Part shown: in pieces, positions 1-64,000 of the stretch | How the letters are laid out: every line of letters begins with the position of its first letter | How positions within the stretch are numbered: position 1 is the first letter of the stretch | Source of the DNA: Biomphalaria pfeifferi | Lineage: Eukaryota | Direction: 5' to 3' | DNA length: 64,000 bases | Assembly: GCA_030265305.1 (NCBI GenBank) | Contig: JASAOG010000245.1 | Span: forward strand, 233,822-297,821 | The notes under the pieces: generated by a model | Database searches by the model: none | The model's input: only the letters and a program-made list of their open reading frames with translations | Told to the model about the DNA's origin: nothing | Translations under genes and position numbers: made by a program

Positions 1-28
1 TACAATGTCAAGCGTCTATCACCAACTG

Positions 29-2326
29 TCACTGGTGATCCATTAATGAGCGTTTCAGTGCGTTGGGGTACCGCTTGCGATTGTCAGAGACCAGCTGCAT
101 TAGGAACTGTAGTTGTTCTTCATTCTTGGTGAGGCGTCCGGAAAACTGTTCCACTAGAGCGACTCCCCTTTCAGCATGATCATTAATGACTGTAAGATGG
201 TGAACACGTTTGGCTGCAGCCTGGTAGTCTTCACTCTGAGCCCACTGTTCGGCGGGTAAATGAAGGAATCCCTGTGGAAGATCCAGCGTGATGAACAAAG
301 ATCTGGTATTTTTCGTCACAAAGTCAGCTGTTGACATACGTTCTAGGTCGGCAGAGGAAACTTGATGTAATTGTATGCGCTTAGGAGGATCAGCTGCTCC
401 ATCAACTTCATTCATTGCTTGAACCATTCTGTCTTTGATCTCGTTGCTGATTGCATTATCAAAGAATGCCAAGCCAACCAAGTTCTCTGATAGGTACCAC
501 AAGTGATCCATCATCTTGTGGGATGTTACCTTTGAAATAGCACTGTTTGTAGAACTGTACTTTAATAGGCATTTCAGAAGCTGAAGATCATTGTTTGCTG
601 CAGCACTTGCAAGAGGAGCTGTATACCAAGCCTTGACATAGACTGTCGCAAAAAATATGCTCAGTTGACGCAGACCTGTCTCCTCACGTGTGGACAGTTG
701 AAACTGTGAACGGAACAGCCACACCTTGAAGGTGTAGATAATTTTTGACATCCACCTGGCTTGATGCATAGCCCCAGGCGCTCTGAAGTGTATTCCACGT
801 TGTGGAGTTATGCCAAGATAGATCAGCGTTACTTCTGCTAACTCGCGGTAATCATCACGAGGTTGGTTTTCAGCCACAGCAGACATGAGCATCGTTCCAA
901 GAGCCTCCTTGATGCTAGCAATGACAAGGGCACTTTCCTGATCAGAAGATGAATCTTGAAATTGACTCTTATCGATGAACTGCCAGTGTGCTTTAAATCT
1001 CTTGAAGAGAAGAACTTCTGGTGCTGATGAGGAACCCATAACTTGTGTGAATGCTGCACTGGCCACAAGTTCGAGCATATGATGACGGCAAGCAAGGTAC
1101 AGAAGATCCCTACCAATCAGCTGTTGAAGCAAAACACAGGCTCCATTTTTTCGGCCAGTATTAGAGCTGGTGGTGTCAAAGCACAATCCTTGGACATTAC
1201 TGGTTATTCCCCACTCATTCAGTGCATCAAAGACTGCACGGGCTTGCGCAGACCCTGTTCCTGCAGGAATTTTTGGAACGGCCAATAACTGTACATCCCC
1301 ATCGGTAGAAGACACCAGTATAGGCAAGCGGTCCACCATTTCCTGACCACTGACATCAGGTAGAAGCTTGCCATCCCAGTGAACGACCAGTACACCACCA
1401 GGTTGAAAGCTTTGTTGAATCTTCTCTGCACATTCTGCTCGGCAGTGCTGTCTCTGGCGCTGAATACTACTCCTGTTGAGAGTCAGTGTACTAATGTCCT
1501 GCCCGAGTGATTTCGCTGTCTCACCAACAATCATTACAGCAGCCCGATCGGATACCTTGTTGCGATCTAGGAAGGCTGCCAGGTCGGGTGTCATAATAGT
1601 TTGTCGACCACGTTTTGCTGCAGGTGGTAACTCGGAACTGGTAACACCACTGGCCAAATGATATGAAACATCTTTATCAGTGTCGTCATCACTACTGCTA
1701 CTGCTGCTACAGTCAATACTAACTTGTTCCTGCAAACTGTCCTGTTCAGAAGCAGATTTATATCGACGTTCCTGCTCCTTAATTAACTTCTGATGCTGTT
1801 TTGTTTCTTTCTTCGCTAATACAGTATCCACTGATGACATGCCGCCTCTACGCCCCTTTTCTCTCTGTGCAATTAGAAATTCTTTATCCTCATCAATTTT
1901 TATCATACTCATTGCCTCACCATGGGCTATATCAAACAGATCATCAAACAATTCTGTGAATTGCTCTTCATTCCTTTGCTGTGTATCTGTTCGTCTCGAG
2001 GCATTTTTCTTGAGAGATCGCCATTGATCAAACAATACTTCAATCTTCTTGATTGAATCCTGCTTATGACGAACCGGAATTCGTGCACGGTTCCAGAATT
2101 GTTCAATTTCATCAACAGTAAGCGTTGATGATTCGCGGACAGTCTTCTTCTGTTGTAGGTGCAGAAAGAGGAAGTGTCCAAGAGCCTGCCGGTTTGAGGG
2201 CAACTTCTGACCTCTGATTTCTTCTGTAAACTTCTCCAATAAGTACACAGGTTTTCTGCTTTTGGTGGTGGTACTTACAGAAGCCATAATAACACTAAAA
2301 AGATGAGTGTTCACTGAAGTGTTCAC
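29..2326 (-). CDS. Intact intronless 765-aa transposase-like ORF, hAT superfamily related (DUF4371/ZMYM1-like RNase-H fold plus hAT-C-like tail); likely coding gene of a DNA transposon antisense in an MCM5 intron
   Basis: Single uninterrupted ORF in an otherwise intron-rich genome. Motif block VLVVHWDGK...VDRLPILV...TGSAQARAVFDALNEWGI...GLCFDTTSSNTGRKNG matches the hAT/DUF4371 catalytic core pattern. ARWMS (RW motif) and a C-terminal HAERGVALVEQFSG...LQFLMQLV tail are hAT-dimerisation-like. Subterminal palindromic repeats lie just upstream at 2455-2580. Confidence 0.55.
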   Translation of the reverse strand: MNTSVNTHLFSVIMASVSTTTKSRKPVYLLEKFTEEIRGQKLPSNRQALGHFLFLHLQQKKTVRESSTLTVDEIEQFWNRARIPVRHKQDSIKKIEVLFDQWRSLKKNASRRTDTQQRNEEQFTELFDDLFDIAHGEAMSMIKIDEDKEFLIAQREKGRRGGMSSVDTVLAKKETKQHQKLIKEQERRYKSASEQDSLQEQVSIDCSSSSSSDDDTDKDVSYHLASGVTSSELPPAAKRGRQTIMTPDLAAFLDRNKVSDRAAVMIVGETAKSLGQDISTLTLNRSSIQRQRQHCRAECAEKIQQSFQPGGVLVVHWDGKLLPDVSGQEMVDRLPILVSSTDGDVQLLAVPKIPAGTGSAQARAVFDALNEWGITSNVQGLCFDTTSSNTGRKNGACVLLQQLIGRDLLYLACRHHMLELVASAAFTQVMGSSSAPEVLLFKRFKAHWQFIDKSQFQDSSSDQESALVIASIKEALGTMLMSAVAENQPRDDYRELAEVTLIYLGITPQRGIHFRAPGAMHQARWMSKIIYTFKVWLFRSQFQLSTREETGLRQLSIFFATVYVKAWYTAPLASAAANNDLQLLKCLLKYSSTNSAISKVTSHKMMDHLWYLSENLVGLAFFDNAISNEIKDRMVQAMNEVDGAADPPKRIQLHQVSSADLERMSTADFVTKNTRSLFITLDLPQGFLHLPAEQWAQSEDYQAAAKRVHHLTVINDHAERGVALVEQFSGRLTKNEEQLQFLMQLVSDNRKRYPNALKRSLMDHQ

Positions 2327-2454
2327 TGTTCAACTAATTAAACAAAAATGCTTTACATCACTGACAGTGTGAAAGAGACCACTTAACAATGACAGTCTGT
2401 CATGTAATCGCATGCTTGCTTAGGTAATACACAACACTGCAGGCTGACGCAATA

Positions 2455-2580
2455 TTACATCAGACATATTAAATAGATGATGCAATGTTGCATCACCTAG
2501 AGTTGTTACTTAGATGATGCAATGTTGCATCACACATATTAATTACATGATGATGATGCAATATTGCTTCACATGTCATG
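2455..2580. repeat. Three copies of a perfect 18-bp palindrome tgatgcaatgttgcatca (third copy variant), spaced about 40 bp apart; candidate subterminal transposase-binding repeats of the adjacent hAT-like element
   Basis: Direct reading: gatgatgcaatgttgcatcac occurs at about 2466, about 2512 and about 2553, immediately 5' of the minus-strand ORF start. Confidence 0.5.
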
Positions 2581-3300
2581 CTGCTGAGTAATGAGTGCCT
2601 ATTGTAAACTTCAATGTTATTGAGCTACCCCTAAATGATTAAATATCTGCGTAAAATTTTGCAAACAATGTTTTCTTATCATAAGGACACTTTCTGGAGG
2701 GTCAGAGGTTAGAAAATAAAAAGTTCAAAAATAAGGGCCACCCTAATATATATAGATCACTTTTTTTGGTGTTGGTGATTCAATACTATTCATTGCTTTG
2801 GAGAAGCCAACATTTTAATTTTTCCCAGAAACAAAAAAAAATTGGGAAGTTAGGATTCCTGTAATGTACTTTTGTTAGACAAAACTTAGAACTTGAATAG
2901 GGAAATGAAAGTGACCTAGTTTAGAAAAACAAAACAATCGAGTTTGGTTATTGAACAATTGAGACAAAAAATATATATAATAAACCGAGGACAACACAAA
3001 TATAATGCAGAAGAATAAAAACACAAAAAAATTTTAAGTTATTTGGTATTTAAAATATTTCAACTTTAGTTTTTATGGTATTTGAAGCTGGTTATGTAAA
3101 TATTTTATTTAATCATTGTTGATGGTTGGTCAATGAAGCAAGTGAACTAAGCATTTTTAAGTGCATCAACAAAACTTTGCTCATACAAATAATTAAATTT
3201 GTGCACAAATCCATGTCTTTACAAAAAAATATTTTAATATCATAATTAAAAATGCTTCCGGTTGGGAAGAATTGTAGCTCTTTCTCATTATGTTTTTTAG

Positions 3301-3473
3301 TCAGATCAGATGTCACGTTTGGTGAAGATCCCTGGTATAGTTATAGCCGCATCAGGAATACGATCAAAGGCGATACGTCTGGCTATTCAGTGCCGCAGTT
3401 GCTCCAATGTGATTAACAACATCCAGGTCAAGCCAGGACTCGAAGGCTATGCTTTGCCAAGAAAATGCAACAC
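3301..3473 (+). CDS. MCM5: MCM5 exon (..[51 protein letters not shown]..)
   Basis: Acceptor ttttttag at 3293-3300, donor gtaagg at 3474. The translation aligns to the MCM5 N-terminal zinc-finger region (human ..IQCRSC...[14 protein letters not shown]). Confidence 0.8.
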
Positions 3474-3845
3474 GTAAGGACAGCAATTTTTTTTTTTACG
3501 CAGGATCATGAATCTCTTTTTAAAAAAAAATATATTATCTGGTGAGTATGGTATTGTAGACAGAGAACTCTGTAGATGTTGGACCTTACTAGTTAGTAAC
3601 TTTCTGGAGAAAACTGTATGACTAAAACTCTAAGATGTGGTTAAAAAAAGATCAATTTAGGACAGCTGTCACACTGGTCTAACTTGTTATATGTAGTAAT
3701 GTGAAAAAGAAAGATACTAATGACACTTTAGCAAACACTACTGAATAAACATTTGTCAAGCCATATATGTATGTTTCATTGAGAAACGCTGTGTGCTGTT
3801 GTAAAACATATTTTTTTTAGTTTCTTTGATTCAATATTTTATTAG

Positions 3846-4001
3846 GGAACAAGCTGGAAGACCCAAGTGTCCAGTAGATCCATTCTTTATCATCCCAGAC
3901 AAATGTAAGTGTGTAGACTTTCAGACTCTAAAACTCCAAGAAGCGCCAGAAGATGTGCCGAATGGTGAGCTGCCCAGACATTTACAGCTTTACTGTGATA
4001 G
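3846..4001 (+). CDS. MCM5: MCM5 exon ([51 protein letters not shown])
   Basis: ag acceptor at 3844-3845 and gtgagt donor at 4002. The translation is near-identical to human MCM5 [32 protein letters not shown]...PRHMQLYCDR. Confidence 0.88.
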
Positions 4002-4164
4002 GTGAGTCAGTCGACACATTCATCTGCATCCTCCAATATTGTATAGTCAAATAAGATATTTCTTTTTTTTATATTTTCATATTGTTGAGAGATGATTGTG
4101 GAATTTAAAACTTTTGAATCCGTGAAACTAAAGGAGTCATCTTTGTTTCTTTTAAAATCTTTAG

Positions 4165-4249
4165 ATACTTGTGTGATCGGATAGTTCCTGGTAACAGAGT
4201 CACTGTCATGGGCATTTATTCCATCAAGAAAACCAGCAAGCCCACAAAA
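4165..4249 (+). CDS. MCM5: MCM5 exon ([29 protein letters not shown])
   Basis: Acceptor tttag, donor gtaagt. Matches human [22 protein letters not shown]. Confidence 0.85.
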
Positions 4250-5102
4250 GTAAGTAGTTGAAGTGAAAGTCTCTGGCATGAGATTTGATCTCGGTTTCGG
4301 GCTAGATTGGGCTGTGGTGGATTGAAAGGGTGTCAAACAATTTTTTGAAATTATCATTATAACCTTTGTCTAGTGCATCAGTCATGCTCCTATAACATTC
4401 TCAGTGCACTGTTGACCGGTTCTAGGACAAATCATTCACCCAACATATTGCTCACCAGCAACTTGCTTACAGGCTTGTTACTATCCTGTAAATGATTTGT
4501 CGTGACCCAACTCAAAGAGTGCAATATGTCGGGTGAACAAATTGTTGTGTTCCCCTCTTTGCCAATCTTTTCAGCTGGTGTGTTGCGATGAAATATCTGA
4601 GAGAATATTTGTGTTGCCTTTAGGGAATCATTGAAAGTATTGACATAAGAAATCAAAGCTGCAACAAACTTATTTGGCCTAGGAAAAAAAAATTCCATGC
4701 CTTCCTCTACATTAGATGATGATGTCAAGGGTTACATTTACCTCCAGGCTACTTTTTATTTTTAATGGCCAACACTTGGCAATTCATTGGGTTGTTCTTT
4801 GTATTGATGACTTTTGTTATTCCAGATTTTTTTGGTTAATACCCTGTGGTATTGGCTATTCCAGTATTAGTTCATGATTTTATATGTCAACTGAAACTAG
4901 CTTATGGGTGTTTGAAAATGTAGACATTTAATATTGTTTATCTTTCCTTTGCTTGTGTTAAACACAATTTCTTGACATTTAAATTGCTTATCTTGTAGTG
5001 TTGAAATCTTGTATCTATGAGTATGTTAAAAGGTCTGTTCACTTTTCTTTAGTGTAAGAAGGTTTACTATCAAAATGGCAATTTTTTTTTATTTACTTTT
5101 AG

Positions 5103-5359
5103 CGGAATAACAGAGACAAAGTGAATGTGGGTATAAGGCTTCCTTATTTTCGTATAGTGGGTGTTAAGATTGACACAGACGGCACTGGCCGGACTTCTGG
5201 CAGCTCTGTGACACCGTCAGAAGAGGATGAATTGAGACGACTGGCTGCCACTCCTACTATTTATGAAACTATAGCTAAAAGCATTGCACCATCCATTTAT
5301 GGAAGCTTAGATATGAAGAAAGCCATTGCGTGTTTACTGTTTGGTGGCTCAAGAAAAAG
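5103..5359 (+). CDS. MCM5: MCM5 exon (..[25 protein letters not shown]...[25 protein letters not shown])
   Basis: Matches the MCM5 region [21 protein letters not shown]...[27 protein letters not shown]. Acceptor ttttag, donor gtaacc; the reading phase is continuous with neighbouring exons. Confidence 0.88.
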
Positions 5360-5446
5360 GTAACCGCTCTTACACTTCACTATCTACAAGTGCATCAAGC
5401 CTATTTTTTTGTGTAATCAATTTTGATATTTTTTTTTCAATGATGA

Positions 5447-5635
<189 letters not shown>

Positions 5636-5934
5636 TAGTGTAATAGCTATGTAAGATTTTTTTTTTTAAATTAGCATACACAGAAGTGAGATATCTTCCT
5701 TAACCCTTATAGTGCCAAGCTTTTTTACAAGAGCGCATACAAAATGGAATAACAATTCTAGTGGTTAGAGGCTAAACTACCACACGCGTCTAAAGAGTTT
5801 AATGATTTAAAATAATATACAATATTTTTATGGTGAAATCAAGGAAATGTTTAAAAAGATAGATAATCTTAATGTTTGACTAAAGTTTAGCATGTTAAAT
5901 GAACAAATCTTTCCTTGCGTCTTGTTAAATCTAG

Positions 5935-6036
<102 letters not shown>

Positions 6037-6234
6037 TAGGACACATTTCAGTTCCAATTTTAATATAGCATTGTCTTGCAATTGTGTTGCTTAATTTTTA
6101 TTTTTTTTTAGCCTTTTTTCTTTTACCAGTTAGCTTAATTTTATTGTGTATAATAAACACTGTCTAGCACTTAATTTACTTAGTTAGTACACGAACAGAG
6201 AGAACTAATTAAAAATGATGCTTTGAAATTATGA

Positions 6235-6447
<213 letters not shown>

Positions 6448-6848
6448 TGACGGTTAAACTTAATTTCATTAGATCTACTTCTGTTGCATTCTTTTGTATT
6501 TTCTTATTTACACCTCTCCAACGTATGTTTGTACACAGTTCTGCTTTCTCACTTATAAATGAATGAAACAAGTTCTATACCGTTTCTGTATTAGTCCTGC
6601 ACTTTATTTTACATTCAATAATAAGTCATATAAAATCTTTTGATAGTTATCGAATGTATTCACACAATAACACACAATATATTTCACTTTATAATTATTT
6701 TAAAAAGATGACACTATACTTTCATAATAACTTTTTCTATGATTTATGTTCTACTAATTCATCAGATCAGTACTAACAATACCTGTGTTAAACTCATACT
6801 AGAAAGTTCAATCTCAAAATGTAAGATCTAATTGCTTGTATCTTGTAG

Positions 6849-7025
6849 GCTGGGATCACAACTACTTTAAACTCAAGGTGCTCAGTTCTAGCTGCTGCTA
6901 ACTCAGTGTTTGGACGTTGGGATGATACAAAAGGAGGCGAGAACATTGACTTCATGCCCACCATTTTGTCCAGATTTGATATGATATTCATTGTCAAGGA
7001 TGAACATGATGAAAACAGAGACATG
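6849..7025 (+). CDS. MCM5: MCM5 exon with arginine finger ([59 protein letters not shown])
   Basis: SRFD arginine-finger motif, near-identical to human MCM5. Acceptor tcttgtag, donor gtcagt. Confidence 0.9.
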
Positions 7026-9048
7026 GTCAGTTTTTTTTAACAAAGCTTATATCAACTCTCTCTATGTATGTATAGTTAAAAAATGTGTACACTTCTTTCT
7101 CCCACGCCAAATCTCAGATTAAGCTAAACTTTTGCACAATTACTTCTTTTGCCCGACAACACTAGAAGCTATAAAAAGAAGAAAAAACAAAAATTAGTTA
7201 ATTAACTATTGTAATTCATTTTTTTAAATTATTAATTTTTTTTTGGCATCTTGAACATGGGAAAGAAATTGTATATGATATGATGGTACAAGTTGAATTA
7301 GTTCCCTTCTGGAATCTTGAGCCCTGAGTTGTTTTTTTTTATGCATTTGAAAAACGATCATGTAATCATTTACAAAGATATCCCTTACCACCTATGATAG
7401 GATCATAATGCTTTGATAATTGGTAAAAATATTTCTATCACAGATTCATGTCTAGGTCAATCATTCACACATACATGACTGATCCTAACTAATCGATACA
7501 ATTACACTTAATATAAGTTGTTTTTTTTCTCTTTACATTACCGGTACTTTAAATAATTTTTTTTATAAAGATAGAGACGAAAGAGCAGAACAAAATTTTA
7601 ACCTATGACTCTGGGGTTATAAATTATGTTAAAACTTTATACCCATCTAGGAATTTAATGCTTAATTGCCAAACTAGAAGCTTGATTTGCTGCTTTAAAA
7701 ACTGATTTTTCCAATACAGTCTATAGGTCCAGATATTTCCGCATGTATTCAAAAGTTTAATCAATTAATATTCAGGAAAATTTTGCTTATCATTTTCTAA
7801 ATGTAGATCCAAACACCCAACATTGGAAGATCTATACATTTGCTTAACAAAGAATTTTTTATTGTGGAATGTTACACATTCATTAGTTATTAAAAGAAAA
7901 ACAATCACTCTCTAAATTGTGTAAAGGAGATATTGTCTTTTTTTTTTAGTAGCCCCTGAAAGGGGAAAAGACGCTATTTGTTTTGTGTGGCCTGTCTTTC
8001 TGTCTGTCCCGTTTGGATCTCAGAAACAATAAGAGAAAATGAAAATCGGACATTATGATATTTTAGATCATTCAAAGTTCTGATGCAACTTTCTTTTCTG
8101 AAAGCGAAAAATCTAATTTTTAAATCAATTATGCAAGCAGTTTTTTTTTTTAATTCACTTTTACAACTATTCACTATTTATAGTAACAAACACTGGAGGC
8201 TTTTAAGTAAGGGAGATGACAATTTACCATTTTTTAACACATTTATGCAAACGGTTTTAGATTTTTGGTTTAAAAAAAATTAGTTTTTTTTACAATTATA
8301 TTGCTAAGATATATAAGTTCTGTCATACTAAATACATTTATAAAAAAAAAAATAACTTTTTTTTTTTTTAAAGAGAAAAAATCTATTTACTATGCAAAAT
8401 TAGTTGAGCATAATTTAAAACAACAATTAATAAGTAGTTATTCATATTATTGCGTGAACTGGAAAGTGTCCACCTCTGTAGACAACATAACTAAAGGAAT
8501 TTTTTTTATTAACGGAAATTTTTTTTATTGAGGCTTTGAATAAGAGATTGACTCTTTACAAAACAATTAGATCAATTAGATACTCATTATAAGACATCAG
8601 TTAGGCCAGGTGCACATCTAACTTCACATTCACTTTCACCTATCCCTTGGTCTACTGGACCTTTGGGGCACCACACAGGATCTGTCAACCTTCTTTCTCC
8701 ATTCTTCTGTCATTTGCCTTTGATAGAATTTCGTTATGATATTCTTTCTGAAAATATAAAAACTTGCCCTTTTACCTGCCTAGGTGGACCACTTCTGATT
8801 GAATTTAATACCAATATTCTTCTGAAAATATTGGCCTCCTTTTTTCCTGCCTGGGTCGACCACTTCGGGGCCAATTTTGAGTTTGTTTCCACACAAACTG
8901 TCTTTGTAATCTTGTATTTTAGTTTTTTTCTAATTCATCTCTAAATTTGAAACATTTCATTTTACTTGTTTTGCTTTCTCTAAGATAGAAATGTCATAGG
9001 GAAGAGTTTATCTTGACCTAACACAATGATGTCTGCTTCTGTTCTAAG

Positions 9049-9164
9049 ACTTTAGCCAAGCATGTGATGAATGTCCACCTCAATGCTCTACAAAGTACAG
9101 ACGAAGGGAAAGATGGGGAAATCCCGTTGAATACTTTAAAAAAATATATTGCTTTTTGTAGAAA
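9049..9164 (+). CDS. MCM5: MCM5 exon (TLAKHVMNVHLNALQSTDEGKDGEIPLNTLKKYIAFCR)
   Basis: Matches human MLAKHVITLHVSAL...LAKLKKFIAYCR. Acceptor ttctaag, donor gtaagt. The exact acceptor is slightly uncertain. Confidence 0.75.
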
Positions 9165-9195
9165 GTAAGTACTTCAGATTTTATAACCAAAAACT

Positions 9196-10567
9196 TTTCC
9201 CTTATTGTGTGAGCACCACCCAGACATGCCCACAGTCCCGCATTATGCGGAACGTCCCGCAAAAGCATCAAAAAGCTCACATGTTCCGCATTCACGATTT
9301 TTTGTTCCGCCAAGTCTGAATTCCGACAAAAAAAAATCGCCGATTTTTCATTATTTATTAATAATGCGAAATGAAACTACTGAATGCAAAATCTAATATA
9401 TATATATAGGTCTGTGTTTATTGTTTACATTTCATCTCCTCCCGGACCCGGTGTGTCCTGAATTTACGAAGATACGGTTGAGCTAGATCTAGAAATAGAT
9501 CTAGTACTCTAGATCTAAATACTAGATCTATTCTTAGAATTTAGAATCTAGTAAGTGCTAATAAGCCAAATGTTCCATTCAAATCCCTTTCTTTTCCCGA
9601 CAATGGCTCTACTAGTCAAGACTAGATCTAGACTATCCCGTTGCCTGTTTTATATTGTCACTATTGTGACTATTCTAACACTAACTCAACTGGTTTCTTA
9701 GGTTTCTAAGTAATCTAAGAAAAGGATTTTTTTTTAAATACGTTATTAAAGACCTAGATCTAGACCTAAATGTAATTAATTAACCAAGACACAGTAAGGC
9801 TAAGGCCTAAATAAGGCTATAGATGTACTTATTATAGTATTAATTATTATAATATTATTATTATTAAGTAGGCGGGCCTATTATTACAGTCTAAATTAAT
9901 TATTAGTTTCTAGATCTATCTAGAAATCGACTTAGAAGGTGATGATAGATTAGATTCTAGATTTCTATGTATCATTATGTAATAAATTTAGTTCTCAATA
10001 AGTCTATTGATCTAGACATTAATATTTAGATCTATAATGTTATTATTATAATCTGTGTTCTTAGGGTTAGAGGACTTATTAGATGTAGGTCTAGACTATT
10101 AGACTCTTAAATTATTTAGATCTAGAACTAGAGACAACATCTAGGCTATTAGAGTAGAGCCCTAGAAAAGGATAGATAATGAAGTAGATCTAGAATGATC
10201 TAGTCAGTAGATTTAGATCTAGTAGTAACAAATAAAAATAGATATAGTAACATTTAAGTCTAGGTCATTAGAATACATTTTGGTTAGAATTCATCATATA
10301 GGAGTTAGAACTATTGATTTCAAACAAAGGACATAATTATGAATTAAAGGTTTTCTTACTTTTAATTATACTATTTACATCTAATTTATAAGAAGCAAAC
10401 TAGTATTGTTATTAAAGTAATATAATTGAAGTTTTATTTATATTACTTACAGTATGGCTAACAAACATAAACACGTTTGTTCCACATTGGGGCCCAAAAT
10501 TCCACATTTTCGACCTGAGTGTTCCACATTCTGGGTCTTGGGGGTAGGCATGTCTGACCACCTACTG
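9196..10567. mobile_element. Candidate non-autonomous TIR element (about 1.37 kb): termini cttattgtgtgagcaccacccagacatgcc ... ggcatgtctgaccacc, with gttccgc/gttccac subterminal repeats and an internal CTAG/TAGATCTAG-rich core. A related terminus is duplicated at 10690 with a nested insertion.
   Basis: Read directly. The inverted termini and subterminal repeats are visible. Similar CTAG-rich cores lie at 37200-38000 and 41560-42130. Confidence 0.4.
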
Positions 10568-11370
10568 ATTGTCTTGTATTATGCTAATTAACTGTTGTAG
10601 CACCACTAATGTAACACCTACACATCTACTAGACTGCGCTCTATGGGGGCAGATGATGTAATCTGTTTCTATGGCCAACAATTAAAAATCTTTTCTCTTA
10701 TTGTGTAAGCACCACCTACTGATTGTCTTTTTATCATCATCTCTCCTTTGAGTTCCTCATGGAACATAGGGCCTCGACAAAAACACGCCACTCTCCACGG
10801 TCTCTTGCTAGTTTTTTGATGGTTTCCCAGCTCTTCCCGGTCTTCTCTGCTTCTTCAAGTACACTGCGTCGCTATGTTCTTTTTGGTCTTCCTCTGCATT
10901 TTGTACCCTGGGGGTTCCACTCTAAGGCCTGCCTAGTTCTGTTGCTGGTATCTTTCCTAAGGGTGTGACCAATCCATCTCCACTTCCTCTCTAAGATCTG
11001 CACTTCTATATTTTTCTGTCCACTCATCTCCACTGATTGTCATTTACTTCTTTATATTCATGCTAATTAACTGTTGTAGCACAACTAATGTAACACCTAC
11101 ACCTCTACTAGAGTGCGCTCTATGGGGCAGATGATGTATTCTGTTTCTATGGCCAACGGTTAACTAGTGTGTCATGTGGCCAGCACAACCACCAACTGCA
11201 TTTACAAATCTTTCACCATTTATCTGGTGATTTGTCACCTTAACAGCTTTTATGCACAATTTCTGAACCACTTTTATCAAAATCTTAATCAAAATTTATA
11301 AACAAGATAATAAAGGAAATTTATGGCTCCTAAGTCATAATACTCATGCTCAAAAAAAAAAAGTATTGTT

Positions 11371-11590
11371 GCTCTTTCAGACCTTGCGATCTTTGGGGCA
11401 TATGATGTTAAGGTAATTTGTTTCTATGTCCAACGGTTAAGTAGTGTGTCACCTGGCCCTCAGGTACCCATTAGAGTTTGGTGGGGATCCCAAAATTTAA
11501 AATTCCAGCCTTCACCAAGAAACAGAGAATTATACCCAGGACCTCTCTGTTTGGAAGCCAAGGGCTTACCATTCAGCCACCGTTCTCTCA
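11371..11590 (-). mobile_element. SINE family 1 copy (reverse) in an MCM5 intron; shorter fragments at 10612-10682 and 11092-11165
   Basis: ..cagaccttgcgatctttggggcatatgatg..gtttctatgtccaacggttaagtagtgtgtcacctggcc..ggtacccattagag...ggaagccaagggcttaccattcagccaccg.. Confidence 0.7.
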
Positions 11591-12098
11591 TTGTGCTTAA
11601 GCCGTTATCTAAATAGCATCTCGATAAATTACAGACTATCTAGAACCCATTCAGCTAATAAGTAACACAAACTAACTTTTAAATGTTTTCAAACTTGTTG
11701 AGATGTGCAATGTCCATTCCTATTTGTACAAATGAAAGGGATGGTCTTTGGAAGAAAATAAGTGGTTGTTGATCTTATCAACATTTTGAACAGGATGAAG
11801 ACTATAAATTGTGAAATCAACTTACTGCTTTACAGTATGTTACATATGTATATGTATTTACAGGTGATGGACGCAAAATTAATAGCATCTTTTCAAATTG
11901 AACGACTTAAAATCAATTTTTAAAAAATAATTCTCTACATAGCTAATCTTGAAAATAGCGTATAGCTTTGTTAGAGATTTAAAAACATTATTTATGTGAA
12001 CTGGTATTAGCTGTTAGATGACTTGCAGTCATATTTCATGAATATATACTCTTTCTTTAATTTGGAGAGAGCTGATGTGATGTTGTTTGTTTCACCAG

Positions 12099-12227
12099 CA
12101 AATGTGGGCCGCGTCTGTCTGAAGAGGCTGCTGAGAAATTAAAGAATCGCTATGTGCTGATGAGAAATAAAGCTGGTGAATATGAGAGAGAAACTGGGAA
12201 AAAGATAAGCATCCCCATCACTGTCAG
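12099..12227 (+). CDS. MCM5: MCM5 exon ([43 protein letters not shown])
   Basis: Matches human [27 protein letters not shown]...SSIPITVR. Acceptor caccag, donor gtgtgt. Confidence 0.88.
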
Positions 12228-12362
12228 GTGTGTGTTTGAATTTTTCCTTGTAACTAATAGACATTTCAAATAAATCTATGTGGTTTATATTTGCTCTGGA
12301 TCCGGCAAAATATGTAGATCACAGCTGGGGCTGCATAGCCACATAAAATACTGCACTCCTCA

Positions 12363-12443
12363 TTAACTCTTTCTCTCCGTAATTATTTACCATATTCTGT
12401 TGGAATCAACGTTGGTATCGTCAGTTAGGAGAGAAAGAGTTAA
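12363..12443. mobile_element. 81-bp foldback (hairpin) element with 14-bp terminal inverted repeats ttaactctttctct / agagaaagagttaa; copy 1 of 3, in an MCM5 intron
   Basis: Read directly. Reverse-complement matches the copies at 53200-53280 and 54137-54227. Confidence 0.7.
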
Positions 12444-12698
12444 TCTTCTGACTCGAAGGCAAGCCTTATTATTATTATTATGTGGGTTACTTAGCCGACA
12501 TTGCTTTAGGGATGTTCTAAGCTGCTACTTAAAGAGCAAAGTGGTAAATTAGTTTAAATGGAAGCTAGATTTGTAGTTGGCATTTTAGGTAATTCTGATT
12601 ATTATTAATTTTGATAGAACTAATTATATTTGCCTAATTTTTTTCTCCAGGAAGTTCGAAGCTAATTTTTATCAGTGACTTAATTATTTTTTCTTCAG

Positions 12699-12841
12699 GC
12701 AATTGGAAGCCATTATTCGTATTGCTGAATCTCAAGCCAAGATGAGGTTGGCTCCTTTCGCTACTGAAGCAGATGTGGATGAAGCATTGAGACTTTTCCA
12801 AGTCTCGACACTTGATGCTGCCACCACTGGTGATCTGGCTG
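12699..12841 (+). CDS. MCM5: MCM5 exon ([48 protein letters not shown])
   Basis: Near-identical to human [41 protein letters not shown]. Acceptor ttcttcag, donor gtaagt. Confidence 0.9.
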
Positions 12842-12976
12842 GTAAGTCAGTTATTCTAAAATGTTTAGTATATTCCAAGATTGAACAATTTTTTTTAAAA
12901 GTTAGTGACAATGTTTTCAAAGCTTCTAGTCACTGAGAGTCAGTATTACTGGTTTTTTGTTGTTTTTTTTCTTTAG

Positions 12977-13104
12977 GCGCTGAAGGTTTTACAACAGAAG
13001 AGGATCAAGAGTTATTGAGCAGAATAGAGAAGCAAATTAAAAGAAGATTTGTGATTGGCTCTCAAGTTTCTGAACATGCTATAGTCCAAGATTTTACCAG
13101 ACAG
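12977..13104 (+). CDS. MCM5: MCM5 exon ([43 protein letters not shown])
   Basis: Matches human [42 protein letters not shown]. Acceptor ctttag, donor gtaatg. Confidence 0.9.
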
Positions 13105-13313
13105 GTAATGGGGTTTTGCAAAAATGAATTGTTTTTTTCTATGAATAAATAAAAATTTGTTTAGAATTTTATTATTGCAATCAGCGTTTTAGAATCATTA
13201 TATGAAATAGTAACAATTGAGACTGTAGTTAATTTTTTAAAATTGCTAACATTATTTGTTACTGAATTTATGTTTTTAACAATGTCTCTTAAATTTTTTT
13301 TTTATTTTTTCAG

Positions 13314-13415
13314 AAATATCCAGAGAGAGCAATTCACAAAGTTTTAACTTTAATGTTGAGACGGGGAGAAATTCAACATCGCATGCAGAGAAAAATTCTA
13401 TTCCGTGTAAAATAA
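13314..13415 (+). CDS. MCM5: MCM5 terminal coding exon ([33 protein letters not shown]), stop taa at 13413-13415
   Basis: Matches the human C-terminus [33 protein letters not shown]. Acceptor ttttcag at 13311-13313. Confidence 0.9.
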
Positions 13416-15239
13416 TTTTTGGAAATTTCACAAATGTTTGTTCATTATAATTGTTAAATATTAACTATCTTGTTAATACTGTAAACTGAATGTAACTTTA
13501 TTGTGCATTGATTTATAGCTACAAAGTAAATGTAATTAAAATTTTTAAAAATTTATGTGCAATTTTTTTTTTTTTATTACTTTCAATTTTTTGTATGGTA
13601 TGGTTTTTATGGTTCAGCTATCAGTTGTTACTCCAGGCCTGTGCACTTGAAGAAAAAAAAAACAGTAAAATCCACACATACGTCATCTCCACGATGGCCG
13701 TGGCTCCTCAACCCACTGCTAGTGATCTCAGAGAACCAGAACTCCCACCAGTGCTACCTCACCCCAGCTCTTCTCCTCCGGGAGTAGAGAACATTCTGGC
13801 CAAAAGTGTGGAAATGTTGGGCCTGTACGACTCAGGTTGCTCGTTTAGCGCGGTTATCAATAAGGCGCTGATTGACCCATCAGATCTCACTGGTAGAACA
13901 GTGACGATCCCATCTATATACCGTGTCACTCCTCCGCAGGTTCAACCAAATTTAAAATTCACTTTCTTTGGGATATTGTTTGAATATTCTAATAGCTTTC
14001 AGTATTAACATCTGATAATGAACTTGTATTAATAATGCTCCAAACATGTAAAGAAATATACCGCTCCTTCTGGAAGACAATGTGAATGTGACCAGATTAG
14101 TCACCAGCTATGTAAAGAAATAATGTTTATTGTTACTTAATACATATTAATACCGGGGTACTGCCACTGCTCCATTTCTAGCATTAAACAAATATTTTGT
14201 ATTTTAATGATCTAATGAGTGACTGATTACACTTAAGTAATTATTAAAGCAACAAGACTCTTTCACATTAAAGACATTAACAAAAAGTGTATTCTTTTGA
14301 AGTTGTTCATTTTATGGATGATTTTTTTTCACTCACTGTCTTTAGAAAAACTGAAGGGTTTCATTGGTCAGCCCTTAGAAAAAGTTTTTGGAGATGGTGA
14401 TCATAAAACACCTGTAGCACATACTGCTGTTCTTGTAGACCCAACACCATTCTAGTAACTTGTATTGTCCAGTCTCCTAGTATGACAAAAGCCATAGAAA
14501 CTAGGTTGTTATGAGGTTTTGTAATGTACACAGACATTGTTATGAACTAAAACTTCTATTCCCTTATTGATAGTTACCAGTACACTTGCAATAGTCAACA
14601 GTATGGATGCACACATACACATTGGTAAGCAAAAGTAGATACGAAGTCTTTAGGTGGAATGGATAACATTTGAAGTAAAACTGAAAAATAATTTCGCATT
14701 AACTGGTAATTCTTGCTGTTTCAAGACATTACGCTTTTTTGAGAGATCATGTGGAGTTCCATAATCTGATATGGTTTTGACTTCTGGCATGACTCCTAAA
14801 TGTAACTAACTTATGCCATTACACACAAAGACCTAATTGTCACAAGTGGATAATGTCATGACACAAAAACTGAATGAGGGTACCATCTACACCAGGCATG
14901 TCAAACTCATTAAGGTGTATGGGCAGCATCAGAACTTACTATGACCTGAGGGACCGCAGCCAAAAATCAGTTGCAAAACAGCCTATATACTAGTTTTATG
15001 TAAATTAGATACAATACAATAATTAGACAAACCTTAGTTAGCTAAATTGTAATACTATTTGGTAATTTAAAATGCTTATGATTACGCATTAGTTTCTTTG
15101 TTCTGATGCTTGACATCTTTTATGGGATACAAGCTTATTAATGTCATGTTGAAGTTTGTTTTCCACTGACACTTTCATCACTGATGACAAATTTTGATGA
15201 AATAATCTCGAACGGTGAGGTGCTTTTATAGCTTTCATT

Positions 15240-16563
15240 ATGGAAAAGAACTGCTCACAGAGTTACGTGCTTGCAAACCACAAGCATTCTGGCTGCAAAT
15301 TTTCGCAATTCAACGTACCGTTCAGGATAAATAACTGTAAAATTTTGGCACAGCCATTTCTATATACTTCGATTTCAACAAAAAATCTGAATGTTATTCT
15401 ATCAGCTCTAGTTGCACATTACCAGCAGCAATTTTAGAATCAAATGAGAATGGAGATACAAACAACGTTTGCTCGTACGGAACGAAGTCACAAAAACGGT
15501 CATTGAAAGCATCTACTAACGATTCCAGGTGTAGGACATATTTACCAAATGTTGCCGCCGTATTGAATCTTTTTAGTTCCTGACACGTTGAGAAGTGAAC
15601 AAGATTTTCTCTTCATATTTGGTTTATCCACAGTCGTCATTTTGCTTGTAAGCACTTCACATGATTACACACAGTTGTGACAATTTTGTCCTTACTTTGA
15701 AGTTTCAGTTTAAGTCTTGCAGGTGACCAGTGAGATCAACTGCAATGCCAAATCCTGAGCCCATTCGTCAACATGTTCACCTTTCATGTTCAGAAACAAT
15801 ACAATTTCCTCACGCAGTGCAAAAAATCTCTTCAATACTTTATGACATGAGAGCCAGCGGACTTCTGTGTAGTAGGGAACACACTCAAATTCGTGTCCAA
15901 TGTCATCCAGAAACATTGAATATTGGCGATGATTTAAACCATGGGCACGAATAAAATTGAGAGCAACTGAAGTCGGTCTTATGACATGTTGGAACTGTAA
16001 TTGCTTTGCGCAGAATGTTTCTTGGTGAATGGTGCACTGAAAATGAGGAAATTTAAAATGAACAACAGTCTTAGTTTTTCAAGTAGCTTTGCATCAAAAC
16101 CATTTCATTTCATGGTTGGTGGGCCATCCGTTGTTAGACTAGCTAGCTTTACCAAATAGATAAATTGTACTGCAAAATCTCCTCCTCTAATTTCTCAAAA
16201 CCATCCTCGCTTGTTGTGGTGTTATACATATAATATAGCTCAAGTAGCTCCTCACGTATCTCAAAATTCCTGTCACAGGCACTTATGAATATAACCAACT
16301 CTACAATACCCGTTCATCAGTTGACTCATGGAGAGCCAATGAAAAGAATTCAAAATCTTTAATTGTTCACACAATCTGATTGACATGTCATTTATTCTAT
16401 CTGCCACAGTGTTCCTAGTTAACGCTATTTCTGTGAACGCTTTCACCTTTTCTGGACAAATTACTTTAGCAGCTTTAACGACACACTCCTTCATAAAATC
16501 ACATTCACTAAATGATTTGCTGTGGCTTGCTATTAAGTTTGACAAAATGTAGCTGGCTTTCAC
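15240..16563 (-). pseudogene. Degraded hAT-Buster-like (ZBED5/GTF2IRD2/EPM2AIP1-type) transposase remnant
   Basis: Minus-strand ORF fragments interrupted by stops. Fragment 15710-15916 reads ..YYTEVRWLSCHKVLKRFFALREEIVLFL.., matching the RWLS...VL.R...L..EI..FL hAT-Buster C-terminal signature. Confidence 0.45.
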
Positions 16564-17099
16564 TGCTGACTCACGCTCGTTGTTCAGTTTGACAAATACT
16601 ATTTTTCAATTCAAATAGAAATTGTCATCTCTTATTTTCCAGCGTAAATGTTCAACATTATTTTGATAATTTTTAGGTGGCTAAGCGGGCCGCATGCGGC
16701 CCCCGAACACCGTGTTTGACATGCCTGATCTACACCATCAGGAAGGGCCACACCTCCACTGGGGTATTAAGTTCTCTCTAAACTTGACCGATGTGTCACA
16801 TGTCCAGGACTTATTGTTACAGCAAACTTCACTTGGAATGTTTCAGTTGCCACGCTATAGGACAGTTGTTGAATGGGCAGCACAAGTGAACAGCTAAAAT
16901 TTTCATACATTTGAAGCTTTTTACCCTCAGAGAATTGTCATAATTAGTCTTGGTATTTGGCCTCTTATGTTTGTGCCTTTTTAATAATTCAATTCTCATA
17001 TGTATTCACCAGCTAAATTCAAAAGAGGAAGGAATCCTTGTAGGATTAAGGGCAGGACATGGGCTAAATTATGTAGATGTTCCAAAATCAAGTCTACTC

Positions 17100-17360
17100 A
17101 GAGCTCCATTAAAATAAGCCTTTATCTTATAAGATACAGATTATAAAATACAGACTTATCTTATTAAAATATAGTTTTTACTTCAAAATAGATGATTACA
17201 TCCACATATTTCCCAAGGTCAATCTAGTCATGCATGTTATTCAATGACTTAAACTCTTGACACGTCATTGGTTTTCCTGGCTGACTCAGGCAACCCATTC
17301 CATGCTCTTATAGCACTAGAGAAGAAAGAGAGGTATAAGCCTACATTATCTGCTGTAAGC
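17100..17360 (+). repeat. Copy of an approximately 350-400 bp dispersed non-autonomous repeat family (core ..aaccaatgactt...ggcaacccattccatgctct.atagcactag..)
   Basis: Shared blocks with 38330-38560, 38860-39250 (reverse complement), 40790-41160 and 42700-43060. Confidence 0.6.
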
Positions 17361-18153
17361 CTCCTTATCTATGATTACCATTCTTTGTAAACACAAGAAG
17401 TGAACAATGTTAAAGTTATAAAACATTTATTGGATTTTGAACTGGACAGAATTATTATATATATTGTAAGTAATACATTAACATAAGAAAACATTTAGAA
17501 GGAAAACAAGAATTCAATTGCTAAATGAAATAAAATAATCATATTAGAAGCCCCTCTAAAAAATTGGTTTTTCTTTTTGGGTTTAAAATTATTGTATCTG
17601 GTCAACTAAGGCAATTTTTTTTTTATATAGATCCAATTTTAAAAGGAGAGTATATACAAGTGTGAGGCAAACAGTAGATCAGCTTGGGTTGTCCCTACAC
17701 TCTAAGAAAATTCTTTTTTTAAAAAATATATTACCAATCACTTTCATTACAACTGTTTAGCCTCACTGCCATAGTTTTTTCTTTCAAATTGTCAAGTTAG
17801 AAATGTCCAAGATTAAAAATACTTTCTGGGAAATTCTTGTTATAAAAAAAAATTCTTCCTATCAGTAACACGGGGTGTAACTAATTGACTTTCACACTCA
17901 GGATGGATGTGTTCTTACTATTATCACACATTGGTCCCATTAAGTATGAAAGCACCTCTACAAGAATCTTATAATACTGCCTCTACACAAGAATCTTATA
18001 GTACTGATAAATCATTGAAAGAACCAGTTTTTAAGTACAAAAATAGAAACATTGAACAAGTAACTGAACTATTAGTCATGACTGCTTTGAGACATTGTGT
18101 TGATATAACCTGATACTTCAAACTATGATGTATCTTAGTCAACAGTAAACTCC

Positions 18154-19026
18154 TCACTCAGAGGCAGAGTCTTTGGGGGTAAGCTTCAAAGTCAGTTTGA
18201 GGGCCTTACGGTGGGGATTGGAGTCAGAGCCGCTGCTCTCAGCCCCTGGGGAGTGGAGCAGCGAGGTTGGAATACTAGAGAGCTGAGGTTCGAGAAGAAG
18301 ATCCTCAGGGTCAGAAATGTCCTGGATACCTGCGCTGCCTGCCCTTGAATGCTTACTGCTGCTAGTGCTGCCCCTTTTATGTCTACCTTCTTTCTCGGAG
18401 CCCGAAGAGCTCTTGTGAGACGTGCCGCCTGGGAGCAGGGGTGGCGTGGAGTGAGAAGCAGAGTGCGGGGAATAGATTGGACTCATCATGGAGGGGGAGT
18501 GGTAGGCGGACGGGTTATGCTGAGGTGTGACTGACATGGGGTGAGGTGGCGTCGAAGCATAGTTGGATTGCCGTTTGATTTTCAGTTTCAATAAGCCTTT
18601 GGCTGGGTCAATCATTTTACTCACAGCTAAACCATCTGTCGACGCTGCAGTCTGCCCAGCCAGCAGCCTTTTATGAAAATCCCCATCAGAGTCATCTGAG
18701 ATGTCTGAAAGTGGATTGAGTTTAGGAATTTTCGCAGCCGTTTTAGATTTGGGGTCGTCAAAAAGATCCGAAATATCTTCATCTTTTTCTGTATAATTGA
18801 CAGGTTTCCTTCGTCGCAAGCCCACACGACTCCTCCCTGCCTGTTCATCCTCAGCTTCTTTTCTCTTCAGTTCTTCCTCCACCTCTCTCTGCCTTCTTTG
18901 TTTTTCTTCCTCTTCCTCCTGTTTTGCTCTTTCCTTCATTTCCTGTCTCTTCTTGGCTTCTAACATTTTGCTGTATTGAATTTCCTCTTCCAACTGTGCT
19001 CGTCTAAGTTCAACTTCTTGCTGCCA
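18154..19026 (-). CDS. Terminal coding exon: Glu/Lys/Arg-rich coiled coil followed by a Ser/Pro-rich tail (WQQEVELRRAQLEEEIQYSKMLEAKKRQEMKER...RRRKPVNYTEKDEDISD...KALKLTLKLTPKDSASE*). It is either the last exon of the TAF6-like gene or a separate unidentified gene.
   Basis: Long minus-strand ORF with acceptor ttgattccag at 19027-19036 and stop at 18154-18156. The phase is compatible with the upstream exon 20707-20988. Confidence 0.55.
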   Translation of the reverse strand, partial: WQQEVELRRAQLEEEIQYSKMLEAKKRQEMKERAKQEEEEEKQRRQREVEEELKRKEAEDEQAGRSRVGLRRRKPVNYTEKDEDISDLFDDPKSKTAAKIPKLNPLSDISDDSDGDFHKRLLAGQTAASTDGLAVSKMIDPAKGLLKLKIKRQSNYASTPPHPMSVTPQHNPSAYHSPSMMSPIYSPHSASHSTPPLLPGGTSHKSSSGSEKEGRHKRGSTSSSKHSRAGSAGIQDISDPEDLLLEPQLSSIPTSLLHSPGAESSGSDSNPHRKALKLTLKLTPKDSASE

Positions 19027-19340
19027 CTGGAATCAAAGGCAATAAATCATGTATGATTAAGATCACAAAGATTAGTTGTATTTTATGACATTGAAAACAA
19101 GTAGACCCTTTTCAGAACTATCATAGTGACCCAAAGAAAAGCAAAACACTATCTTGTAGGAGCATCTTTCAAATTGTCTATAACTTTGCCTGGTTATGTA
19201 AGGTTGGCATATATGTAAAGATGACAATTGAACTGTAACATTTTATTACTATTTTAAGACATTCACACAGAATGATTGGAAACTTGACATATTTTGGAAA
19301 AAGTAAAGAAGCATTGTGCAACATACAACATCCTTAAAAA

Positions 19341-19614
19341 AGTAAAGTTCCCCTTTCAGACCTTGTGGTCTCTAGGGCAGAGGATGTAAAGGTCATCTGT
19401 TTCTGTGGGCTACGGTTAACGAGGGTGTCATGTGGCCAGCACAATGACCAACCGCCTTTTCTTTTCCCCAACTAATGTCAGGTACCCATTAGATCTGGAT
19501 GGACTCGGAGGTGCCCAAAGATCCCAAAATTAAAAAGCCCAGTCTTCACCAGGATTTAAATCTGGGACCCCCAGTTCGGAAGCCAAGTGCTTTACCACTC
19601 AGCCACCATGCCTC
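19341..19614 (-). mobile_element. tRNA-derived SINE, family 1 (full length, about 270 bp)
   Basis: Reverse complement begins ggaggcatggtggctgagtggtaaagcacttggcttccgaactgggggtcc.agatttaaatcctgg (tRNA-like A/B boxes). Conserved body ..ggtacctgacattagttgggg..gtgctggccacatgacaccctcgttaaccgtagcc..agaccacaaggtctgaaagggg. About 10 copies in the window. Confidence 0.8.
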
Positions 19615-19699
19615 CATCCTTAAAGGAGACAAGAAAAAAATGGCGAGCTCTACAACACCTGACACATTTATCTTTATGCTGAGGTTACCTAGGAGGACG

Positions 19700-20330
19700 C
19701 CTAAGAGATGCCTGCAAGTGGGATATATGGACAAAAGACATCAATGAAAGAAATGTAGAAAGAGACGCCTGCAAGTGGGATATATGGACAAAAGACATCA
19801 ATGAAAGAAAGGTAGAAAGAGACGCCTGCAAGTGGGATATATGGACAAAAGACATCAATGAAAGGAAGGTAGAAAGAGACGCCTGCAAGTGGGATATATG
19901 GACAAAAGACATCAATGAAAGGAAGGTAGAAAGAGACACCTGCAAGTGGGATATATGGACAAAAGACATCAATGAAAGAAAGGTAGAAAGAGACGCCTGC
20001 AAGTGGGATATATGGACAAAAGACATCAATGAAAGGAAGGTAGAAAGAGACGCCTGCAAGTGGGATATATGGACAAAAGACATCAATGAAAGGAAGGTAG
20101 AAAGAGATGCCTGCACGTGGGATATATGGACAAAAGACATCAATGAAAGAAAGGTAGAAAGAGACGCCTGCAAGTGGGATATATGGACAAAAGACATCAA
20201 TGAAAGGAAGGTAGAAAGAGACGCCTGCAAGTGGGATATATGGACAAAAGACATCAATGAAAGGAAGGTAGAAAGAGACGCCTGCAAGTGGGATATATGG
20301 ACAAAAGACATCAATGAAAGGAAGGTAGAA
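19700..20330. repeat. Minisatellite: about 60-bp unit (gacgcctgcaagtgggatatatggacaaaagacatcaatgaaaggaaggtagaaagaga) x about 10.5
   Basis: Read directly. Begins about 85 bp from the 5' head of the SINE at 19341-19614. Lies in an intron of the minus-strand gene. ORF-track hits 19685-20443 and 19701-20336 are repeat artefacts. Confidence 0.9.
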
Positions 20331-20706
20331 GCCCACAAGATCAGACAGCGCGGAGACTGACTGTGCATAATGATATGGCCCTCACCAAGAGTAAAAGGAC
20401 TGAGGCAGCCTTGGTCAAGAAGAAAAGGAAGAAAGCTGCACAAACTAATAGCCTTAAATCAAACTAATAGCCCTAAAAAAAAACCTTTGAAAATTTTATC
20501 TCTAAGCTCAGTCAATCTGTATAGCCTTAACAAATTCTGGCATACAACATAGCAAGCTAAAAAAAAAAAAAAAGCTCTCAAAGTTACACTTTTATATTTG
20601 TTGTAGTAAATAAAATATTGCCTGAGCTTTGCGTCTATCTAGTAAGAAAACAAACAAAACTACACGATGTTTGCTTGTATCTAGTGTAAGTAAAAAAAAC
20701 CTCTAC

Positions 20707-20988
20707 CTGGGGTTTGCTTCTATTTTTGTTGAGTTCCTTTATCTGTTCCTCCCACTCCTTCCCACGTCTCTCTTCCTCTTCTTTTAATTTTTTCAGCCGT
20801 TCCGTTTCTTCCATTTCCAAGCGTCTCCTCTTCTGTTCCTCCTCTTCTCTTTTCAATCTCTTCTTTCGCTCTTCTTCCACCTTCTTCATTTGTTCTAACA
20901 TCTGCCTAGCTCTCTGCTCTCTCTCTCTTTGTTCTCTCTCCTTCTGCTCCAGGATCTCCCTTTCTCTCCGCTCTGCCTCTAGTTTCTC
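20707..20988 (-). CDS. Exon encoding a highly charged coiled coil (EKLEAEREREILEQKEREQREREQRARQMLEQMKKVEEERKKRLKREEEEQKRRRLEMEETERLKKLKEEEERRGKEWEEQIKELNKNRSKPQ); phase 0 at both ends
   Basis: Acceptor ctgcag at 20989-20994 and donor caggtagag at 20705-20706. The phase is compatible with TAF6-like exon 23139-23309 upstream and exon 18154-19026 downstream. Confidence 0.5.
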
Positions 20989-21099
20989 CTGCAGATGTAA
21001 ACATATATAAATTTTAATTAAAAAAAAATGTTTCAGCTTAAGCTCATTACATAGATTCTTAAATCAGCTTACAGCTAACAGTCATTAAGAAGCAGGAAG

Positions 21100-21240
21100 C
21101 GTAGTTGAGAGGCCAAGTGTGCTTGAACTTGGCTTGGCCACCTAGAAAGGGGCTCGAGGTTCAACACCCGACCCGGGCAGAGTTGTGTTTACTGGACCAA
21201 AAGCGCTCTGAGCACGCTATAAGCATGAAAGTAGCGCCAT
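21100..21240 (+). mobile_element. tRNA-like SINE fragment (..tggcttggccacctagaaaggggctcgaggttcaacacccgacccgggcag..)
   Basis: T-loop-like ggttcaacaccc and the similarity of its overall layout to the family-2 SINE heads. Confidence 0.35.
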
Positions 21241-23138
21241 ATAAAAGTTACTAATAATACTAAGAAGTACAAGGAAACTGTCAAAATTGAAAATAGCCAA
21301 AACTGTGGCCTCCTTCCGTCCCAAAGCCACTATGGGTCATCTTCTAAAAATAATATGAATGCCTTTGGCATTACTTATGGTCAGAACGATGTTGCCCGCA
21401 CAACAGTTCTTCCCTCTCCACGCAGTTGATGTATTCAATCAAGTGCAAATACAGTTTGGGCTCAGCTGTGTCGCAGGCTCTGCCAGAGCGTAGAAGAAAT
21501 GTGTGCTGCAAACTGCCTAAGGGTTGCCAGCTACTGATTTTTCAGTACTCCTGAAGCCTTTCCCATGTTTGGGTAAACGTGAAAGGCAGCAGAGGTTTGA
21601 ATGCAGATTTTTCCTTCTCCTAGGTGGGTAGCCAGCATAGGCTGACAAGCCCCCCTGCCCGAAGTTTACTGGTTTAGGTGCTAGTGTTGCTCGCCTTTGC
21701 TTCTTCTCCTATAAGTGAAAACAGTTGAGCAAACACAATATCTGAGCCACATGTGAAGGCCAGGATTTGGGGTGGTTGTCACAGGCTATTTGAGACACAT
21801 GCCATACAAAGCCTTTCATCATTACCAATGTTAAAATTGAAACTAACCAAAGCAATGTTAAGAAACTCACTAAGAAAAACAAAATGACTTTATTGAAGTT
21901 CATAGACTAGAATAAATGTGACAAAATTTTCTTTTCATCCGCAACTAGTTAACATAAACATGTATAATATAAAATAAATTTGACTATCTTTTCTCTTTTT
22001 AATATTTTTTTTAAACAAAGATAAAACAGTATAAGATATTTCAATGTCTACATCTTGACATTTTTTTTTCAACTTATTCATTTTAAACTTTTTTTACAAT
22101 AAGAAAAAAAAAGTTGATAACAAAATTTATCATGAAACATAAACACATGAAACGAAACCAACTGTTAATTAGACCAAACTAAAAGGTCAATAAATGTAGC
22201 TTGTTACTAAAAATTGTTAAAATGAAAGTCAAAAAAATTGTTCAACTTCGAATCAAGGATAAAAAAGATTTACCACTCTCTCTGGTGCTTTTAGAGAAGA
22301 ATTCAGGCAACAGAATTGGTTTAGACATGAGTTACTAGTCAAGAAAACAAAACTATAATATGTGAAAGTATGTCCAAATAATAGGTCATCATGAGAGGCA
22401 AGTGTTATATGGAAAAACAAGGTCATCTGTCGTCATCAAGAAGTATGTAGAAGTCTAATTCATGGACAAGCGCTGGTTGTGAGTGTGTATGTGTTTTGTG
22501 TGTAAATGTTGTTTGTATTGCATCTATATGTTATTGTTACAGTAGTTAGACTGAGGTGGTCAATTGTAATCAAACTGAATTTCCATTTGATTGGGCCAAT
22601 AAAAATTATCTTTTCTTATCTTATTCTACTCTGCAATGCCATGTATGTGCAATACAATGTCATGTACCAGTATGCAAAATATATTAAATGTTAAGAGCCA
22701 ATGGGAAAACAATTCACCAGAAAAAAAAAAAAAAAAACTATTTCAGAAAACTGTATGCTGTGAAGAACAAAATATTTCACTGTGATTTCTAAGCTTTTTG
22801 TATTTATAATAGACACAGCCAAAAATATCTTTAGAAAGTTTCCGACATTCTAAACATGGTTCACTATCAAATTCATCTACATTGCAACAATCACAATCTA
22901 CAGCAACAAGTGTTGTAAGTGCTGGTGTACGTGAGTGGATGTGGACTAGAGTGTCACTAGAGACTATTACCAAATACAAGCAGTCTATGTGAGACCTGAC
23001 AAATTTTTAGTGTAACTACATGGTGTTTTTTTTTTTTATAAAGACTTTTTCAACCTTTACACAGTGTCAAAAGCATTCATCGCAAAAACATTTGTCTACA
23101 AACACATAAACAGAGTATGAAGACAACATGACAATCAC

Positions 23139-23309
23139 CTGTAGTTTTATTTGTTCCATTAAATTCTCCAAAAGCTCCTCCCCTCCCTTGCCAGAGTTGC
23201 TGTCTCCCAGATTCACAACCTGGTCCTTCTTCTGAGCTTTGAACACATGATGTGTCTCTACCAGAGGAAGGCAGTTAGACAGACTGTCACCAAAGTATTC
23301 ATACAGTTC
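23139..23309 (-). CDS. TAF6-like exon 12 (ELYEYFGDSLSNCLPLVETHHVFKAQKK...EELLENLMEQIKLQ)
   Basis: Acceptor tttccccag and donor caggtgatt. Aligns to the human TAF6 [23 protein letters not shown] region. Confidence 0.6.
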
Positions 23310-23352
23310 CTGGGGAAAACAAAAATACATGAGACATCCCAAGAAGTACTCC

Positions 23353-23470
23353 CCTAAAACATGGCCGCCTCATCATGTGGTATGTACTCTGGACTGTCGC
23401 CCAAATAGTTCAGGTTCAAACCCTGCTCATCCTACCCGCTGCTCTTCTTCAGAAGATCTGTGCTATGATG
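23353..23470 (+). mobile_element. SINE family 2 fragment (..tggtatgtactctggactgtcgcccaaatagttcaggttcaaaccctgctcatcc..)
   Basis: Shares ctggactgtc...ggttcaaaccctgc with the copies at 44295, 58655, 56385(-), 58035(-) and 47985(-). Confidence 0.6.
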
Positions 23471-24029
23471 TAATAATTTTCATTTTAAAACAGCATAATC
23501 AATGGCTAAAATTACTTTACATTAGAAAAAACTAATTTAGGAATAGCCTAAGGGAAATCCTGCACAGTTTGCTTGGGAAAAATTGATTAGAAAGGAAAAT
23601 ATTTCAAGTACTATGTTATTTAGAAGTTAAAAAACAAAAGGCAGTGAAAAAGCTCCAATCTCATTTTGTTAGCATTTTTATAGAAAAATTTGATTTTTTT
23701 AAATAAATATTTTCAAAGAATTAAAATAACTAATAAATTATTAAAAATAAGTTTTTATCAAGAAAAATAGATTCAAATTTATGCCAAAAAGTGACATTCT
23801 AAGAGATGTCTCCCTGTCCATGACTAAACTGTAAATTCTCTACTGGCAACAATAACTGAGGCACTTAATAAAATAATAATTTAAAGCAACTCTCCGACCT
23901 AAATGTAGATAAATGATTATTTTTGATGTTTTATTATTAATTTGATAACATTTCAACTTGAGTTCACAGTGAGATGTACTCAGACGTGCTCTAAATGGTA
24001 CTTTAAGATGAATCTAAGGAAAAACTCAC

Positions 24030-24209
24030 TGTGTATAAATCCTTGACATTTTTAGTTTCGCCACTAACCACAGCAGTTGCAATAGGCTCCTGGACATCTG
24101 CGTTCTGGTCCAAGTCCAACATCTCAGCCACTTCCTCCCTCTCTTTCACAACCTTGGTCAGGTCTTGAAATCTGCGCAAGTGTCTACAAATAACCTTCTC
24201 TGCCGCCAA
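24030..24209 (-). CDS. TAF6-like exon 11 (LAAEKVICRHLRRFQDLTKVVKEREEVAEMLDLDQNADVQEPIATAVVSGETKNVKDLYT)
   Basis: Acceptor tcctag and donor gtgagt, phase 0/0. Position is consistent with the TAF6 HEAT-repeat C-terminal region. Confidence 0.6.
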
Positions 24210-24501
24210 CTAGGACCATAAATAAAGTGCTTTGATCAATGAAAATGTACAGAGAAAATTGAAATAGTGAAATAATATAAAAAATCAATATGTAAAATAG
24301 TTATGAATATTCATTGCTGTTGTATCTGTTGCATTGGAGGGAGAAATCATAGGATCAGTTAAAAGCCTAACTATACACTATGTAACTTGCTTATATAAAA
24401 AATTGGACAAAAAAAAGGAAGGATCAAGAAATAATTAAAAAAGTGAAACAGAATAGACAACAGAATATAAATTACTTTTAAAAAATTGATGAGTGTCTCA
24501 C

Positions 24502-24627
24502 CCGAAGAGCGCCCTGAACTTTGAAAGCATCAGCTTTGTTGACTGACTCCTGCTTCTTGTCTTCAATCGCAGAACAAAGGTGTGGCCAGAAAACTGGGAG
24601 ATGAGGCAGGACCACATCTTCTACTGC
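24502..24627 (-). CDS. TAF6-like exon 10 (AVEDVVLPHLPVFWPHLCSAIEDKKQESVNKADAFKVQGALR)
   Basis: Acceptor tctgtag and donor gtgaga. Aligns to human TAF6 [23 protein letters not shown]. Confidence 0.65.
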
Positions 24628-24976
24628 CTACAGATTCATACAAACTGATGTTAAGCTTAGAACTATTCATGCATGATATAGATCGTGTCATAGTCAATGA
24701 TATTTTATGAAAGATTTTTTTTTCAAAATCTTGTCTATATAATTTTATTGGTAACAACAACACCTTTAACTCTTTAAGTTGACGAAACAAATGGGTGCAC
24801 AGCCATTTTTTAAAAGGATAAACTCCAAATTATATTTTGACAACAAAACAATAGCAATATTGAGCTGCACATTCATCGTACCTTTTGCAATGCGAATAAA
24901 AGTGTCTTATATTTCTAAAAAAAATTGTATTTCAGTTCAATTAATGTTGTTTCCTTTGAAGACAGCTTATGCCTAC

Positions 24977-25109
24977 CTTGTGACCCAGGGCTATCAATGC
25001 CATAACTGCGCCATAATGGGAATAGAAAGGCTTGTGAAGGTCTTGGAGCACTTCTCTCAGACACTTGATGGTGTTAAAACGAAGATGGTTTTGGGGGCTG
25101 TTCCAACGG
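24977..25109 (-). CDS. TAF6-like exon 9 (NRWNSPQNHLRFNTIKCLREVLQDLHKPFYSHYGAVMALIALGHK)
   Basis: Acceptor ctgcacag and donor gtaggc. SHYGAVMALIALGH aligns to human TAF6 TRYGSIAGLAELGH. Confidence 0.7.
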
Positions 25110-25194
25110 CTGTGCAGAGAAAAATATTTCAATCTTAACATGTATCCTTTAGACTTTAAATATATATAAGAACAAAAGAAAAAAGAAAACTCAC

Positions 25195-25319
25195 TTGACA
25201 ATTTCTGCTAGCAACCTGGCGGCATAGTCCCTCAGAACCCAATGATCATTCACAGAATAGATGGAGGCAGCCAGAGGTTCTAGCACACAGAATTCCACAG
25301 CTTGTATGATGGTAGATAA
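25195..25319 (-). CDS. TAF6-like exon 8 (LSTIIQAVEFCVLEPLAASIYSVNDHWVLRDYAARLLAEIV)
   Basis: NDHWVLRDYAARLLAEI aligns to human TAF6 DNHWALRDFAARLVAQI. Acceptor ttgtcag and donor gtgagt. Confidence 0.75.
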
Positions 25320-26030
25320 CTGACAACAAAGAACAAAACTAGTGCCACTTTTAAGAGCGCTAACTATGTACTTTTGGTGCTACTTTGTGTGCTAATTAAA
25401 TGGTTTTAGCATCATTGCAAACACTCGATTATTTATTTATCAAGCAGAGACCAGTTTCCAAAGGCAATCTTAACAGATTTAGCATTTAGTATTCATTGAC
25501 AGGTCAGCAGTTATGACATACTACAAGCATCATAGTTTCAAGAAAACTTTTTTCCATGTTTTTAAGGTTAAAATTAAGAATTTCAAGGTACCGCATCACA
25601 GAAAAACAATATAAGAGAAACAAATATTGATCCCCACAGCCCACCCCCTTTCACCTATCCCTTAGTCTATTGGACCACTGGGGGCACCACAAAAGATTTT
25701 TTGACCATCTTTCTCCATTCTCCCTTCCAAAAATATATCATATACAGTACTAAGAGAAAGTCTCAAATATAATAGGTAATGAATGTATTTGACTTAATGA
25801 GCCTTATGTTATTCAGTGTATTGTTTGAAGTACAAATGTGTATTATTGCACAAGCTCAACTCCCACTGAACTTTGAATATCAAGTATAATAGTCAAGATT
25901 GGCCCCTTTTAAACACAACATTTTTATAGCAGCAAAGGCCAGAAAAGGATAAACTCTTATAGCACTTTAAATCTAATTCTAACCTAACCCTACACTTAAA
26001 CATAGATTTACCTCCATGTCTAAAACTAAC

Positions 26031-26283
26031 CAGGAGGCGCGGTGGCTGAGCGGTAAAGCACTAGGCTTTTGGGGTTCGAATCCTGGTAGAGACTAGGATT
26101 TTTAATTTCGGGATCTTCAGGCGCCTCTGAGTCCACCCAGCTCTAATGGGTACCTGACATTAGTTGGGGAAAAGCAAAGGCGGTCGTCGTTGTGCAGGTC
26201 ACATAACGGTAGGCCACATAAACAGATGACCTTTCATCATCTGCCCTATAGACCACAAGGTCTGAAAAGGGAACTTTACTTTT
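26031..26283 (+). mobile_element. tRNA-derived SINE family 1 (forward copy) in a TAF6-like intron
   Basis: ggaggcgcggtggctgagcggtaaagcactaggcttttggggttcgaatcctgg head plus the conserved body and tail ..agaccacaaggtctgaaaagggaactttactt. Confidence 0.8.
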
Positions 26284-27125
26284 AATAAAACTAACCAATA
26301 ACTCAACTAGTGCCCACAATACTTATAAAAAAACTAGCTCATCTTACTATTACAGTCAGTCCAAATCCTAGACTGAATCTAATACATCCTTAAACAATAA
26401 AGCCATGCTTCTAACTTCAATACAACACAATGTTCCCATGACTTTCATGCGTCCAACTTTCACAGAAAGTCTAATGATATTAACAGTAACATACTCTGCG
26501 TTTTTTTAACATCACAGGTTTTCTTGAGGGAAAAAAACATAGTAGAAAGAAAATTTTGTTCCATGTTCTTTCTAAAGTAACAGTATACTTACTGTACATA
26601 CCAATTCTTTTTATACTATAATGTAGCATGCAATACAACAATGTATGGCACTTAAAAAAAATGACTGAACATTTAAGGAGTGTTTAAAAAATATTTAAAA
26701 ATAATGCATGTTAAGGTTAGTAAGGGAATTAGAAATTGTTATTTAAGAGTATAAAGTGTTAGGGTATGTCCTGAGATACTGTTCATATCCATAAATACTG
26801 AATGCATATGAGATTTAACACCGCATATCCACTAAGCGGAAATTTGACTTTTGTGGGTGGACTTCAAACTTATCCCCTACAAAAATCAAGGGACAACTGT
26901 ACCAATATTCCCATAAAGTATCATCAGGTCAGTAGAGTTTATTAGACAATGTTTGACAATGTGCTGATCAATTATGGCATACAAACAAATATTTGAACCT
27001 TTCTCTCCTCTAAAAATCTTATTTACTTCTAGCTGGATATGATCAGCGGCATGTGTGCCTTAGGATGGACAGATGCCTTTAGTGACAATTAGCACAATGA
27101 CAAAGAAGTACTTAGCGATACTTAC

Positions 27126-27227
27126 ATAGGGTTTGTGCATCAGGTAAAGGGCTTTATTATGGAGCAAGGCTCTGACAGTGTTCAACAGAGTTGTCAAGTG
27201 ACCAATGTCATGAGTCATGCTTTTAAT
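27126..27227 (-). CDS. TAF6-like exon 7 (IKSMTHDIGHLTTLLNTVRALLHNKALYLMHKPY)
   Basis: Acceptor ctcctcag and donor gtaagt. Aligns to human TAF6 [31 protein letters not shown]. Confidence 0.7.
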
Positions 27228-27596
27228 CTGAGGAGCAGAAGACAGGACAAGTGATCAACAACTTAATGAACACAATACTTTTCATACTATTACTTGAAAA
27301 AAAAAAAAAAAAAGGTAACAAAATGTCAGGCACTTGTAACAAGACTTAAGATATCTTCAGAATCAAAGACATTGCTATCATTATGATGATATACAATGTA
27401 TACCTAGTAAAATGAGACTTCTTTGTACATGTACATAGAGATGATAGTGGAGTTTAATCTTTGCCTTCACATGAGGGTCAACAGCAGACGGGTATAATTT
27501 AGTTTGGTTTGCATTTGTTTTTAGAATGCTACATATCTGCAACAACTGCAGTGTCTCTTCATATGGTGCGAGAATACAGTAGGTGTATTGTTTTAA

Positions 27597-27882
27597 GGGG
27601 GCGTGATGGATGAGTGGCTAAGCGCTTGGCTTTCGAACCCTGGGGTCTTGGGCTTGAATTTCTGTAAAGAATGGGATTTTGAACTTCCGGATTTTTAGGG
27701 TGCGCAAAAGTCCACCCTACTCTAATGTGTACCTGGCTTTCATTGGAGAAAAGTAAAGATGGGGTCATTGTGCTGGCCACAAGATACCCTGCTCATTAAA
27801 TGTTGGCAAAAAAAACAAACCCAGATGACCTTAACATCATCTGCCCTATAGATTGCAAAGTCTGAAAGGGGAACTTTACTTA
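27597..27882 (+). mobile_element. tRNA-derived SINE family 1 (forward copy)
   Basis: gggggcgtgatggatgagtggctaagcgcttggctttcgaaccctggggtc head, conserved body, and tail ..gattgcaaagtctgaaaggggaactttactt. Confidence 0.8.
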
Positions 27883-28413
27883 TTGTTTTTAGACTTTAAG
27901 ACATTCTTACACAGAATGAGCCAATAGCAAAAATCTAAAAACAATCAGTCTTAAACTCAAATATCATTGAACTGAAATGATCGAATCAATAAATGACCTA
28001 GCAGGGTTCCTCCATTTTGAGACTGGTATTTTAGGTGATTTCCAGGATTTTTTAGAATACTTTGTCATTTCAGGAGAGTTCCAGAATCTCCTGGAAAATC
28101 GAGAGGCCTTAGGAACCCTGACCTAGTATTCAAGCTAGAGATGATGATTTCAAAACCAGGAAGATGAACATAGGAAAGCATAGCAAAAAAAAAAAATATT
28201 GTTATTGGTAAACATGGACGACAGCCAAAGAGTTCAGATTTCTTTATATTTTAAATGAAAAAAAAAAACTTTGGGAAAAAATTTTCATTTTGTATTCAAT
28301 AATTTTAGAAAAGAAAATTATGCCCAAGATAATATAAATAGTATCAAATAATGGTAAAATACTAATGGTACTATCAAATAATGGTTCAAGTCAGTTTAGA
28401 AGTTTCCTCTTAC

Positions 28414-28491
28414 CCCACTTAGGACAAAGTTGATTAGATAAGGTAACACTGGCACAATATTGGGATTGGTCTTCAGATCCCCAAGTGCTTT
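28414..28491 (-). CDS. TAF6-like exon 6 (KALGDLKTNPNIVPVLPYLINFVLSG)
   Basis: Acceptor tctcaacag and donor gtaaga. Aligns to human TAF6 [26 protein letters not shown]. Confidence 0.7.
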
Positions 28492-29549
28492 CTGTTGAGA
28501 GAATAAAAGTAATTTGAATAAATATCATCTGCTTCAAAGCAACTGTTCAGTTTTATATCTGTGGTTCATGATTGGAGAGGGGGTACTATCTGGTCAGACT
28601 ATCAACATTTAATTTCTCAGATAATAAGTTATGTATAACGGCTGGGAGGACCTCTTCAAATACTAAGCAAATATTGAATTTTTCCGGGACACAATTCCAC
28701 AACCTTTTAGCTCGCCCTCAGTCAATCCTAATCCTAATAGCATAAAAAAAAAAACTTAGATCTAGAGTATGAATGATACTTGGTGGACTTTCATTTCTCT
28801 ACATTCAAAAGGAATCAAATAAACAATTACAATTCCTAAAATCAAATTGATATTTCCTTATCTTTAGAAGACAGAAAACCAAAATATATGCAGTGTGCGG
28901 GAACAGGAAAGGGAATTCCATTGGGGCCTTCGGAAAATGCATTTTTTTCCTCTTGGTCTAGGAAGTCTAAAGAAATGTTTGTTGTACTGTATATTGTTTG
29001 CAGTCGAAAGAAATGTTTGCTGTACTGTACATTGTTTGCTTTGTTGAGGGCAGAGAGGGGGTAGATAAGTAAAAATGATACTAGAATTTGAAGACCAAAA
29101 CCATGTGAGTGTGTGTCTGTTGTGGTGGCATTTTAAAGCAGGTCTTTCCACATCAAGTCAAAAGTCTAAGTCAAAGAAATTACAATACGCAGGTTAAAAA
29201 AAAAAATTAACAAAAATGGAGGTTCCAGGGATAGAGAGAGAGAAGGAAAAAGAGCAGGCCATTAAAATTTCACAGTATATAAAAAAAATTTTTAAAAAAC
29301 AATAAGGAGATGTACATGCCATAATAAACCTGCCTTCTCCTTTGATTCCACACCAAATATATATATTTTCCTAACAAAAATCAAAAACGTTTAAATGGAA
29401 GCACGGTAGCGCTCTCTGAAAGGGTGAAAACATTAATTCTGTCCGAATGTTGAAAATAATTCTGGAGCCAAAGAGTTAAATACCCACCAAAAAAACAATA
29501 CACCCACATGATTAATTTACAACAAAATGCTATTCTTTTTTGTATTTAC

Positions 29550-29641
29550 CTTGATAGCTACAGCATTAGCACTTAGAAGAGCTTTGGTCATACAGTTGTA
29601 GTATTTTAAATGGGGAGGGGACAGCTCTCGGCTACTTTTAA
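29550..29641 (-). CDS. TAF6-like exon 5 (VKSSRELSPPHLKYYNCMTKALLSANAVAIK)
   Basis: Acceptor tttttttcag and donor gtaaat. Aligns to human TAF6 [32 protein letters not shown]. Confidence 0.65.
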
Positions 29642-29964
29642 CTGAAAAAAAAAACAACAACAATCAATTGCCATTTGTTATTGCTTCTCTATATACAACT
29701 TTTTATTTTTTTTAAATTGTGTCTTGGGAATGAAATATATCCCTTCTAGTTCGCTGCTAGTTTATCAAAGCATGTGTAGATTCAGCTCTAAGCTTAGCAA
29801 AGAAGTTTTTGAGGGTTCCAGAAGAACAAACAAAAATTAAAGCACCCAGTTAACAGTTTTAAAAATATTGCATAAAAAGTATTGGTTATAAATGTGACAT
29901 TGAGTATCAACCTAAAACTCCAGGGATTAATCCTAGCACAGTAATGAGAAACAAACAATGATGT

Positions 29965-30290
29965 CCTATACATTTAATAATAATTTTATTTATAGACCGC
30001 TGTTAACAAACAAAATGTAGTCTAAAGGCGCTGTGATAACATTACAGACATAAACAGAGCTAAAGGGACAAACTAATCTAAAAACAGGTATGTCTTAATG
30101 TTCTTCTTGAAAGTAGTGTAGAATGTTGTCTGTCTGAGATCAATGGGGAGTGAGTTTCAAACCTTTGGTCTGTACACGGAAAAAGCCAGCAGACCATAGC
30201 TTTTGAGGGAGAAATGTAATACTTAATACTTTTTGATCATCCCAACTTTCAATTAACTCTTTGTACATACCGGTATGCAAAATTAAATTT
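29965..30290 (+). mobile_element. 5'-truncated copy of a LINE 3'-tail / SINE-like repeat (same family as the LINE 3'UTR at 34906-35290 and the copy at 50745-50960)
   Basis: Shared block ..ttcttcttgaaagtagtgtagaatgttgtctgtctgagatcaatggggagtgagtttcaaacctttggtc.. is present in all three loci. Confidence 0.65.
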
Positions 30291-30309
30291 TTTTTTAGAA
30301 AATAAATAC

Positions 30310-30369
30310 CTGAATTAGAGCTGCCTCCTTGTGAGATCTTTATTATGCCTTCCACGGCAAGCCAGTGAG
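30310..30369 (-). CDS. TAF6-like exon 4 (AHWLAVEGIIKISQGGSSNS)
   Basis: AHWLAVEG aligns to human TAF6 KAHWLSIEG. Acceptor tttgtag and donor gtattt. Confidence 0.7.
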
Positions 30370-30737
30370 CTACAAATTAAATTAAATAATAAAAAAATTT
30401 AGTTAGCTCTATCAAACATAAAACTGACATGACAGATTAAAATTGAAAACATAACTAGAAATCTATTTAAACACTTTTCTTACATTATAGCATTGATTTC
30501 TTTAAACAACAATTTGTAATTTTGAAATTGAGATAAGTTTAAATTAAAAAAAAAGAAAACTCCCTGTATAGTTGGGTGCAAAATCAGACCAATATATAAC
30601 AACCCGTTTTACTTAAAATTGAGTTATGATGAAAACATTTCGAAGCCAGCACAATAGCAAAGAAGTTGAGCTTTTTACAAAATGTATGCATTAAAGGACC
30701 ATGGAATAAACTGTTCTCTGTAATGGATTTAAATTAC

Positions 30738-30888
30738 CTTTAATGGATGGTAGTCCAATCTGTTTAGGAACATAACTTCCCAGAGCCACATCCACAAGGT
30801 TCACTTCAGAGTCTTCCACACAATGTATCTCAGTGTCCTTGATGTGTCTGAATGTAAGAGGGTCTTGAGCCCCATAGCCATGCACAGG
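30738..30888 (-). CDS. TAF6-like exon 3 (PVHGYGAQDPLTFRHIKDTEIHCVEDSEVNLVDVALGSYVPKQIGLPSIK)
   Basis: Strong alignment to human TAF6 [51 protein letters not shown]. Acceptor ttacag and donor gtaatt. Confidence 0.8.
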
Positions 30889-31605
30889 CTGTAATAGATA
30901 AAAGATTTTACTATTCGATCTTGTGACCAAGAGACAGCATATAGACAATGTAGCAATGTTTTTAAGGCAAAGTTGTTTTAAATCAAGTGTTAAAACAAAG
31001 TTTAAGTTAACTCTAGATGTGGCAATGATCCACATTAGTTAAAGTTAACTCAAGATGGCTGAAAAACTTATAGAAAGAAAGGAAAGGAAATTCTAGCCCA
31101 GGCATTGCATGGTCACAGCTCAATACAGCTATTCCATTGCCTCTTTTTACTATAATATCCATGAGGTATTTTAATGTATTCTATTTCTATTTTTAGAAAT
31201 CACCACCAGAATTCTAGCCTAAGACTCCAAGCTAGAAACATATCAATGTTAAGAAACCTTTGTTAGCTTTTTGTTAAAATTAAAAGAAGAAAGATAACTC
31301 TGTGTGTGAAAATAACAAATTTAAAAAATTCAATTTCTCAATGTCTAAAAATGTCAGAAATAAGATCATTCATGTTAAATAGCACACAAACACAGAGACC
31401 ATTCGTTAAAGTAGGCCTCAACACTGACCAGCAACGTCACAACCTGTGGGCAGTGGAGACCAAAAGCTCATTGATTTGTTGTACACTGCTCCTATGATTG
31501 GTCTCACATACTAACATAATGCATAAAAATCAAAAGAGAGTATCAAATTATAATATGTGCTGCTATTAAATAATTTCTGGGAATAAAAAAAAACATTGAA
31601 CAAAC

Positions 31606-31692
31606 CATCACATTCATTTCCTTAGCAGCTCTGTTGAAATCATCAATAGCAAGGCGCCTTCGCTTGGCATGTTTCATATACTGTGTTGCAAG
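31606..31692 (-). CDS. TAF6-like exon 2 (LATQYMKHAKRRRLAIDDFNRAAKEMNVM), histone-fold region
   Basis: Aligns to human TAF6 [32 protein letters not shown]. Acceptor ttgttccag and donor gtttgt. Confidence 0.7.
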
Positions 31693-31741
31693 CTGGAACA
31701 AAGATAAAATTTTTACAAAACTAACTCCTTAACAAACTAGT

Positions 31742-32191
31742 TTAGACCTTTAACCTAGAAAAATTATAAACCAATCTATCTCCCCAGCACTCAAAACCCA
31801 TGACAATAAGCTCAGCAATCAATTGCTCTACCAAATAGACCACACAAAAAAAATGTTTATAAGCCGTCTCAGTACTTAGATAATCCCAATCTGCATAGCC
31901 CCATATTGTACTGGTATAACCGAGAATGAGTAGCTTTTCTGTTTTTGGAATATCAAGTAAGGTGGAGTTTAGTTCTTCGTAGAACTTTGCTATGACATCA
32001 TCTGGGTTGGTCATGGTGGGTGCGTAAGAGCTAACAATGGAACTATGATTCTTTCCATTTTGTAAAGGCAGCTTTAGGGTCATGAGCCTATCACTAATTC
32101 CTTTGGGAGGCCCGACTAGTTTGGATACTATTGATGTTCTTATGGCAAAGCTGACTCCAGATTCACGTCGTACTTCAGTGCTGCAACGCAA
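31742..32191 (-). mobile_element. Inverted 5' segment of a LINE: APE-type endonuclease N-terminal half (..[26 protein letters not shown]....IVSSYAPT..)
   Basis: Minus-strand ORF with the characteristic LINE EN motifs. Lies immediately 5' of, and in opposite orientation to, the EN-C/RT body at 32250-34905. Confidence 0.6.
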
Positions 32192-32249
32192 GAGTTGGCT
32201 CTGACTATCACATCTGGAAAGGAGTCTTAGGCAAATTTGGTATAGGTCA

Positions 32250-35200
32250 ATGCAACAGCAACGGATTATTACTACTCCAGACCTGTGCTGAACACAAGCT
32301 GCTCATATCGAACACAATATTCAGTCTTCCAATGAGAAAGCAAACTTCCTGGATGCATCCCCGCCCAAGACACTGGCACCTCATAGATTACCTCATCACC
32401 AGACAATCTGACCGTCAGGACATTCGTGTCACCAAATCTTGCTGTGGTGCAGAATGTGGAACAGACCACTGCCTCATCATCACAAAACTAAACATTCGTA
32501 TCCAACCAAAGAGACATCCGCAAAAATCAAAACCCCCTAAAAAGGCTAAACACGGCCAGCTTAGCAGATGACAAAACTGAAAAGTCACTTGCAGATGCGA
32601 TAGAGAACTGCCTCAAGTCCACCCTTCTAACTGAATCAAATGTAGATAAAAGCTGGGAATGCTTCAAAGAAGCTATCTATAGCACAGCATTAAACATACT
32701 CGGTCCTATGGAGAGAAAGCATAAGGACTGGTTTGATGAAAACAGTACTGAGATCAGAAAACTATTAGATGAAAAGCACAAGCTCCACAAATTGTATCTG
32801 AACAACCCATACTCCCAGTCCACTAAAGATGCATTCACTAACATCCGCAAAAATGTGCAAAAACAGCTACGCCAAATGCAAGATACCTGGCTTAGCAAGA
32901 AAGTGGAAACAATACAGGAATTTGCTGACAAGCACGATATGAAGAACCATGCCATAAACGAAATCTATGGACCCACAAAGTCAGGCTCATCCCCTGATGG
33001 GACAATCCTATTGACAGATAAGGAAGAAATCCTAAAACACTGGGCAGAGCACTTCGAAAAGGTTCTCAATACACCTTCCATCATAAATGAAGCGGCCATA
33101 GACAGGCTACAGCAAGTACCAATAAATGAAAAAATGGATGACCCCCCTACGCTAAAGGAAACCGATCTTGCTATTCAACAGCTCGCAAGCGGAAAAGCCC
33201 CAGGAGCTGACTCCATTCCCGCAGTGGTCTACAAAAAAAGGTGGATTAGCCCTGATTGAAAGACTTCATAAGCTCTTCTTAATTATGTGGGAAAAAGAGT
33301 CAATACCACAAGACTTTAAAGATGCCACAATTGTTCATTTATACAAGCGAAAAGGTAACCGCCAGATCTGCGACAACCACAGAGGAATATCTCTTCTCTC
33401 GATTGCTGGGAAAATCCTTGCACGCATCCTACTAAATCAGCTCATGCAACACATAGAATATGGTCTACTAACAGAAAGCCAGTGCGGCTTCAGAAAAGAG
33501 CGTGGATCCATTGACATGATCTTTGCAGCAAGGCAGCTCCAGGAAAAATGCCAAGAACAAAATGCTGTTCCTGTTCTCAATATACGTTGACTTAACAAAG
33601 GCATTGGACACTGTTAGCAGAGAAGGACTCTGGAAGATCATGTCAAAGTATGGCTGTCCACAAAAATTCATAACCATGGTGAGACTATTTCATGATGGCA
33701 TGAAGGCTCGTGTCCAAGAAAGTGGAGAATCATCAGAGCCCTTCGAAGTATCAAACGGGGTAAAACAAGGCTGTGTCCTAGCACCTACACTGTTCAGTAT
33801 CATATTCTCCGCTATGCTGACAGATGCATTCACAAATAGAGAAAACAATGGGATAAATATATCATACAGATTTGATGGTGGCCTATTCAACCCGAGGCGG
33901 ATTAAAGCAAAATCAAAAACAAATACAGCAGTAATCAGAGACTTGCTATTTGCTGACGACTGTGCCCTAAATGCTTGCTCTGCTAACGATCTGCAGAGCA
34001 TTGTCAGTGACTTCTCAAGAGCATGCACAGACTTTGGCCTTACCATCAATACGAACAAGACGGAAGTCTTATATCTACCTGCTCCTGGGAAAACCTACTC
34101 GGATCCAAGCAGGAAATAAACGCAGTGGACAAATTCACATATCTTGGCAGCACACTCTCCAGAAATGGAAAAATCGATAGTGAAATCGACCTGCGTATCG
34201 CCAAGGCCAGTGCATCCTATGGCAGACTGTCTACAAATGTCTGGAACAGACGTGGTATCACCACAAACACAAAGCTAGGGATCTATAGAGCCGTCATCCT
34301 CCCCACATTGCTCTATGCCCCAGAAACATGGACAGTGTACAGTAAACATGCAAAGAAACTAAACCACTTCCACATGACATGTCTGAGAAAAATACTAAAT
34401 GTCAAATGGCAAGACAAAATACCAGATACAGAAGTCCTTCGAAGAGTGTGCCTGCAAAGCATCCACACAATCCTGATGCAGTCCCAGCTGCGATGGGCAG
34501 GTCACGTCTACAGAATGGAAGACCACCGCATCCCTAAACGACTCTTGCATGGCCAACTAAGCGAAGGAAATCGCTAGCAAGGTGGTCAAAGTAAGCGCTT
34601 CAGGGACACACTCAAAGCTTCTCTGAAGGCGTTCAGCATAGACCCAGGCACCTGGGAGACAGAGGCACATGACAGAGCATCATGGTGTCGCACTGTGAAA
34701 ACTGGCGCACAGGTTGCTGAGGAAAAAAGAACAACGCTGGCAGAAGAAAAACGCCAGAAAAGAAAAGCAAGACAAACGACACTAGCTCCAGCTGGAATAA
34801 CCTGCCAAGTGTGCGGCCGAACATTCCGGGCTCATATAGGTCTCACCAGCCACATGAGGAGGCATAAGACCCCAGTGCAAAGCCCTCAGCCCCCTGGATG
34901 ACAAAGTGGTCATCATCGAACCTCGATGGACGAACTATACACTGGTATAACACCTAACATTTTTACATAATAATAATTTAATTTATATAGCCCTGTTCAC
35001 AAACATAAAATAGGCTCTAACATGGACATGAGAGCTAAAATGGAAAACTATTCTAAGTATGTTTTGCATAGATCTTAAAGTTCTACTTAAATGTAATGAA
35101 ACATGTGGTTTATCTGAGCTCAATGGGGAGAAAGTTCCAAACCTTTGCTCCATGAAATGATCAAGGCCGCAAATCATAACTTTTAAGAGAAAAATACTGT

Positions 35201-35290
35201 TCAACTGAAAGAGTTGAGTTTATGGAGCGAAGGGCTCTAAGAGGGACATATGGAGTGATCAGTTCTCTAACGCACGAGGGCATTTATTAG
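32250..35290 (+). mobile_element. Non-LTR retrotransposon (CR1/L2-like LINE): EN C-terminal part, reverse transcriptase, C-terminal C2H2-type finger, and 3'UTR; several frameshifts
   Basis: Plus-strand ORFs: ..[44 protein letters not shown]..; RT blocks ..GFRKERGSIDMIFAARQ.., ..YVDLTKALDTVSREGLWKIMSKYGCP.., ..FADDCAL..; C-terminal ..CQVCGRTFRAHIGLTSHMRRH... The 3' tail is shared with copies at 29965 and 50745. Antisense within TAF6-like intron 1. Confidence 0.8.
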
Positions 35291-35352
35291 TTGTCGATGC
35301 ACAAAATGTTTAATATCAACATGTGAATCAAACCTGACCAGATAGAACTCAC

Positions 35353-35520
35353 CATGACAACTTGTCTAACTTGGTAGCTAGCATCTTCTCCTAACACAAC
35401 CGCTGCTTCATGCGGTATAGGCGACAACTGAGCCGACTCTGCCATGGTATTGATGGATGCTGCTGTAAACACTGCATAGGTCTTTTCCTCCATTTGATGG
35501 CGTCGTTCTTCAGAGGTCAT
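35353..35520 (-). CDS. TAF6-like exon 1 with start codon (MTSEERRHQMEEKTYAVFTAASINTMAESAQLSPIPHEAAVVLGEDASYQVRQVVM)
   Basis: ATG at 35518-35520 (minus) and donor gtgagt. Aligns to the human TAF6 N-terminus ..[43 protein letters not shown] (histone-fold). Confidence 0.75.
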
Positions 35521-35800
35521 CTTCTATTAACGAAACAAGAATTCTTAAAATTATCTTCAAATTTTTTAAGTGCATGTCAGTTCAAAAAAGAAATAAATAA
35601 ATAAAACAATGTTTGTTTCATACCAACAAGGGAAGTCCTTCGGTATTCACTGATATGGCAAAATTTGTAGGTTAAGTCCCCTTAAATAATTTTTAACGCT
35701 ATTTCTCTCAAACACATTCTCCGATCAGGTTGATACTTAGAGCAATTATTTATTGTATGTAACAAAACATGAATCAATTAAAAAAAAATGAATCTATTGG
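35521..35800 (-). promoter_or_regulatory. Putative 5'UTR/core promoter region of the TAF6-like gene (by position only)
   Basis: Immediately upstream of the first coding exon. No motif was verified. Confidence 0.2.
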
Positions 35801-38329
35801 CCAATTAACTATAGGTAATTAATTATTTTGTCTGATATTGATTACGGTAAATAACTTCAACATTATTGATAGAAATAGTTGCAAAGATGGAGTTCTTCCA
35901 CTTATATAAGCTTTGTTTTTAAAAAAGGATTTTAAAATATTTTTTTTGTTTTAAAATCAGAAATGTGACAAACAAATAAAACATGATTTTAGTAAGACTA
36001 TCTTAGCCAGCTTTAAAGCATACTAAATGATACATCTTTAATTTTTATTTTTGCTATTTATTCACCCAAGATAAAAAGTAAATCAAACATAAAAAAAGAT
36101 TTTGTTTTTTTTAGGAACATCTTGTTTATAATCTCAGACAGAATTGTGGAAATTTAGAAAATTCATACATAAGATTTAATGATAACTTTAAAAAAGATAA
36201 TTTCAAAAGATAAATGTATATAAAATATTAAATAAAGTTTCAATAACATTTTAAAGTTATTTTCTGACAAATTTATTTTAGTTTAGTTTTACCCTTCACT
36301 ATAAGGCGTACATCTAGAGTAAAGTCCTGACATTAGAATAAAATTATGCCATTTATTACATCTGAGTTAATAATTTCATGATGATTCAACCTATAGAAAA
36401 TAGTTTAAATTATCTGGGTACTCCATAACCATAGGACAACAAATTTATTACGACATTGCTAATGCAGTTCTTCTCAACTTTCATAACAATTGAATTTCTA
36501 CCACCTGTTGCACATTGTTATGTTGGGGACTTTTGATAACTTTTTTCAAGTTTTGGGACAGCATACTTAATATGATGCAACAATCACACAGTCATCACAG
36601 AGGTACATTCTATATTATAATATAAGAATGTTGCTTGCATAGTAGTATTGGACAGTGCTAAAACCTTCTTTATTAGACTTAATTTGACATCATAATGGCC
36701 ATCCCACCCATTTTTACTTTAATCTTGTTAGCATGGGCTCTTACTTATATGAGAAAAGTGTGTTGTAGACACCAGGAGAAGGAATTTCTGAAGCTCAGAA
36801 TGCAGAAAAAGTTTTAGTGCTGGGAGGGGAATTTGATGCCTCTCCAATACAACCAACAGAAAGATTTTTTTCTAGTGAACAAACACAGAAGAATCAGAAT
36901 AATCTAATTTTAAATAATAATAAATGGAATATCTTTACTAAACATGTATTGTGTAAATGAAGTTTCTAAACATTATATTATATACATACTAGATCTATAG
37001 TAAATATATATCCAAAGAAATAAATGAAAAATTGTATTAAATTATAATTATTTCTAGTATGTCTAGATACTATAACTAAGTTTCTATTGTTTTGCATTAC
37101 ATTCTGAAGCCCAACCAGTTCGCCACCGTATGAGCATACAACTAAAGCACTCCTTCAAAACTCAGATAAAATGCAATTTGGTTGGGAGGGTGGGTGCTAC
37201 TGGTTCTAAGTATGTAGTATAGATAATAGATCTAGAGACCAGGTTTAGACTATTAATTACAGTTATTATTACACTATACTAGACTAACTTATAGTACTAC
37301 AACTATTTAGAGCAGAGTGAGGTAGAAGAGTCTAAGTCTAAGACTCTAGGAAGGAGAACTACTTCACTTACTATAGTAAAGTATAGTATAGTCACTAAAG
37401 TCTATTGTCTAGTCTAGTAGATTCTAAATCTAGAATCTACTTGAATAAGAATCTGAAGATTATTACTGTCTGACTTACTCTCTTCCAGTTTATAATTTAT
37501 AGTACTAGCTAGATCTAGAGTGACTATAGAGTAGACTTATAGTCAGTATAAGTATTATATATATACTATATAGTATAGTAATCTAAGTAATAAAGTAATA
37601 CTAGTAACTAGTAATATAGTATTATAATCACTAAGACTAATCATAACTAAGTGACACTTCACTAAGTCTAATCATACTCTAAAAAAAACTAATGTCACTA
37701 GATTCTAACTAATGACTAGATCTATTCATTTGATTTTGAATCTAACGACAATCACAATGTTTACAATGCAATCTAAAATGAGAATTCTAAATTGAATCAT
37801 GAAGTTGATGATGAGACATCATTAATCTTAACTTGAGCTTCAAGACTCAAGTCTCCGTCTCTGACTAAATAATAATAGAATCTAGCACTAGACTAGATCT
37901 AAGCGTCTAACTAGTCTAGTTTGTATAGATCTAGATCTATTATTCTATAGATCTAGATCTAGACTTATAGTTATAGATTCTATTTTATCTAATCTAGATT
38001 CTCTATAGAAGATTTCTACTAACAATTTGTATTTCAGTTACTTCCGGTTATAGAGAACACATTTTACGACATTGCATAGAAAAACTTAAACCAAAAAAAA
38101 AAGGGGGGGGGGGGGGTTGGCGGAAGGTAAAATACATGTTTACAAATTCTACCAAAGATGGTAAATATTATGAAATATGTTTGTTTGTTGTTTTTTTTTT
38201 TTTCAGAAAGAAAGTATTCGAATAATGAATTTGTTTCTCTTTTTCGTTAACTAATTTTATAATAACAACATTAATCTCTTATAGCACTTTAGCTTTTAGC
38301 TTATCTTCTTAATCTTATCTTATAAAATA

Positions 38330-38560
38330 CAGATTTTACATAAAAAAAAGAAGATGATTATATCCTAGGTCAATCTAGTCTCATGCATGTCAACCAATGA
38401 CTTTAATTGTGTCAAGTCATTGGTTTTCCTTGCTGGCCCAGGCAACCCATAGACATATAATCCATGCTCTAATAGCTCTAGGCAAGAAGACGCATCATGA
38501 TATAGACTCTGTAGCCTTCTTGGAGCGGCTGAGTGTTTTTTTTCAGGAATGTTTTCCATT
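38330..38560 (+). repeat. Copy of the dispersed approximately 350-400 bp repeat family (see 17100)
   Basis: ..gtcaatctagtctcatgcatgtcaaccaatgactttaattgtgtcaagtcattggttttccttgctggcccaggcaacccat.. Confidence 0.6.
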
Positions 38561-38859
38561 GGTCATTCTGAACAATTACTGTACTGCCATACGCTTTGAT
38601 CCAATCAGTAATTTGGGACCAGTTTGGAAAATGAAGTGGGGGGGGGGGGGGTAAGAAAGAAAGGTATTTCTGGTGTTGATTTTTACGGTAATTGGTAAAT
38701 ATATGGAAAAAAAAAGAGGGGGGGGGGGGCGTCCTGAATTCGAACTAGTGGCTAAGGTCTCCTGAGACCACTCTGCTAGTGAACTGTTTATTACTAGAGA
38801 ATATTGTATAGTTATATACAATAATAGAATATGTATCCTCTGTTCGGGACCCCTCAATT

Positions 38860-39250
38860 CAAGAAAACATTAAGAAACTAGAACAGACTCAAAATAGAGC
38901 AGTGAGATTCATAACAAACGAATATTCACATTTGACTAGAGCAACACCTTTAGTCAAATCACTAAATTTAGAAAGCCTTCAGGATAGAACACTCAAAAGT
39001 AATGTAGAAATTATACATAAAACAATGAACTATAATCTTCAAATACAAAATCTATAATAATAAAATACTCAGAAAGACACAAAGATAAAAGCATATTCCT
39101 CGTTCCATAAGCTAGGACAAATGTGTATAATTGCTCTTTCTTAGCCAGGAAAACCAGTAACTTAGTAGAATTTAGGTCATTGGTTAATATGCATAACTAG
39201 ATGCATGACGCGTTGGACATAATCATCTTCTTTTTTGAAGTAACGTGTGT
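38860..39250 (-). repeat. Reverse-orientation copy of the dispersed repeat family
   Basis: Reverse complement of the unit seen at 40790-41160 (..gattacgtcc.. / ..ttagtcaaatcactaaatttagaaagccttcagga..). Confidence 0.6.
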
Positions 39251-39844
39251 ATTATATAGGCCTAAGATAAGATAAGATAAGGTAATGTGATTGGTCATTA
39301 AGATGATGAGCTCAATATTAGTTAAAGCTCTTTACCATCGTCAATTCAAAGAACTTTTAAATGAGATATAGAGAGTGAGTATGCGGACCTTCTGCTGTAT
39401 AAGAAGGTTCTTTTGCCATCCAGAGTAGATTAAGGTTTAACAATAATTCGTATCACTATTTACTGAAATTAAATCGTATCATCTTGAATAGGGTATTGAC
39501 TACGCAGTGTTGACGAACGATCTGTGCATGGATCCAATCATTGTATTTTATGTTGGGTTTTACTTTTGCAAGTCTTCTACATCATTTTAATCGTGACTTA
39601 CAATGGAAAGGGGAAGTAAATTAAGAAATCGCATATAACATGAGAAATTGAGATCGTACTCAAAAGTAAAAAACAAAAACAAATCTTCCTTAATTTGTAG
39701 AGTATTTGTATTAGTTGTTCTCTTAGGGATACTTTGTATGGTATTTAACTTGTTATATTTTAAAATAAATGTTATCTTTATTAAAGTAGGATACCACGTT
39801 TTATTTAATGTTAGTTAAATTAACCCTATGCCCTATACCTATTA

Positions 39845-40065
39845 ACAATAATAGGCTCTAGATCAGGGTTTCTCAACCTGTGTATCGCGACCCCCTTGGG
39901 GGTCGATTGACCATTTGCCAGGGGTCGCCTATAAAAATATGGATTGTTATTGTCTACTCTTCTATTGCTTTATGTGTGTGTGGGGGGGGGGGATTGGTGG
40001 GTGTCGCGGTGGTGAGGGATTGTAAAAAGGGGTCGCCGAGCTTAAAAGGTTGAGACCCGCTATTC
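39845..40065. mobile_element. Palindromic MITE-like element with inverted termini cagggtttctcaacctgtg ... aaaaggttgagacccgct, an internal G12 run, and gtcgcgaccccc palindromes
   Basis: Read directly. Confidence 0.5.
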
Positions 40066-40486
40066 TAGATTGTATATTAAAATCTTATTAATCCCACAAA
40101 AATGTCCCAACTAAAACAAAGTTTAATTTAAAAAACAAACAAACTAAATTTTTGAATCCACTTAAATGTAATTATTTAGTAAAATTTGGCTCTTCAGGAT
40201 GACGAGTTTGCCGACCACTGTACCGGTACTAGCCAATCTTCAAGTCTCTGTTTGATTCTAGGTTTAGTAGCGAATGTTCAAATCTACTTGTTGATAGACT
40301 GCTTATGTTCGAAGACCATCGTTTCTTCCTTTCGGTGAAATGTCATTACGTTGTTATAATTAGAGTCAGGTGAACACAAATCGTCCATGCAGCAGATTAT
40401 TGGTGCTATATCGGCGCTATATGAATTTAACTTTTTTGTTTATTTAGATATAGATACAGAAAGTTTTTTTTTAATTCATTACACAT

Positions 40487-40640
40487 TTTTCGGTCTTAAT
40501 GGACCTCATTCACTACTCTTAAATAAACACATTTAGCCACGTCATTATATTGATAAAACAATGAAAAATATGCATCACGTGACAGCCTTTATGGATTACA
40601 TAATTTGTATAGAAGATATATAGAATCCATAGGTCCATTT
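40487..40640. mobile_element. MITE, second copy of the family with aatggacctcattcac termini (see 59343-59520); right terminus degenerate
   Basis: Shares aatggacctcattcac...ttagcca.gt.ataatattgataaaacaatg.aaaa...gacagcct.. with the copy at 59343. Confidence 0.6.
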
Positions 40641-40789
40641 TTTTTTGTTTTTTTTATTTCATTTGGGGGCACATATTAACTTCGCCTAGGCATAGGGCCT
40701 CCAATTAGCCTACCTCTGTTTAACAAGCTACAATTTGATTTCTATATGATTATATAACATTATGTAATCATCTGCACATCTTATCTTAT

Positions 40790-41160
40790 CTTATATAATA
40801 CAGACGTTACTTCAAAAAAGAAGATGATTACGTCCTACGCGTCATGCATTTAGTCATGCATATTAACCAATGACTTAAATTCTGCCAAGTCACTGGTTTT
40901 TCTGGCTAGCTCAGGCAACCCATTCCATGCTCTAATAGCACTAGGGAAGAAGGAGTATTTGTACAAATTTGTCCTAGCATATGGGACGAGGAATGTGCCT
41001 TTATTTTTGTGTCTTTCAGAGTATTTTATTAAGTTTTGTTTTTGTATTTGAAGATTATGGTTCAGTGTTTTATGTATAATTGCTACTTTACTTTTGAGTC
41101 TTTTGTCCTGAAGGCTTTCTAAATTTAGTGATTTTACTAATGGAACGACATTATATATCT
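40790..41160 (+). repeat. Most complete copy of the dispersed repeat family
   Basis: Contains all shared blocks (head ..tacagacgttacttcaaaaaagaagatgattac.., middle ..ggcaacccattccatgctctaatagcactag.., tail ..gattatggttcagtgttttatgtataattgctactttacttttgag..). Confidence 0.6.
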
Positions 41161-42282
41161 AAATAGATGAAATGATGAAGATGTGCTTGAATCAGTGATT
41201 TTATTTTTACGTTTTTAAGAATACAGGTCTGTTGTATCTCATAAAAATAATAAAATTGATTTATGAAATTAAAACTTTTATAACAAATAAAAGTTAAAAA
41301 TGAATGATCCCTAAGAAATAAAATAAACAGCCCTGACCTAAAAAGGTTAAAAGAGGTCATAGCATTCTATGTTGAGCTACAAAACTAGATCTAGGCCTAA
41401 AAAGCCGTTGACGCGGTCACTGGCCTTGTCTGTGCAGTTTTTGTACTATTCGTAAACAGTGGATATAGATATACATCTATTCTAGATTTATTACCAAAAG
41501 GGTAAGGAAGCTATTGGTAATTATGGTAGTATTGACGTATTGATACATTATTAATGATAGTAGCCTGGCCTAGAGTTGAGAGTCTCAGTACTCTGTCTAG
41601 TCTAGTCAGTCTAATAGTAGATCTAGAATTAGTAGAATCTAGTTACTTAGTCAGTCTTTTATGTCTTATGACACTGGTCACTGGCACTACACGACTACAG
41701 TATCAGTATAGTCACTAGTCACGACTAGTGTCACTAGTGAGTGACTAGATCTATGTCGCGACTATGATCTCTACAAACATGCATCTGATCTACACACTAC
41801 ACTACTTACACAGACACACTACTTTACACTCAGTTACTGCATATAAATATAGCAAATATAACACTGTCACAGTGACTTTGAATTTGACTAATGTCACTAT
41901 ATAGGCTACTATTAAAAGTATTATACTGTAATTATAATTATTATATATATATATAGAATCCAGTTTAGATCTAAATCTAGAAGTTACTATATCTATTCTA
42001 TAGTCACTACAGACTATAGAGATTATATAGGGTCTGTGACTCTATTCTATATAACATTATAACATTCGAAAAATAATAATACTATCTAATACTAAATTGT
42101 AACTTACTAACTAGACTTACGTTAAGTCTTTAGTCTTTACAGTTTACTAATACTACTGTCATAAATCATGGTGTCTAATATTCCTGAATGGTAAAAATTA
42201 CAATGTTTGATTGAGCGTCACACCATATCAGACTTGATCAACATAATAATTTATAATAATATGATATTATGATAATAAAAAA

Positions 42283-42550
42283 GTAAAGTTAAGTTCCCCT
42301 TTCAGACCTTGTGTTCTATAGGACAGATTCAAATAATGTAAAGGTCATCTGTTTCTGTGGCCTACGGTTAACGAGGGTGTCATGTGGCCAGCACAATGAC
42401 CAACCACCTTTACTTTTCCTTAACTAATGTCAGGTACCCATTAGAGCTGGGTGGACTCAAATAGGCACCAGAAGATCCCGAAATTAAAAATCCCAGTCTT
42501 CACCAGGATTCAAACCCTGGTCCCTGGTTCAGAAGCCAAGCGCTTTACCA
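42283..42550 (-). mobile_element. tRNA-derived SINE family 1 (head slightly truncated)
   Basis: aagttcccctttcagaccttgtgttctatagg...ggtacccattagagctgggtggactc...gattcaaaccctggtccctggttcagaagccaagcgctttaccag. Confidence 0.75.
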
Positions 42551-42699
42551 GCATCTGATAAATTCTAGATCTATAACAGACTATATGATCTTTCTTATCT
42601 TATATTTTCTATAATCTAGATCAATATTGACTATATATATTATATTAATATATATATATTGATGTGTCAATCTACTGAAATCGTGATGTTTATGCATGT

Positions 42700-43060
42700 T
42701 AATAAGTGACTGATTTATGCAACCCATTCCATGCTCTAATGGCACTAGCGAAGACAAAGCTATGCATGAGTGTGTCCTATCATATGGAATAAGAAATGTA
42801 CTTTTATCTTTGTGTCTTTTTTGAGTATTTTATTATAGTTAGGTTTTGTTATTGTAACTTATAATTCAGTGTTTTAATTCTATGTACAGGTATTATTGCA
42901 ACTTTACTTTTGAGAATAAGAAGGGATTTACATCTGTCTAGTCTTATATTCATTTATGCCAATAGTTAAAATCTTATAAATTACAGACATTACTTCAAAA
43001 GAGAAGATAATTACTTTCTAAAGAGTACATTATTATCCATAAGATTATTAAGAGTAGTAT
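42700..43060 (+). repeat. Circularly permuted / junction-spanning copy of the dispersed repeat family (middle and tail blocks followed by the head block)
   Basis: Block order here is B-C-A, versus A-B-C at 40790. Confidence 0.55.
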
Positions 43061-43489
43061 AGGCCCTAAAGATAAGATAAAATAAGTCAGATAGGTAGAT
43101 CAAGAAAGATTTGAAAGACTTATAATAGCTGCTCTTTTCATTAGGCTATGAAAGTCTTACATTCTCATAATCATATAGAATAAATTAGGATTTAATTGAT
43201 TTCACCTTCTTGTTAATTAATTAGCTGCATTGAACTAGTAACAAGATGAAGATCTAGATCTAATTTTTAGTGAGCCATTTGATACTGTGAATAACAAATA
43301 TTTTGTAGGAACCATTTTTTGTGAACCATTTGCAAGTGAACATATTATTTTTCAGATTTAACATTATATTGAATGGCTTAGTGAACCAATTGTTGGCTGA
43401 AGGTTTTGTTGGAGATGAATTGTTATTAAACCATTTGTGATGAGTAATGGAAATCTTTTGCCCATACAGACTCTAGGGGATAACTGAAG

Positions 43490-44080
43490 ACAATTGTGTC
43501 TTGCTTACACTCAGGTTTCTTCTTTCTTCTCCTAGCCAGCTTTATTGCTGCTAAGCTGTCAGCTCTTTTGCAGACTGTGTGAAGGAAAAATGGTGTGCTG
43601 TTTTCTTCAGTTGTTAAGCACTGCCGTGCAGGGTGTTTGGTTATGTTGGGCTGTAGTGGAAGTAGGGTCTGCCTAAGGTGGATTAGGAAGGGGCATTCAA
43701 AGAGGATATGGTTTATGGTTGCATAAGGGTGGGCGCAGTGTCTACAAAGGGGGAGTTGTGTTGAATCTATTTTGTTCAGATGTTAATTTAACAGAGGTGT
43801 ATGTTCTGCTCTTAGTTGGATAATTGTAGATTGTTCTTTGCGGGAGAGGAAGTTAATACTATCCAGTTTGTTAGGCATAGTAATTTCTTTGTACATGGCT
43901 CTGCCTGTGTTTCTGATGCCCATTGGTTGAGCCACTCCTTTTTGTGATTGTTGACTAACATTGACCTTAGGGTGAGGTAGTTAACAGGTCTATCTGATAG
44001 TTCCATAGATGATCCTGCCTTTGATAGCTTATCTGCCTTTTCATTTCCCATGATGCCAATGTGTCCATGGATCCACTGTA
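43490..44080 (-). mobile_element. 3' fragment of a retroelement encoding RNase H (..GHMGIMGNEKADKLSKAGSSMEL..) plus its 3' terminus
   Basis: Minus-strand ORF 43812-44051 with the typical HxGIxGNExADxLAK RNase H C-terminal motif. The 3'-terminal approximately 70 bp (..tagccagctttattgctgct.agctgt.agctcttttgcagactgtg..) recurs at 54430-54500. Confidence 0.6.
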
Positions 44081-44294
44081 GTGTGATATTGATATTTAAA
44101 TTTGATAGCTTACTCAGTTTATGTATGGCTTGGTTATTAAATCTAGTCTAAATCTTGTGCTGTTCTGTGTCTGTGTAAATAACAAATTTTATGTTGAGTA
44201 CTTTGGTAGCCTTAAGTATTTAAAGTAAAACAAAACATGTCTATATCTATTGTACTTAACCTTCAGAATAAATTACATCAAATTGACCACTATT

Positions 44295-44500
44295 CTTGAC
44301 TATTGGATGGATGCCTGGTCGTGCGGTTTGCACGCTGGACTGTCGTTCGGATTTATCGACGGTCGAGGGTTCAAACCCTGCCTGCTCCCATCCCCCGTCG
44401 TCCTGCGGGAGGTTTGGACTAGGAAGTAAACTATCTTCAACTCTGAAGGAACATCCGAAACATGTAAAACATTTTACAAACAAACATTTTACAAACTATT
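44295..44500 (+). mobile_element. SINE family 2 (full length, about 200 bp), flanked by about 75-bp direct repeats
   Basis: tggatggatgcctggtcgtgcggtttgcacgctggactgtcgttcggatttatcgacggtcgagggttcaaaccctgcctgctcccatcccccgtcgtcctgcgggaggtttggactagg... The flanks 44214-44290 and 44505-44585 are about 85% identical. Confidence 0.7.
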
Positions 44501-45827
44501 GAAAGCAAAACTAAACATGTCTATATATTGTACTTAACCATTGGAATAAATAATATCAAATTGACCACTATTCATACTATTAAATTAATATAAATATTAA
44601 ACATGACTCAATATATTAACTTTTTTTTTAAAAACTAGGTCAGGGTGACACAGCACTGTTTTAATGATAAGGTCATTTCATCATCATATTTTTTTGATGT
44701 CCGCAATCAATAATAGTTTACCTTTATCAACCTGATTGTTTTAAACATGTCAAATAATATTGTTATCACTGCATGGAATGGACGACAATCTTATCATTGT
44801 TTTATAAAGATCTGCTCATCCAGTGGCTGTTATCAAATAGTTACTTGGCTTGAATGACAATTAAAGTACAAACTGAACACTTTGATAAGAGCACTTTTTT
44901 TTTTTTTTTAAACTCTGTCATAACTATAAAATGTGATAATGATGAAATGTATAAAACAAACAAGTTCTTGGGTGATGTAGGACTTTGGACTTTGATAGTT
45001 TATCACTTAAAAAAAAAATTTTTTTTCATTTTGTGCTCGGGATAACAGTCCTGTTGCAAAAAGGGGGCCGAATAATTTATATGCCCCCCTCAAGGTTGTA
45101 CATTTGAGATGACCAAGCCTTTACAACAGAGTCTGTCTGATTGTTTGGTAAGCTCTTAAAACTGTCAACCCAATACTTATTGGTCTGTCTACTGGAATGA
45201 GTTAAGAAGGGATTTAATAATCTCTTTCTCAAAGGAAAGGATTTTATTTGGTTTAAATCCTAAACATGAGAGAGTAGAAAAAATATTATTTGTTGCCTTT
45301 TAGGTTAAAGTTCAGTTATAGGATCTTCCAGTCCAAAGATTATGGAAGATTGCAGATTTTATGTGGCTGTGAAAAGTCAGCTGTGACCCACTTGAGGAAC
45401 CAACACTAGCAAATTATGAAAGGGCAAATTCTTTGAGTTATCTTGCAGTTTCAAAGACAAAAGTCAGTAGTCTGTGACTTTGTGTGGATAAACCTGCAAT
45501 GAAATATGGTTCTTTAGAATCTTTACGATCATGGGTATTTCTTCTAAATGAAAAGAATTATCACATTTTCTAGTTTTGATGCAGTGAGACATGCAAACAT
45601 TCACAGTATTCAAATCATGGACCACTATTTCATCCCCAACTGCAATAATGACTAGCCTGCCCCCTATGTGATGTGTGAGCACCAGAGACAGCAGTGTAAT
45701 AAATAATTACGAAACTGTCTCTATCAGACTCTCTAGTTGTTTTTTTTTAATATATTCCTTATGCTGGCCACGCAATATCTTGGTCACTAATTATTATCTT
45801 CTTCCTCATTTACAAATGTCCTGTTAT

Positions 45828-46055
45828 CTGTGGCGTAGCTAGGTATTAGGGAGGCGGGGGGGGGGGGGGGAAGCTTGAACTCTTTAGGGGATCCTGCATT
45901 TTGATATTCGACATCATGGCATGAGATATTGAAGTACTATTAAATGTAGAAACTAATTTCGGACACTCATTTGCCCCCCCCCCCCCCTTAAAGTGGGGGC
46001 CCGGGGGGGATTTTCAAATGTTCACCCCCTCCTCCACTTTAGCTACGCCACTGCC
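45828..46055. mobile_element. MITE-like element with about 30-bp terminal inverted repeats (tggcgtagctaggtattagggaggcggggg ... ccccctcctccactttagctacgccactg) carrying a G19 run and a C15 run
   Basis: Read directly. Confidence 0.6.
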
Positions 46056-46999
46056 TGTGTATGTATTGATTTGTTAGTTACTAGCTGTGGTATGACAGTA
46101 GTTTGTCAAACATTCTTTTAATCTCCCCCTCATTCCCTCCCCCTTCTTTCTCTGTTGTAAGAATCGGCTCCTCCGCTGAAATAAATCAGTTAGGCTTCAC
46201 CTTTGCTGTTGTATTGAAGGATCTTTCAAGTCATGGGAGAGTGCGATTTTCAAGTTCCAGTGACAGAATAGCACTCCACGTGTGTGTGTGTTAACATGCT
46301 ACACAATTGCATACACAATTTATTTATAAATACATAGGCTATGTAATTATCAGCAAAGGGAGGAGAATTTAGTTAATGTCCATATGGGGAAAAGCAAAGG
46401 GTAATTATTAGTATTCAATTAAGACCCTCGAGTATTTCAGTTAAACATGTGACAGCGTTGCCCCTCCCTTTTTTTTTTGGTCTGCGCTATCTGTCTCTCC
46501 AAAATAGGGCTCCACAGCCACATGAGGAAGTGTGCTCTGAGATGAACCATAGTCGTTCTACGACTGAAGGAAGCCAATGATGAATGAATTATTATTTTTT
46601 TTGGTCACACATTTTCTCCTACTGAAGCTTTGCATAGATTAAATAGAAAGATCTAGATCTCTAAGATGACGGGTTCGGTTACATTCCTGTCGTGTTCAGC
46701 AGGTCGTTAACAGACCGTGTGTACGTTAGTACATAATTAACAGTATGAGTCAGTACATAATGAACAGTCCTTGTCGTGGCTATCTCAGCCACTATTAGAG
46801 CACCGGTTGTCACCATACTGGTAGCATCGGGCCGAGGCCAGGTGGCAAGAAGTGTGACTGCACGGTGTCTCGGCCGCTTTAATCGCAGGGCGAATCTAGC
46901 ACTCCGTAGCCCAGACCACTCCACACGCTTAATACCCTCAATTTGCGCCTGCCTGCACTGTCTTGTAGAAACCTTCAGGGGTCACTTCTGACTTAGGTT

Positions 47000-47490
47000 C
47001 TAAATACATGTATTTTTGCAGGCCACAGAGAGAGATTGTAAATACTTGTATTTTTGCAGGCCACAGAGAGAGATTGTAAATACATGTATTTTTGCAGGCC
47101 ACAGAGAGAGATTCTTAATACGTGTATTTTTGCAGGTCACAGAGAGAGATTCTAAATACGTGTATTTTTGCAGGCCACAGAGAGAGATTGTAAATACTTG
47201 TATTTTTGCAGGCCACAGAGAGAGATTGTAAATACTTGTATTTTTGCAGGTCACAGAGAGATACTAAATACGTGTATTTTTGTAGGTCACAGAGAGAGAT
47301 TCTAAGTACGTGTAGTTGTTGTGTAGGCCACAGAGAGAGATTCTAAATACGTGTATTTGTTGTGTAGGTCACAGAGAGAGATTCTAAATACGTGTAGTTG
47401 TGTAGGTCACAGAGAGAGATTCTAAATACGTGTAGTTGTGTAGGCCACAGAGAGAGATTCTAAGTACGTGTATTTGTGTAGGTCACAGAG
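47000..47490. repeat. Minisatellite: 38-42 bp unit (ggccacagagagagattgtaaatacttgtatttttgca, then a variant gtcacagagagagattctaaatacgtgtagttgtgtag) x about 12
   Basis: Read directly. ORF-track hits 47000-47254 and 47016-47231 are artefacts. Confidence 0.9.
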
Positions 47491-49868
47491 AGAATTGGGT
47501 GTAATGAAATAGTGACTGTGACGCTCATGTTACGTTTTAACTTTCTCACTTGAGTGTTGATACTTGTGTATATTTTTTTATTACACACACGTACACCCTT
47601 GCCACCTCCTTCACACAGAACACATCCGTCTTTTGTCCTCACGCTGCCCATCGCCATTTTTTTTTCTTAGCGAACACCTTTTTATGAACACTTTATAGTA
47701 ATTCGTTCAGGCATTCAGCAAGTGCTTCAAAAGTGGGAAATAGGTTTTAATTAGTCTATGGTAGAAAAAGGGATTAGGCGTTATACCACACACACACACA
47801 CGCGCTGGTTTTTTTTTTTTATCTCTTTCAATTATACCGAGCCAGGGCCGGATTTAAGTTAATGGATGCCCCTTCTTTCTTTTGAAAGCTTTAATGCGAA
47901 CGCACTTCATGAATGTTTGGGTAGTGCAATCTTAGAGCATTTCATTTTGTTTGTTCTCAATGTTATTGGATGTTCTCTCACATATGAAGATAATTTAACC
48001 CTAGCAAACAACGGCGAGCAGGGGTTCGAATCCCAGAACCATCCAGACGATAGTCCACAGCGCATCCCTTACGACCAGGCTGCCACCCATTTAATCCGAC
48101 TTTCCTTCTTTTATATAGAGCATTTTTTGTGTGTATATGTTGAGATCCTTAGAGAGAGAGAGAGAGGTCCTTGGAGGCTGCATAATCTTATGTGCCGCAC
48201 TTTACCCACCTGCTATAGTGTTGATTATGTACGCCCCTGATCTAGGCTATAGTAAGTACACGGAAAATAATACAAGACCACAGTTACATGGCCATTTACC
48301 GTATGTCTCTGCGAGTCTGTACGCTATCGTAGGAGATAGGGCGCGTGTGACATGTGGTTATCCTTGTACATCGACCTTATTTTATGCATAGGTCATCGCT
48401 CCTGGTGGCTAGGGTCTGATCTACTGGTGTGTGCGTTAGTAAGATTTCATAGCTGACAAGCAAAAATATATCAGAAAAAAAAGCTACTTATAAAACAAAA
48501 GAAAGCTGATATAGGGGGGAAAGATCTCATATCTCTCAATACTGCACGATTGATCTCGCCCTTTCTATTTTCAAACAAGGTTGATTGATTACCACTAATG
48601 AATTAACTGATTGGTTTATTTTTTGACCGATTCACGTGTTGTCTTCTACAAAGAATAGTTGTGCAAATAGTCTCAACTTGAGCCGAGTATGGCGAGTGAC
48701 AGAATTAACGTGTACAAAGTGTGTGCTGTAATTATTAATTCTAGTATGGGCGTTTTCTAAGAGGTGTTGGTAAATATATTCATATCTGCTTCTGTTATAT
48801 AAAGAACATGTGCGTTGGGATTTTTAATTAATTAAAACTAACTAGTGTGATGCGTTATTAGCTGATCAATACCGGATAGGGTGTTTTTCAATTAGGCAAG
48901 TTAAAAAAACTTAGTAGATAGGTTTACACAAGGAATGTGTTTGTACCAAAACGAGGCTTGATCCTTGAGTGCAATACTCGATAGTCTCGTAGTAGTGTAG
49001 ATCTATTTCTTGGGCACAACTTTTTGACTGCAAACGAATGAATGGTTATCCCGTTGTCGTCTGCTGATCAAAGCTCGCGCTCTAGCTGAGGAGCGTATGA
49101 CGGAATAGGGGGAAACAACACACCGCGCTCACAACTGTCGCCCTCTCAAGATAATGGTAATAAATGCAGAATGTTTCTGAAAATGTCGCCTGTGGTTGTG
49201 TAACATACTTTCTCCGTGCAGTTGGTCGCAGGCTAGTTTGTACTCGTTTTTTTTTTCTAACCAAATAGTATTTCCTAAGTATAACGTTATAAGAATTTAC
49301 CTTGACCTTTTACTTTACGGTGTGGGGGGTAAATTAGTTGTCTCGTAGTTTTAACTGGGTTTCTTGAAATTTAAATGTAGATCTTATATTTGTAGAAAAT
49401 ATAAGGACTATTTCATTTTGTTATATTACTTTTTTTTAGACTTCATTATCAGTACTTTCTACTGTACATGACTTTATCAAGCATAATAGCACAGTACGTT
49501 AAGTAATCGTCTGCTACCCTGCTTCCAAGCATTACATCTTGTGGCTTGCGTTTTTTTTCCCCGGTTTTTTTTTTTTTTTGGTCTCGTGCCAAAACATGTG
49601 ACTTGTTTATCAGCTTTTGGCGTGAAAATGTTCAAGCAAGTGATGCAACATTTTTTTTTTTAAATCCGAGTTTTTCTATTTACAATTATCTACTTTTACC
49701 CCCCTCTCTTTTTTCCCCCGTATATTTTGCTGAGTGTAATGGAATGACTGACCCCTACGTAGTCATATGAGTATTGAGATTCGTTGATTTGGATGGCTGC
49801 TTGCTGGCGAGGTTCGAACCCGTCCCCGGCCCCACCGTCCTAGCCCGCCGTTCTGATGGAGGTTTGGG

Positions 49869-50560
49869 CTGGGACAGTGTTTCCCAAACTGTGTTCAAGG
49901 GAACCCTAGTGTTCTGCAAGGCCTGAATAGGTGTTCCACAAACTACTGGAATAATTAACTAGGAGGCCACCACACGAATTGATCTCTAATACAAGCATTA
50001 GAAAATATAATACTTAAAAAACAAAAACAAAGCTTATCTAAGGAAAGAACCGCTAATTACTGCCATTTATATGAAAATTACAGGGTTTAGCTCCCTTTAT
50101 ACTAAACACAATTAATTAATAAGTACTAAATAATTAAATAATTTGTTAATTTTTTGATTGATTCACGTATTGTAATCGACTATGAATAATTATGCCAAAT
50201 TTTAACGTGATCGTGTCGTTACGTAATAAGGGGATTAAATCAAATATACATCCACATCTCTCTTTAAGTAGCATTTATTTCCATTATTTCGATATCAACA
50301 ACATACTTAAGCACCAACAATTAATCAACTTATTGGTTAATGTTTTTTTTTTAATTCGTATCTTGTGAAGTTCAATCAAAAATTCTGCAAAGTTTTAACT
50401 TGATCCGAGAATGGGAAATGGGAGAAAAAAACATGTTCAAACTTTTTACCTGACAGACAGTGAGTTGCTATAAGCTTTGTACCAAAAAATTAGCAAAGTG
50501 TTCGCTAAATACTCAACATGTGCGAAGTGTTCCGTTAAGTAAAAAGTTGGAGAAACACTG
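49869..50560. mobile_element. Candidate non-autonomous DNA transposon (about 690 bp) with about 20-bp terminal inverted repeats (ctgggacagtgtttcccaa ... ttggagaaacactgggctag)
   Basis: The inverted termini were read directly. The internal sequence is AT-rich and non-coding. Confidence 0.4.
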
Positions 50561-50744
50561 GGCTAGGATGTTATAGTCTCCAATTCTGAGGAATCTGCCA
50601 AAACCTCACACACACCTCTTATCGACACTCCCTTAAGTGTCGCCACCGATTTTTTTTGCTTTAGCCGATAAAAATATACTTAGTAAGATTCCAATTCAAT
50701 CATTTTTTGTTTGTTTACAAAGCTTAATATATCAAATCATCCTG

Positions 50745-50960
50745 CAGACATGAACATGGAAGTTTTAATCACAAACTAATCTAAAAAAGTTTTTGTTTTT
50801 AAGTTCTTCTTGAATGTAGTGAAGCATGTTGTCTGTCTGAGCTCAGTGGGGAGCGAGTTCCAAACCTTTGGTCCATGCACTGAGAAAGTCTGCAGACCGT
50901 GGCTTTTAAACGTGGCATAACTAGACGGATTGAGCCGTGGAGCGCATGGCTCTCTGAGGA
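50745..50960 (+). mobile_element. 5'-truncated copy of the LINE 3'-tail repeat
   Basis: ..agttcttcttgaatgtagtgaagcatgttgtctgtctgagctcagtggggagcgagttccaaacctttggtcc.. Confidence 0.6.
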
Positions 50961-53199
50961 CATGTGGAATGAAAAGTCGCCAATGTCGGTTTGGGAGCGT
51001 CTTAACGAAAAGACAGAAGAACACTGTCCCGTTAATAGCGGTATTACAAATGTTTCAACTTTAGACGGCTATCATGATTACCTTATTCCGCACACTCGCA
51101 CTCAAAGTCAATTTTATGAATGACGACATAACTTGCCTTTTTTTTTTCTTATGTTGCTTATCTTGGAAAATTATCTCTCATTGAATATCAGTGGATAAGA
51201 ACAGGTTATTGACTATACAATAGACCTTGGACATTGGACTACATAAAATAGTCTATAAATAGTCGACTTTCGATGGTATTCTAACTTTGCAGTTATTTCT
51301 TTCCCCCCGTACATAACTGTTAAACATCCGGGTTATTTTTTGTAACTTTAAGACACAATTCTAACTTCCAGGTAGAAGAGTTCTTATTTGTTTGACCTGG
51401 TAAGTTCGCCTGGCGTTTGGTCCTGAACATTTTAATATATAGATTTATTTATTGCAAATTGAAACTTTTTTAACGTTTTGGGTAAGGAGTGTAATTTGGA
51501 TATATGCGAATCTGCTTACTTTAAGATATAATTAGACATTTATAATTATTTTTTTTGCTTATAATTATAAGTATTAATAATAACAATTGAAATGGCTTGC
51601 ATTTTCAGCTCTTCATTGGCGTCAGGTCTAGCTAATTACTCTTTTTAATAGGCCCAGAATAAGCACAAACTGAAAGGCTCTTGCAGTCATGCATAAAAAC
51701 AAGGTTAATGAATTCTTAGCTTTGTTTGCGTCTAGTATTATTATCTTGTCTGTTCTGAAGCCTTCTTGTGGAGTTACGCTTTTTGTTAACTTTGATGATT
51801 TACTTTTAGATCTATTTTTTTAAAACATTTTTTAGCCTTTAGAATCTATAGAATATAGAAAGTACGAACGGCTATGCCCGTTGATTTGTTCCTAGGCTAT
51901 TATTATTATGGCCGGATAAGTTCCTAGGCTTTGTGTTGTTTATTTTGACCTTTCTTTTCTTTACTTTTTTTTTCTTCTTTTGAATGTTGATAAAACTTTA
52001 ACGATCATAATGTACCCCCGACACATACACGCACTCATATTTTGGAGCCTGTTAATTCTAGTAGCACTTTCACTTATTTCCCCCCCCCCCCCCCCCCCCG
52101 CCAACTCTATGACTTTCTTCGGCTTCTTAACTCAATCTATATATTTCGACCGTGACCTTTTTTTTGGGGGGGGGGAGGTTATTATTAATAGTTTTTGCAG
52201 CCTATTACTTTAAAGCAAGCAATGTACGGTATTAGACACCAAATACATTTCTTCATACCATCAGTTTCAGGCCAAGAGGCCCATTTGAAAGCCACACTGC
52301 CGTTTCCTTTTCTGCATTTATTTTGGTATTTTGTTCTCTAAATAAAAAGAAATAGATCAATCAGTGGTATTTTCTTAAATGTATAATAGATATAAAGCTT
52401 GTCTTTAAGTCCGAAGATTAATGAAGAGTGCAGTATTTCACGTGGCTACGTAGCCCCAGCCGTGACCAACATATTTTGCCACAACCTACGCAGACTTATA
52501 TAGACTAGTTATATAAAACACTGTATTGCCTCCAGCCTGCACTGACAAAGTGATAATTGGCTAGCGCAGGCCAATGCCACTTTTTACAGTTTTAATAAAT
52601 GCAGTCCACAATGGCACAGAAGTCTGAGATGGCTGTGAACAGCAGACAGCTGTAGGTTTTAGTTAGGAGTTTACATCTTGTAGACTGGCTGTTCACCAAG
52701 GCTATAGAGCCCAGTCTGCCCAAAAGGCCGAATTGCATTTGTTTTATATGAGTCTTATTGCTATAAGTAATAAAGTCTCTTAGAACTGGATTTAGGTCGA
52801 AACAATGAGGACGCGCCGTAAAAGGCAAATATGACGCCAATAAGTGTGAATAGTTTATTCAGTAATAAAATAGTGGCAATATGTTTATAATAAACATTTC
52901 AAACCATCGAGGGGACCAGATCTCCATCAACTATATATATTTAGTGGCTATATATATATACGTCTCGAGAGACGATCTTTTCCCTTTGCAACTTCTTGTG
53001 TGACTAAAGAGGCCAATCCTTGATACACACCTGCGATCGCAGGTTGGGCATATGTAATTGTATTACATATGCACACATACACACGGCTCGTATTCAGGGT
53101 CGTATGTTATGTGTTGTGTCCTGTTTCATATGTTGTTTGAAACATAAAAGGGAGCACGCACCTGGCACGTTCAGAACTCCAGTGGACTGATTCAAAGGT

Positions 53200-53280
53200 T
53201 TAACTCTTTCTCACCTAACTGACGATACCAGCGTTGATTCCACCAGAATGTGGTAAATGATTTCGGAGAGAAAGAGTTAA
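53200..53280. mobile_element. 81-bp foldback element, copy 2
   Basis: ttaactctttctcacctaactgacgataccagcgttgattccaccagaatgtggtaaatgatttcggagagaaagagttaa. Confidence 0.7.
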
Positions 53281-54136
53281 TTAAGTTTACTGTTTAGGCA
53301 AAACAAACTAGTTTCGTTTTTATCTGGTAGGGCTTTTGTAATGTCACCTAATGTCAGCCAAGTTCGGCTTCTCAAACGAATTTTGAAATTGTGTGTTTCC
53401 CTTTTGTTAATGTCACCTAATGTCAGCCAAGTTCGGCTTCTCAAACGAATTTTGAAACTGTGTGTGTTTCCCTTTTGTTAAAATTGTTTATAGTAAACAG
53501 AAGCAGCGCCCCAGTATGCGCCATTTTCATCCTGACATGCTCAGACCTTCTACTCCAGTTCTTGCTCATATTGTTTGCGGGCTCGGACATGGCTTTATTT
53601 TTTTTTCCACCAGCTTTTCAGTTTCCTGGGCAATGGGCCTTAAGATTTCTTCATTCTCATAGTAGTTAATATTTATAACAGTCACCTGATACCCAACATC
53701 CAACATTGGTAACTGGTGATGAAATGTACGGATTTGTTTGTTTGTACTGTGTTGTTTTTTTTTACCTTCCAAGTTTCTTTTTTTTTTAGAAACATTTTGT
53801 CGAGAATTCGGCTCTATATTAGAGACTTTGATCTATGGCCAATGACTAAGAATAGTCAACTTTTTACCCACATTGCACTACTACTATTTGGTAGGATTTT
53901 GTTTTACGTAGCACTGCTAACATTGGCAGGTTTTTCACGCGTAACACTAAGGTTAATAAATGGAATCTACTGCTAGATGAAGTTAATGAATCTTTACCAA
54001 ATCGCGAAGTGATTCACCAGCTGTTCGGTTAGAAAACTCTTATTCAACAGTTTCCTCAAGTCTCCAAGAGTCATTGCTCATGGAAAGAAATGTGTGCCTC
54101 TCTCTGTACGCTCTTCTTTCGCCGGTTGTGGCCGAC

Positions 54137-54227
54137 TTAACTCTTTCTCTCCTAATCGACGATACCAGCGTTGATTCCAACAGAATGTGGTAAATAATTA
54201 CGGAGAGAAAGAGTTAAGGGCCGGCAT
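54137..54227. mobile_element. 81-bp foldback element, copy 3 (same orientation as copy 2, about 860 bp downstream)
   Basis: ttaactctttctctcctaatcgacgataccagcgttgattccaacagaatgtggtaaataattacggagagaaagagttaa. Confidence 0.7.
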
Positions 54228-55734
54228 TTAGGATTTCGATACGACCCTTAGTAGATATAGATCTATAATGAAGAGGTCAAGGCAACCTGGTGTTTACCTT
54301 CTTTGCGCTCTACTTCTACAATTAAATGAAAGTAGATCCAAAGCGGATACGGAACTGACAGTTCCAAAAGTAGTTTGGCTCGTCAAATGTGCATAATTAG
54401 GTTTCGTGAGGTGCAAGAACAAACATATGTTAGGTTCTTCTTCTTCTTCTAGCCAGCTTTATTGCTGCTGAACTGTGAGCTCTTTTGCAGACTGTGCCAA
54501 GGAAATGTTAAGTTAAAGGAGTGGGGTTTGATTTCGTTCAAAGTTGTAGGCCACTTGTATCGAGTGTAAAGGACAGACATGTTTCTGGAGGCTTCTTCAT
54601 GGACACAATGAACTGTTCCGATAAAAGAGGGTGTAACATTATTAATTATATTCACTTCGTAGCTTAGGAAATAAGACACCCACCCACCCACCCTCTCCCC
54701 ACCGACCAGTACTTCTACCATTTTCTTGTCCCTCCCACCAGCCACGAACAAAAGTTCTTGGCCACGTGACTTGTGTAACACTTGACAACGAACAGAACCG
54801 GGGGAGGGCAGCAAATAGTATTGTTAATAGGCCTACTTATTAGAGACAATTTGATTCAATCTCTTGTTACTTCGTTAGTAAAGAGCACTAAATAAAGCAT
54901 CAATCTCTTGTTACTTCGTTAGTAAAGAGCACTAAATAAAGCATCAATCTCTTGGGCCCGTTGGTCTACTACATGTAAGGGTTACCTTTATCGAATTTAA
55001 TCAGCCCTCCTCCCCCCCCCCCAATACACCGCGGGACTTTTATTGATGTCTTAAAAAAAAAGATTGGCCACTGAAGTTTGGTTTAAAGCATGTGTACAGT
55101 TTGTGAGGTGGAACACTGTGTGTTAGTAGATTAGCTGTCTTGAATTCTGGGATCGTGAGTACATCTCTAGCTCGATGTTTTCATCGAGTCATCTTTGTAA
55201 CAGCTGTGTGACTGATCCGTACAGCTGTTTGTAAATGTTATCTTTAAATGTTAAAAGGGGACATCTATTGAACAATTGAACTGTTACAGTTATAGGTCAA
55301 TGTTGCTGGGGTCTTGTTTCGTGTGCAGAAGTTCTATTTGGCAGTAACAGCACAATGGGTTACACACGCCTCGTCCAAGGAGGCGAACATTAACACAAAC
55401 ACACACACTCTTTAGGGTCACGTGGTATAACAGTCTTTACCAGGGGTTAAAAACTTCAGTCTTTTACAAGTAACTTATTTTACACAGCAAAGACCTTACC
55501 ATGCAGAAATAGCTAGTGACTTTCTAAATTTACCATTCAAGTGTGCGCGTTCTTTATGTAGAGTAGGCCAGTTCGACTCCTAGATGTCAGCACTAGAGAT
55601 CAAAAGTGTGCAGTTCACCGTAACCTTAGTTTTGTAATGGCTGGCTGAGTTTTGTTGCACCTGAGTTGTTATGAGTTTTGGTACTTAGCCCCTGGGGTAT
55701 TCCCGATTACAGATAATTTTAGGCTGTCGAGCAA

Positions 55735-56097
55735 GGTGCTGTATCTCTAAATATGTGGCTGTATCTCTCAGTATGTGGCTGTATCCCTAAATATGTGGCT
55801 GTATCCCTAAATATGTGGCTGTATCTCTAAGTATGTGGCTGCATCTCTAAGTATGTGGCTGCATCTCTAAGTATGTGGCTGCATCTCTAAGTATGTGGCT
55901 GTATCCTTAAGTATGTGGCTGTATCCCTAAGTATGTGGCTGTATCTCTAAGTATGTGGCTGTATCCCTAAATATGTGGCTGTATCCCTAAGTATGTGGCT
56001 GTATCTCTAAATATGTGGCTGTATCTCTAAGTATGTGGCTATATCCCTAAATATGTGGCTTTATCTCTAAGTATGTAGCTGTATCCCTAAATTATGT
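55735..56097. repeat. Minisatellite: 20-bp unit gtatc(t/c)ctaa(g/a)tatgtggct x about 18, fused to the 5' end of a truncated family-1 SINE
   Basis: Read directly. The array runs straight into ..tgggttccaatcctggtgtagactgggatttttaattttcgg.. (the SINE body, 56098-56320). Confidence 0.9.
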
Positions 56098-56320
56098 GGC
56101 TGGGTTCCAATCCTGGTGTAGACTGGGATTTTTAATTTTCGGATATTTAGGATATTCGGATATTTCCACCTATCTCTAATGGGCACCTGGCATTTGTTGG
56201 TGAAAAATTGGTTGGTCCTTGTGTTGACCACATGACACCCTCTTAATCGCGAGCCACAGAAACAGATGTCCTACTATATATTATCTGCCCCAAAGATTGC
56301 AAGGGAAACTTACTTTAGTC
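56098..56320 (+). mobile_element. SINE family 1, 5'-truncated (tRNA head replaced by the 20-bp array)
   Basis: Conserved body ..ctctaatgggcacctggcatttgttggtgaaaaa..gaccacatgacaccctcttaatcgcgagccacagaaacagatg..ctgccccaaagattgcaagggaaacttactt. Confidence 0.7.
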
Positions 56321-56384
56321 TTGACTATTTACATAAATGTTTGTTGTTTGGATTTACATATTTCGCATGTTCCTTCAGAGTTGA

Positions 56385-56505
56385 AGGTAATCTACTTCCT
56401 AGTCCACACCTCCCGCAGGACGACGGGGGATGGGAGCGGGAAGGGTATGAACCATCAAGACAGCCGAACGTTAGTCCAGCACGCATACCGCATGGCCAGG
56501 CAGCC
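56385..56505 (-). mobile_element. SINE family 2 fragment (reverse)
   Basis: Reverse complement contains tatggctgcctggccatgcggtatgcgtgctggactaacgttcggctgtcttgatggttcataccc. Confidence 0.6.
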
Positions 56506-56819
56506 ATATATGTATATTCAAATTCGAGCTTCAAAGGTAGCCGAGTAGCCCGTGAGTCTCAGCGGCATATACTAAAAACAATAATACAAATAAAATATGC
56601 ATATAGTGATTACTTGTACTACGTTGTACACATGTAGAGGCGGCCTTAGCAGTAAGCAAGGCCCGGGCGAGTTTCATATCCAAACATCCCTATAGAATAA
56701 ACCATACAGAGGCGGCTTAGTAAGGCAACCTCGGTGGGCCCCGCGATAGCAGAATTTATTTTCATCTTGTTTGTTGATTTAAGGTCACTTAATTAATATT
56801 AGATGGCTGCCTGGTCGTG

Positions 56820-57505
56820 CCACAGTATTTGGTTTCTTTGAAATGCCACTGTATTTGGTTTCTTTGAAATGCCACAGTATTTGGTTTCTTTGAAATGCCA
56901 CTGTATTTGGTTTCTTTAAAATGCCACTATATTTGGTTTCTTTGAAATGCCACAGTATTTGATTTCTTTGAAATGCCACTGTATTTGGTTTCTTTGAAAT
57001 GCCACTGTATTTGGTTTCTTTGAAATGCCACTGTATTTGGTTTCTTTGAAATGCCACTGTATTTGGTTTCTTTGAAATGCCACTGTATTTGGTTTCTTTG
57101 AAATGCCACAGTATTTGGTTTTTTTTGAAATGCCACTGTATTTGGTTTCTTTGAAAAGCCACAGTATTTGGTTTCTTTGAAATGCCACTGTATTTGGTTT
57201 CTTTGAAATGCCACTGTATTTGGTTTCTTTGAAATGCCACTGTATTTGGTTTCTTTGAAATGCCACTGTATTTGGTTTCTTTGAAATGCCACTGTATTTG
57301 GTTTCTTTGAAATGCCACTGTATTTGGTTTTTTTGAAATGCCACAGTATTTGGTTTCTTTGAAATGCCACTGTATTTGGTTTCTTTGAAATGCCACAGTA
57401 TTTGGTTTCTTTGAAATGCCACTGTATTTGGTTTCTTTAAAATGCCACAGTATTTGGTATCTTTGAAATGCCACTGTATTTGGTTTCTTTGAAATGCCAC
57501 TGTTT
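56820..57505. repeat. Minisatellite: 26-bp unit ccac(t/a)gtatttggtttctttgaaatg x about 26, starting immediately after a 20-bp SINE family-2 head (gatggctgcctggtcgtgc). Lies about 150 bp upstream of the pyruvate carboxylase start codon.
   Basis: Read directly. ORF-track hits 56785-57525, 56916-57500 and 56927-57370 are repeat artefacts. Confidence 0.9.
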
Positions 57506-57658
57506 GTTTGTTTCATGTTTAACAAATTGAAAAGATAAATATGTGTAAATAAATAATAATGAAACAGATTTTAAAAAAAAATTCTTTTCAGTTCTTGAAA
57601 TTTTACATGTGACTTTTACTATTGTGGATTCAGCTTTGGAAGCTAGGTGCACACAGCA
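57506..57658 (+). promoter_or_regulatory. PC: Putative proximal promoter / 5'UTR of the pyruvate carboxylase gene (by position only)
   Basis: Immediately upstream of the ATG at 57659. There may be upstream non-coding exons that cannot be seen here. Confidence 0.25.
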
Positions 57659-57845
57659 ATGTTGAGGCTGAAGGCTCGTGTGGGAGTTCTCCACCATGTG
57701 GCCTCATCATCAATGGCACGGGCCACCTCAGCAACATCGTTGCATGGTGGAGCATTGTCAAAGACACTACCAGACATTCGACTGCAGTCCTCGCAAGCAA
57801 AATCTCAGATTAAGCCAATAAAAAAACTCATGGTGGCCAACAGAG
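57659..57845 (+). CDS. PC: Pyruvate carboxylase exon with start codon and mitochondrial presequence (MLRLKARVGVLHHVASSSMARATSATSLHGG...SQIKPIKKLMVANR)
   Basis: Arg/Ser-rich presequence followed by PIKKLMVANRG (human PIKKVMVANRG). Donor gtaagt at 57846. Confidence 0.85.
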
Positions 57846-58034
57846 GTAAGTTATTTTGAGTGAACAAACTTTTTATCTTTTTATCTAATATTTCTACATT
57901 GAATGGGAAAAAATGTTTTTGTTAAAACAACAACAACAACAACAACAACAAAAGATAAGTAAAAACAAAATAAAAGTTGAATAAAAAATTTTTCGTTTGT
58001 AAAATGTTTTACATGTTTCAGATTTTTCTTAGAG

Positions 58035-58165
58035 CTAAAAATAATGTACTTCCTAGTCTAAACAACCCCACAGGACGAGGGGGGATGGGAGTGGGCAGGG
58101 TTTAAACCTGAGACCATTGATGAGTCCGAATGACAGTCCAGCACACAAACCACACGGCCAGGCAG
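58035..58165 (-). mobile_element. SINE family 2 fragment in PC intron 1
   Basis: ..ctaaacaaccccacaggacgaggggggatgggagtgggcagggtttaaacctgagaccattgatgagtccgaatgacagtccagcacac.. Confidence 0.6.
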
Positions 58166-58654
58166 TTATCTAATATATAACCATCAAAACCCTCTGCCCC
58201 TTTTTTTAATATCTTTTCCATTTGTTTCTTTTCAAGTCATTCCATTTATACTCAATACATTGTTTTCCTTGAAGTGAAGATGCATTATGTAGAATGCATG
58301 AGTCTAGTGTATGGAAGATACTTAAAAATTGTGTAATAACATGTAGCTCATCTCTCATGCTTATAGTGTGCTCTATGTATCTTGGACCAATCTTTTTTCT
58401 ATGGGCCAGTGGGGTAAGGGATAACTAAGAGAAGGTTTCCATGTTACTCTTACGTAGTCACAAAACTTTGCTGCAGTTGGTGTGCTCAAGTGTATCTTGG
58501 TCCAATCTTTTTTTATGGACCATTGGGGTAAGCAATAACTAAGAGAAGGTTTCCATGTTGCTCTTAAGTAGTCAGAAAACGTCGCTGCCATTGGGCCGTA
58601 GTCTTGATTTCAAGCCATTTTGATAGGTAGTTATGCAGGTTTATGCTTCTCAGC

Positions 58655-58830
58655 CTGAATGGCTGTTTGGTCATGTGGTACGCACTCTGGACTGTCATCT
58701 TGATAGTCCTGGGCTTGAATCCCCCACCACCCACCCCATCCTTCACTGTCCTGTTGGAGATTTTGGGCTAGGATGTAATAATCTTTAATTTTGAAGGAAC
58801 TTCCAACACATGTAAAACAAAAAAAAAAAG
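58655..58830 (+). mobile_element. SINE family 2 copy in PC intron 1
   Basis: gcctgaatggctgtttggtcatgtggtacgcactctggactgtcatcttgatagtcctgggcttgaatccccc... Confidence 0.65.
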
Positions 58831-58912
58831 TCTGTGAAGTTCCAGATCAAAAGCTACTGCAGGCAGGAGCATATACATAATACTTAAATTGATTGTTCTT
58901 TCTTTTTTACAG

Positions 58913-59097
58913 GGGAAATAGCCATCCGTGTTTTTCGTGCATGCACAGAGATGGGCATACGTACAGTAGCAATCTACTCAGAGCAAGACATTAATCAAAT
59001 GCACAGGCAGAAATCAGATGAGTCGTACCTTATTGGGAAAGGTCTGTCACCTGTGGCTGCCTACCTGAACATTGACGAGATCATCAACATTGCTTTG
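58913..59097 (+). CDS. PC: Pyruvate carboxylase exon 2, biotin carboxylase N-domain ([62 protein letters not shown])
   Basis: Near-identical to human [42 protein letters not shown]. Acceptor ttttttacag and donor gtaagg. Confidence 0.9.
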
Positions 59098-59342
59098 GTA
59101 AGGACCGGACCTACTGTTCTTTTCCATCAGCAGAAACATTGCTTTAGTAAGGACTTAATTTTCATTATCAGGAACTAGTAAGGACTTAATTTTCATCCCC
59201 AAAAATTTTTTTTCTTTTTCTTTTCATTAAACCTGATTGCTATGAATATGCTATGAATCTTAGAAACATTTTCTAAAAGGACGTTGAACTAAAAATTATG
59301 TTGAAGAAAAATGTGTTGCCTACTATTCTTTGCACCATACCT

Positions 59343-59520
59343 GAAAAGAATGGACCTCATTCACCAATCCTAAACAAGCAACATTTAGCCAGGTGATAAT
59401 ATTGATAAAACAATGGAAAAAACTGTCACTTGACAGCCTGTGTGTATTACGTAATTTGTATTGAAGAGAGAGAACCACATGGCTAAATGTTGTTTGTTTA
59501 CGATTGGTGAATGAGGTCCA
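59343..59520. mobile_element. MITE (about 178 bp) with perfect 17-bp terminal inverted repeats aatggacctcattcacc / ggtgaatgaggtccatt, in PC intron 2
   Basis: Read directly. Second copy at 40487-40640. Confidence 0.75.
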
Positions 59521-59733
59521 TTAACCTTATAAAACATCTATTTTGATTTTACAATTATATTGTGTATATACTGTTGTATCTCTGTAGTAGTCTTGGAGTC
59601 TATGTGTTGAGTTCTCCCTTTGTCTCGACTGAATGAAATAACAGCCATTCTCTTCAAACCGTAAAGATGATTGTTATTTATGTTATTGTATTTACTTAAG
59701 TGCACAACAATGTTGCTGCTCTGTTGATCTTAG

Positions 59734-59899
59734 GAAAATCATGTTGATGCCATCCATCCTGGGTATGGTTTCTTGTCAGAGAGAGCAGACTTTGCTAAGG
59801 CTTGTGTCGATGCAGGCATCACGTTCATTGGTCCAACACCTAAGGTGGTCCACAGGATGGGGGATAAGGTGGAGGCAAGACAAGCGGCGACTGATGCAG
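59734..59899 (+). CDS. PC: Pyruvate carboxylase exon 3 ([55 protein letters not shown])
   Basis: Matches human [49 protein letters not shown]. Acceptor tcttag and donor gtaata. Confidence 0.9.
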
Positions 59900-60385
59900 G
59901 TAATATGACTGTAGACTTTACTCAAAATATTCCTGTAACAATCTTGAAATGGCCTTTCTTTTTGGAGGCCATAGGGATAATGGAAGAAGCACTGTGGTCA
60001 AAGTCACAGATTCAAATATCTGCCCTTATTAAAAGCCAATGATTTTATCTATAAATCAGAGTTTTATAATAGAAACCAATGGAACTATTGGATCCTTTGG
60101 TTTTCAGTTTCAGGACTAAGAATACAGATCTTTTTTTTTCTCCTGGAAAGAACAAAATACTTGACTTCATTTAAAAGTTACAGAATACAGGTGTACATTC
60201 TGACATTGAATGTTTAGTAGCGAAGTCAATGATGAAGCACAACTTTCTAAATGCATGAGCAACAAATATGGTAGAAACTGCAAACATTTTTACATTTTTG
60301 TCAACAGGAGTTGTTATTGAGGTACAAATGGTTTATTGAGTTGAAGAAATTATAATAATTTGCTCTTAGTTTGGAATTCATTCAA

Positions 60386-60640
60386 GGGACATTTGTATTT
60401 CCTTCAATGCAACTTTTAGAGAGTTTAAGAAAGGAACTAAGGGACATTTGTATTTCCTTCAATGCAACTTTTAGAGAGTTTTAGAAAGGAACTAAGGGAC
60501 ATTTGTATTTCCTTCAATGCAACTTTTAGAGAGTTTTAGAAAGGAACTAAGGGACATTTGTATTTCCTTCAATGCAACTTTTAGAGAGTTTTAGAAAGGA
60601 ACTAAGGGACATTTGCATTTCCTTCAATGCAACTTGCCAT
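60386..60640. repeat. Tandem repeat: about 56-bp unit (gggacatttgtatttccttcaatgcaacttttagagagttttagaaaggaactaag) x about 4.5, in PC intron 3
   Basis: Read directly. Confidence 0.85.
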
Positions 60641-61181
60641 TGTTAGTTAACATAACACACTAGTGTAGTTCCACTTCCTCATTTGTCACAAGTTCCATTT
60701 TGGCCTAGTAATGCTTGTTGACTCATTCAGAAGATACAAGCAAAAGCATAATAGTTATACTTGAGTAATTCATTGCTCGTGAAGAATTTGTAACAAACTG
60801 TTTAGTTCAAGGAATCTAAGACTGAGACTCTGCAGGACTGTTATTTATTGATTTTCTAAATCCTTTTCTTAACTTGTCTGTAAGCTTTTGTTGGTTGATT
60901 TGTAATTTTTTCTTCAATCAGTTGCAATACATCTTCACCTTGTTTTTGCTCTATGGATTTTAACTTGCTTCGAAATATGTACAGCCAAAAATTTTTGTAA
61001 GAAAACCTATCATCAGAGAAGACATCCTAGAAAATTCAAAACCTATTATCAGAGAAGACATCCTAGAAAATTCCACTGTGATCTAATATTTTTTAAATTT
61101 AATATTTTTGTGATATTATTTTCCAGTGGCGCTTCATTGCTTGTAGTTATAAAGACATTTTTTCCTATTTATTTGTCACAG

Positions 61182-61327
61182 GTGTGAGGGTAGTTCCAGG
61201 CACTCCAGGGCCCATCACCACTGCAGATGAAGCTTATGAGTTCTCCAAGACACATGGGCTGCCTGTTATTTTTAAAGCAGCTTATGGTGGAGGCGGTCGT
61301 GGAATGAGAGTCGTCAGGACTCTAGAT
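61182..61327 (+). CDS. PC: Pyruvate carboxylase exon 4, ATP-grasp ([49 protein letters not shown])
   Basis: Matches human [43 protein letters not shown]. Acceptor tgtcacag and donor gtgggt. Confidence 0.88.
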
Positions 61328-61909
61328 GTGGGTTCACTTACTGAAATTTTCCTAAGTAGTTTTTTTTTTATTTAAGTTTTAGATTTATATTTACTTTTTA
61401 ATGCTAGAAATAATGTCTTTAGATGGTGCTTTGGATCATAAACTCCTTGTTACGTGTATGGATCCATTCATGTTAAACATAGTATTTTACAGATAGAAAA
61501 ATGGGAGACATAACATGTTTTTAAATTTCATCTTGAAATATGGATATGAATGTACATTTTGGTTTTTTATAGTTATAATGTTTTGTTTGTTGTAATGCAC
61601 TAATTGTAAGACAAATTTCCTTATGAACAATAAAGATTACTGTTATTATTATTATTAATAAAAAATAAATTAAAAAAATTTTTATAAATGTAAATAAAAA
61701 AAATGTATTGAGCAAATAATGGAAAAAAAGGATATAGGAAAATACCATTAAAAATATACATTTGTTTCCATATAGCCCATTAGAATGACTAAATAGAAAG
61801 GTAGTTTGTTATTGACATGTTACTGAGACAAACATATTCTAAGCTTTATGGTTTTGTTCCATACATTCTGGTTGATGGAGTCCCACATTTCAGAGTCTTT
61901 CATCCCCAG

Positions 61910-62027
61910 GAAGTGCAAGAAAATTTCAACAGAGCCTCTTCAGAAGCCTTGGCTGCATTCGGAAACGGAGCTCTCTTCATAGAAAAGTTTATTGAAAGAC
62001 CTCGTCATATTGAGGTCCAGATTCTAG
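61910..62027 (+). CDS. PC: Pyruvate carboxylase exon 5 ([39 protein letters not shown])
   Basis: Matches human [39 protein letters not shown]. Acceptor catccccag and donor gtaggt. Confidence 0.9.
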
Positions 62028-62275
62028 GTAGGTTTCATTTGTCAATGGGAGGGAACTTTCAAGGGGAATGTAATACTAATGTGTTTGAATTGTCATGACC
62101 TGTCTCCCTGTGTCTCAATTACTATTTGCTGTGCTGTTTGGTTTGCAGGGAGACGAGTGGTGGCTTCATTTCTTTTTTTTTACTTCCACTTGGTTTTTTG
62201 TTATTTACATGACTTTCCTTTTGATAAATGTTGTTTAGACCACACAAAAATAACCATAAAAAAAAAATAATAGAA

Positions 62276-62735
62276 AAGTTCCCCTTTCAGATCTTGCGAC
62301 CAATGGGGGCAGATGATGTAATGGTCATCTGTTTTTTTGGTCCACTGTTAAGGAGGCTGTCATGTGGCCATCACAACGACAACCTCCTTTATTTTTTCCC
62401 CAACTAGTGTCAGCTACCCATTAGAGCTAGGTGGACTCAGAGGCATCCAAAAGTCCCGAAATTCATAATAATAGTTTTTTGAATTTGTGTCTTAAAAGAG
62501 ATCTCAAAGACTTTGCGATCTATAAGGCAGATGTTGTAAAGTTCATTTGTTTTTATGGTTGACGGTTAATGAGGCTGTCATGTGGCCAGCACAATCACTT
62601 ACCACCTTTACTTTCCTCAACTTATTTGAGTTGGGTGGACTCAGGGGCACTCTAAAAATGTCAATATCCAGTCTTGACTGAGAGTCGAACTTGAGATGCA
62701 TTGGTTCAGAAACCAAGCTCTTTAGTCATCAGGCC
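62276..62735 (-). mobile_element. Two adjacent reverse-orientation family-1 SINE copies (62276-62460 and 62497-62735) in PC intron 5
   Basis: Both contain ..gtcatctgttttt..ggctgtcatgtggcca.cacaa...ccattagagct/ttgagttgggtggactcag.. The second retains a tRNA-like head (..gagtcgaacttgagatgcattggttcagaaaccaagctctttag.). Confidence 0.7.
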
Positions 62736-63007
62736 TCTACATTGCAAAAGAAATGCCTTGAATGACTTTTACTTGTAATAGCTAGCTGTTGGAAATCAGG
62801 CCTCTACATTACAAAAGAAATGCCTCGAATAACGTTTACTTGTAATAACTAGCTGTTGGAAATAAGACAGTTTCTTCAGTTAGATTCCCAATGCTGTAAA
62901 TGTAAATAATATGTCCTTCAGTTAGATGTCCTTTTCTTGCCCAATGCTGTAAATAAGACATTTTTCCAGTTAGATGTCAGGCACCTATTTTGCCTAATCC
63001 AGTAAAT

Positions 63008-63228
63008 AAAACATTTTCTTTAGCTATTTCTGTCCTAATGTTGTCTCAGGGACTTAAGGCTACATGTAAATGTTTCCCTTACCTACTCTTTCCCTTTAAG
63101 CTGCATAGCATATTTCCTTACACTTCCCTCAATCCTGATAGCTTGACTTATACCACCAGGTGACAAGGCTGGCAATGTGGCCCACTTGTATGAGAGAGAC
63201 TGTTCAGTGCTATTTTCTTTAGCTATTT
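63008..63228 (+). repeat. Upstream copy of an approximately 210-bp tandem duplication spanning the intron / exon-6 junction of PC (pseudo-acceptor plus the first approximately 50 nt of the exon, then divergence)
   Basis: 63010-63228 is approximately 90% identical to 63204-63428. Both copies contain ccaccag|gtgacaaggctggcaatgtggcccacttgtatgagagagactgttc, and only the downstream copy continues in frame. Confidence 0.8.
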
Positions 63229-63377
63229 CCATCCTAATGTTGTCTCAGGGACTTATGGCTACACATAAATGTTTTCCCATACCTACTATTCTTTCTAAGC
63301 TGCATTCTACTAAGCTGCATAGCATATTTCCTTCTTTACACTTCCCTCGATCCTGATAGCTTGACTTAAACCACCAG

Positions 63378-63648
63378 GTGACAAGGCTGGCAATGTGGCC
63401 CACTTGTATGAGAGAGACTGTTCTGTGCAGAGGCGTCACCAGAAAGTTGTGGAGATAGCTCCAGCCCCAAAGCTGGATGAGAAACTGCGTAACAAGATGA
63501 ATGATGATGCTGTCAAACTGGCCAAGTTTGTCGGCTACGAGAACGCTGGAACAACAGAGTTTCTCTTGGACAAGAATGGGGAACACTTCTTCATCGAGGT
63601 GAATGCCAGACTTCAAGTGGAACACACTGTGACAGAGCAAGTTACTGG
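63378..63648 (+). CDS. PC: Pyruvate carboxylase exon 6 ([91 protein letters not shown]); the gene continues beyond the window
   Basis: Matches human [90 protein letters not shown]. Acceptor ccaccag and donor gtaagt. Confidence 0.9.
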
Positions 63649-64000
63649 GTAAGTCTACCAATCATCGAGTCTTTTATTTTGCTGATCTTCTTGGGCCAAC
63701 ATTTCAAAAAATGGTTTGATAAAAGAAACTTGCTTGAAATGCAGACAAATAAACGTTCTCTTGAAGCCTAAAAAAGCTTGTTCTAGTGATTCAGTTCTAA
63801 AAGTGAAGCTCGAAATAAAATATGCAGCCTAGATTTAGAAAAAGTTTATAAAAATTTTTTTTTAATTTTTGAGAAAGCTAACTGGGCCAGTAAAGTTATC
63901 TGAAGATACAAGAGAACTCAGTCATTTAAAAACTTCTTTATTCTTCAGTCAAAATATTTGTTCTTTAAAGTAAAAAAAAAACAACAGTTCAGAATATTTC

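Follow-up and report, generated by a model that had tools for sequence, protein, structure and literature searches.

The question raised by this locus is where one gene stops. On the minus strand of the Biomphalaria pfeifferi window (the whole stretch of 64,000 nucleotides analysed here), a sequence-only reading had recognised a TAF6-like gene and, beyond it, two exons encoding a charged coiled coil and a Ser/Pro-rich tail; either the gene ran on into these exons, or they belonged to an unrecognised neighbouring or nested gene. Our analysis indicates that 18154-23309 is almost certainly coding exons 12-14 of a single gene, TAF6L. The overall account, in which these exons carry a mollusc-specific C-terminal extension, is very probably correct.

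A model spliced at GT-AG sites places the coding region, ATG to stop, at 18154..35520 on the minus strand (as are all features below), with 14 coding exons, a CDS of 2628 nt and a product of 875 aa. Twelve of its exons occupy 35520 to 23139, the same count as before. Exon 1 (35353..35520) supplies the start codon and the beginning of the histone fold, and exons 2 (31606..31692) and 3 (30738..30888) are followed by exon 4 (30310..30369) with the motif AHWLAVEG. Exons 5 (29550..29641), 6 (28414..28491) and 7 (27126..27227) lead to exon 8 (25195..25319), which contains NDHWVLRDYAARL; after exons 9 (24977..25109) and 10 (24502..24627), exon 11 (24030..24209) encodes a long HEAT helix and loop, RLAAEKV...KDLYT, with the helix predicted by AlphaFold at residues 360-404. 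The last three exons lie just where they had been drawn, at 23309-23139, 20988-20707 and 19026-18154, all in phase 0 and with canonical splice sites. The translation is 100% identical to the deposited B. pfeifferi protein KAK0042289.1 (875 aa), which is annotated as TAF6-like subunit 6L, and the suspected continuation into the coiled-coil and Ser/Pro-rich exons is present in that protein as exons 13 and 14. In B. glabrata, the locus is colinear, the splice sites are conserved, and the identical 875-aa structure recurs in RefSeq XP_055878632.1/.633 and in two GenBank models.

TAF6L is one of the core subunits of the transcription co-activator SAGA and the SAGA-specific paralog of TAF6; in these proteins the TAF histone fold pairs with TAF9. 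In the snail protein, Pfam places that fold in residues 17-78 (PF02969, E 3.1e-14) and the TAF6_C HEAT repeats in residues 160-342 (PF07571, E 2.5e-39), the latter modeled by AlphaFold as helical repeats at pLDDT 85-97. Canonical TAF6, of TFIID, has a homologous histone fold and HEAT domain, but as the identity of this gene it is rejected: the bit score is 260 against human TAF6L, in a single colinear stretch, versus 138 against human TAF6, in two. The best match among solved structures is human TAF6L (7ktr_F, E 4.3e-76), and of the database relatives that have a name, almost all carry the annotation TAF6L. Moreover, residues 9-381 align to human TAF6L 3-370 with the offset unchanged throughout, whereas over the HEAT region the numbering is displaced by +54 relative to TAF6 (157-375 versus 211-429), consistent with a longer fold-to-HEAT linker in TAF6. 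The linker from the TAF5L-binding strands to the first HEAT helix is about 50 aa shorter in TAF6L than in TAF6 (PMC12998509). Since there is no offset against TAF6L and one of +54 against TAF6, the snail protein has the short, TAF6L-type linker.

Exon 12 had been suspected, on account of a weak match to TAF6, of belonging to whichever gene owned the next two exons. It comprises 171 nt (23139..23309; residues 435-491, phase 0) between the acceptor ...ccccag/GAA and the donor CAG/gtgatt, the phase and donor being confirmed by the sequence, and it carries the last HEAT helix motif ELYEYFGDSLSNCL at 23309-23268. The segment ELYEYFGDSL is the last HEAT helix of TAF6L, with ELYAFFGDSLATRF as its human counterpart, and human and snail have the motif ELY.FFGDSL in common; Y437, G441, D442 and L444 are each at least 90% conserved among 34 TAF6L sequences. 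In human SAGA, the tip of this helix, DSLATRF, contacts SF3B3/SF3B5, and TAF6's final HEAT repeat differs and would clash with SF3B3 (PMC12998509). The snail tip matches in DSL, and the final four residues differ. As judged from these alignments, exon 12 encodes the TAF6L-specific last HEAT helix, for which SF3B3/SF3B5 docking is known from human SAGA, and foreign ownership of the exon can be set aside. The exon also includes a conserved lophotrochozoan segment, VFK..KK..V.LGD...KSGEELL..LMEQIKLQ, and, from 23183, the start of the long charged helix.

The case for one gene comes from coding constraint and from continuity across species. Relative to B. glabrata, the introns flanking exons 12-14 are about 95% identical and contain indels; the exons contain none, with 5 synonymous and 0 non-synonymous substitutions in exon 12, 4 and 0 in exon 13, and 11 and 7 in exon 14 (omega 0.18). 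Because they are free of indels and change mostly at synonymous sites, unlike the flanking introns, these exons are more than chance open reading frames. The GT donor of exon 12 and the AG acceptor of exon 13 are both conserved, and the reading frame continues from one exon to the next. The opposing reading has two genes: a TAF6L of 514 aa, whose frame runs past the exon-12 donor and stops at 23067, and an independent coiled-coil and Ser/Pro gene that begins within exon 13 or ahead of it. It has precedent in older B. glabrata UniProt entries, A0A2C9L9F4 (514 aa, ending ...EQIKLQVIVALSSYSVYAFVDKCHCDECF) and A0A2C9KH78 (355 aa, uncharacterised, its first residue being the internal Met of MLEQMKK), and models from Bradybaena and Bulinus are likewise broken here. 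However, the conserved splice sites and unbroken frame argue against it, as does the coding conservation of exon 13, which begins at the acceptor and covers the 29 codons upstream of the Met proposed as the start, a stretch that is kept in Lymnaea, Physella, Bulinus and Aplysia. Both of the two substitutions in the read-through peptide relative to B. glabrata are non-synonymous, and the newer RefSeq and GenBank B. glabrata models merge the two parts.

Moreover, the HEAT domain and tail are physically joined in bivalves. Two 2.6-kb Logan transcript contigs hold core and tail in one uninterrupted ORF (SRR24489192, 802 aa; SRR19746220, 759 aa), and a single terminal exon of the scallop genome encodes residues 376-758, which take in the last HEAT repeats and all of the tail. 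A search of the tail against protein databases bears out the continuation: among 1.84 billion (1.84e9) representatives, a tail-only profile matched 18 proteins, all of them mollusc TAF6L C-termini or last-exon fragments. Each informative match has the TAF6L last-HEAT motif upstream, the others being last-exon ORF fragments, and no stand-alone family appears. An exon-junction-spanning protein search returned no match. Together, the continuous frame, the bivalve ORFs, the scallop exon and the tail profile lead us to reject the neighbouring or nested gene, and a split into two genes is extremely improbable. An independent gene for the coiled coil and tail was rejected because conservation begins at the exon-13 acceptor, before the first Met, and stand-alone homologs are lacking.

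The older split annotation of B. glabrata (514 aa plus 355 aa) leaves room for a short isoform. One gene would then give two products: retention of intron 12 or early polyadenylation would yield a TAF6L that lacks the tail (about 514 aa), and the tail would serve as a regulated optional module. Transcripts may have underlain the old 514-aa model, whose length is comparable to that of TAF6L in other animals, and intron 12 holds ATTAAA at 22003 and AATAAA at 21894. The nearest of these hexamers nonetheless lies over 1 kb downstream of the stop that ends the read-through. The read-through codons themselves bear no mark of coding constraint, and in scallop, where there is no intron here, an intron-retention isoform is impossible. 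We consider the two-isoform reading quite unlikely. The read-through itself (23067..23138, VIVMLSSYSVYVFVDKCFCDECF and a stop), which forms the C-terminus of A0A2C9L9F4, is most likely intronic, to judge from its substitutions and the conserved GT donor. An A-rich run lies about 80 nt past its stop and could have given internally primed cDNAs.

What, then, does the single gene encode beyond its HEAT domain? The extension consists of a conserved linker, a helical region dominated by E, K and R, and a disordered tail that bears motifs. Exon 13 (20707..20988; 282 nt, residues 492-585, phase 0, acceptor ctgcag/GAG, donor CAG/gtagag) encodes E/K/R-rich helix and is followed by exon 14 (18154..19026; 873 nt, residues 586-875 plus TGA, phase 0, acceptor attccag/TGG), which encodes a second E/K/R helix and then the tail. 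AlphaFold2 predicts helices at residues 477-578 and 586-647 (102 and 62 residues; pLDDT about 65-80), the first ending at residue 578 (20728) with the break NKNRSKPQ and the second (18841..19026) at pLDDT about 73-80; the remainder of the extension is below 50. The poly-charged helix that had been described is thus real, with 61% E+K+R and 17% hydrophobic residues over 492-667, but it spans about 165 residues rather than about 130.

Whether this region acts alone or pairs is a separate matter, and in the AlphaFold monomer model, which is of moderate confidence, a single alpha-helix (SAH) and a coiled coil are indistinguishable. If the region formed a genuine coiled coil, dimeric or multimeric, whether with another coiled-coil protein or with a second copy of TAF6L, this would fit the helix predicted across the region and the weak heptad bias of exon 13, where hydrophobic residues gather at two neighbouring positions of the heptad (5 and 4 of 15). 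The second helix has no heptad signal, however, and the length of the region is not conserved. Human SAGA structures (PDB 7KTR) reportedly contain a single copy of TAF6L, which counts against this reading. The composition, moreover, is typical of SAH domains first mis-called as coiled coils, as happened with INCENP (PMC4571873). On balance we regard a coiled coil as rather unlikely. By a strict score the charged stretch ranges from 3 to 117 residues depending on species; it is almost missing in Littorina and Batillaria, and in Nucella Q/T repeats stand in its place. Both this large length variation and the Nucella repeats point to the charged region being weakly constrained.

The disordered tail, of about 230 residues, is marked by short conserved motifs. 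These are RRRKPVNY with an acidic patch, SDISDDSD, AVS..DP.KGLLKLKIKRQ, KHKR, SDPED and a terminal ESSGSDS..KLTLKLTPK. The RRRKPVNYTE motif (18816-18787), acidic SD-rich stretch, Ser/Pro-rich tail and stop noted earlier are all present in the sequence. RRRKPVNYTE (residues 656-665; 18787..18816), followed by acidic KDEDISDLFDD, is kept in heterobranch gastropods, and other molluscs have weaker basic and acidic counterparts. The most widely conserved motif, found in molluscs and annelids, is AVSKMIDPAKGLLKLKIKRQ (residues 719-738; 18568..18627), a predicted beta-hairpin with AlphaFold strands at 720-725 and 730-735 at low pLDDT. The C-terminal motif SPGAESSGSDSNPHRKALKLTLKLTPKDSASE (residues 844-875; 18157..18252) is conserved across Mollusca in the alignment and profile matches. 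Searches of the tail against Pfam and PDB gave no match, and when it was compared by hhalign with non-mollusc tails, only AVSKMIDPAKGLLKLKIKRQ aligned, via annelid rows (probability 81%, E 1.2e-5). On these comparisons the extension is specific to molluscs and partly common to annelids.

A novel, lineage-specific TAF6 module had been one of the possibilities raised. The extension is indeed mollusc-specific, but the gene is TAF6L and the module is not new to public databases, which already hold this gene model and same-tail orthologs; the finding is correct but, for that reason, ordinary. In many gastropods, bivalves and cephalopods, the orthologs annotated as TAF6L measure 760-930 aa and have a homologous tail. 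Those of B. glabrata (XP_055878632.1), Aplysia, Physella, Lymnaea, Haliotis, Mizuhopecten, Mytilus and Octopus have the B. pfeifferi architecture, in the common order core, linker, charged helix, acidic patch, GIKLKIK, KHKRK, SDPED and terminal ESSGSD..KLKLKV; they differ in the length of the charged stretch, and scallop lacks introns in this region. Human TAF6L (PAF65-alpha; PDB 7KTR, 8H7G, 9RDK) has the same N-terminal histone fold, short linker and TAF6_C HEAT repeats. Beyond the last HEAT helix, in contrast, human, deuterostome and cnidarian proteins have an Arg-rich region of about 185-200 aa with no charged helix and the ending D[VI]F...F.F..G.Q...GKR...L.L, whereas the snail protein has a different ending and runs for 441 aa from the start of that helix, including the E/K/R helix of about 165 aa.

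Known SAH domains offer a parallel. Like the snail helix, the INCENP coil and the CAF-1 KER region are dominated by E, K and R, are predicted as long uninterrupted helices, and lie in a chromatin protein, with a folded domain on one side and a functional tail on the other; there is no sequence homology, and the length of the snail helix is poorly conserved between species. In the mechanism that we propose, the histone fold and HEAT domain would form the core of SAGA, as they do in other animals, and the charged helix would act as a semi-rigid spacer of the SAH type, holding the tail and its motifs out from the peripheral SAGA site on which the HAT and splicing modules dock. The tail would probably carry nuclear-localisation motifs and motifs for binding partners or nucleic acids. 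We offer this spacer or tether mechanism tentatively, as something short of an even prospect. A further step, for now an unlikely one, would make the mollusc tail a functional module of SAGA, particular to the lineage, that took the place of the ancestral C-terminus of metazoan TAF6L and that could be switched off through an isoform retaining intron 12.

The TAF6-like gene on the minus strand does continue into the charged and S/P-rich exons, as the sequence-only reading had proposed as one of two possibilities. A draft of the whole gene, used as a query in a protein search, found as its best match an 875-aa B. pfeifferi protein (P0009, GenBank KAK0042289.1) annotated as TAF6-like RNA polymerase II p300/CBP-associated factor-associated factor 65 kDa subunit 6L. 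The minus strand of the window carries this protein in 14 pieces at 100% identity, and a GT-AG model of 14 coding exons and 2628 nt, from 35520 to 18154, gives exactly P0009 on translation; thus, the window is B. pfeifferi DNA, and the last three exons are coding exons 12, 13, and 14. The same reading had counted 12 exons down to 23139, in agreement with this model, and its placement of the last three, all in phase 0 with canonical splice signals, was exact: exon 12 (23309-23139, 57 codons) lies between a ...ccccag/GAA acceptor and a CAG/gtgatt donor, exon 13 (20988-20707, 94 codons) between ctgcag/GAG and CAG/gtagag, and exon 14 (19026-18154, 290 codons and a TGA stop) follows attccag/TGG. 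On translation, exon 13 and the first third of exon 14 are rich in E, K, and R, and exon 14 also holds the RRRKPVNYTE motif, acidic SD-rich stretches, an S/P-rich region, and the stop, all of which had been noticed before any search.

By its sequence, the gene is established as an ortholog of TAF6L with all the sequence hallmarks of a SAGA core subunit. Pfam detects the TAF histone fold (PF02969, 3.1e-14) and the TAF6_C HEAT domain (PF07571, 2.5e-39). Of the solved structures, human TAF6L (7ktr_F) aligns with residues 9-381 in one colinear stretch (4.3e-76, 260 bits), whereas human TAF6 reaches 138 bits in two stretches, its HEAT domain aligning with a 54-residue offset (snail 157-375 against TAF6 211-429). 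A short linker between the fold and the HEAT domain is TAF6L-specific in the 2026 human SAGA structure (PMC12998509).

The other possibility, a neighbouring or nested gene, has a counterpart in an older annotation of B. glabrata. There, the coding sequence of a 514-aa TAF6L (A0A2C9L9F4) runs on past the exon-12 donor for 23 codons to a stop (23138-23067 in the window), and a separate, uncharacterised 355-aa protein (A0A2C9KH78) begins at an internal Met of exon 13. Five tests together lead us to reject these two genes. First, when the B. glabrata locus (OX365775.1) was aligned to the window, exons were about 97.6% identical with 0 indels and introns about 95% with many; the splice sites of exons 12 to 14 are identical, and exons 12, 13, and 14 carry 5, 4, and 11 synonymous substitutions against 0, 0, and 7 nonsynonymous ones (omega 0.18 for exon 14), while in the read-through peptide 2 of 2 are nonsynonymous. 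Second, coding conservation of exon 13 in Lymnaea, Physella, Bulinus, and Aplysia starts at the acceptor, 29 codons ahead of the Met at which the split model begins its second protein. Third, two contigs of about 2.6 kb each, assembled from sequencing runs SRR24489192 and SRR19746220, encode the TAF6L core together with a homologous tail in a single unbroken ORF (802 and 759 aa, respectively); since an intron-free ORF of that length comes from a gene with at least 10 introns, these contigs are transcripts. Fourth, residues 376-758 of the scallop Mizuhopecten protein, from the final HEAT repeats and the YDYFGDSL helix through the charged region to the end of the tail, are encoded by one terminal exon, which physically excludes two genes in that animal. 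Fifth, a profile of the post-helix tail from 11 molluscs, run on 1.84 billion representative proteins, gave only 18 matches, each of which either has the ..Y.YFGDSL motif of TAF6L upstream or is an ORF fragment of the last exon; neither another family nor a stand-alone homolog of the tail was found in that set. RefSeq (XP_055878632.1 and XP_055878633.1) and two GenBank annotations also give B. glabrata the merged 875-aa structure.

A less likely alternative to the single long product would be a minor short isoform of Biomphalaria TAF6L made by retention of intron 12. Compared with B. glabrata, a species too close for a strong test, intron 12 has no conserved block above the background of about 95%, and a search with the exon 11-14 peptide for Biomphalaria contigs over the exon 12-13 junction gave no match, probably an artefact of low complexity or of word indexing. 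A nested or second gene within introns 12 and 13 was also considered and rejected, the only long ORFs there stemming from a 57-bp tandem repeat. No RNA gene was detected in the TAF6L introns, either by Rfam at the gathering threshold over 16000-37000 or by ARAGORN, which reports no tRNA genes in the whole window.

Exon 12 had been thought to match TAF6 weakly and perhaps to belong to whichever gene owned the two exons downstream, a doubt that does not survive the comparison. It encodes ELYEYFGDSLSNCL, the human counterpart being ELYAFFGDSLATRF, and this is the conserved last HEAT helix of TAF6L. Residues Y437, G441, D442, and L444 are at least 90% conserved in 34 TAF6L sequences from cnidarians to mammals, and AlphaFold predicts residues 429-445 as helical, with mean pLDDT of 92 for 431-440 and 85 for 441-450. 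In human SAGA, the tip of this helix (DSLATRF) provides a large share of the contact with the SF3B3/SF3B5 splicing module (PMC12998509). From its sequence, then, exon 12 is assigned to the TAF6L core.

Beyond the last HEAT helix, TAF6L of deuterostomes and cnidarians continues for about 185-200 aa, that of annelids for 230-260, and that of molluscs for 244-497; since the duplication that gave TAF6 and TAF6L happened at the root of the animals (PMC6672047), molluscs elaborated their tail later. In this snail, the tail begins with a linker (LP....VFK..KK..V.LGD...KSGEELL..LMEQ) conserved in molluscs and annelids. Next comes the charged region (residues 492-667), in which E, K, and R make up 61% and hydrophobic residues 17%, and the net charge is close to zero; AlphaFold models this region as helices at 477-578 and 586-647 (pLDDT 65-80), broken at NKNRSKPQ, the exon 13/14 junction. 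The basic RRRKPVNYTE is followed by an acidic patch with SDISDDSD, and the remainder is S/P-rich and disordered (pLDDT below 50). Conservation there is confined to four islands: AVSKMIDPAKGLLKLKIKRQ, predicted to form a hairpin; KHKR; DISDPED; and the terminal SPGAESSGSDSNPHRKALKLTLKLTPK. Among molluscs the charged stretch varies greatly in length: Littorina and Batillaria have almost none of it, in Gigantopelta and Mytilus it is far longer, and in Nucella Q/T repeats take its place. With the 441-aa tail as query, Pfam returned no family and a PDB sequence search only chance-level matches. The first tail search, in a collection of 5.8 billion proteins, returned only 8 mollusc fragments; this word-indexed search missed P0009 twice despite 100% identity, and its negatives are unreliable for low-complexity queries. 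In profile-profile comparison of mollusc with non-mollusc TAF6L tails, only an acidic plus GIKL.I.KR motif aligns (probability 81%, E 1.2e-5), common to molluscs and annelids. Homology between the mollusc KLKLKV end and the deuterostome GKRK...L.L end, suspected by eye, was unsupported there, with no detectable kinship between the mollusc C-terminus and that end in other animals.

Because the extension begins right after the SF3B3/SF3B5-docking helix, it should emerge at the SAGA periphery, near the HAT and splicing modules (PMC12998509). In composition and predicted continuous helices, the charged region resembles E/K/R single alpha-helix domains, semi-rigid spacers that, as in INCENP, were often first called coiled coils (PMC4571873); the KER helix of CAF-1, another example, also binds DNA (PMC10335832). 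This likeness favours a spacer or tether, which we propose tentatively, by analogy, and rather doubt than believe. Such a helix would hold the short conserved motifs away from the core; these are likely basic patches of the NLS type, acidic serines of the CK2 type, and a hairpin that binds a partner. Its poorly conserved length suggests that the helix itself is under weak constraint.

In Mizuhopecten a single exon (14376-15524 of the locus) covers the final HEAT repeats together with the complete tail. Upstream of it the two genera share ten intron positions, but Biomphalaria has three extra introns (11, 12, and 13) in the region of that exon, so introns were either gained on the gastropod lineage or lost on the bivalve one. 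About 3 kb of intron 1 (31920-34941) has no counterpart in B. glabrata and looks like a lineage-specific non-LTR retroelement insertion, which accounts for a gene span of about 17.4 kb here against about 14.6 kb there. It includes plus-strand RVT_1 reverse-transcriptase ORFs (33168-34119), and a further retroelement-like ORF on the minus strand (32191-31742) is described as just outside it. Intron 13 holds 11 copies of a 57-bp unit (19703-20330, 97% identity); 57 being a multiple of 3, it yields mechanical minus-strand ORFs of 252 and 211 aa, and about 512 nt of the array find no alignment in B. glabrata, which means that the two species differ in copy number. Intron 13 also holds a SINE-like element (19340-19640) with a tRNA-like head (GGCTGAGTGGTAAAGCACTTGGCTTCC...), not called a tRNA gene by ARAGORN; two-species BLAST cross-matches place diverged copies in introns 6 and 7 (26072-26281 and 27668-27881). 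Elsewhere in the window, an intact minus-strand ORF of 765 aa (29-2326), with no Pfam match, could encode a mobile-element protein, either domesticated or active until recently, or be an intronless gene, and minus-strand long ORFs in three overlapping frames at 56785-57525 come from a tandem repeat (peptide unit ...KETKYSGISKKPNTVAFQRNQIQWHF...) that is probably a satellite, not a gene.

The identical 875-aa model is already public, and long-tailed TAF6L orthologs are annotated across Mollusca; full-text literature searches that combined TAF6L with mollusc or Biomphalaria turned up no papers, and the extension seems undescribed. It is a lineage-specific, low-complexity, disordered addition to a well-known protein and no new kind of system. 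Public models break repeatedly at the tail (23067-23138; P0131, P0133, P0014, P0008, and P0018), that of Bulinus ending early at 658 aa and that of Bradybaena being divided between a core of 535 aa and a 336-aa chimera that fuses an MCM fragment to the tail. Gene predictors break here because of the low-complexity charged exon and the repeat-laden introns. The main value of the result is in annotation quality: the merged 875-aa Biomphalaria TAF6L is right, and the older split into 514 and 355 aa is wrong. For the family, it means that mollusc TAF6L has a post-HEAT tail roughly double the length found in other animals, and that this tail starts directly after the SAGA helix that docks the splicing module.

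Follow-up and report, generated by a model that had tools for sequence, protein, structure and literature searches.

The closest precedent for the locus described here is the potato RdRp gene. A tandem duplication across the boundary of its intron 1 and exon 2 left the gene with two acceptors, both of which are used (Ma, Lan & Niu 2016, PMC4974935). The exon stub of the upstream copy contains a cryptic GTAAG donor, which gave rise to a new exon and a new intron, as documented with 106 RNA-seq reads and a phylogeny, and the ten differences between the copies were taken as an argument against an assembly error (PMC4974935). Rogers-type intron gain is related. In ATP2A2, duplication of an AGGT segment experimentally gave an intron that was spliced at 6-16% (Hellsten et al. 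2011, PMC3265369), and AGGT duplication of this type has been reviewed as widespread (PMC3443670). Together, these three sources indicate that such duplications are tolerated and spliced.

Other described systems share parts of this arrangement. A ratchet point is defined by an acceptor that directly abuts a donor (Joseph et al. 2021, PMC8605326). In FGG, a pathogenic 403-bp duplication of exon 8 and intron 8 results in competing splice sites and premature stops (PMC9052919). When two human 3' splice sites of similar strength lie at least 20 nt apart, the upstream one is preferred overall, and this preference is weaker under exon definition or with long flanking introns (PMC9225289).

The duplication reported here lies in the gene for pyruvate carboxylase (PC). 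The N-terminus of PC is encoded on the plus strand of the window (the whole 64-kb stretch of DNA that was analysed) between 57.7 and 63.6 kb, as determined by tblastn with database fragments, inspection of the junctions and splicing in silico. Exons 1 to 6, all on the plus strand, occupy 57713-57845, 58913-59097, 59734-59899, 61182-61327, 61910-62027 and 63378-63648. Exon 5 (118 nt) has the acceptor catccccag|GAAGTG and the donor TAG|GTAGGT, and exon 6 (271 nt) ends at the donor TGG|GTAAGT at 63649. When spliced in silico, the six exons give an unbroken 339-aa N-terminus over the biotin-carboxylase region, which shares 75-80% identity with PC fragments of fish, arthropods and flatworms. Exons 1-6 account for about 340 residues of a full-length PC that is expected to be near 1180 aa. 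The boundary of exon 6, at 63377/63378, was set by homology to PC proteins, and the conserved protein ...QILGDKAGNV...CSVQRRHQK... is obtained only with the junction to 63378. Intron 5 (62028-63377, plus strand) is 1350 nt long and hosts the duplication together with two other tandem duplications. An earlier note on this DNA had named the gene as PC, ended exon 5 at 62027 and described a duplication across the intron 5-exon 6 boundary. The clean 339-aa N-terminus, the GTAGGT donor and the homology-fixed exon 6, respectively, confirm these three points.

A repeat search, a MAFFT alignment and a blastn self-comparison all found two adjoining direct copies on the plus strand, separated by a single base (t63211). 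Copy A (63013-63210) is 198 nt long and is made up of 147 nt derived from the intron and a 51-nt stub of the start of exon 6. Copy B (63212-63428) is 217 nt long, of which 166 nt form the end of intron 5 and 51 nt the start of the functional exon 6. The repeat unit is about 199-218 bp. The blastn self-hit spans 217 columns with 86.6% identity (E=3e-70). In a gapped global alignment, 10 of the 198 aligned positions are mismatched (5.1%, Jukes-Cantor 0.052), and four indels of 1, 3, 11 and 4 nt account for 19 gap columns. The insertions specific to copy B total 19 nt and include a local slippage duplication of taagctgcat. The duplicated parts of the exon (63160-63210 and 63378-63428) are identical at 50 of 51 positions. 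Their first 46 nt match exactly, and the sole difference, A63206 in copy A versus T63424 in copy B, is synonymous (Ser, TCA/TCT). Tandem Repeats Finder (TRF) missed this repeat because of the indels.

With a word size of 7, blastn found no further copies of the duplicated unit within the 64-kb window, which speaks against a dispersed repeat or transposable element as its origin. No Rfam match with E<=1 was found in 57.5-64 kb, and no tRNA-like sequence was found. The element is a tandem segmental duplication across a splice junction: its copies adjoin, it sits on the boundary of a real gene, and it is not dispersed within the window. The repeat search, the MAFFT alignment and the blastn comparison bear out the tandem duplication that the earlier note had placed at the exon-6 acceptor, and its limits of 63008-63430 were within 5 nt of the measured 63013-63428.

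Each copy carries its own acceptor. The real acceptor of exon 6 has its AG at 63376-63377. The AG of the other, hereafter the spare acceptor, is at 63158-63159 on the same plus strand, in the context ...ctgatagcttgacttataccaccAG|GTGACA. Both are preceded by a branch-point-like CTGAT, assigned by motif only, at 63135-63139 for the spare site and 63353-63357 for the real one, with the candidate branch-point A (63138 and 63356) at position -22 in each case. The upstream copy has therefore kept a branch-point-like CTGAT, an AG and an exon start, as the earlier note had stated. Its description of the two acceptors as identical applies to ccaccag and to 46 nt of the exon. Position -9 differs (T in the spare site, A in the real site), as does position -29 (A in the spare site, G in the real site). 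The pseudo-exon starts at 63160 and not at 63170 as had been given, a slip of 10 nt, while the start of exon 6 at 63378 was right.

The spare acceptor has 9 pyrimidines in 16 positions and the real one has 8 in 16. Approximate scores, which come from a simple position-weight scheme with approximate frequencies and are relative values, neither MaxEntScan scores nor species-specific, are 5.0 for the spare acceptor and 2.9 for the real one. Both are weak beside the 7.3-15.3 of exons 2-5, and the real acceptor of exon 6 scores lowest among the first five PC acceptors. Whether RNA structure might mask the spare site was also considered. The predicted fold of 63000-63440 gives no sign of masking at either acceptor, being no more stable than that of shuffled sequence (z=+1.37). 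In view of these signals, the spare acceptor probably competes with the real one at some level, and the preference for upstream sites in human genes makes some use of it plausible. The label "decoy 3' splice site" is fair in anatomical terms.

If exon 5 were joined to 63160 and the rest retained, 218 nt (63160-63377) would be added to the mRNA. Since 218 mod 3 = 2, the frame would shift. The first in-frame stop would be a TGA at 63354-63356 on the plus strand, 65 codons past the spare acceptor and overlapping the CTGAT of the real acceptor. The predicted product is a 314-aa isoform that reads through as ...YERDCSVLFSLAIS...HFPRS before the TGA. Because this stop lies far upstream of the remaining PC gene, nonsense-mediated decay (NMD) would be expected. 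The frameshift and premature stop that the earlier note had foreseen are thus correct in silico, provided that the 218 nt are retained.

Transcripts from the spare site would carry GACTGTTCAGTGCTATTTTC. Exon 5 ends in ...GTCCAGATTCTAG and the segment from G63160 begins GTGACAAGG. The mark of spare-acceptor use with the 218 nt retained would be ...GAGAGAGACTGTTCAGTGCTATTTTCTTTAGC, and that of the normal product is ...GAGAGAGACTGTTCTGTGCAGAGGCGTCAC. Since the two junctions read alike for 46 nt, junction reads are ambiguous unless they reach at least 47-52 nt past the junction. The comparison of junction reads at 63170 and 63378 that had been proposed cannot tell the acceptors apart with an overhang of less than 47 nt, and its upstream coordinate should be 63160.

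Transcripts spliced to the spare acceptor would not necessarily be lost, because the 218-nt segment is bounded by GT...AG. An AG and a GT are juxtaposed at 63158-63161 (ccaccAG|GTGACA, spanning 63158-63165). The segment thus runs from the donor-like cag|GTGACA to the real acceptor, with its own branch-point-like motif and pyrimidine tract. Ligation of exon 5 to 63160 would regenerate the junction TAG|GTGACA, which pairs at -2 to +4 and is without the +5 G and the +6 T. The approximate score of the GTGACA donor is 7.75 in its genomic context and 5.3 when regenerated, which is weaker than all five real PC donors scored (exons 2-6, 6.25-8.8). Donors within the stub were also considered as a source of in-frame micro-isoforms and were rejected. 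Besides position 0, only the GTs at 63177 and 63188 score above 0 (1.6 and 1.9), and either would cause a frameshift. The GT at 63202 would insert a 14-aa repeat and the GT at 63207 would require a weak AG at 63429-30; both score below 0.

These features place the PC duplication near the potato gene. In both, the 3' end of an intron and the 5' end of the next exon are duplicated in tandem, and a branch site, a pyrimidine tract, an AG and proximal exonic enhancers would be present in both copies. The copies differ at about ten nucleotides in both genes, and both host introns contain a second, harmless tandem duplication. Unlike the RdRp stub, that of PC offers no good donor internally: apart from cag|GTGACA at position 0, the GTs above 0 reach only 1.6-1.9, and an internal donor would break the frame or insert the 14-aa repeat. 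The RdRp products are also backed by RNA-seq, whereas those of the spare PC site are predicted.

As in Rogers-type gain, duplication of AG|GT in PC produced a GT...AG unit (63160-63377) that could be removed without a coding change. However, the classical model duplicates purely exonic sequence and yields a new intron, whereas the PC event duplicated an existing acceptor junction, which gives a longer intron and a competing acceptor; the donor half, GTGACA, is also weak. The FGG duplication is likewise a few hundred bp long and covers a splice junction, with competing sites and premature-stop transcripts as its outcome, which are predicted for PC. FGG differs in that its duplication contains the donor and abolishes the protein, while that of PC contains the acceptor, is seen in one assembly and leaves the normal frame available.

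The differences between the copies bear on the age of the duplication. Inferred CpG sites account for five of the 10 substitutions (TG versus CA at 63031-32 and 63065-66, CA versus CG at 63131), and the observed/expected CpG ratio of the window is 0.46. This pattern is the signature of independent decay in a methylated genome and indicates that the copies have truly diverged with time. The earlier note had offered a recent structural variant as one reading, which is contradicted by the 5.1% substitutions, half of them of the CpG-decay type, and the four indels.

The distribution of the mismatches was used to look for constraint. There are 7 in the 84 positions of the far intron, 2 in the 63 near the acceptor and 1 in the 51 of the exon stub. 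The splice-signal and exon part together (3/114) does not differ significantly from the far intron (7/84; Fisher p=0.10), and 3/114 fits the half-rate expectation under which only copy B is constrained (p=0.30). This comparison of copies A and B found no excess conservation of the spare copy over the neutral expectation. The spare acceptor itself thus shows no sign of selection, which speaks against the regulated unproductive splicing that the earlier note had suggested.

The surroundings are rich in repeats. TRF found 12 arrays in the window, and introns 1-5 of PC contain six tandem duplications in about 6 kb. Three lie upstream of intron 5, at 58366-58594 (unit 114 nt, 2 copies), 60384-60635 (55 nt, 4.6 copies) and 61002-61073 (36 nt, 2 copies). 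The other three are in intron 5, on the plus strand. The one at 62308-62656 has two copies of a unit of about 218 nt, with an offset of 204-218 nt and 71-86% identity, and is older. The one at 62728-62863 has two copies of a 67-nt unit with 92-93% identity, and the third is the duplication studied here (63013-63428, unit about 208 nt, 2 copies). A degenerate plus-strand array at 62846-63017 consists of four TTGCCCAATGCTGTAAATAAGACATTTT-like units spaced 38-53 nt apart, the last of which overlaps the 5' edge of copy A. One boundary-spanning duplication was observed against about 1.2 expected by random placement, an expectation calculated from ten exon boundaries in 5.9 kb and units that sum to about 700 nt. 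One duplication across an exon boundary is therefore about what chance placement gives.

Independent sequences were searched for the locus and its products. A protein search with exons 5 and 6 returned no match above 81% identity among the matches listed, and one with the 314-aa spare-site isoform returned no match above 79% identity or 85% coverage among the matches listed. A match with 85% coverage takes in exons 1-5 and a further 17 residues, and no listed match enters the read-through tail. Both searches covered the best 120 matches among proteins no longer than about 1.75 times the query, so full-length PC or short fragments could escape them. No protein among 5.8 billion sequences had at least about 155 residues matching the isoform, which is a weak result since a normal PC fragment of the species was not seen either. 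A metagenome scan gave no match above 71% identity. There were no exact matches to 19 ORFs of the window, which included those containing exons, the spare-site read-through and an antisense ORF over exon 6. When a 752-aa ORF from the start of the window, unrelated to PC, was used as a protein query, it led to Logan contigs of runs ERR13935000-3 (L081-L084), which are 99.5% identical to the window over 2.75 kb. Public data therefore exist from the same or a very close species; the lengths of the contigs suggest that the runs are RNA-seq, and the matched locus may be a paralogous copy.

Several explanations could account for the duplicated acceptor. It could be an assembly artefact, in which two haplotypes or the product of a gap-closing error were placed in tandem and the genome is truly single-copy. 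The duplication is known from one assembly only, and its copies are homologous from end to end, as alleles would be. However, there are no Ns in the window, and the copies differ by 5.1% and four indels, which include an internal slippage duplication specific to one copy. The difference of just 0.2% from the Logan contigs also argues against an artefact and, given the possible paralogy, is suggestive only. In addition, the older duplication with a similar unit in the same intron, at 71-86% identity, cannot be allelic. We consider an artefact very improbable. Another possible explanation is that the spare acceptor has evolved into a poison 3' splice site, and that its use, under regulation, would feed NMD and tune PC levels. 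Alternative 3' splice sites coupled to NMD, or decoys, likewise pair a competing upstream acceptor with a premature stop upon its use. Established examples have measured, regulated use and usually strong sequence conservation, while the conservation of the spare PC site is at the neutral level and its use is putative. The acceptor signals are intact, and the identity of the first 46 exon nt means that proximal exonic enhancers would be duplicated too. The spare site is slightly richer in pyrimidines (9/16 versus 8/16) and has the higher approximate score (5.0 versus 2.9), the stop at 63354-63356 is far ahead of what remains of the ~1180-aa reading frame, and upstream sites are preferred in pairs of equal strength (PMC9225289). 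These points are set against a conservation of the spare copy that does not rise above the neutral expectation, and against a gene that is full of similar duplications without apparent consequence. The RNA structure is ordinary, Rfam gave no match, and the search for the 314-aa isoform was negative, though it is a weak test. Overall, a poison site seems unlikely.

Two-step, recursive-like removal would make the duplication harmless even if the spare acceptor were used often. Exon 5 would frequently join the spare acceptor, after which TAG|GTGACA would be spliced to the real acceptor, so that the 218-nt unit would behave as a Rogers-type intron and the mRNA would be normal. Like ratchet points, the PC site has AG|GT juxtaposed, and ligation would regenerate a 5' splice site. 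Known ratchet points combine strong GTAAGT-like donors with very long host introns and sequence conservation, whereas the PC site has GTGACA without the +5 G and +6 T, lies in an intron of only 1.35 kb and originated by duplication. The end product would also be the same as that of direct splicing. Two-step removal nevertheless draws on the GT...AG boundaries of 63160-63377, with an inherited branch point and pyrimidine tract, and on a length of 218 nt, which is short enough for intron definition. Its approximate donor score is 5.3, against 6.25 for the lowest-scoring of the real PC donors scored. An AGGT duplication alone can give a spliced intron (6-16% spliced, PMC3265369), and acceptor-donor juxtaposition is what defines ratchet points (PMC8605326). 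We regard frequent two-step removal as doubtful, though less so than a poison site, and it is compatible with the preferred explanation as a sub-route.

The preferred explanation, to which we assign a probability of roughly 65%, is that the tandem duplication is moderately old and effectively neutral, that its host gene is rich in repeats, and that it is tolerated since the downstream copy yields normal mRNA, whether by direct splicing or perhaps by the two-step route. Replication slippage or unequal exchange in the minisatellite-rich intron would most likely have produced it. This is the simplest origin because the degenerate array takes in the 5' edge of copy A and the intron is prone to repeats. 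The duplicated segment would have spanned the intron 5-exon 6 boundary by happenstance. Copy B remains the functional acceptor and exon start, while copy A has become part of intron 5 as a pseudo-acceptor with a 51-nt exon stub. Splicing of exon 5 to 63378 removes the whole of copy A and so leaves the coding sequence unaffected.

Under this neutral explanation, use of the spare site could have two outcomes. The 218 nt could be kept, which would lead to the frameshift, the stop at 63354-63356 and NMD. Alternatively, 63160-63377 could be removed secondarily, from TAG|GTGACA to the real acceptor, which would restore the normal mRNA. We judge the element to be a neutral or mildly costly structural by-product and not an evolved regulatory switch. 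It seems improbable that the duplicated acceptor has a function, whether it controls PC mRNA output as a poison 3' splice site under regulation or provides the obligatory first step of two-step splicing. The human preference for upstream sites counts against the neutral explanation, as it makes substantial use of the spare site conceivable; for an essential enzyme, this would argue for some cost or function.

The PC duplication is a new example of an already known kind of event. It can mislead gene predictors and, with 46 identical nt past each junction, confuse short junction reads. If it is real and fixed, it would be a natural example of a boundary-crossing tandem duplication that is tolerated in an essential metabolic gene, with an AG|GT junction that offers a possible repair route for mis-splicing. 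If obligatory two-step splicing were true, the locus would be a caught intermediate, in which a boundary duplication has turned the acceptor of a short intron into an AG|GT site resembling a ratchet point. Such cases inform models of how introns grow and are gained, and of how alternative 3' splice sites arise.

Among the first five acceptors of the pyruvate carboxylase (PC) gene, the authentic one of exon 6 (63378) is much the poorest in its pyrimidine tract. Only 8 of the 16 positions from -20 to -5 are pyrimidines, as compared with the sites at 58913, 59734, 61182 and 61910. A TAG also lies at -20/-19, 2 nt past the putative branch A. The AG/GT junction is found at the start of exon 4 as well (cacag/GTGTGA).

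The two copies of the tandem duplication that spans this intron-exon boundary, copy A (upstream, carrying the spare acceptor) and copy B (functional), were compared at the dinucleotide level. Paired changes were seen at two sites, where copy A has TG (63031-63032 and 63065-63066) and copy B has CA (63230-63231 and 63264-63265). These pairs are as expected for an ancestral CpG that decayed on opposite strands, one per copy. Five of the six inferred CpG slots have decayed, while the non-CpG divergence of the copies is only about 2.6%. On these small numbers, CpG decay exceeds what a simple rate ratio would give.

Protein homologue searches were limited to targets below roughly 1.75 query lengths, which means up to 237 aa for the 135-aa query (exons 5 and 6) and up to 550 aa for the 314-aa query (the spare-site isoform). 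Since the targets were restricted in this way, negatives for full-length proteins obtained with short-fragment queries are uninformative.

At the start of the window, an intact 752-aa ORF is present on the minus strand (29-2287). The Pfam search found no domain in it, and the protein search gave 409 matches at E≤1e-5, placing it in a large family of proteins of about 750 aa. The family has several copies in Artemia franciscana and members in Patella caerulea and an aphid. Logan runs ERR13935000-3 contain contigs (L081-L084) that are 99.5% identical to the ORF region at the nucleotide level. Their homology to the window ends at position 2747, and the contigs begin at their 5' end with an additional 155 nt that has no match anywhere within the 64-kb window. 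The ORF is probably an expressed transposon-like gene, and the contigs possibly represent another copy of it.

A decayed LINE-type element with fragmented ORFs, mostly on the plus strand, lies at 31742-34577 and retains a reverse-transcriptase domain (PF00078, 33523-34119, E=3e-17). A 279-aa ORF rich in E, K and S (18154-18993, minus strand) gave no match in Pfam or by exact sequence look-up; it could belong to another, unrelated gene that lies upstream of PC, as one of its large exons.

A minisatellite of 26 copies of a 26-nt unit (56818-57503, 95% matches) ends about 200 nt 5' of the PC start codon (ATG 57713), presumably within the promoter or the 5' UTR. A tandem array of 20 nt x 18 (55738-56102) and high-copy minisatellites of 57 nt x 11 (19703-20330), 38 nt x 13 (46998-47493) and 55 nt x 4.6 (60384-60635) are also present. 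Tandem repeats are unusually abundant across the whole window, and this is the setting in which the PC acceptor duplication is found.
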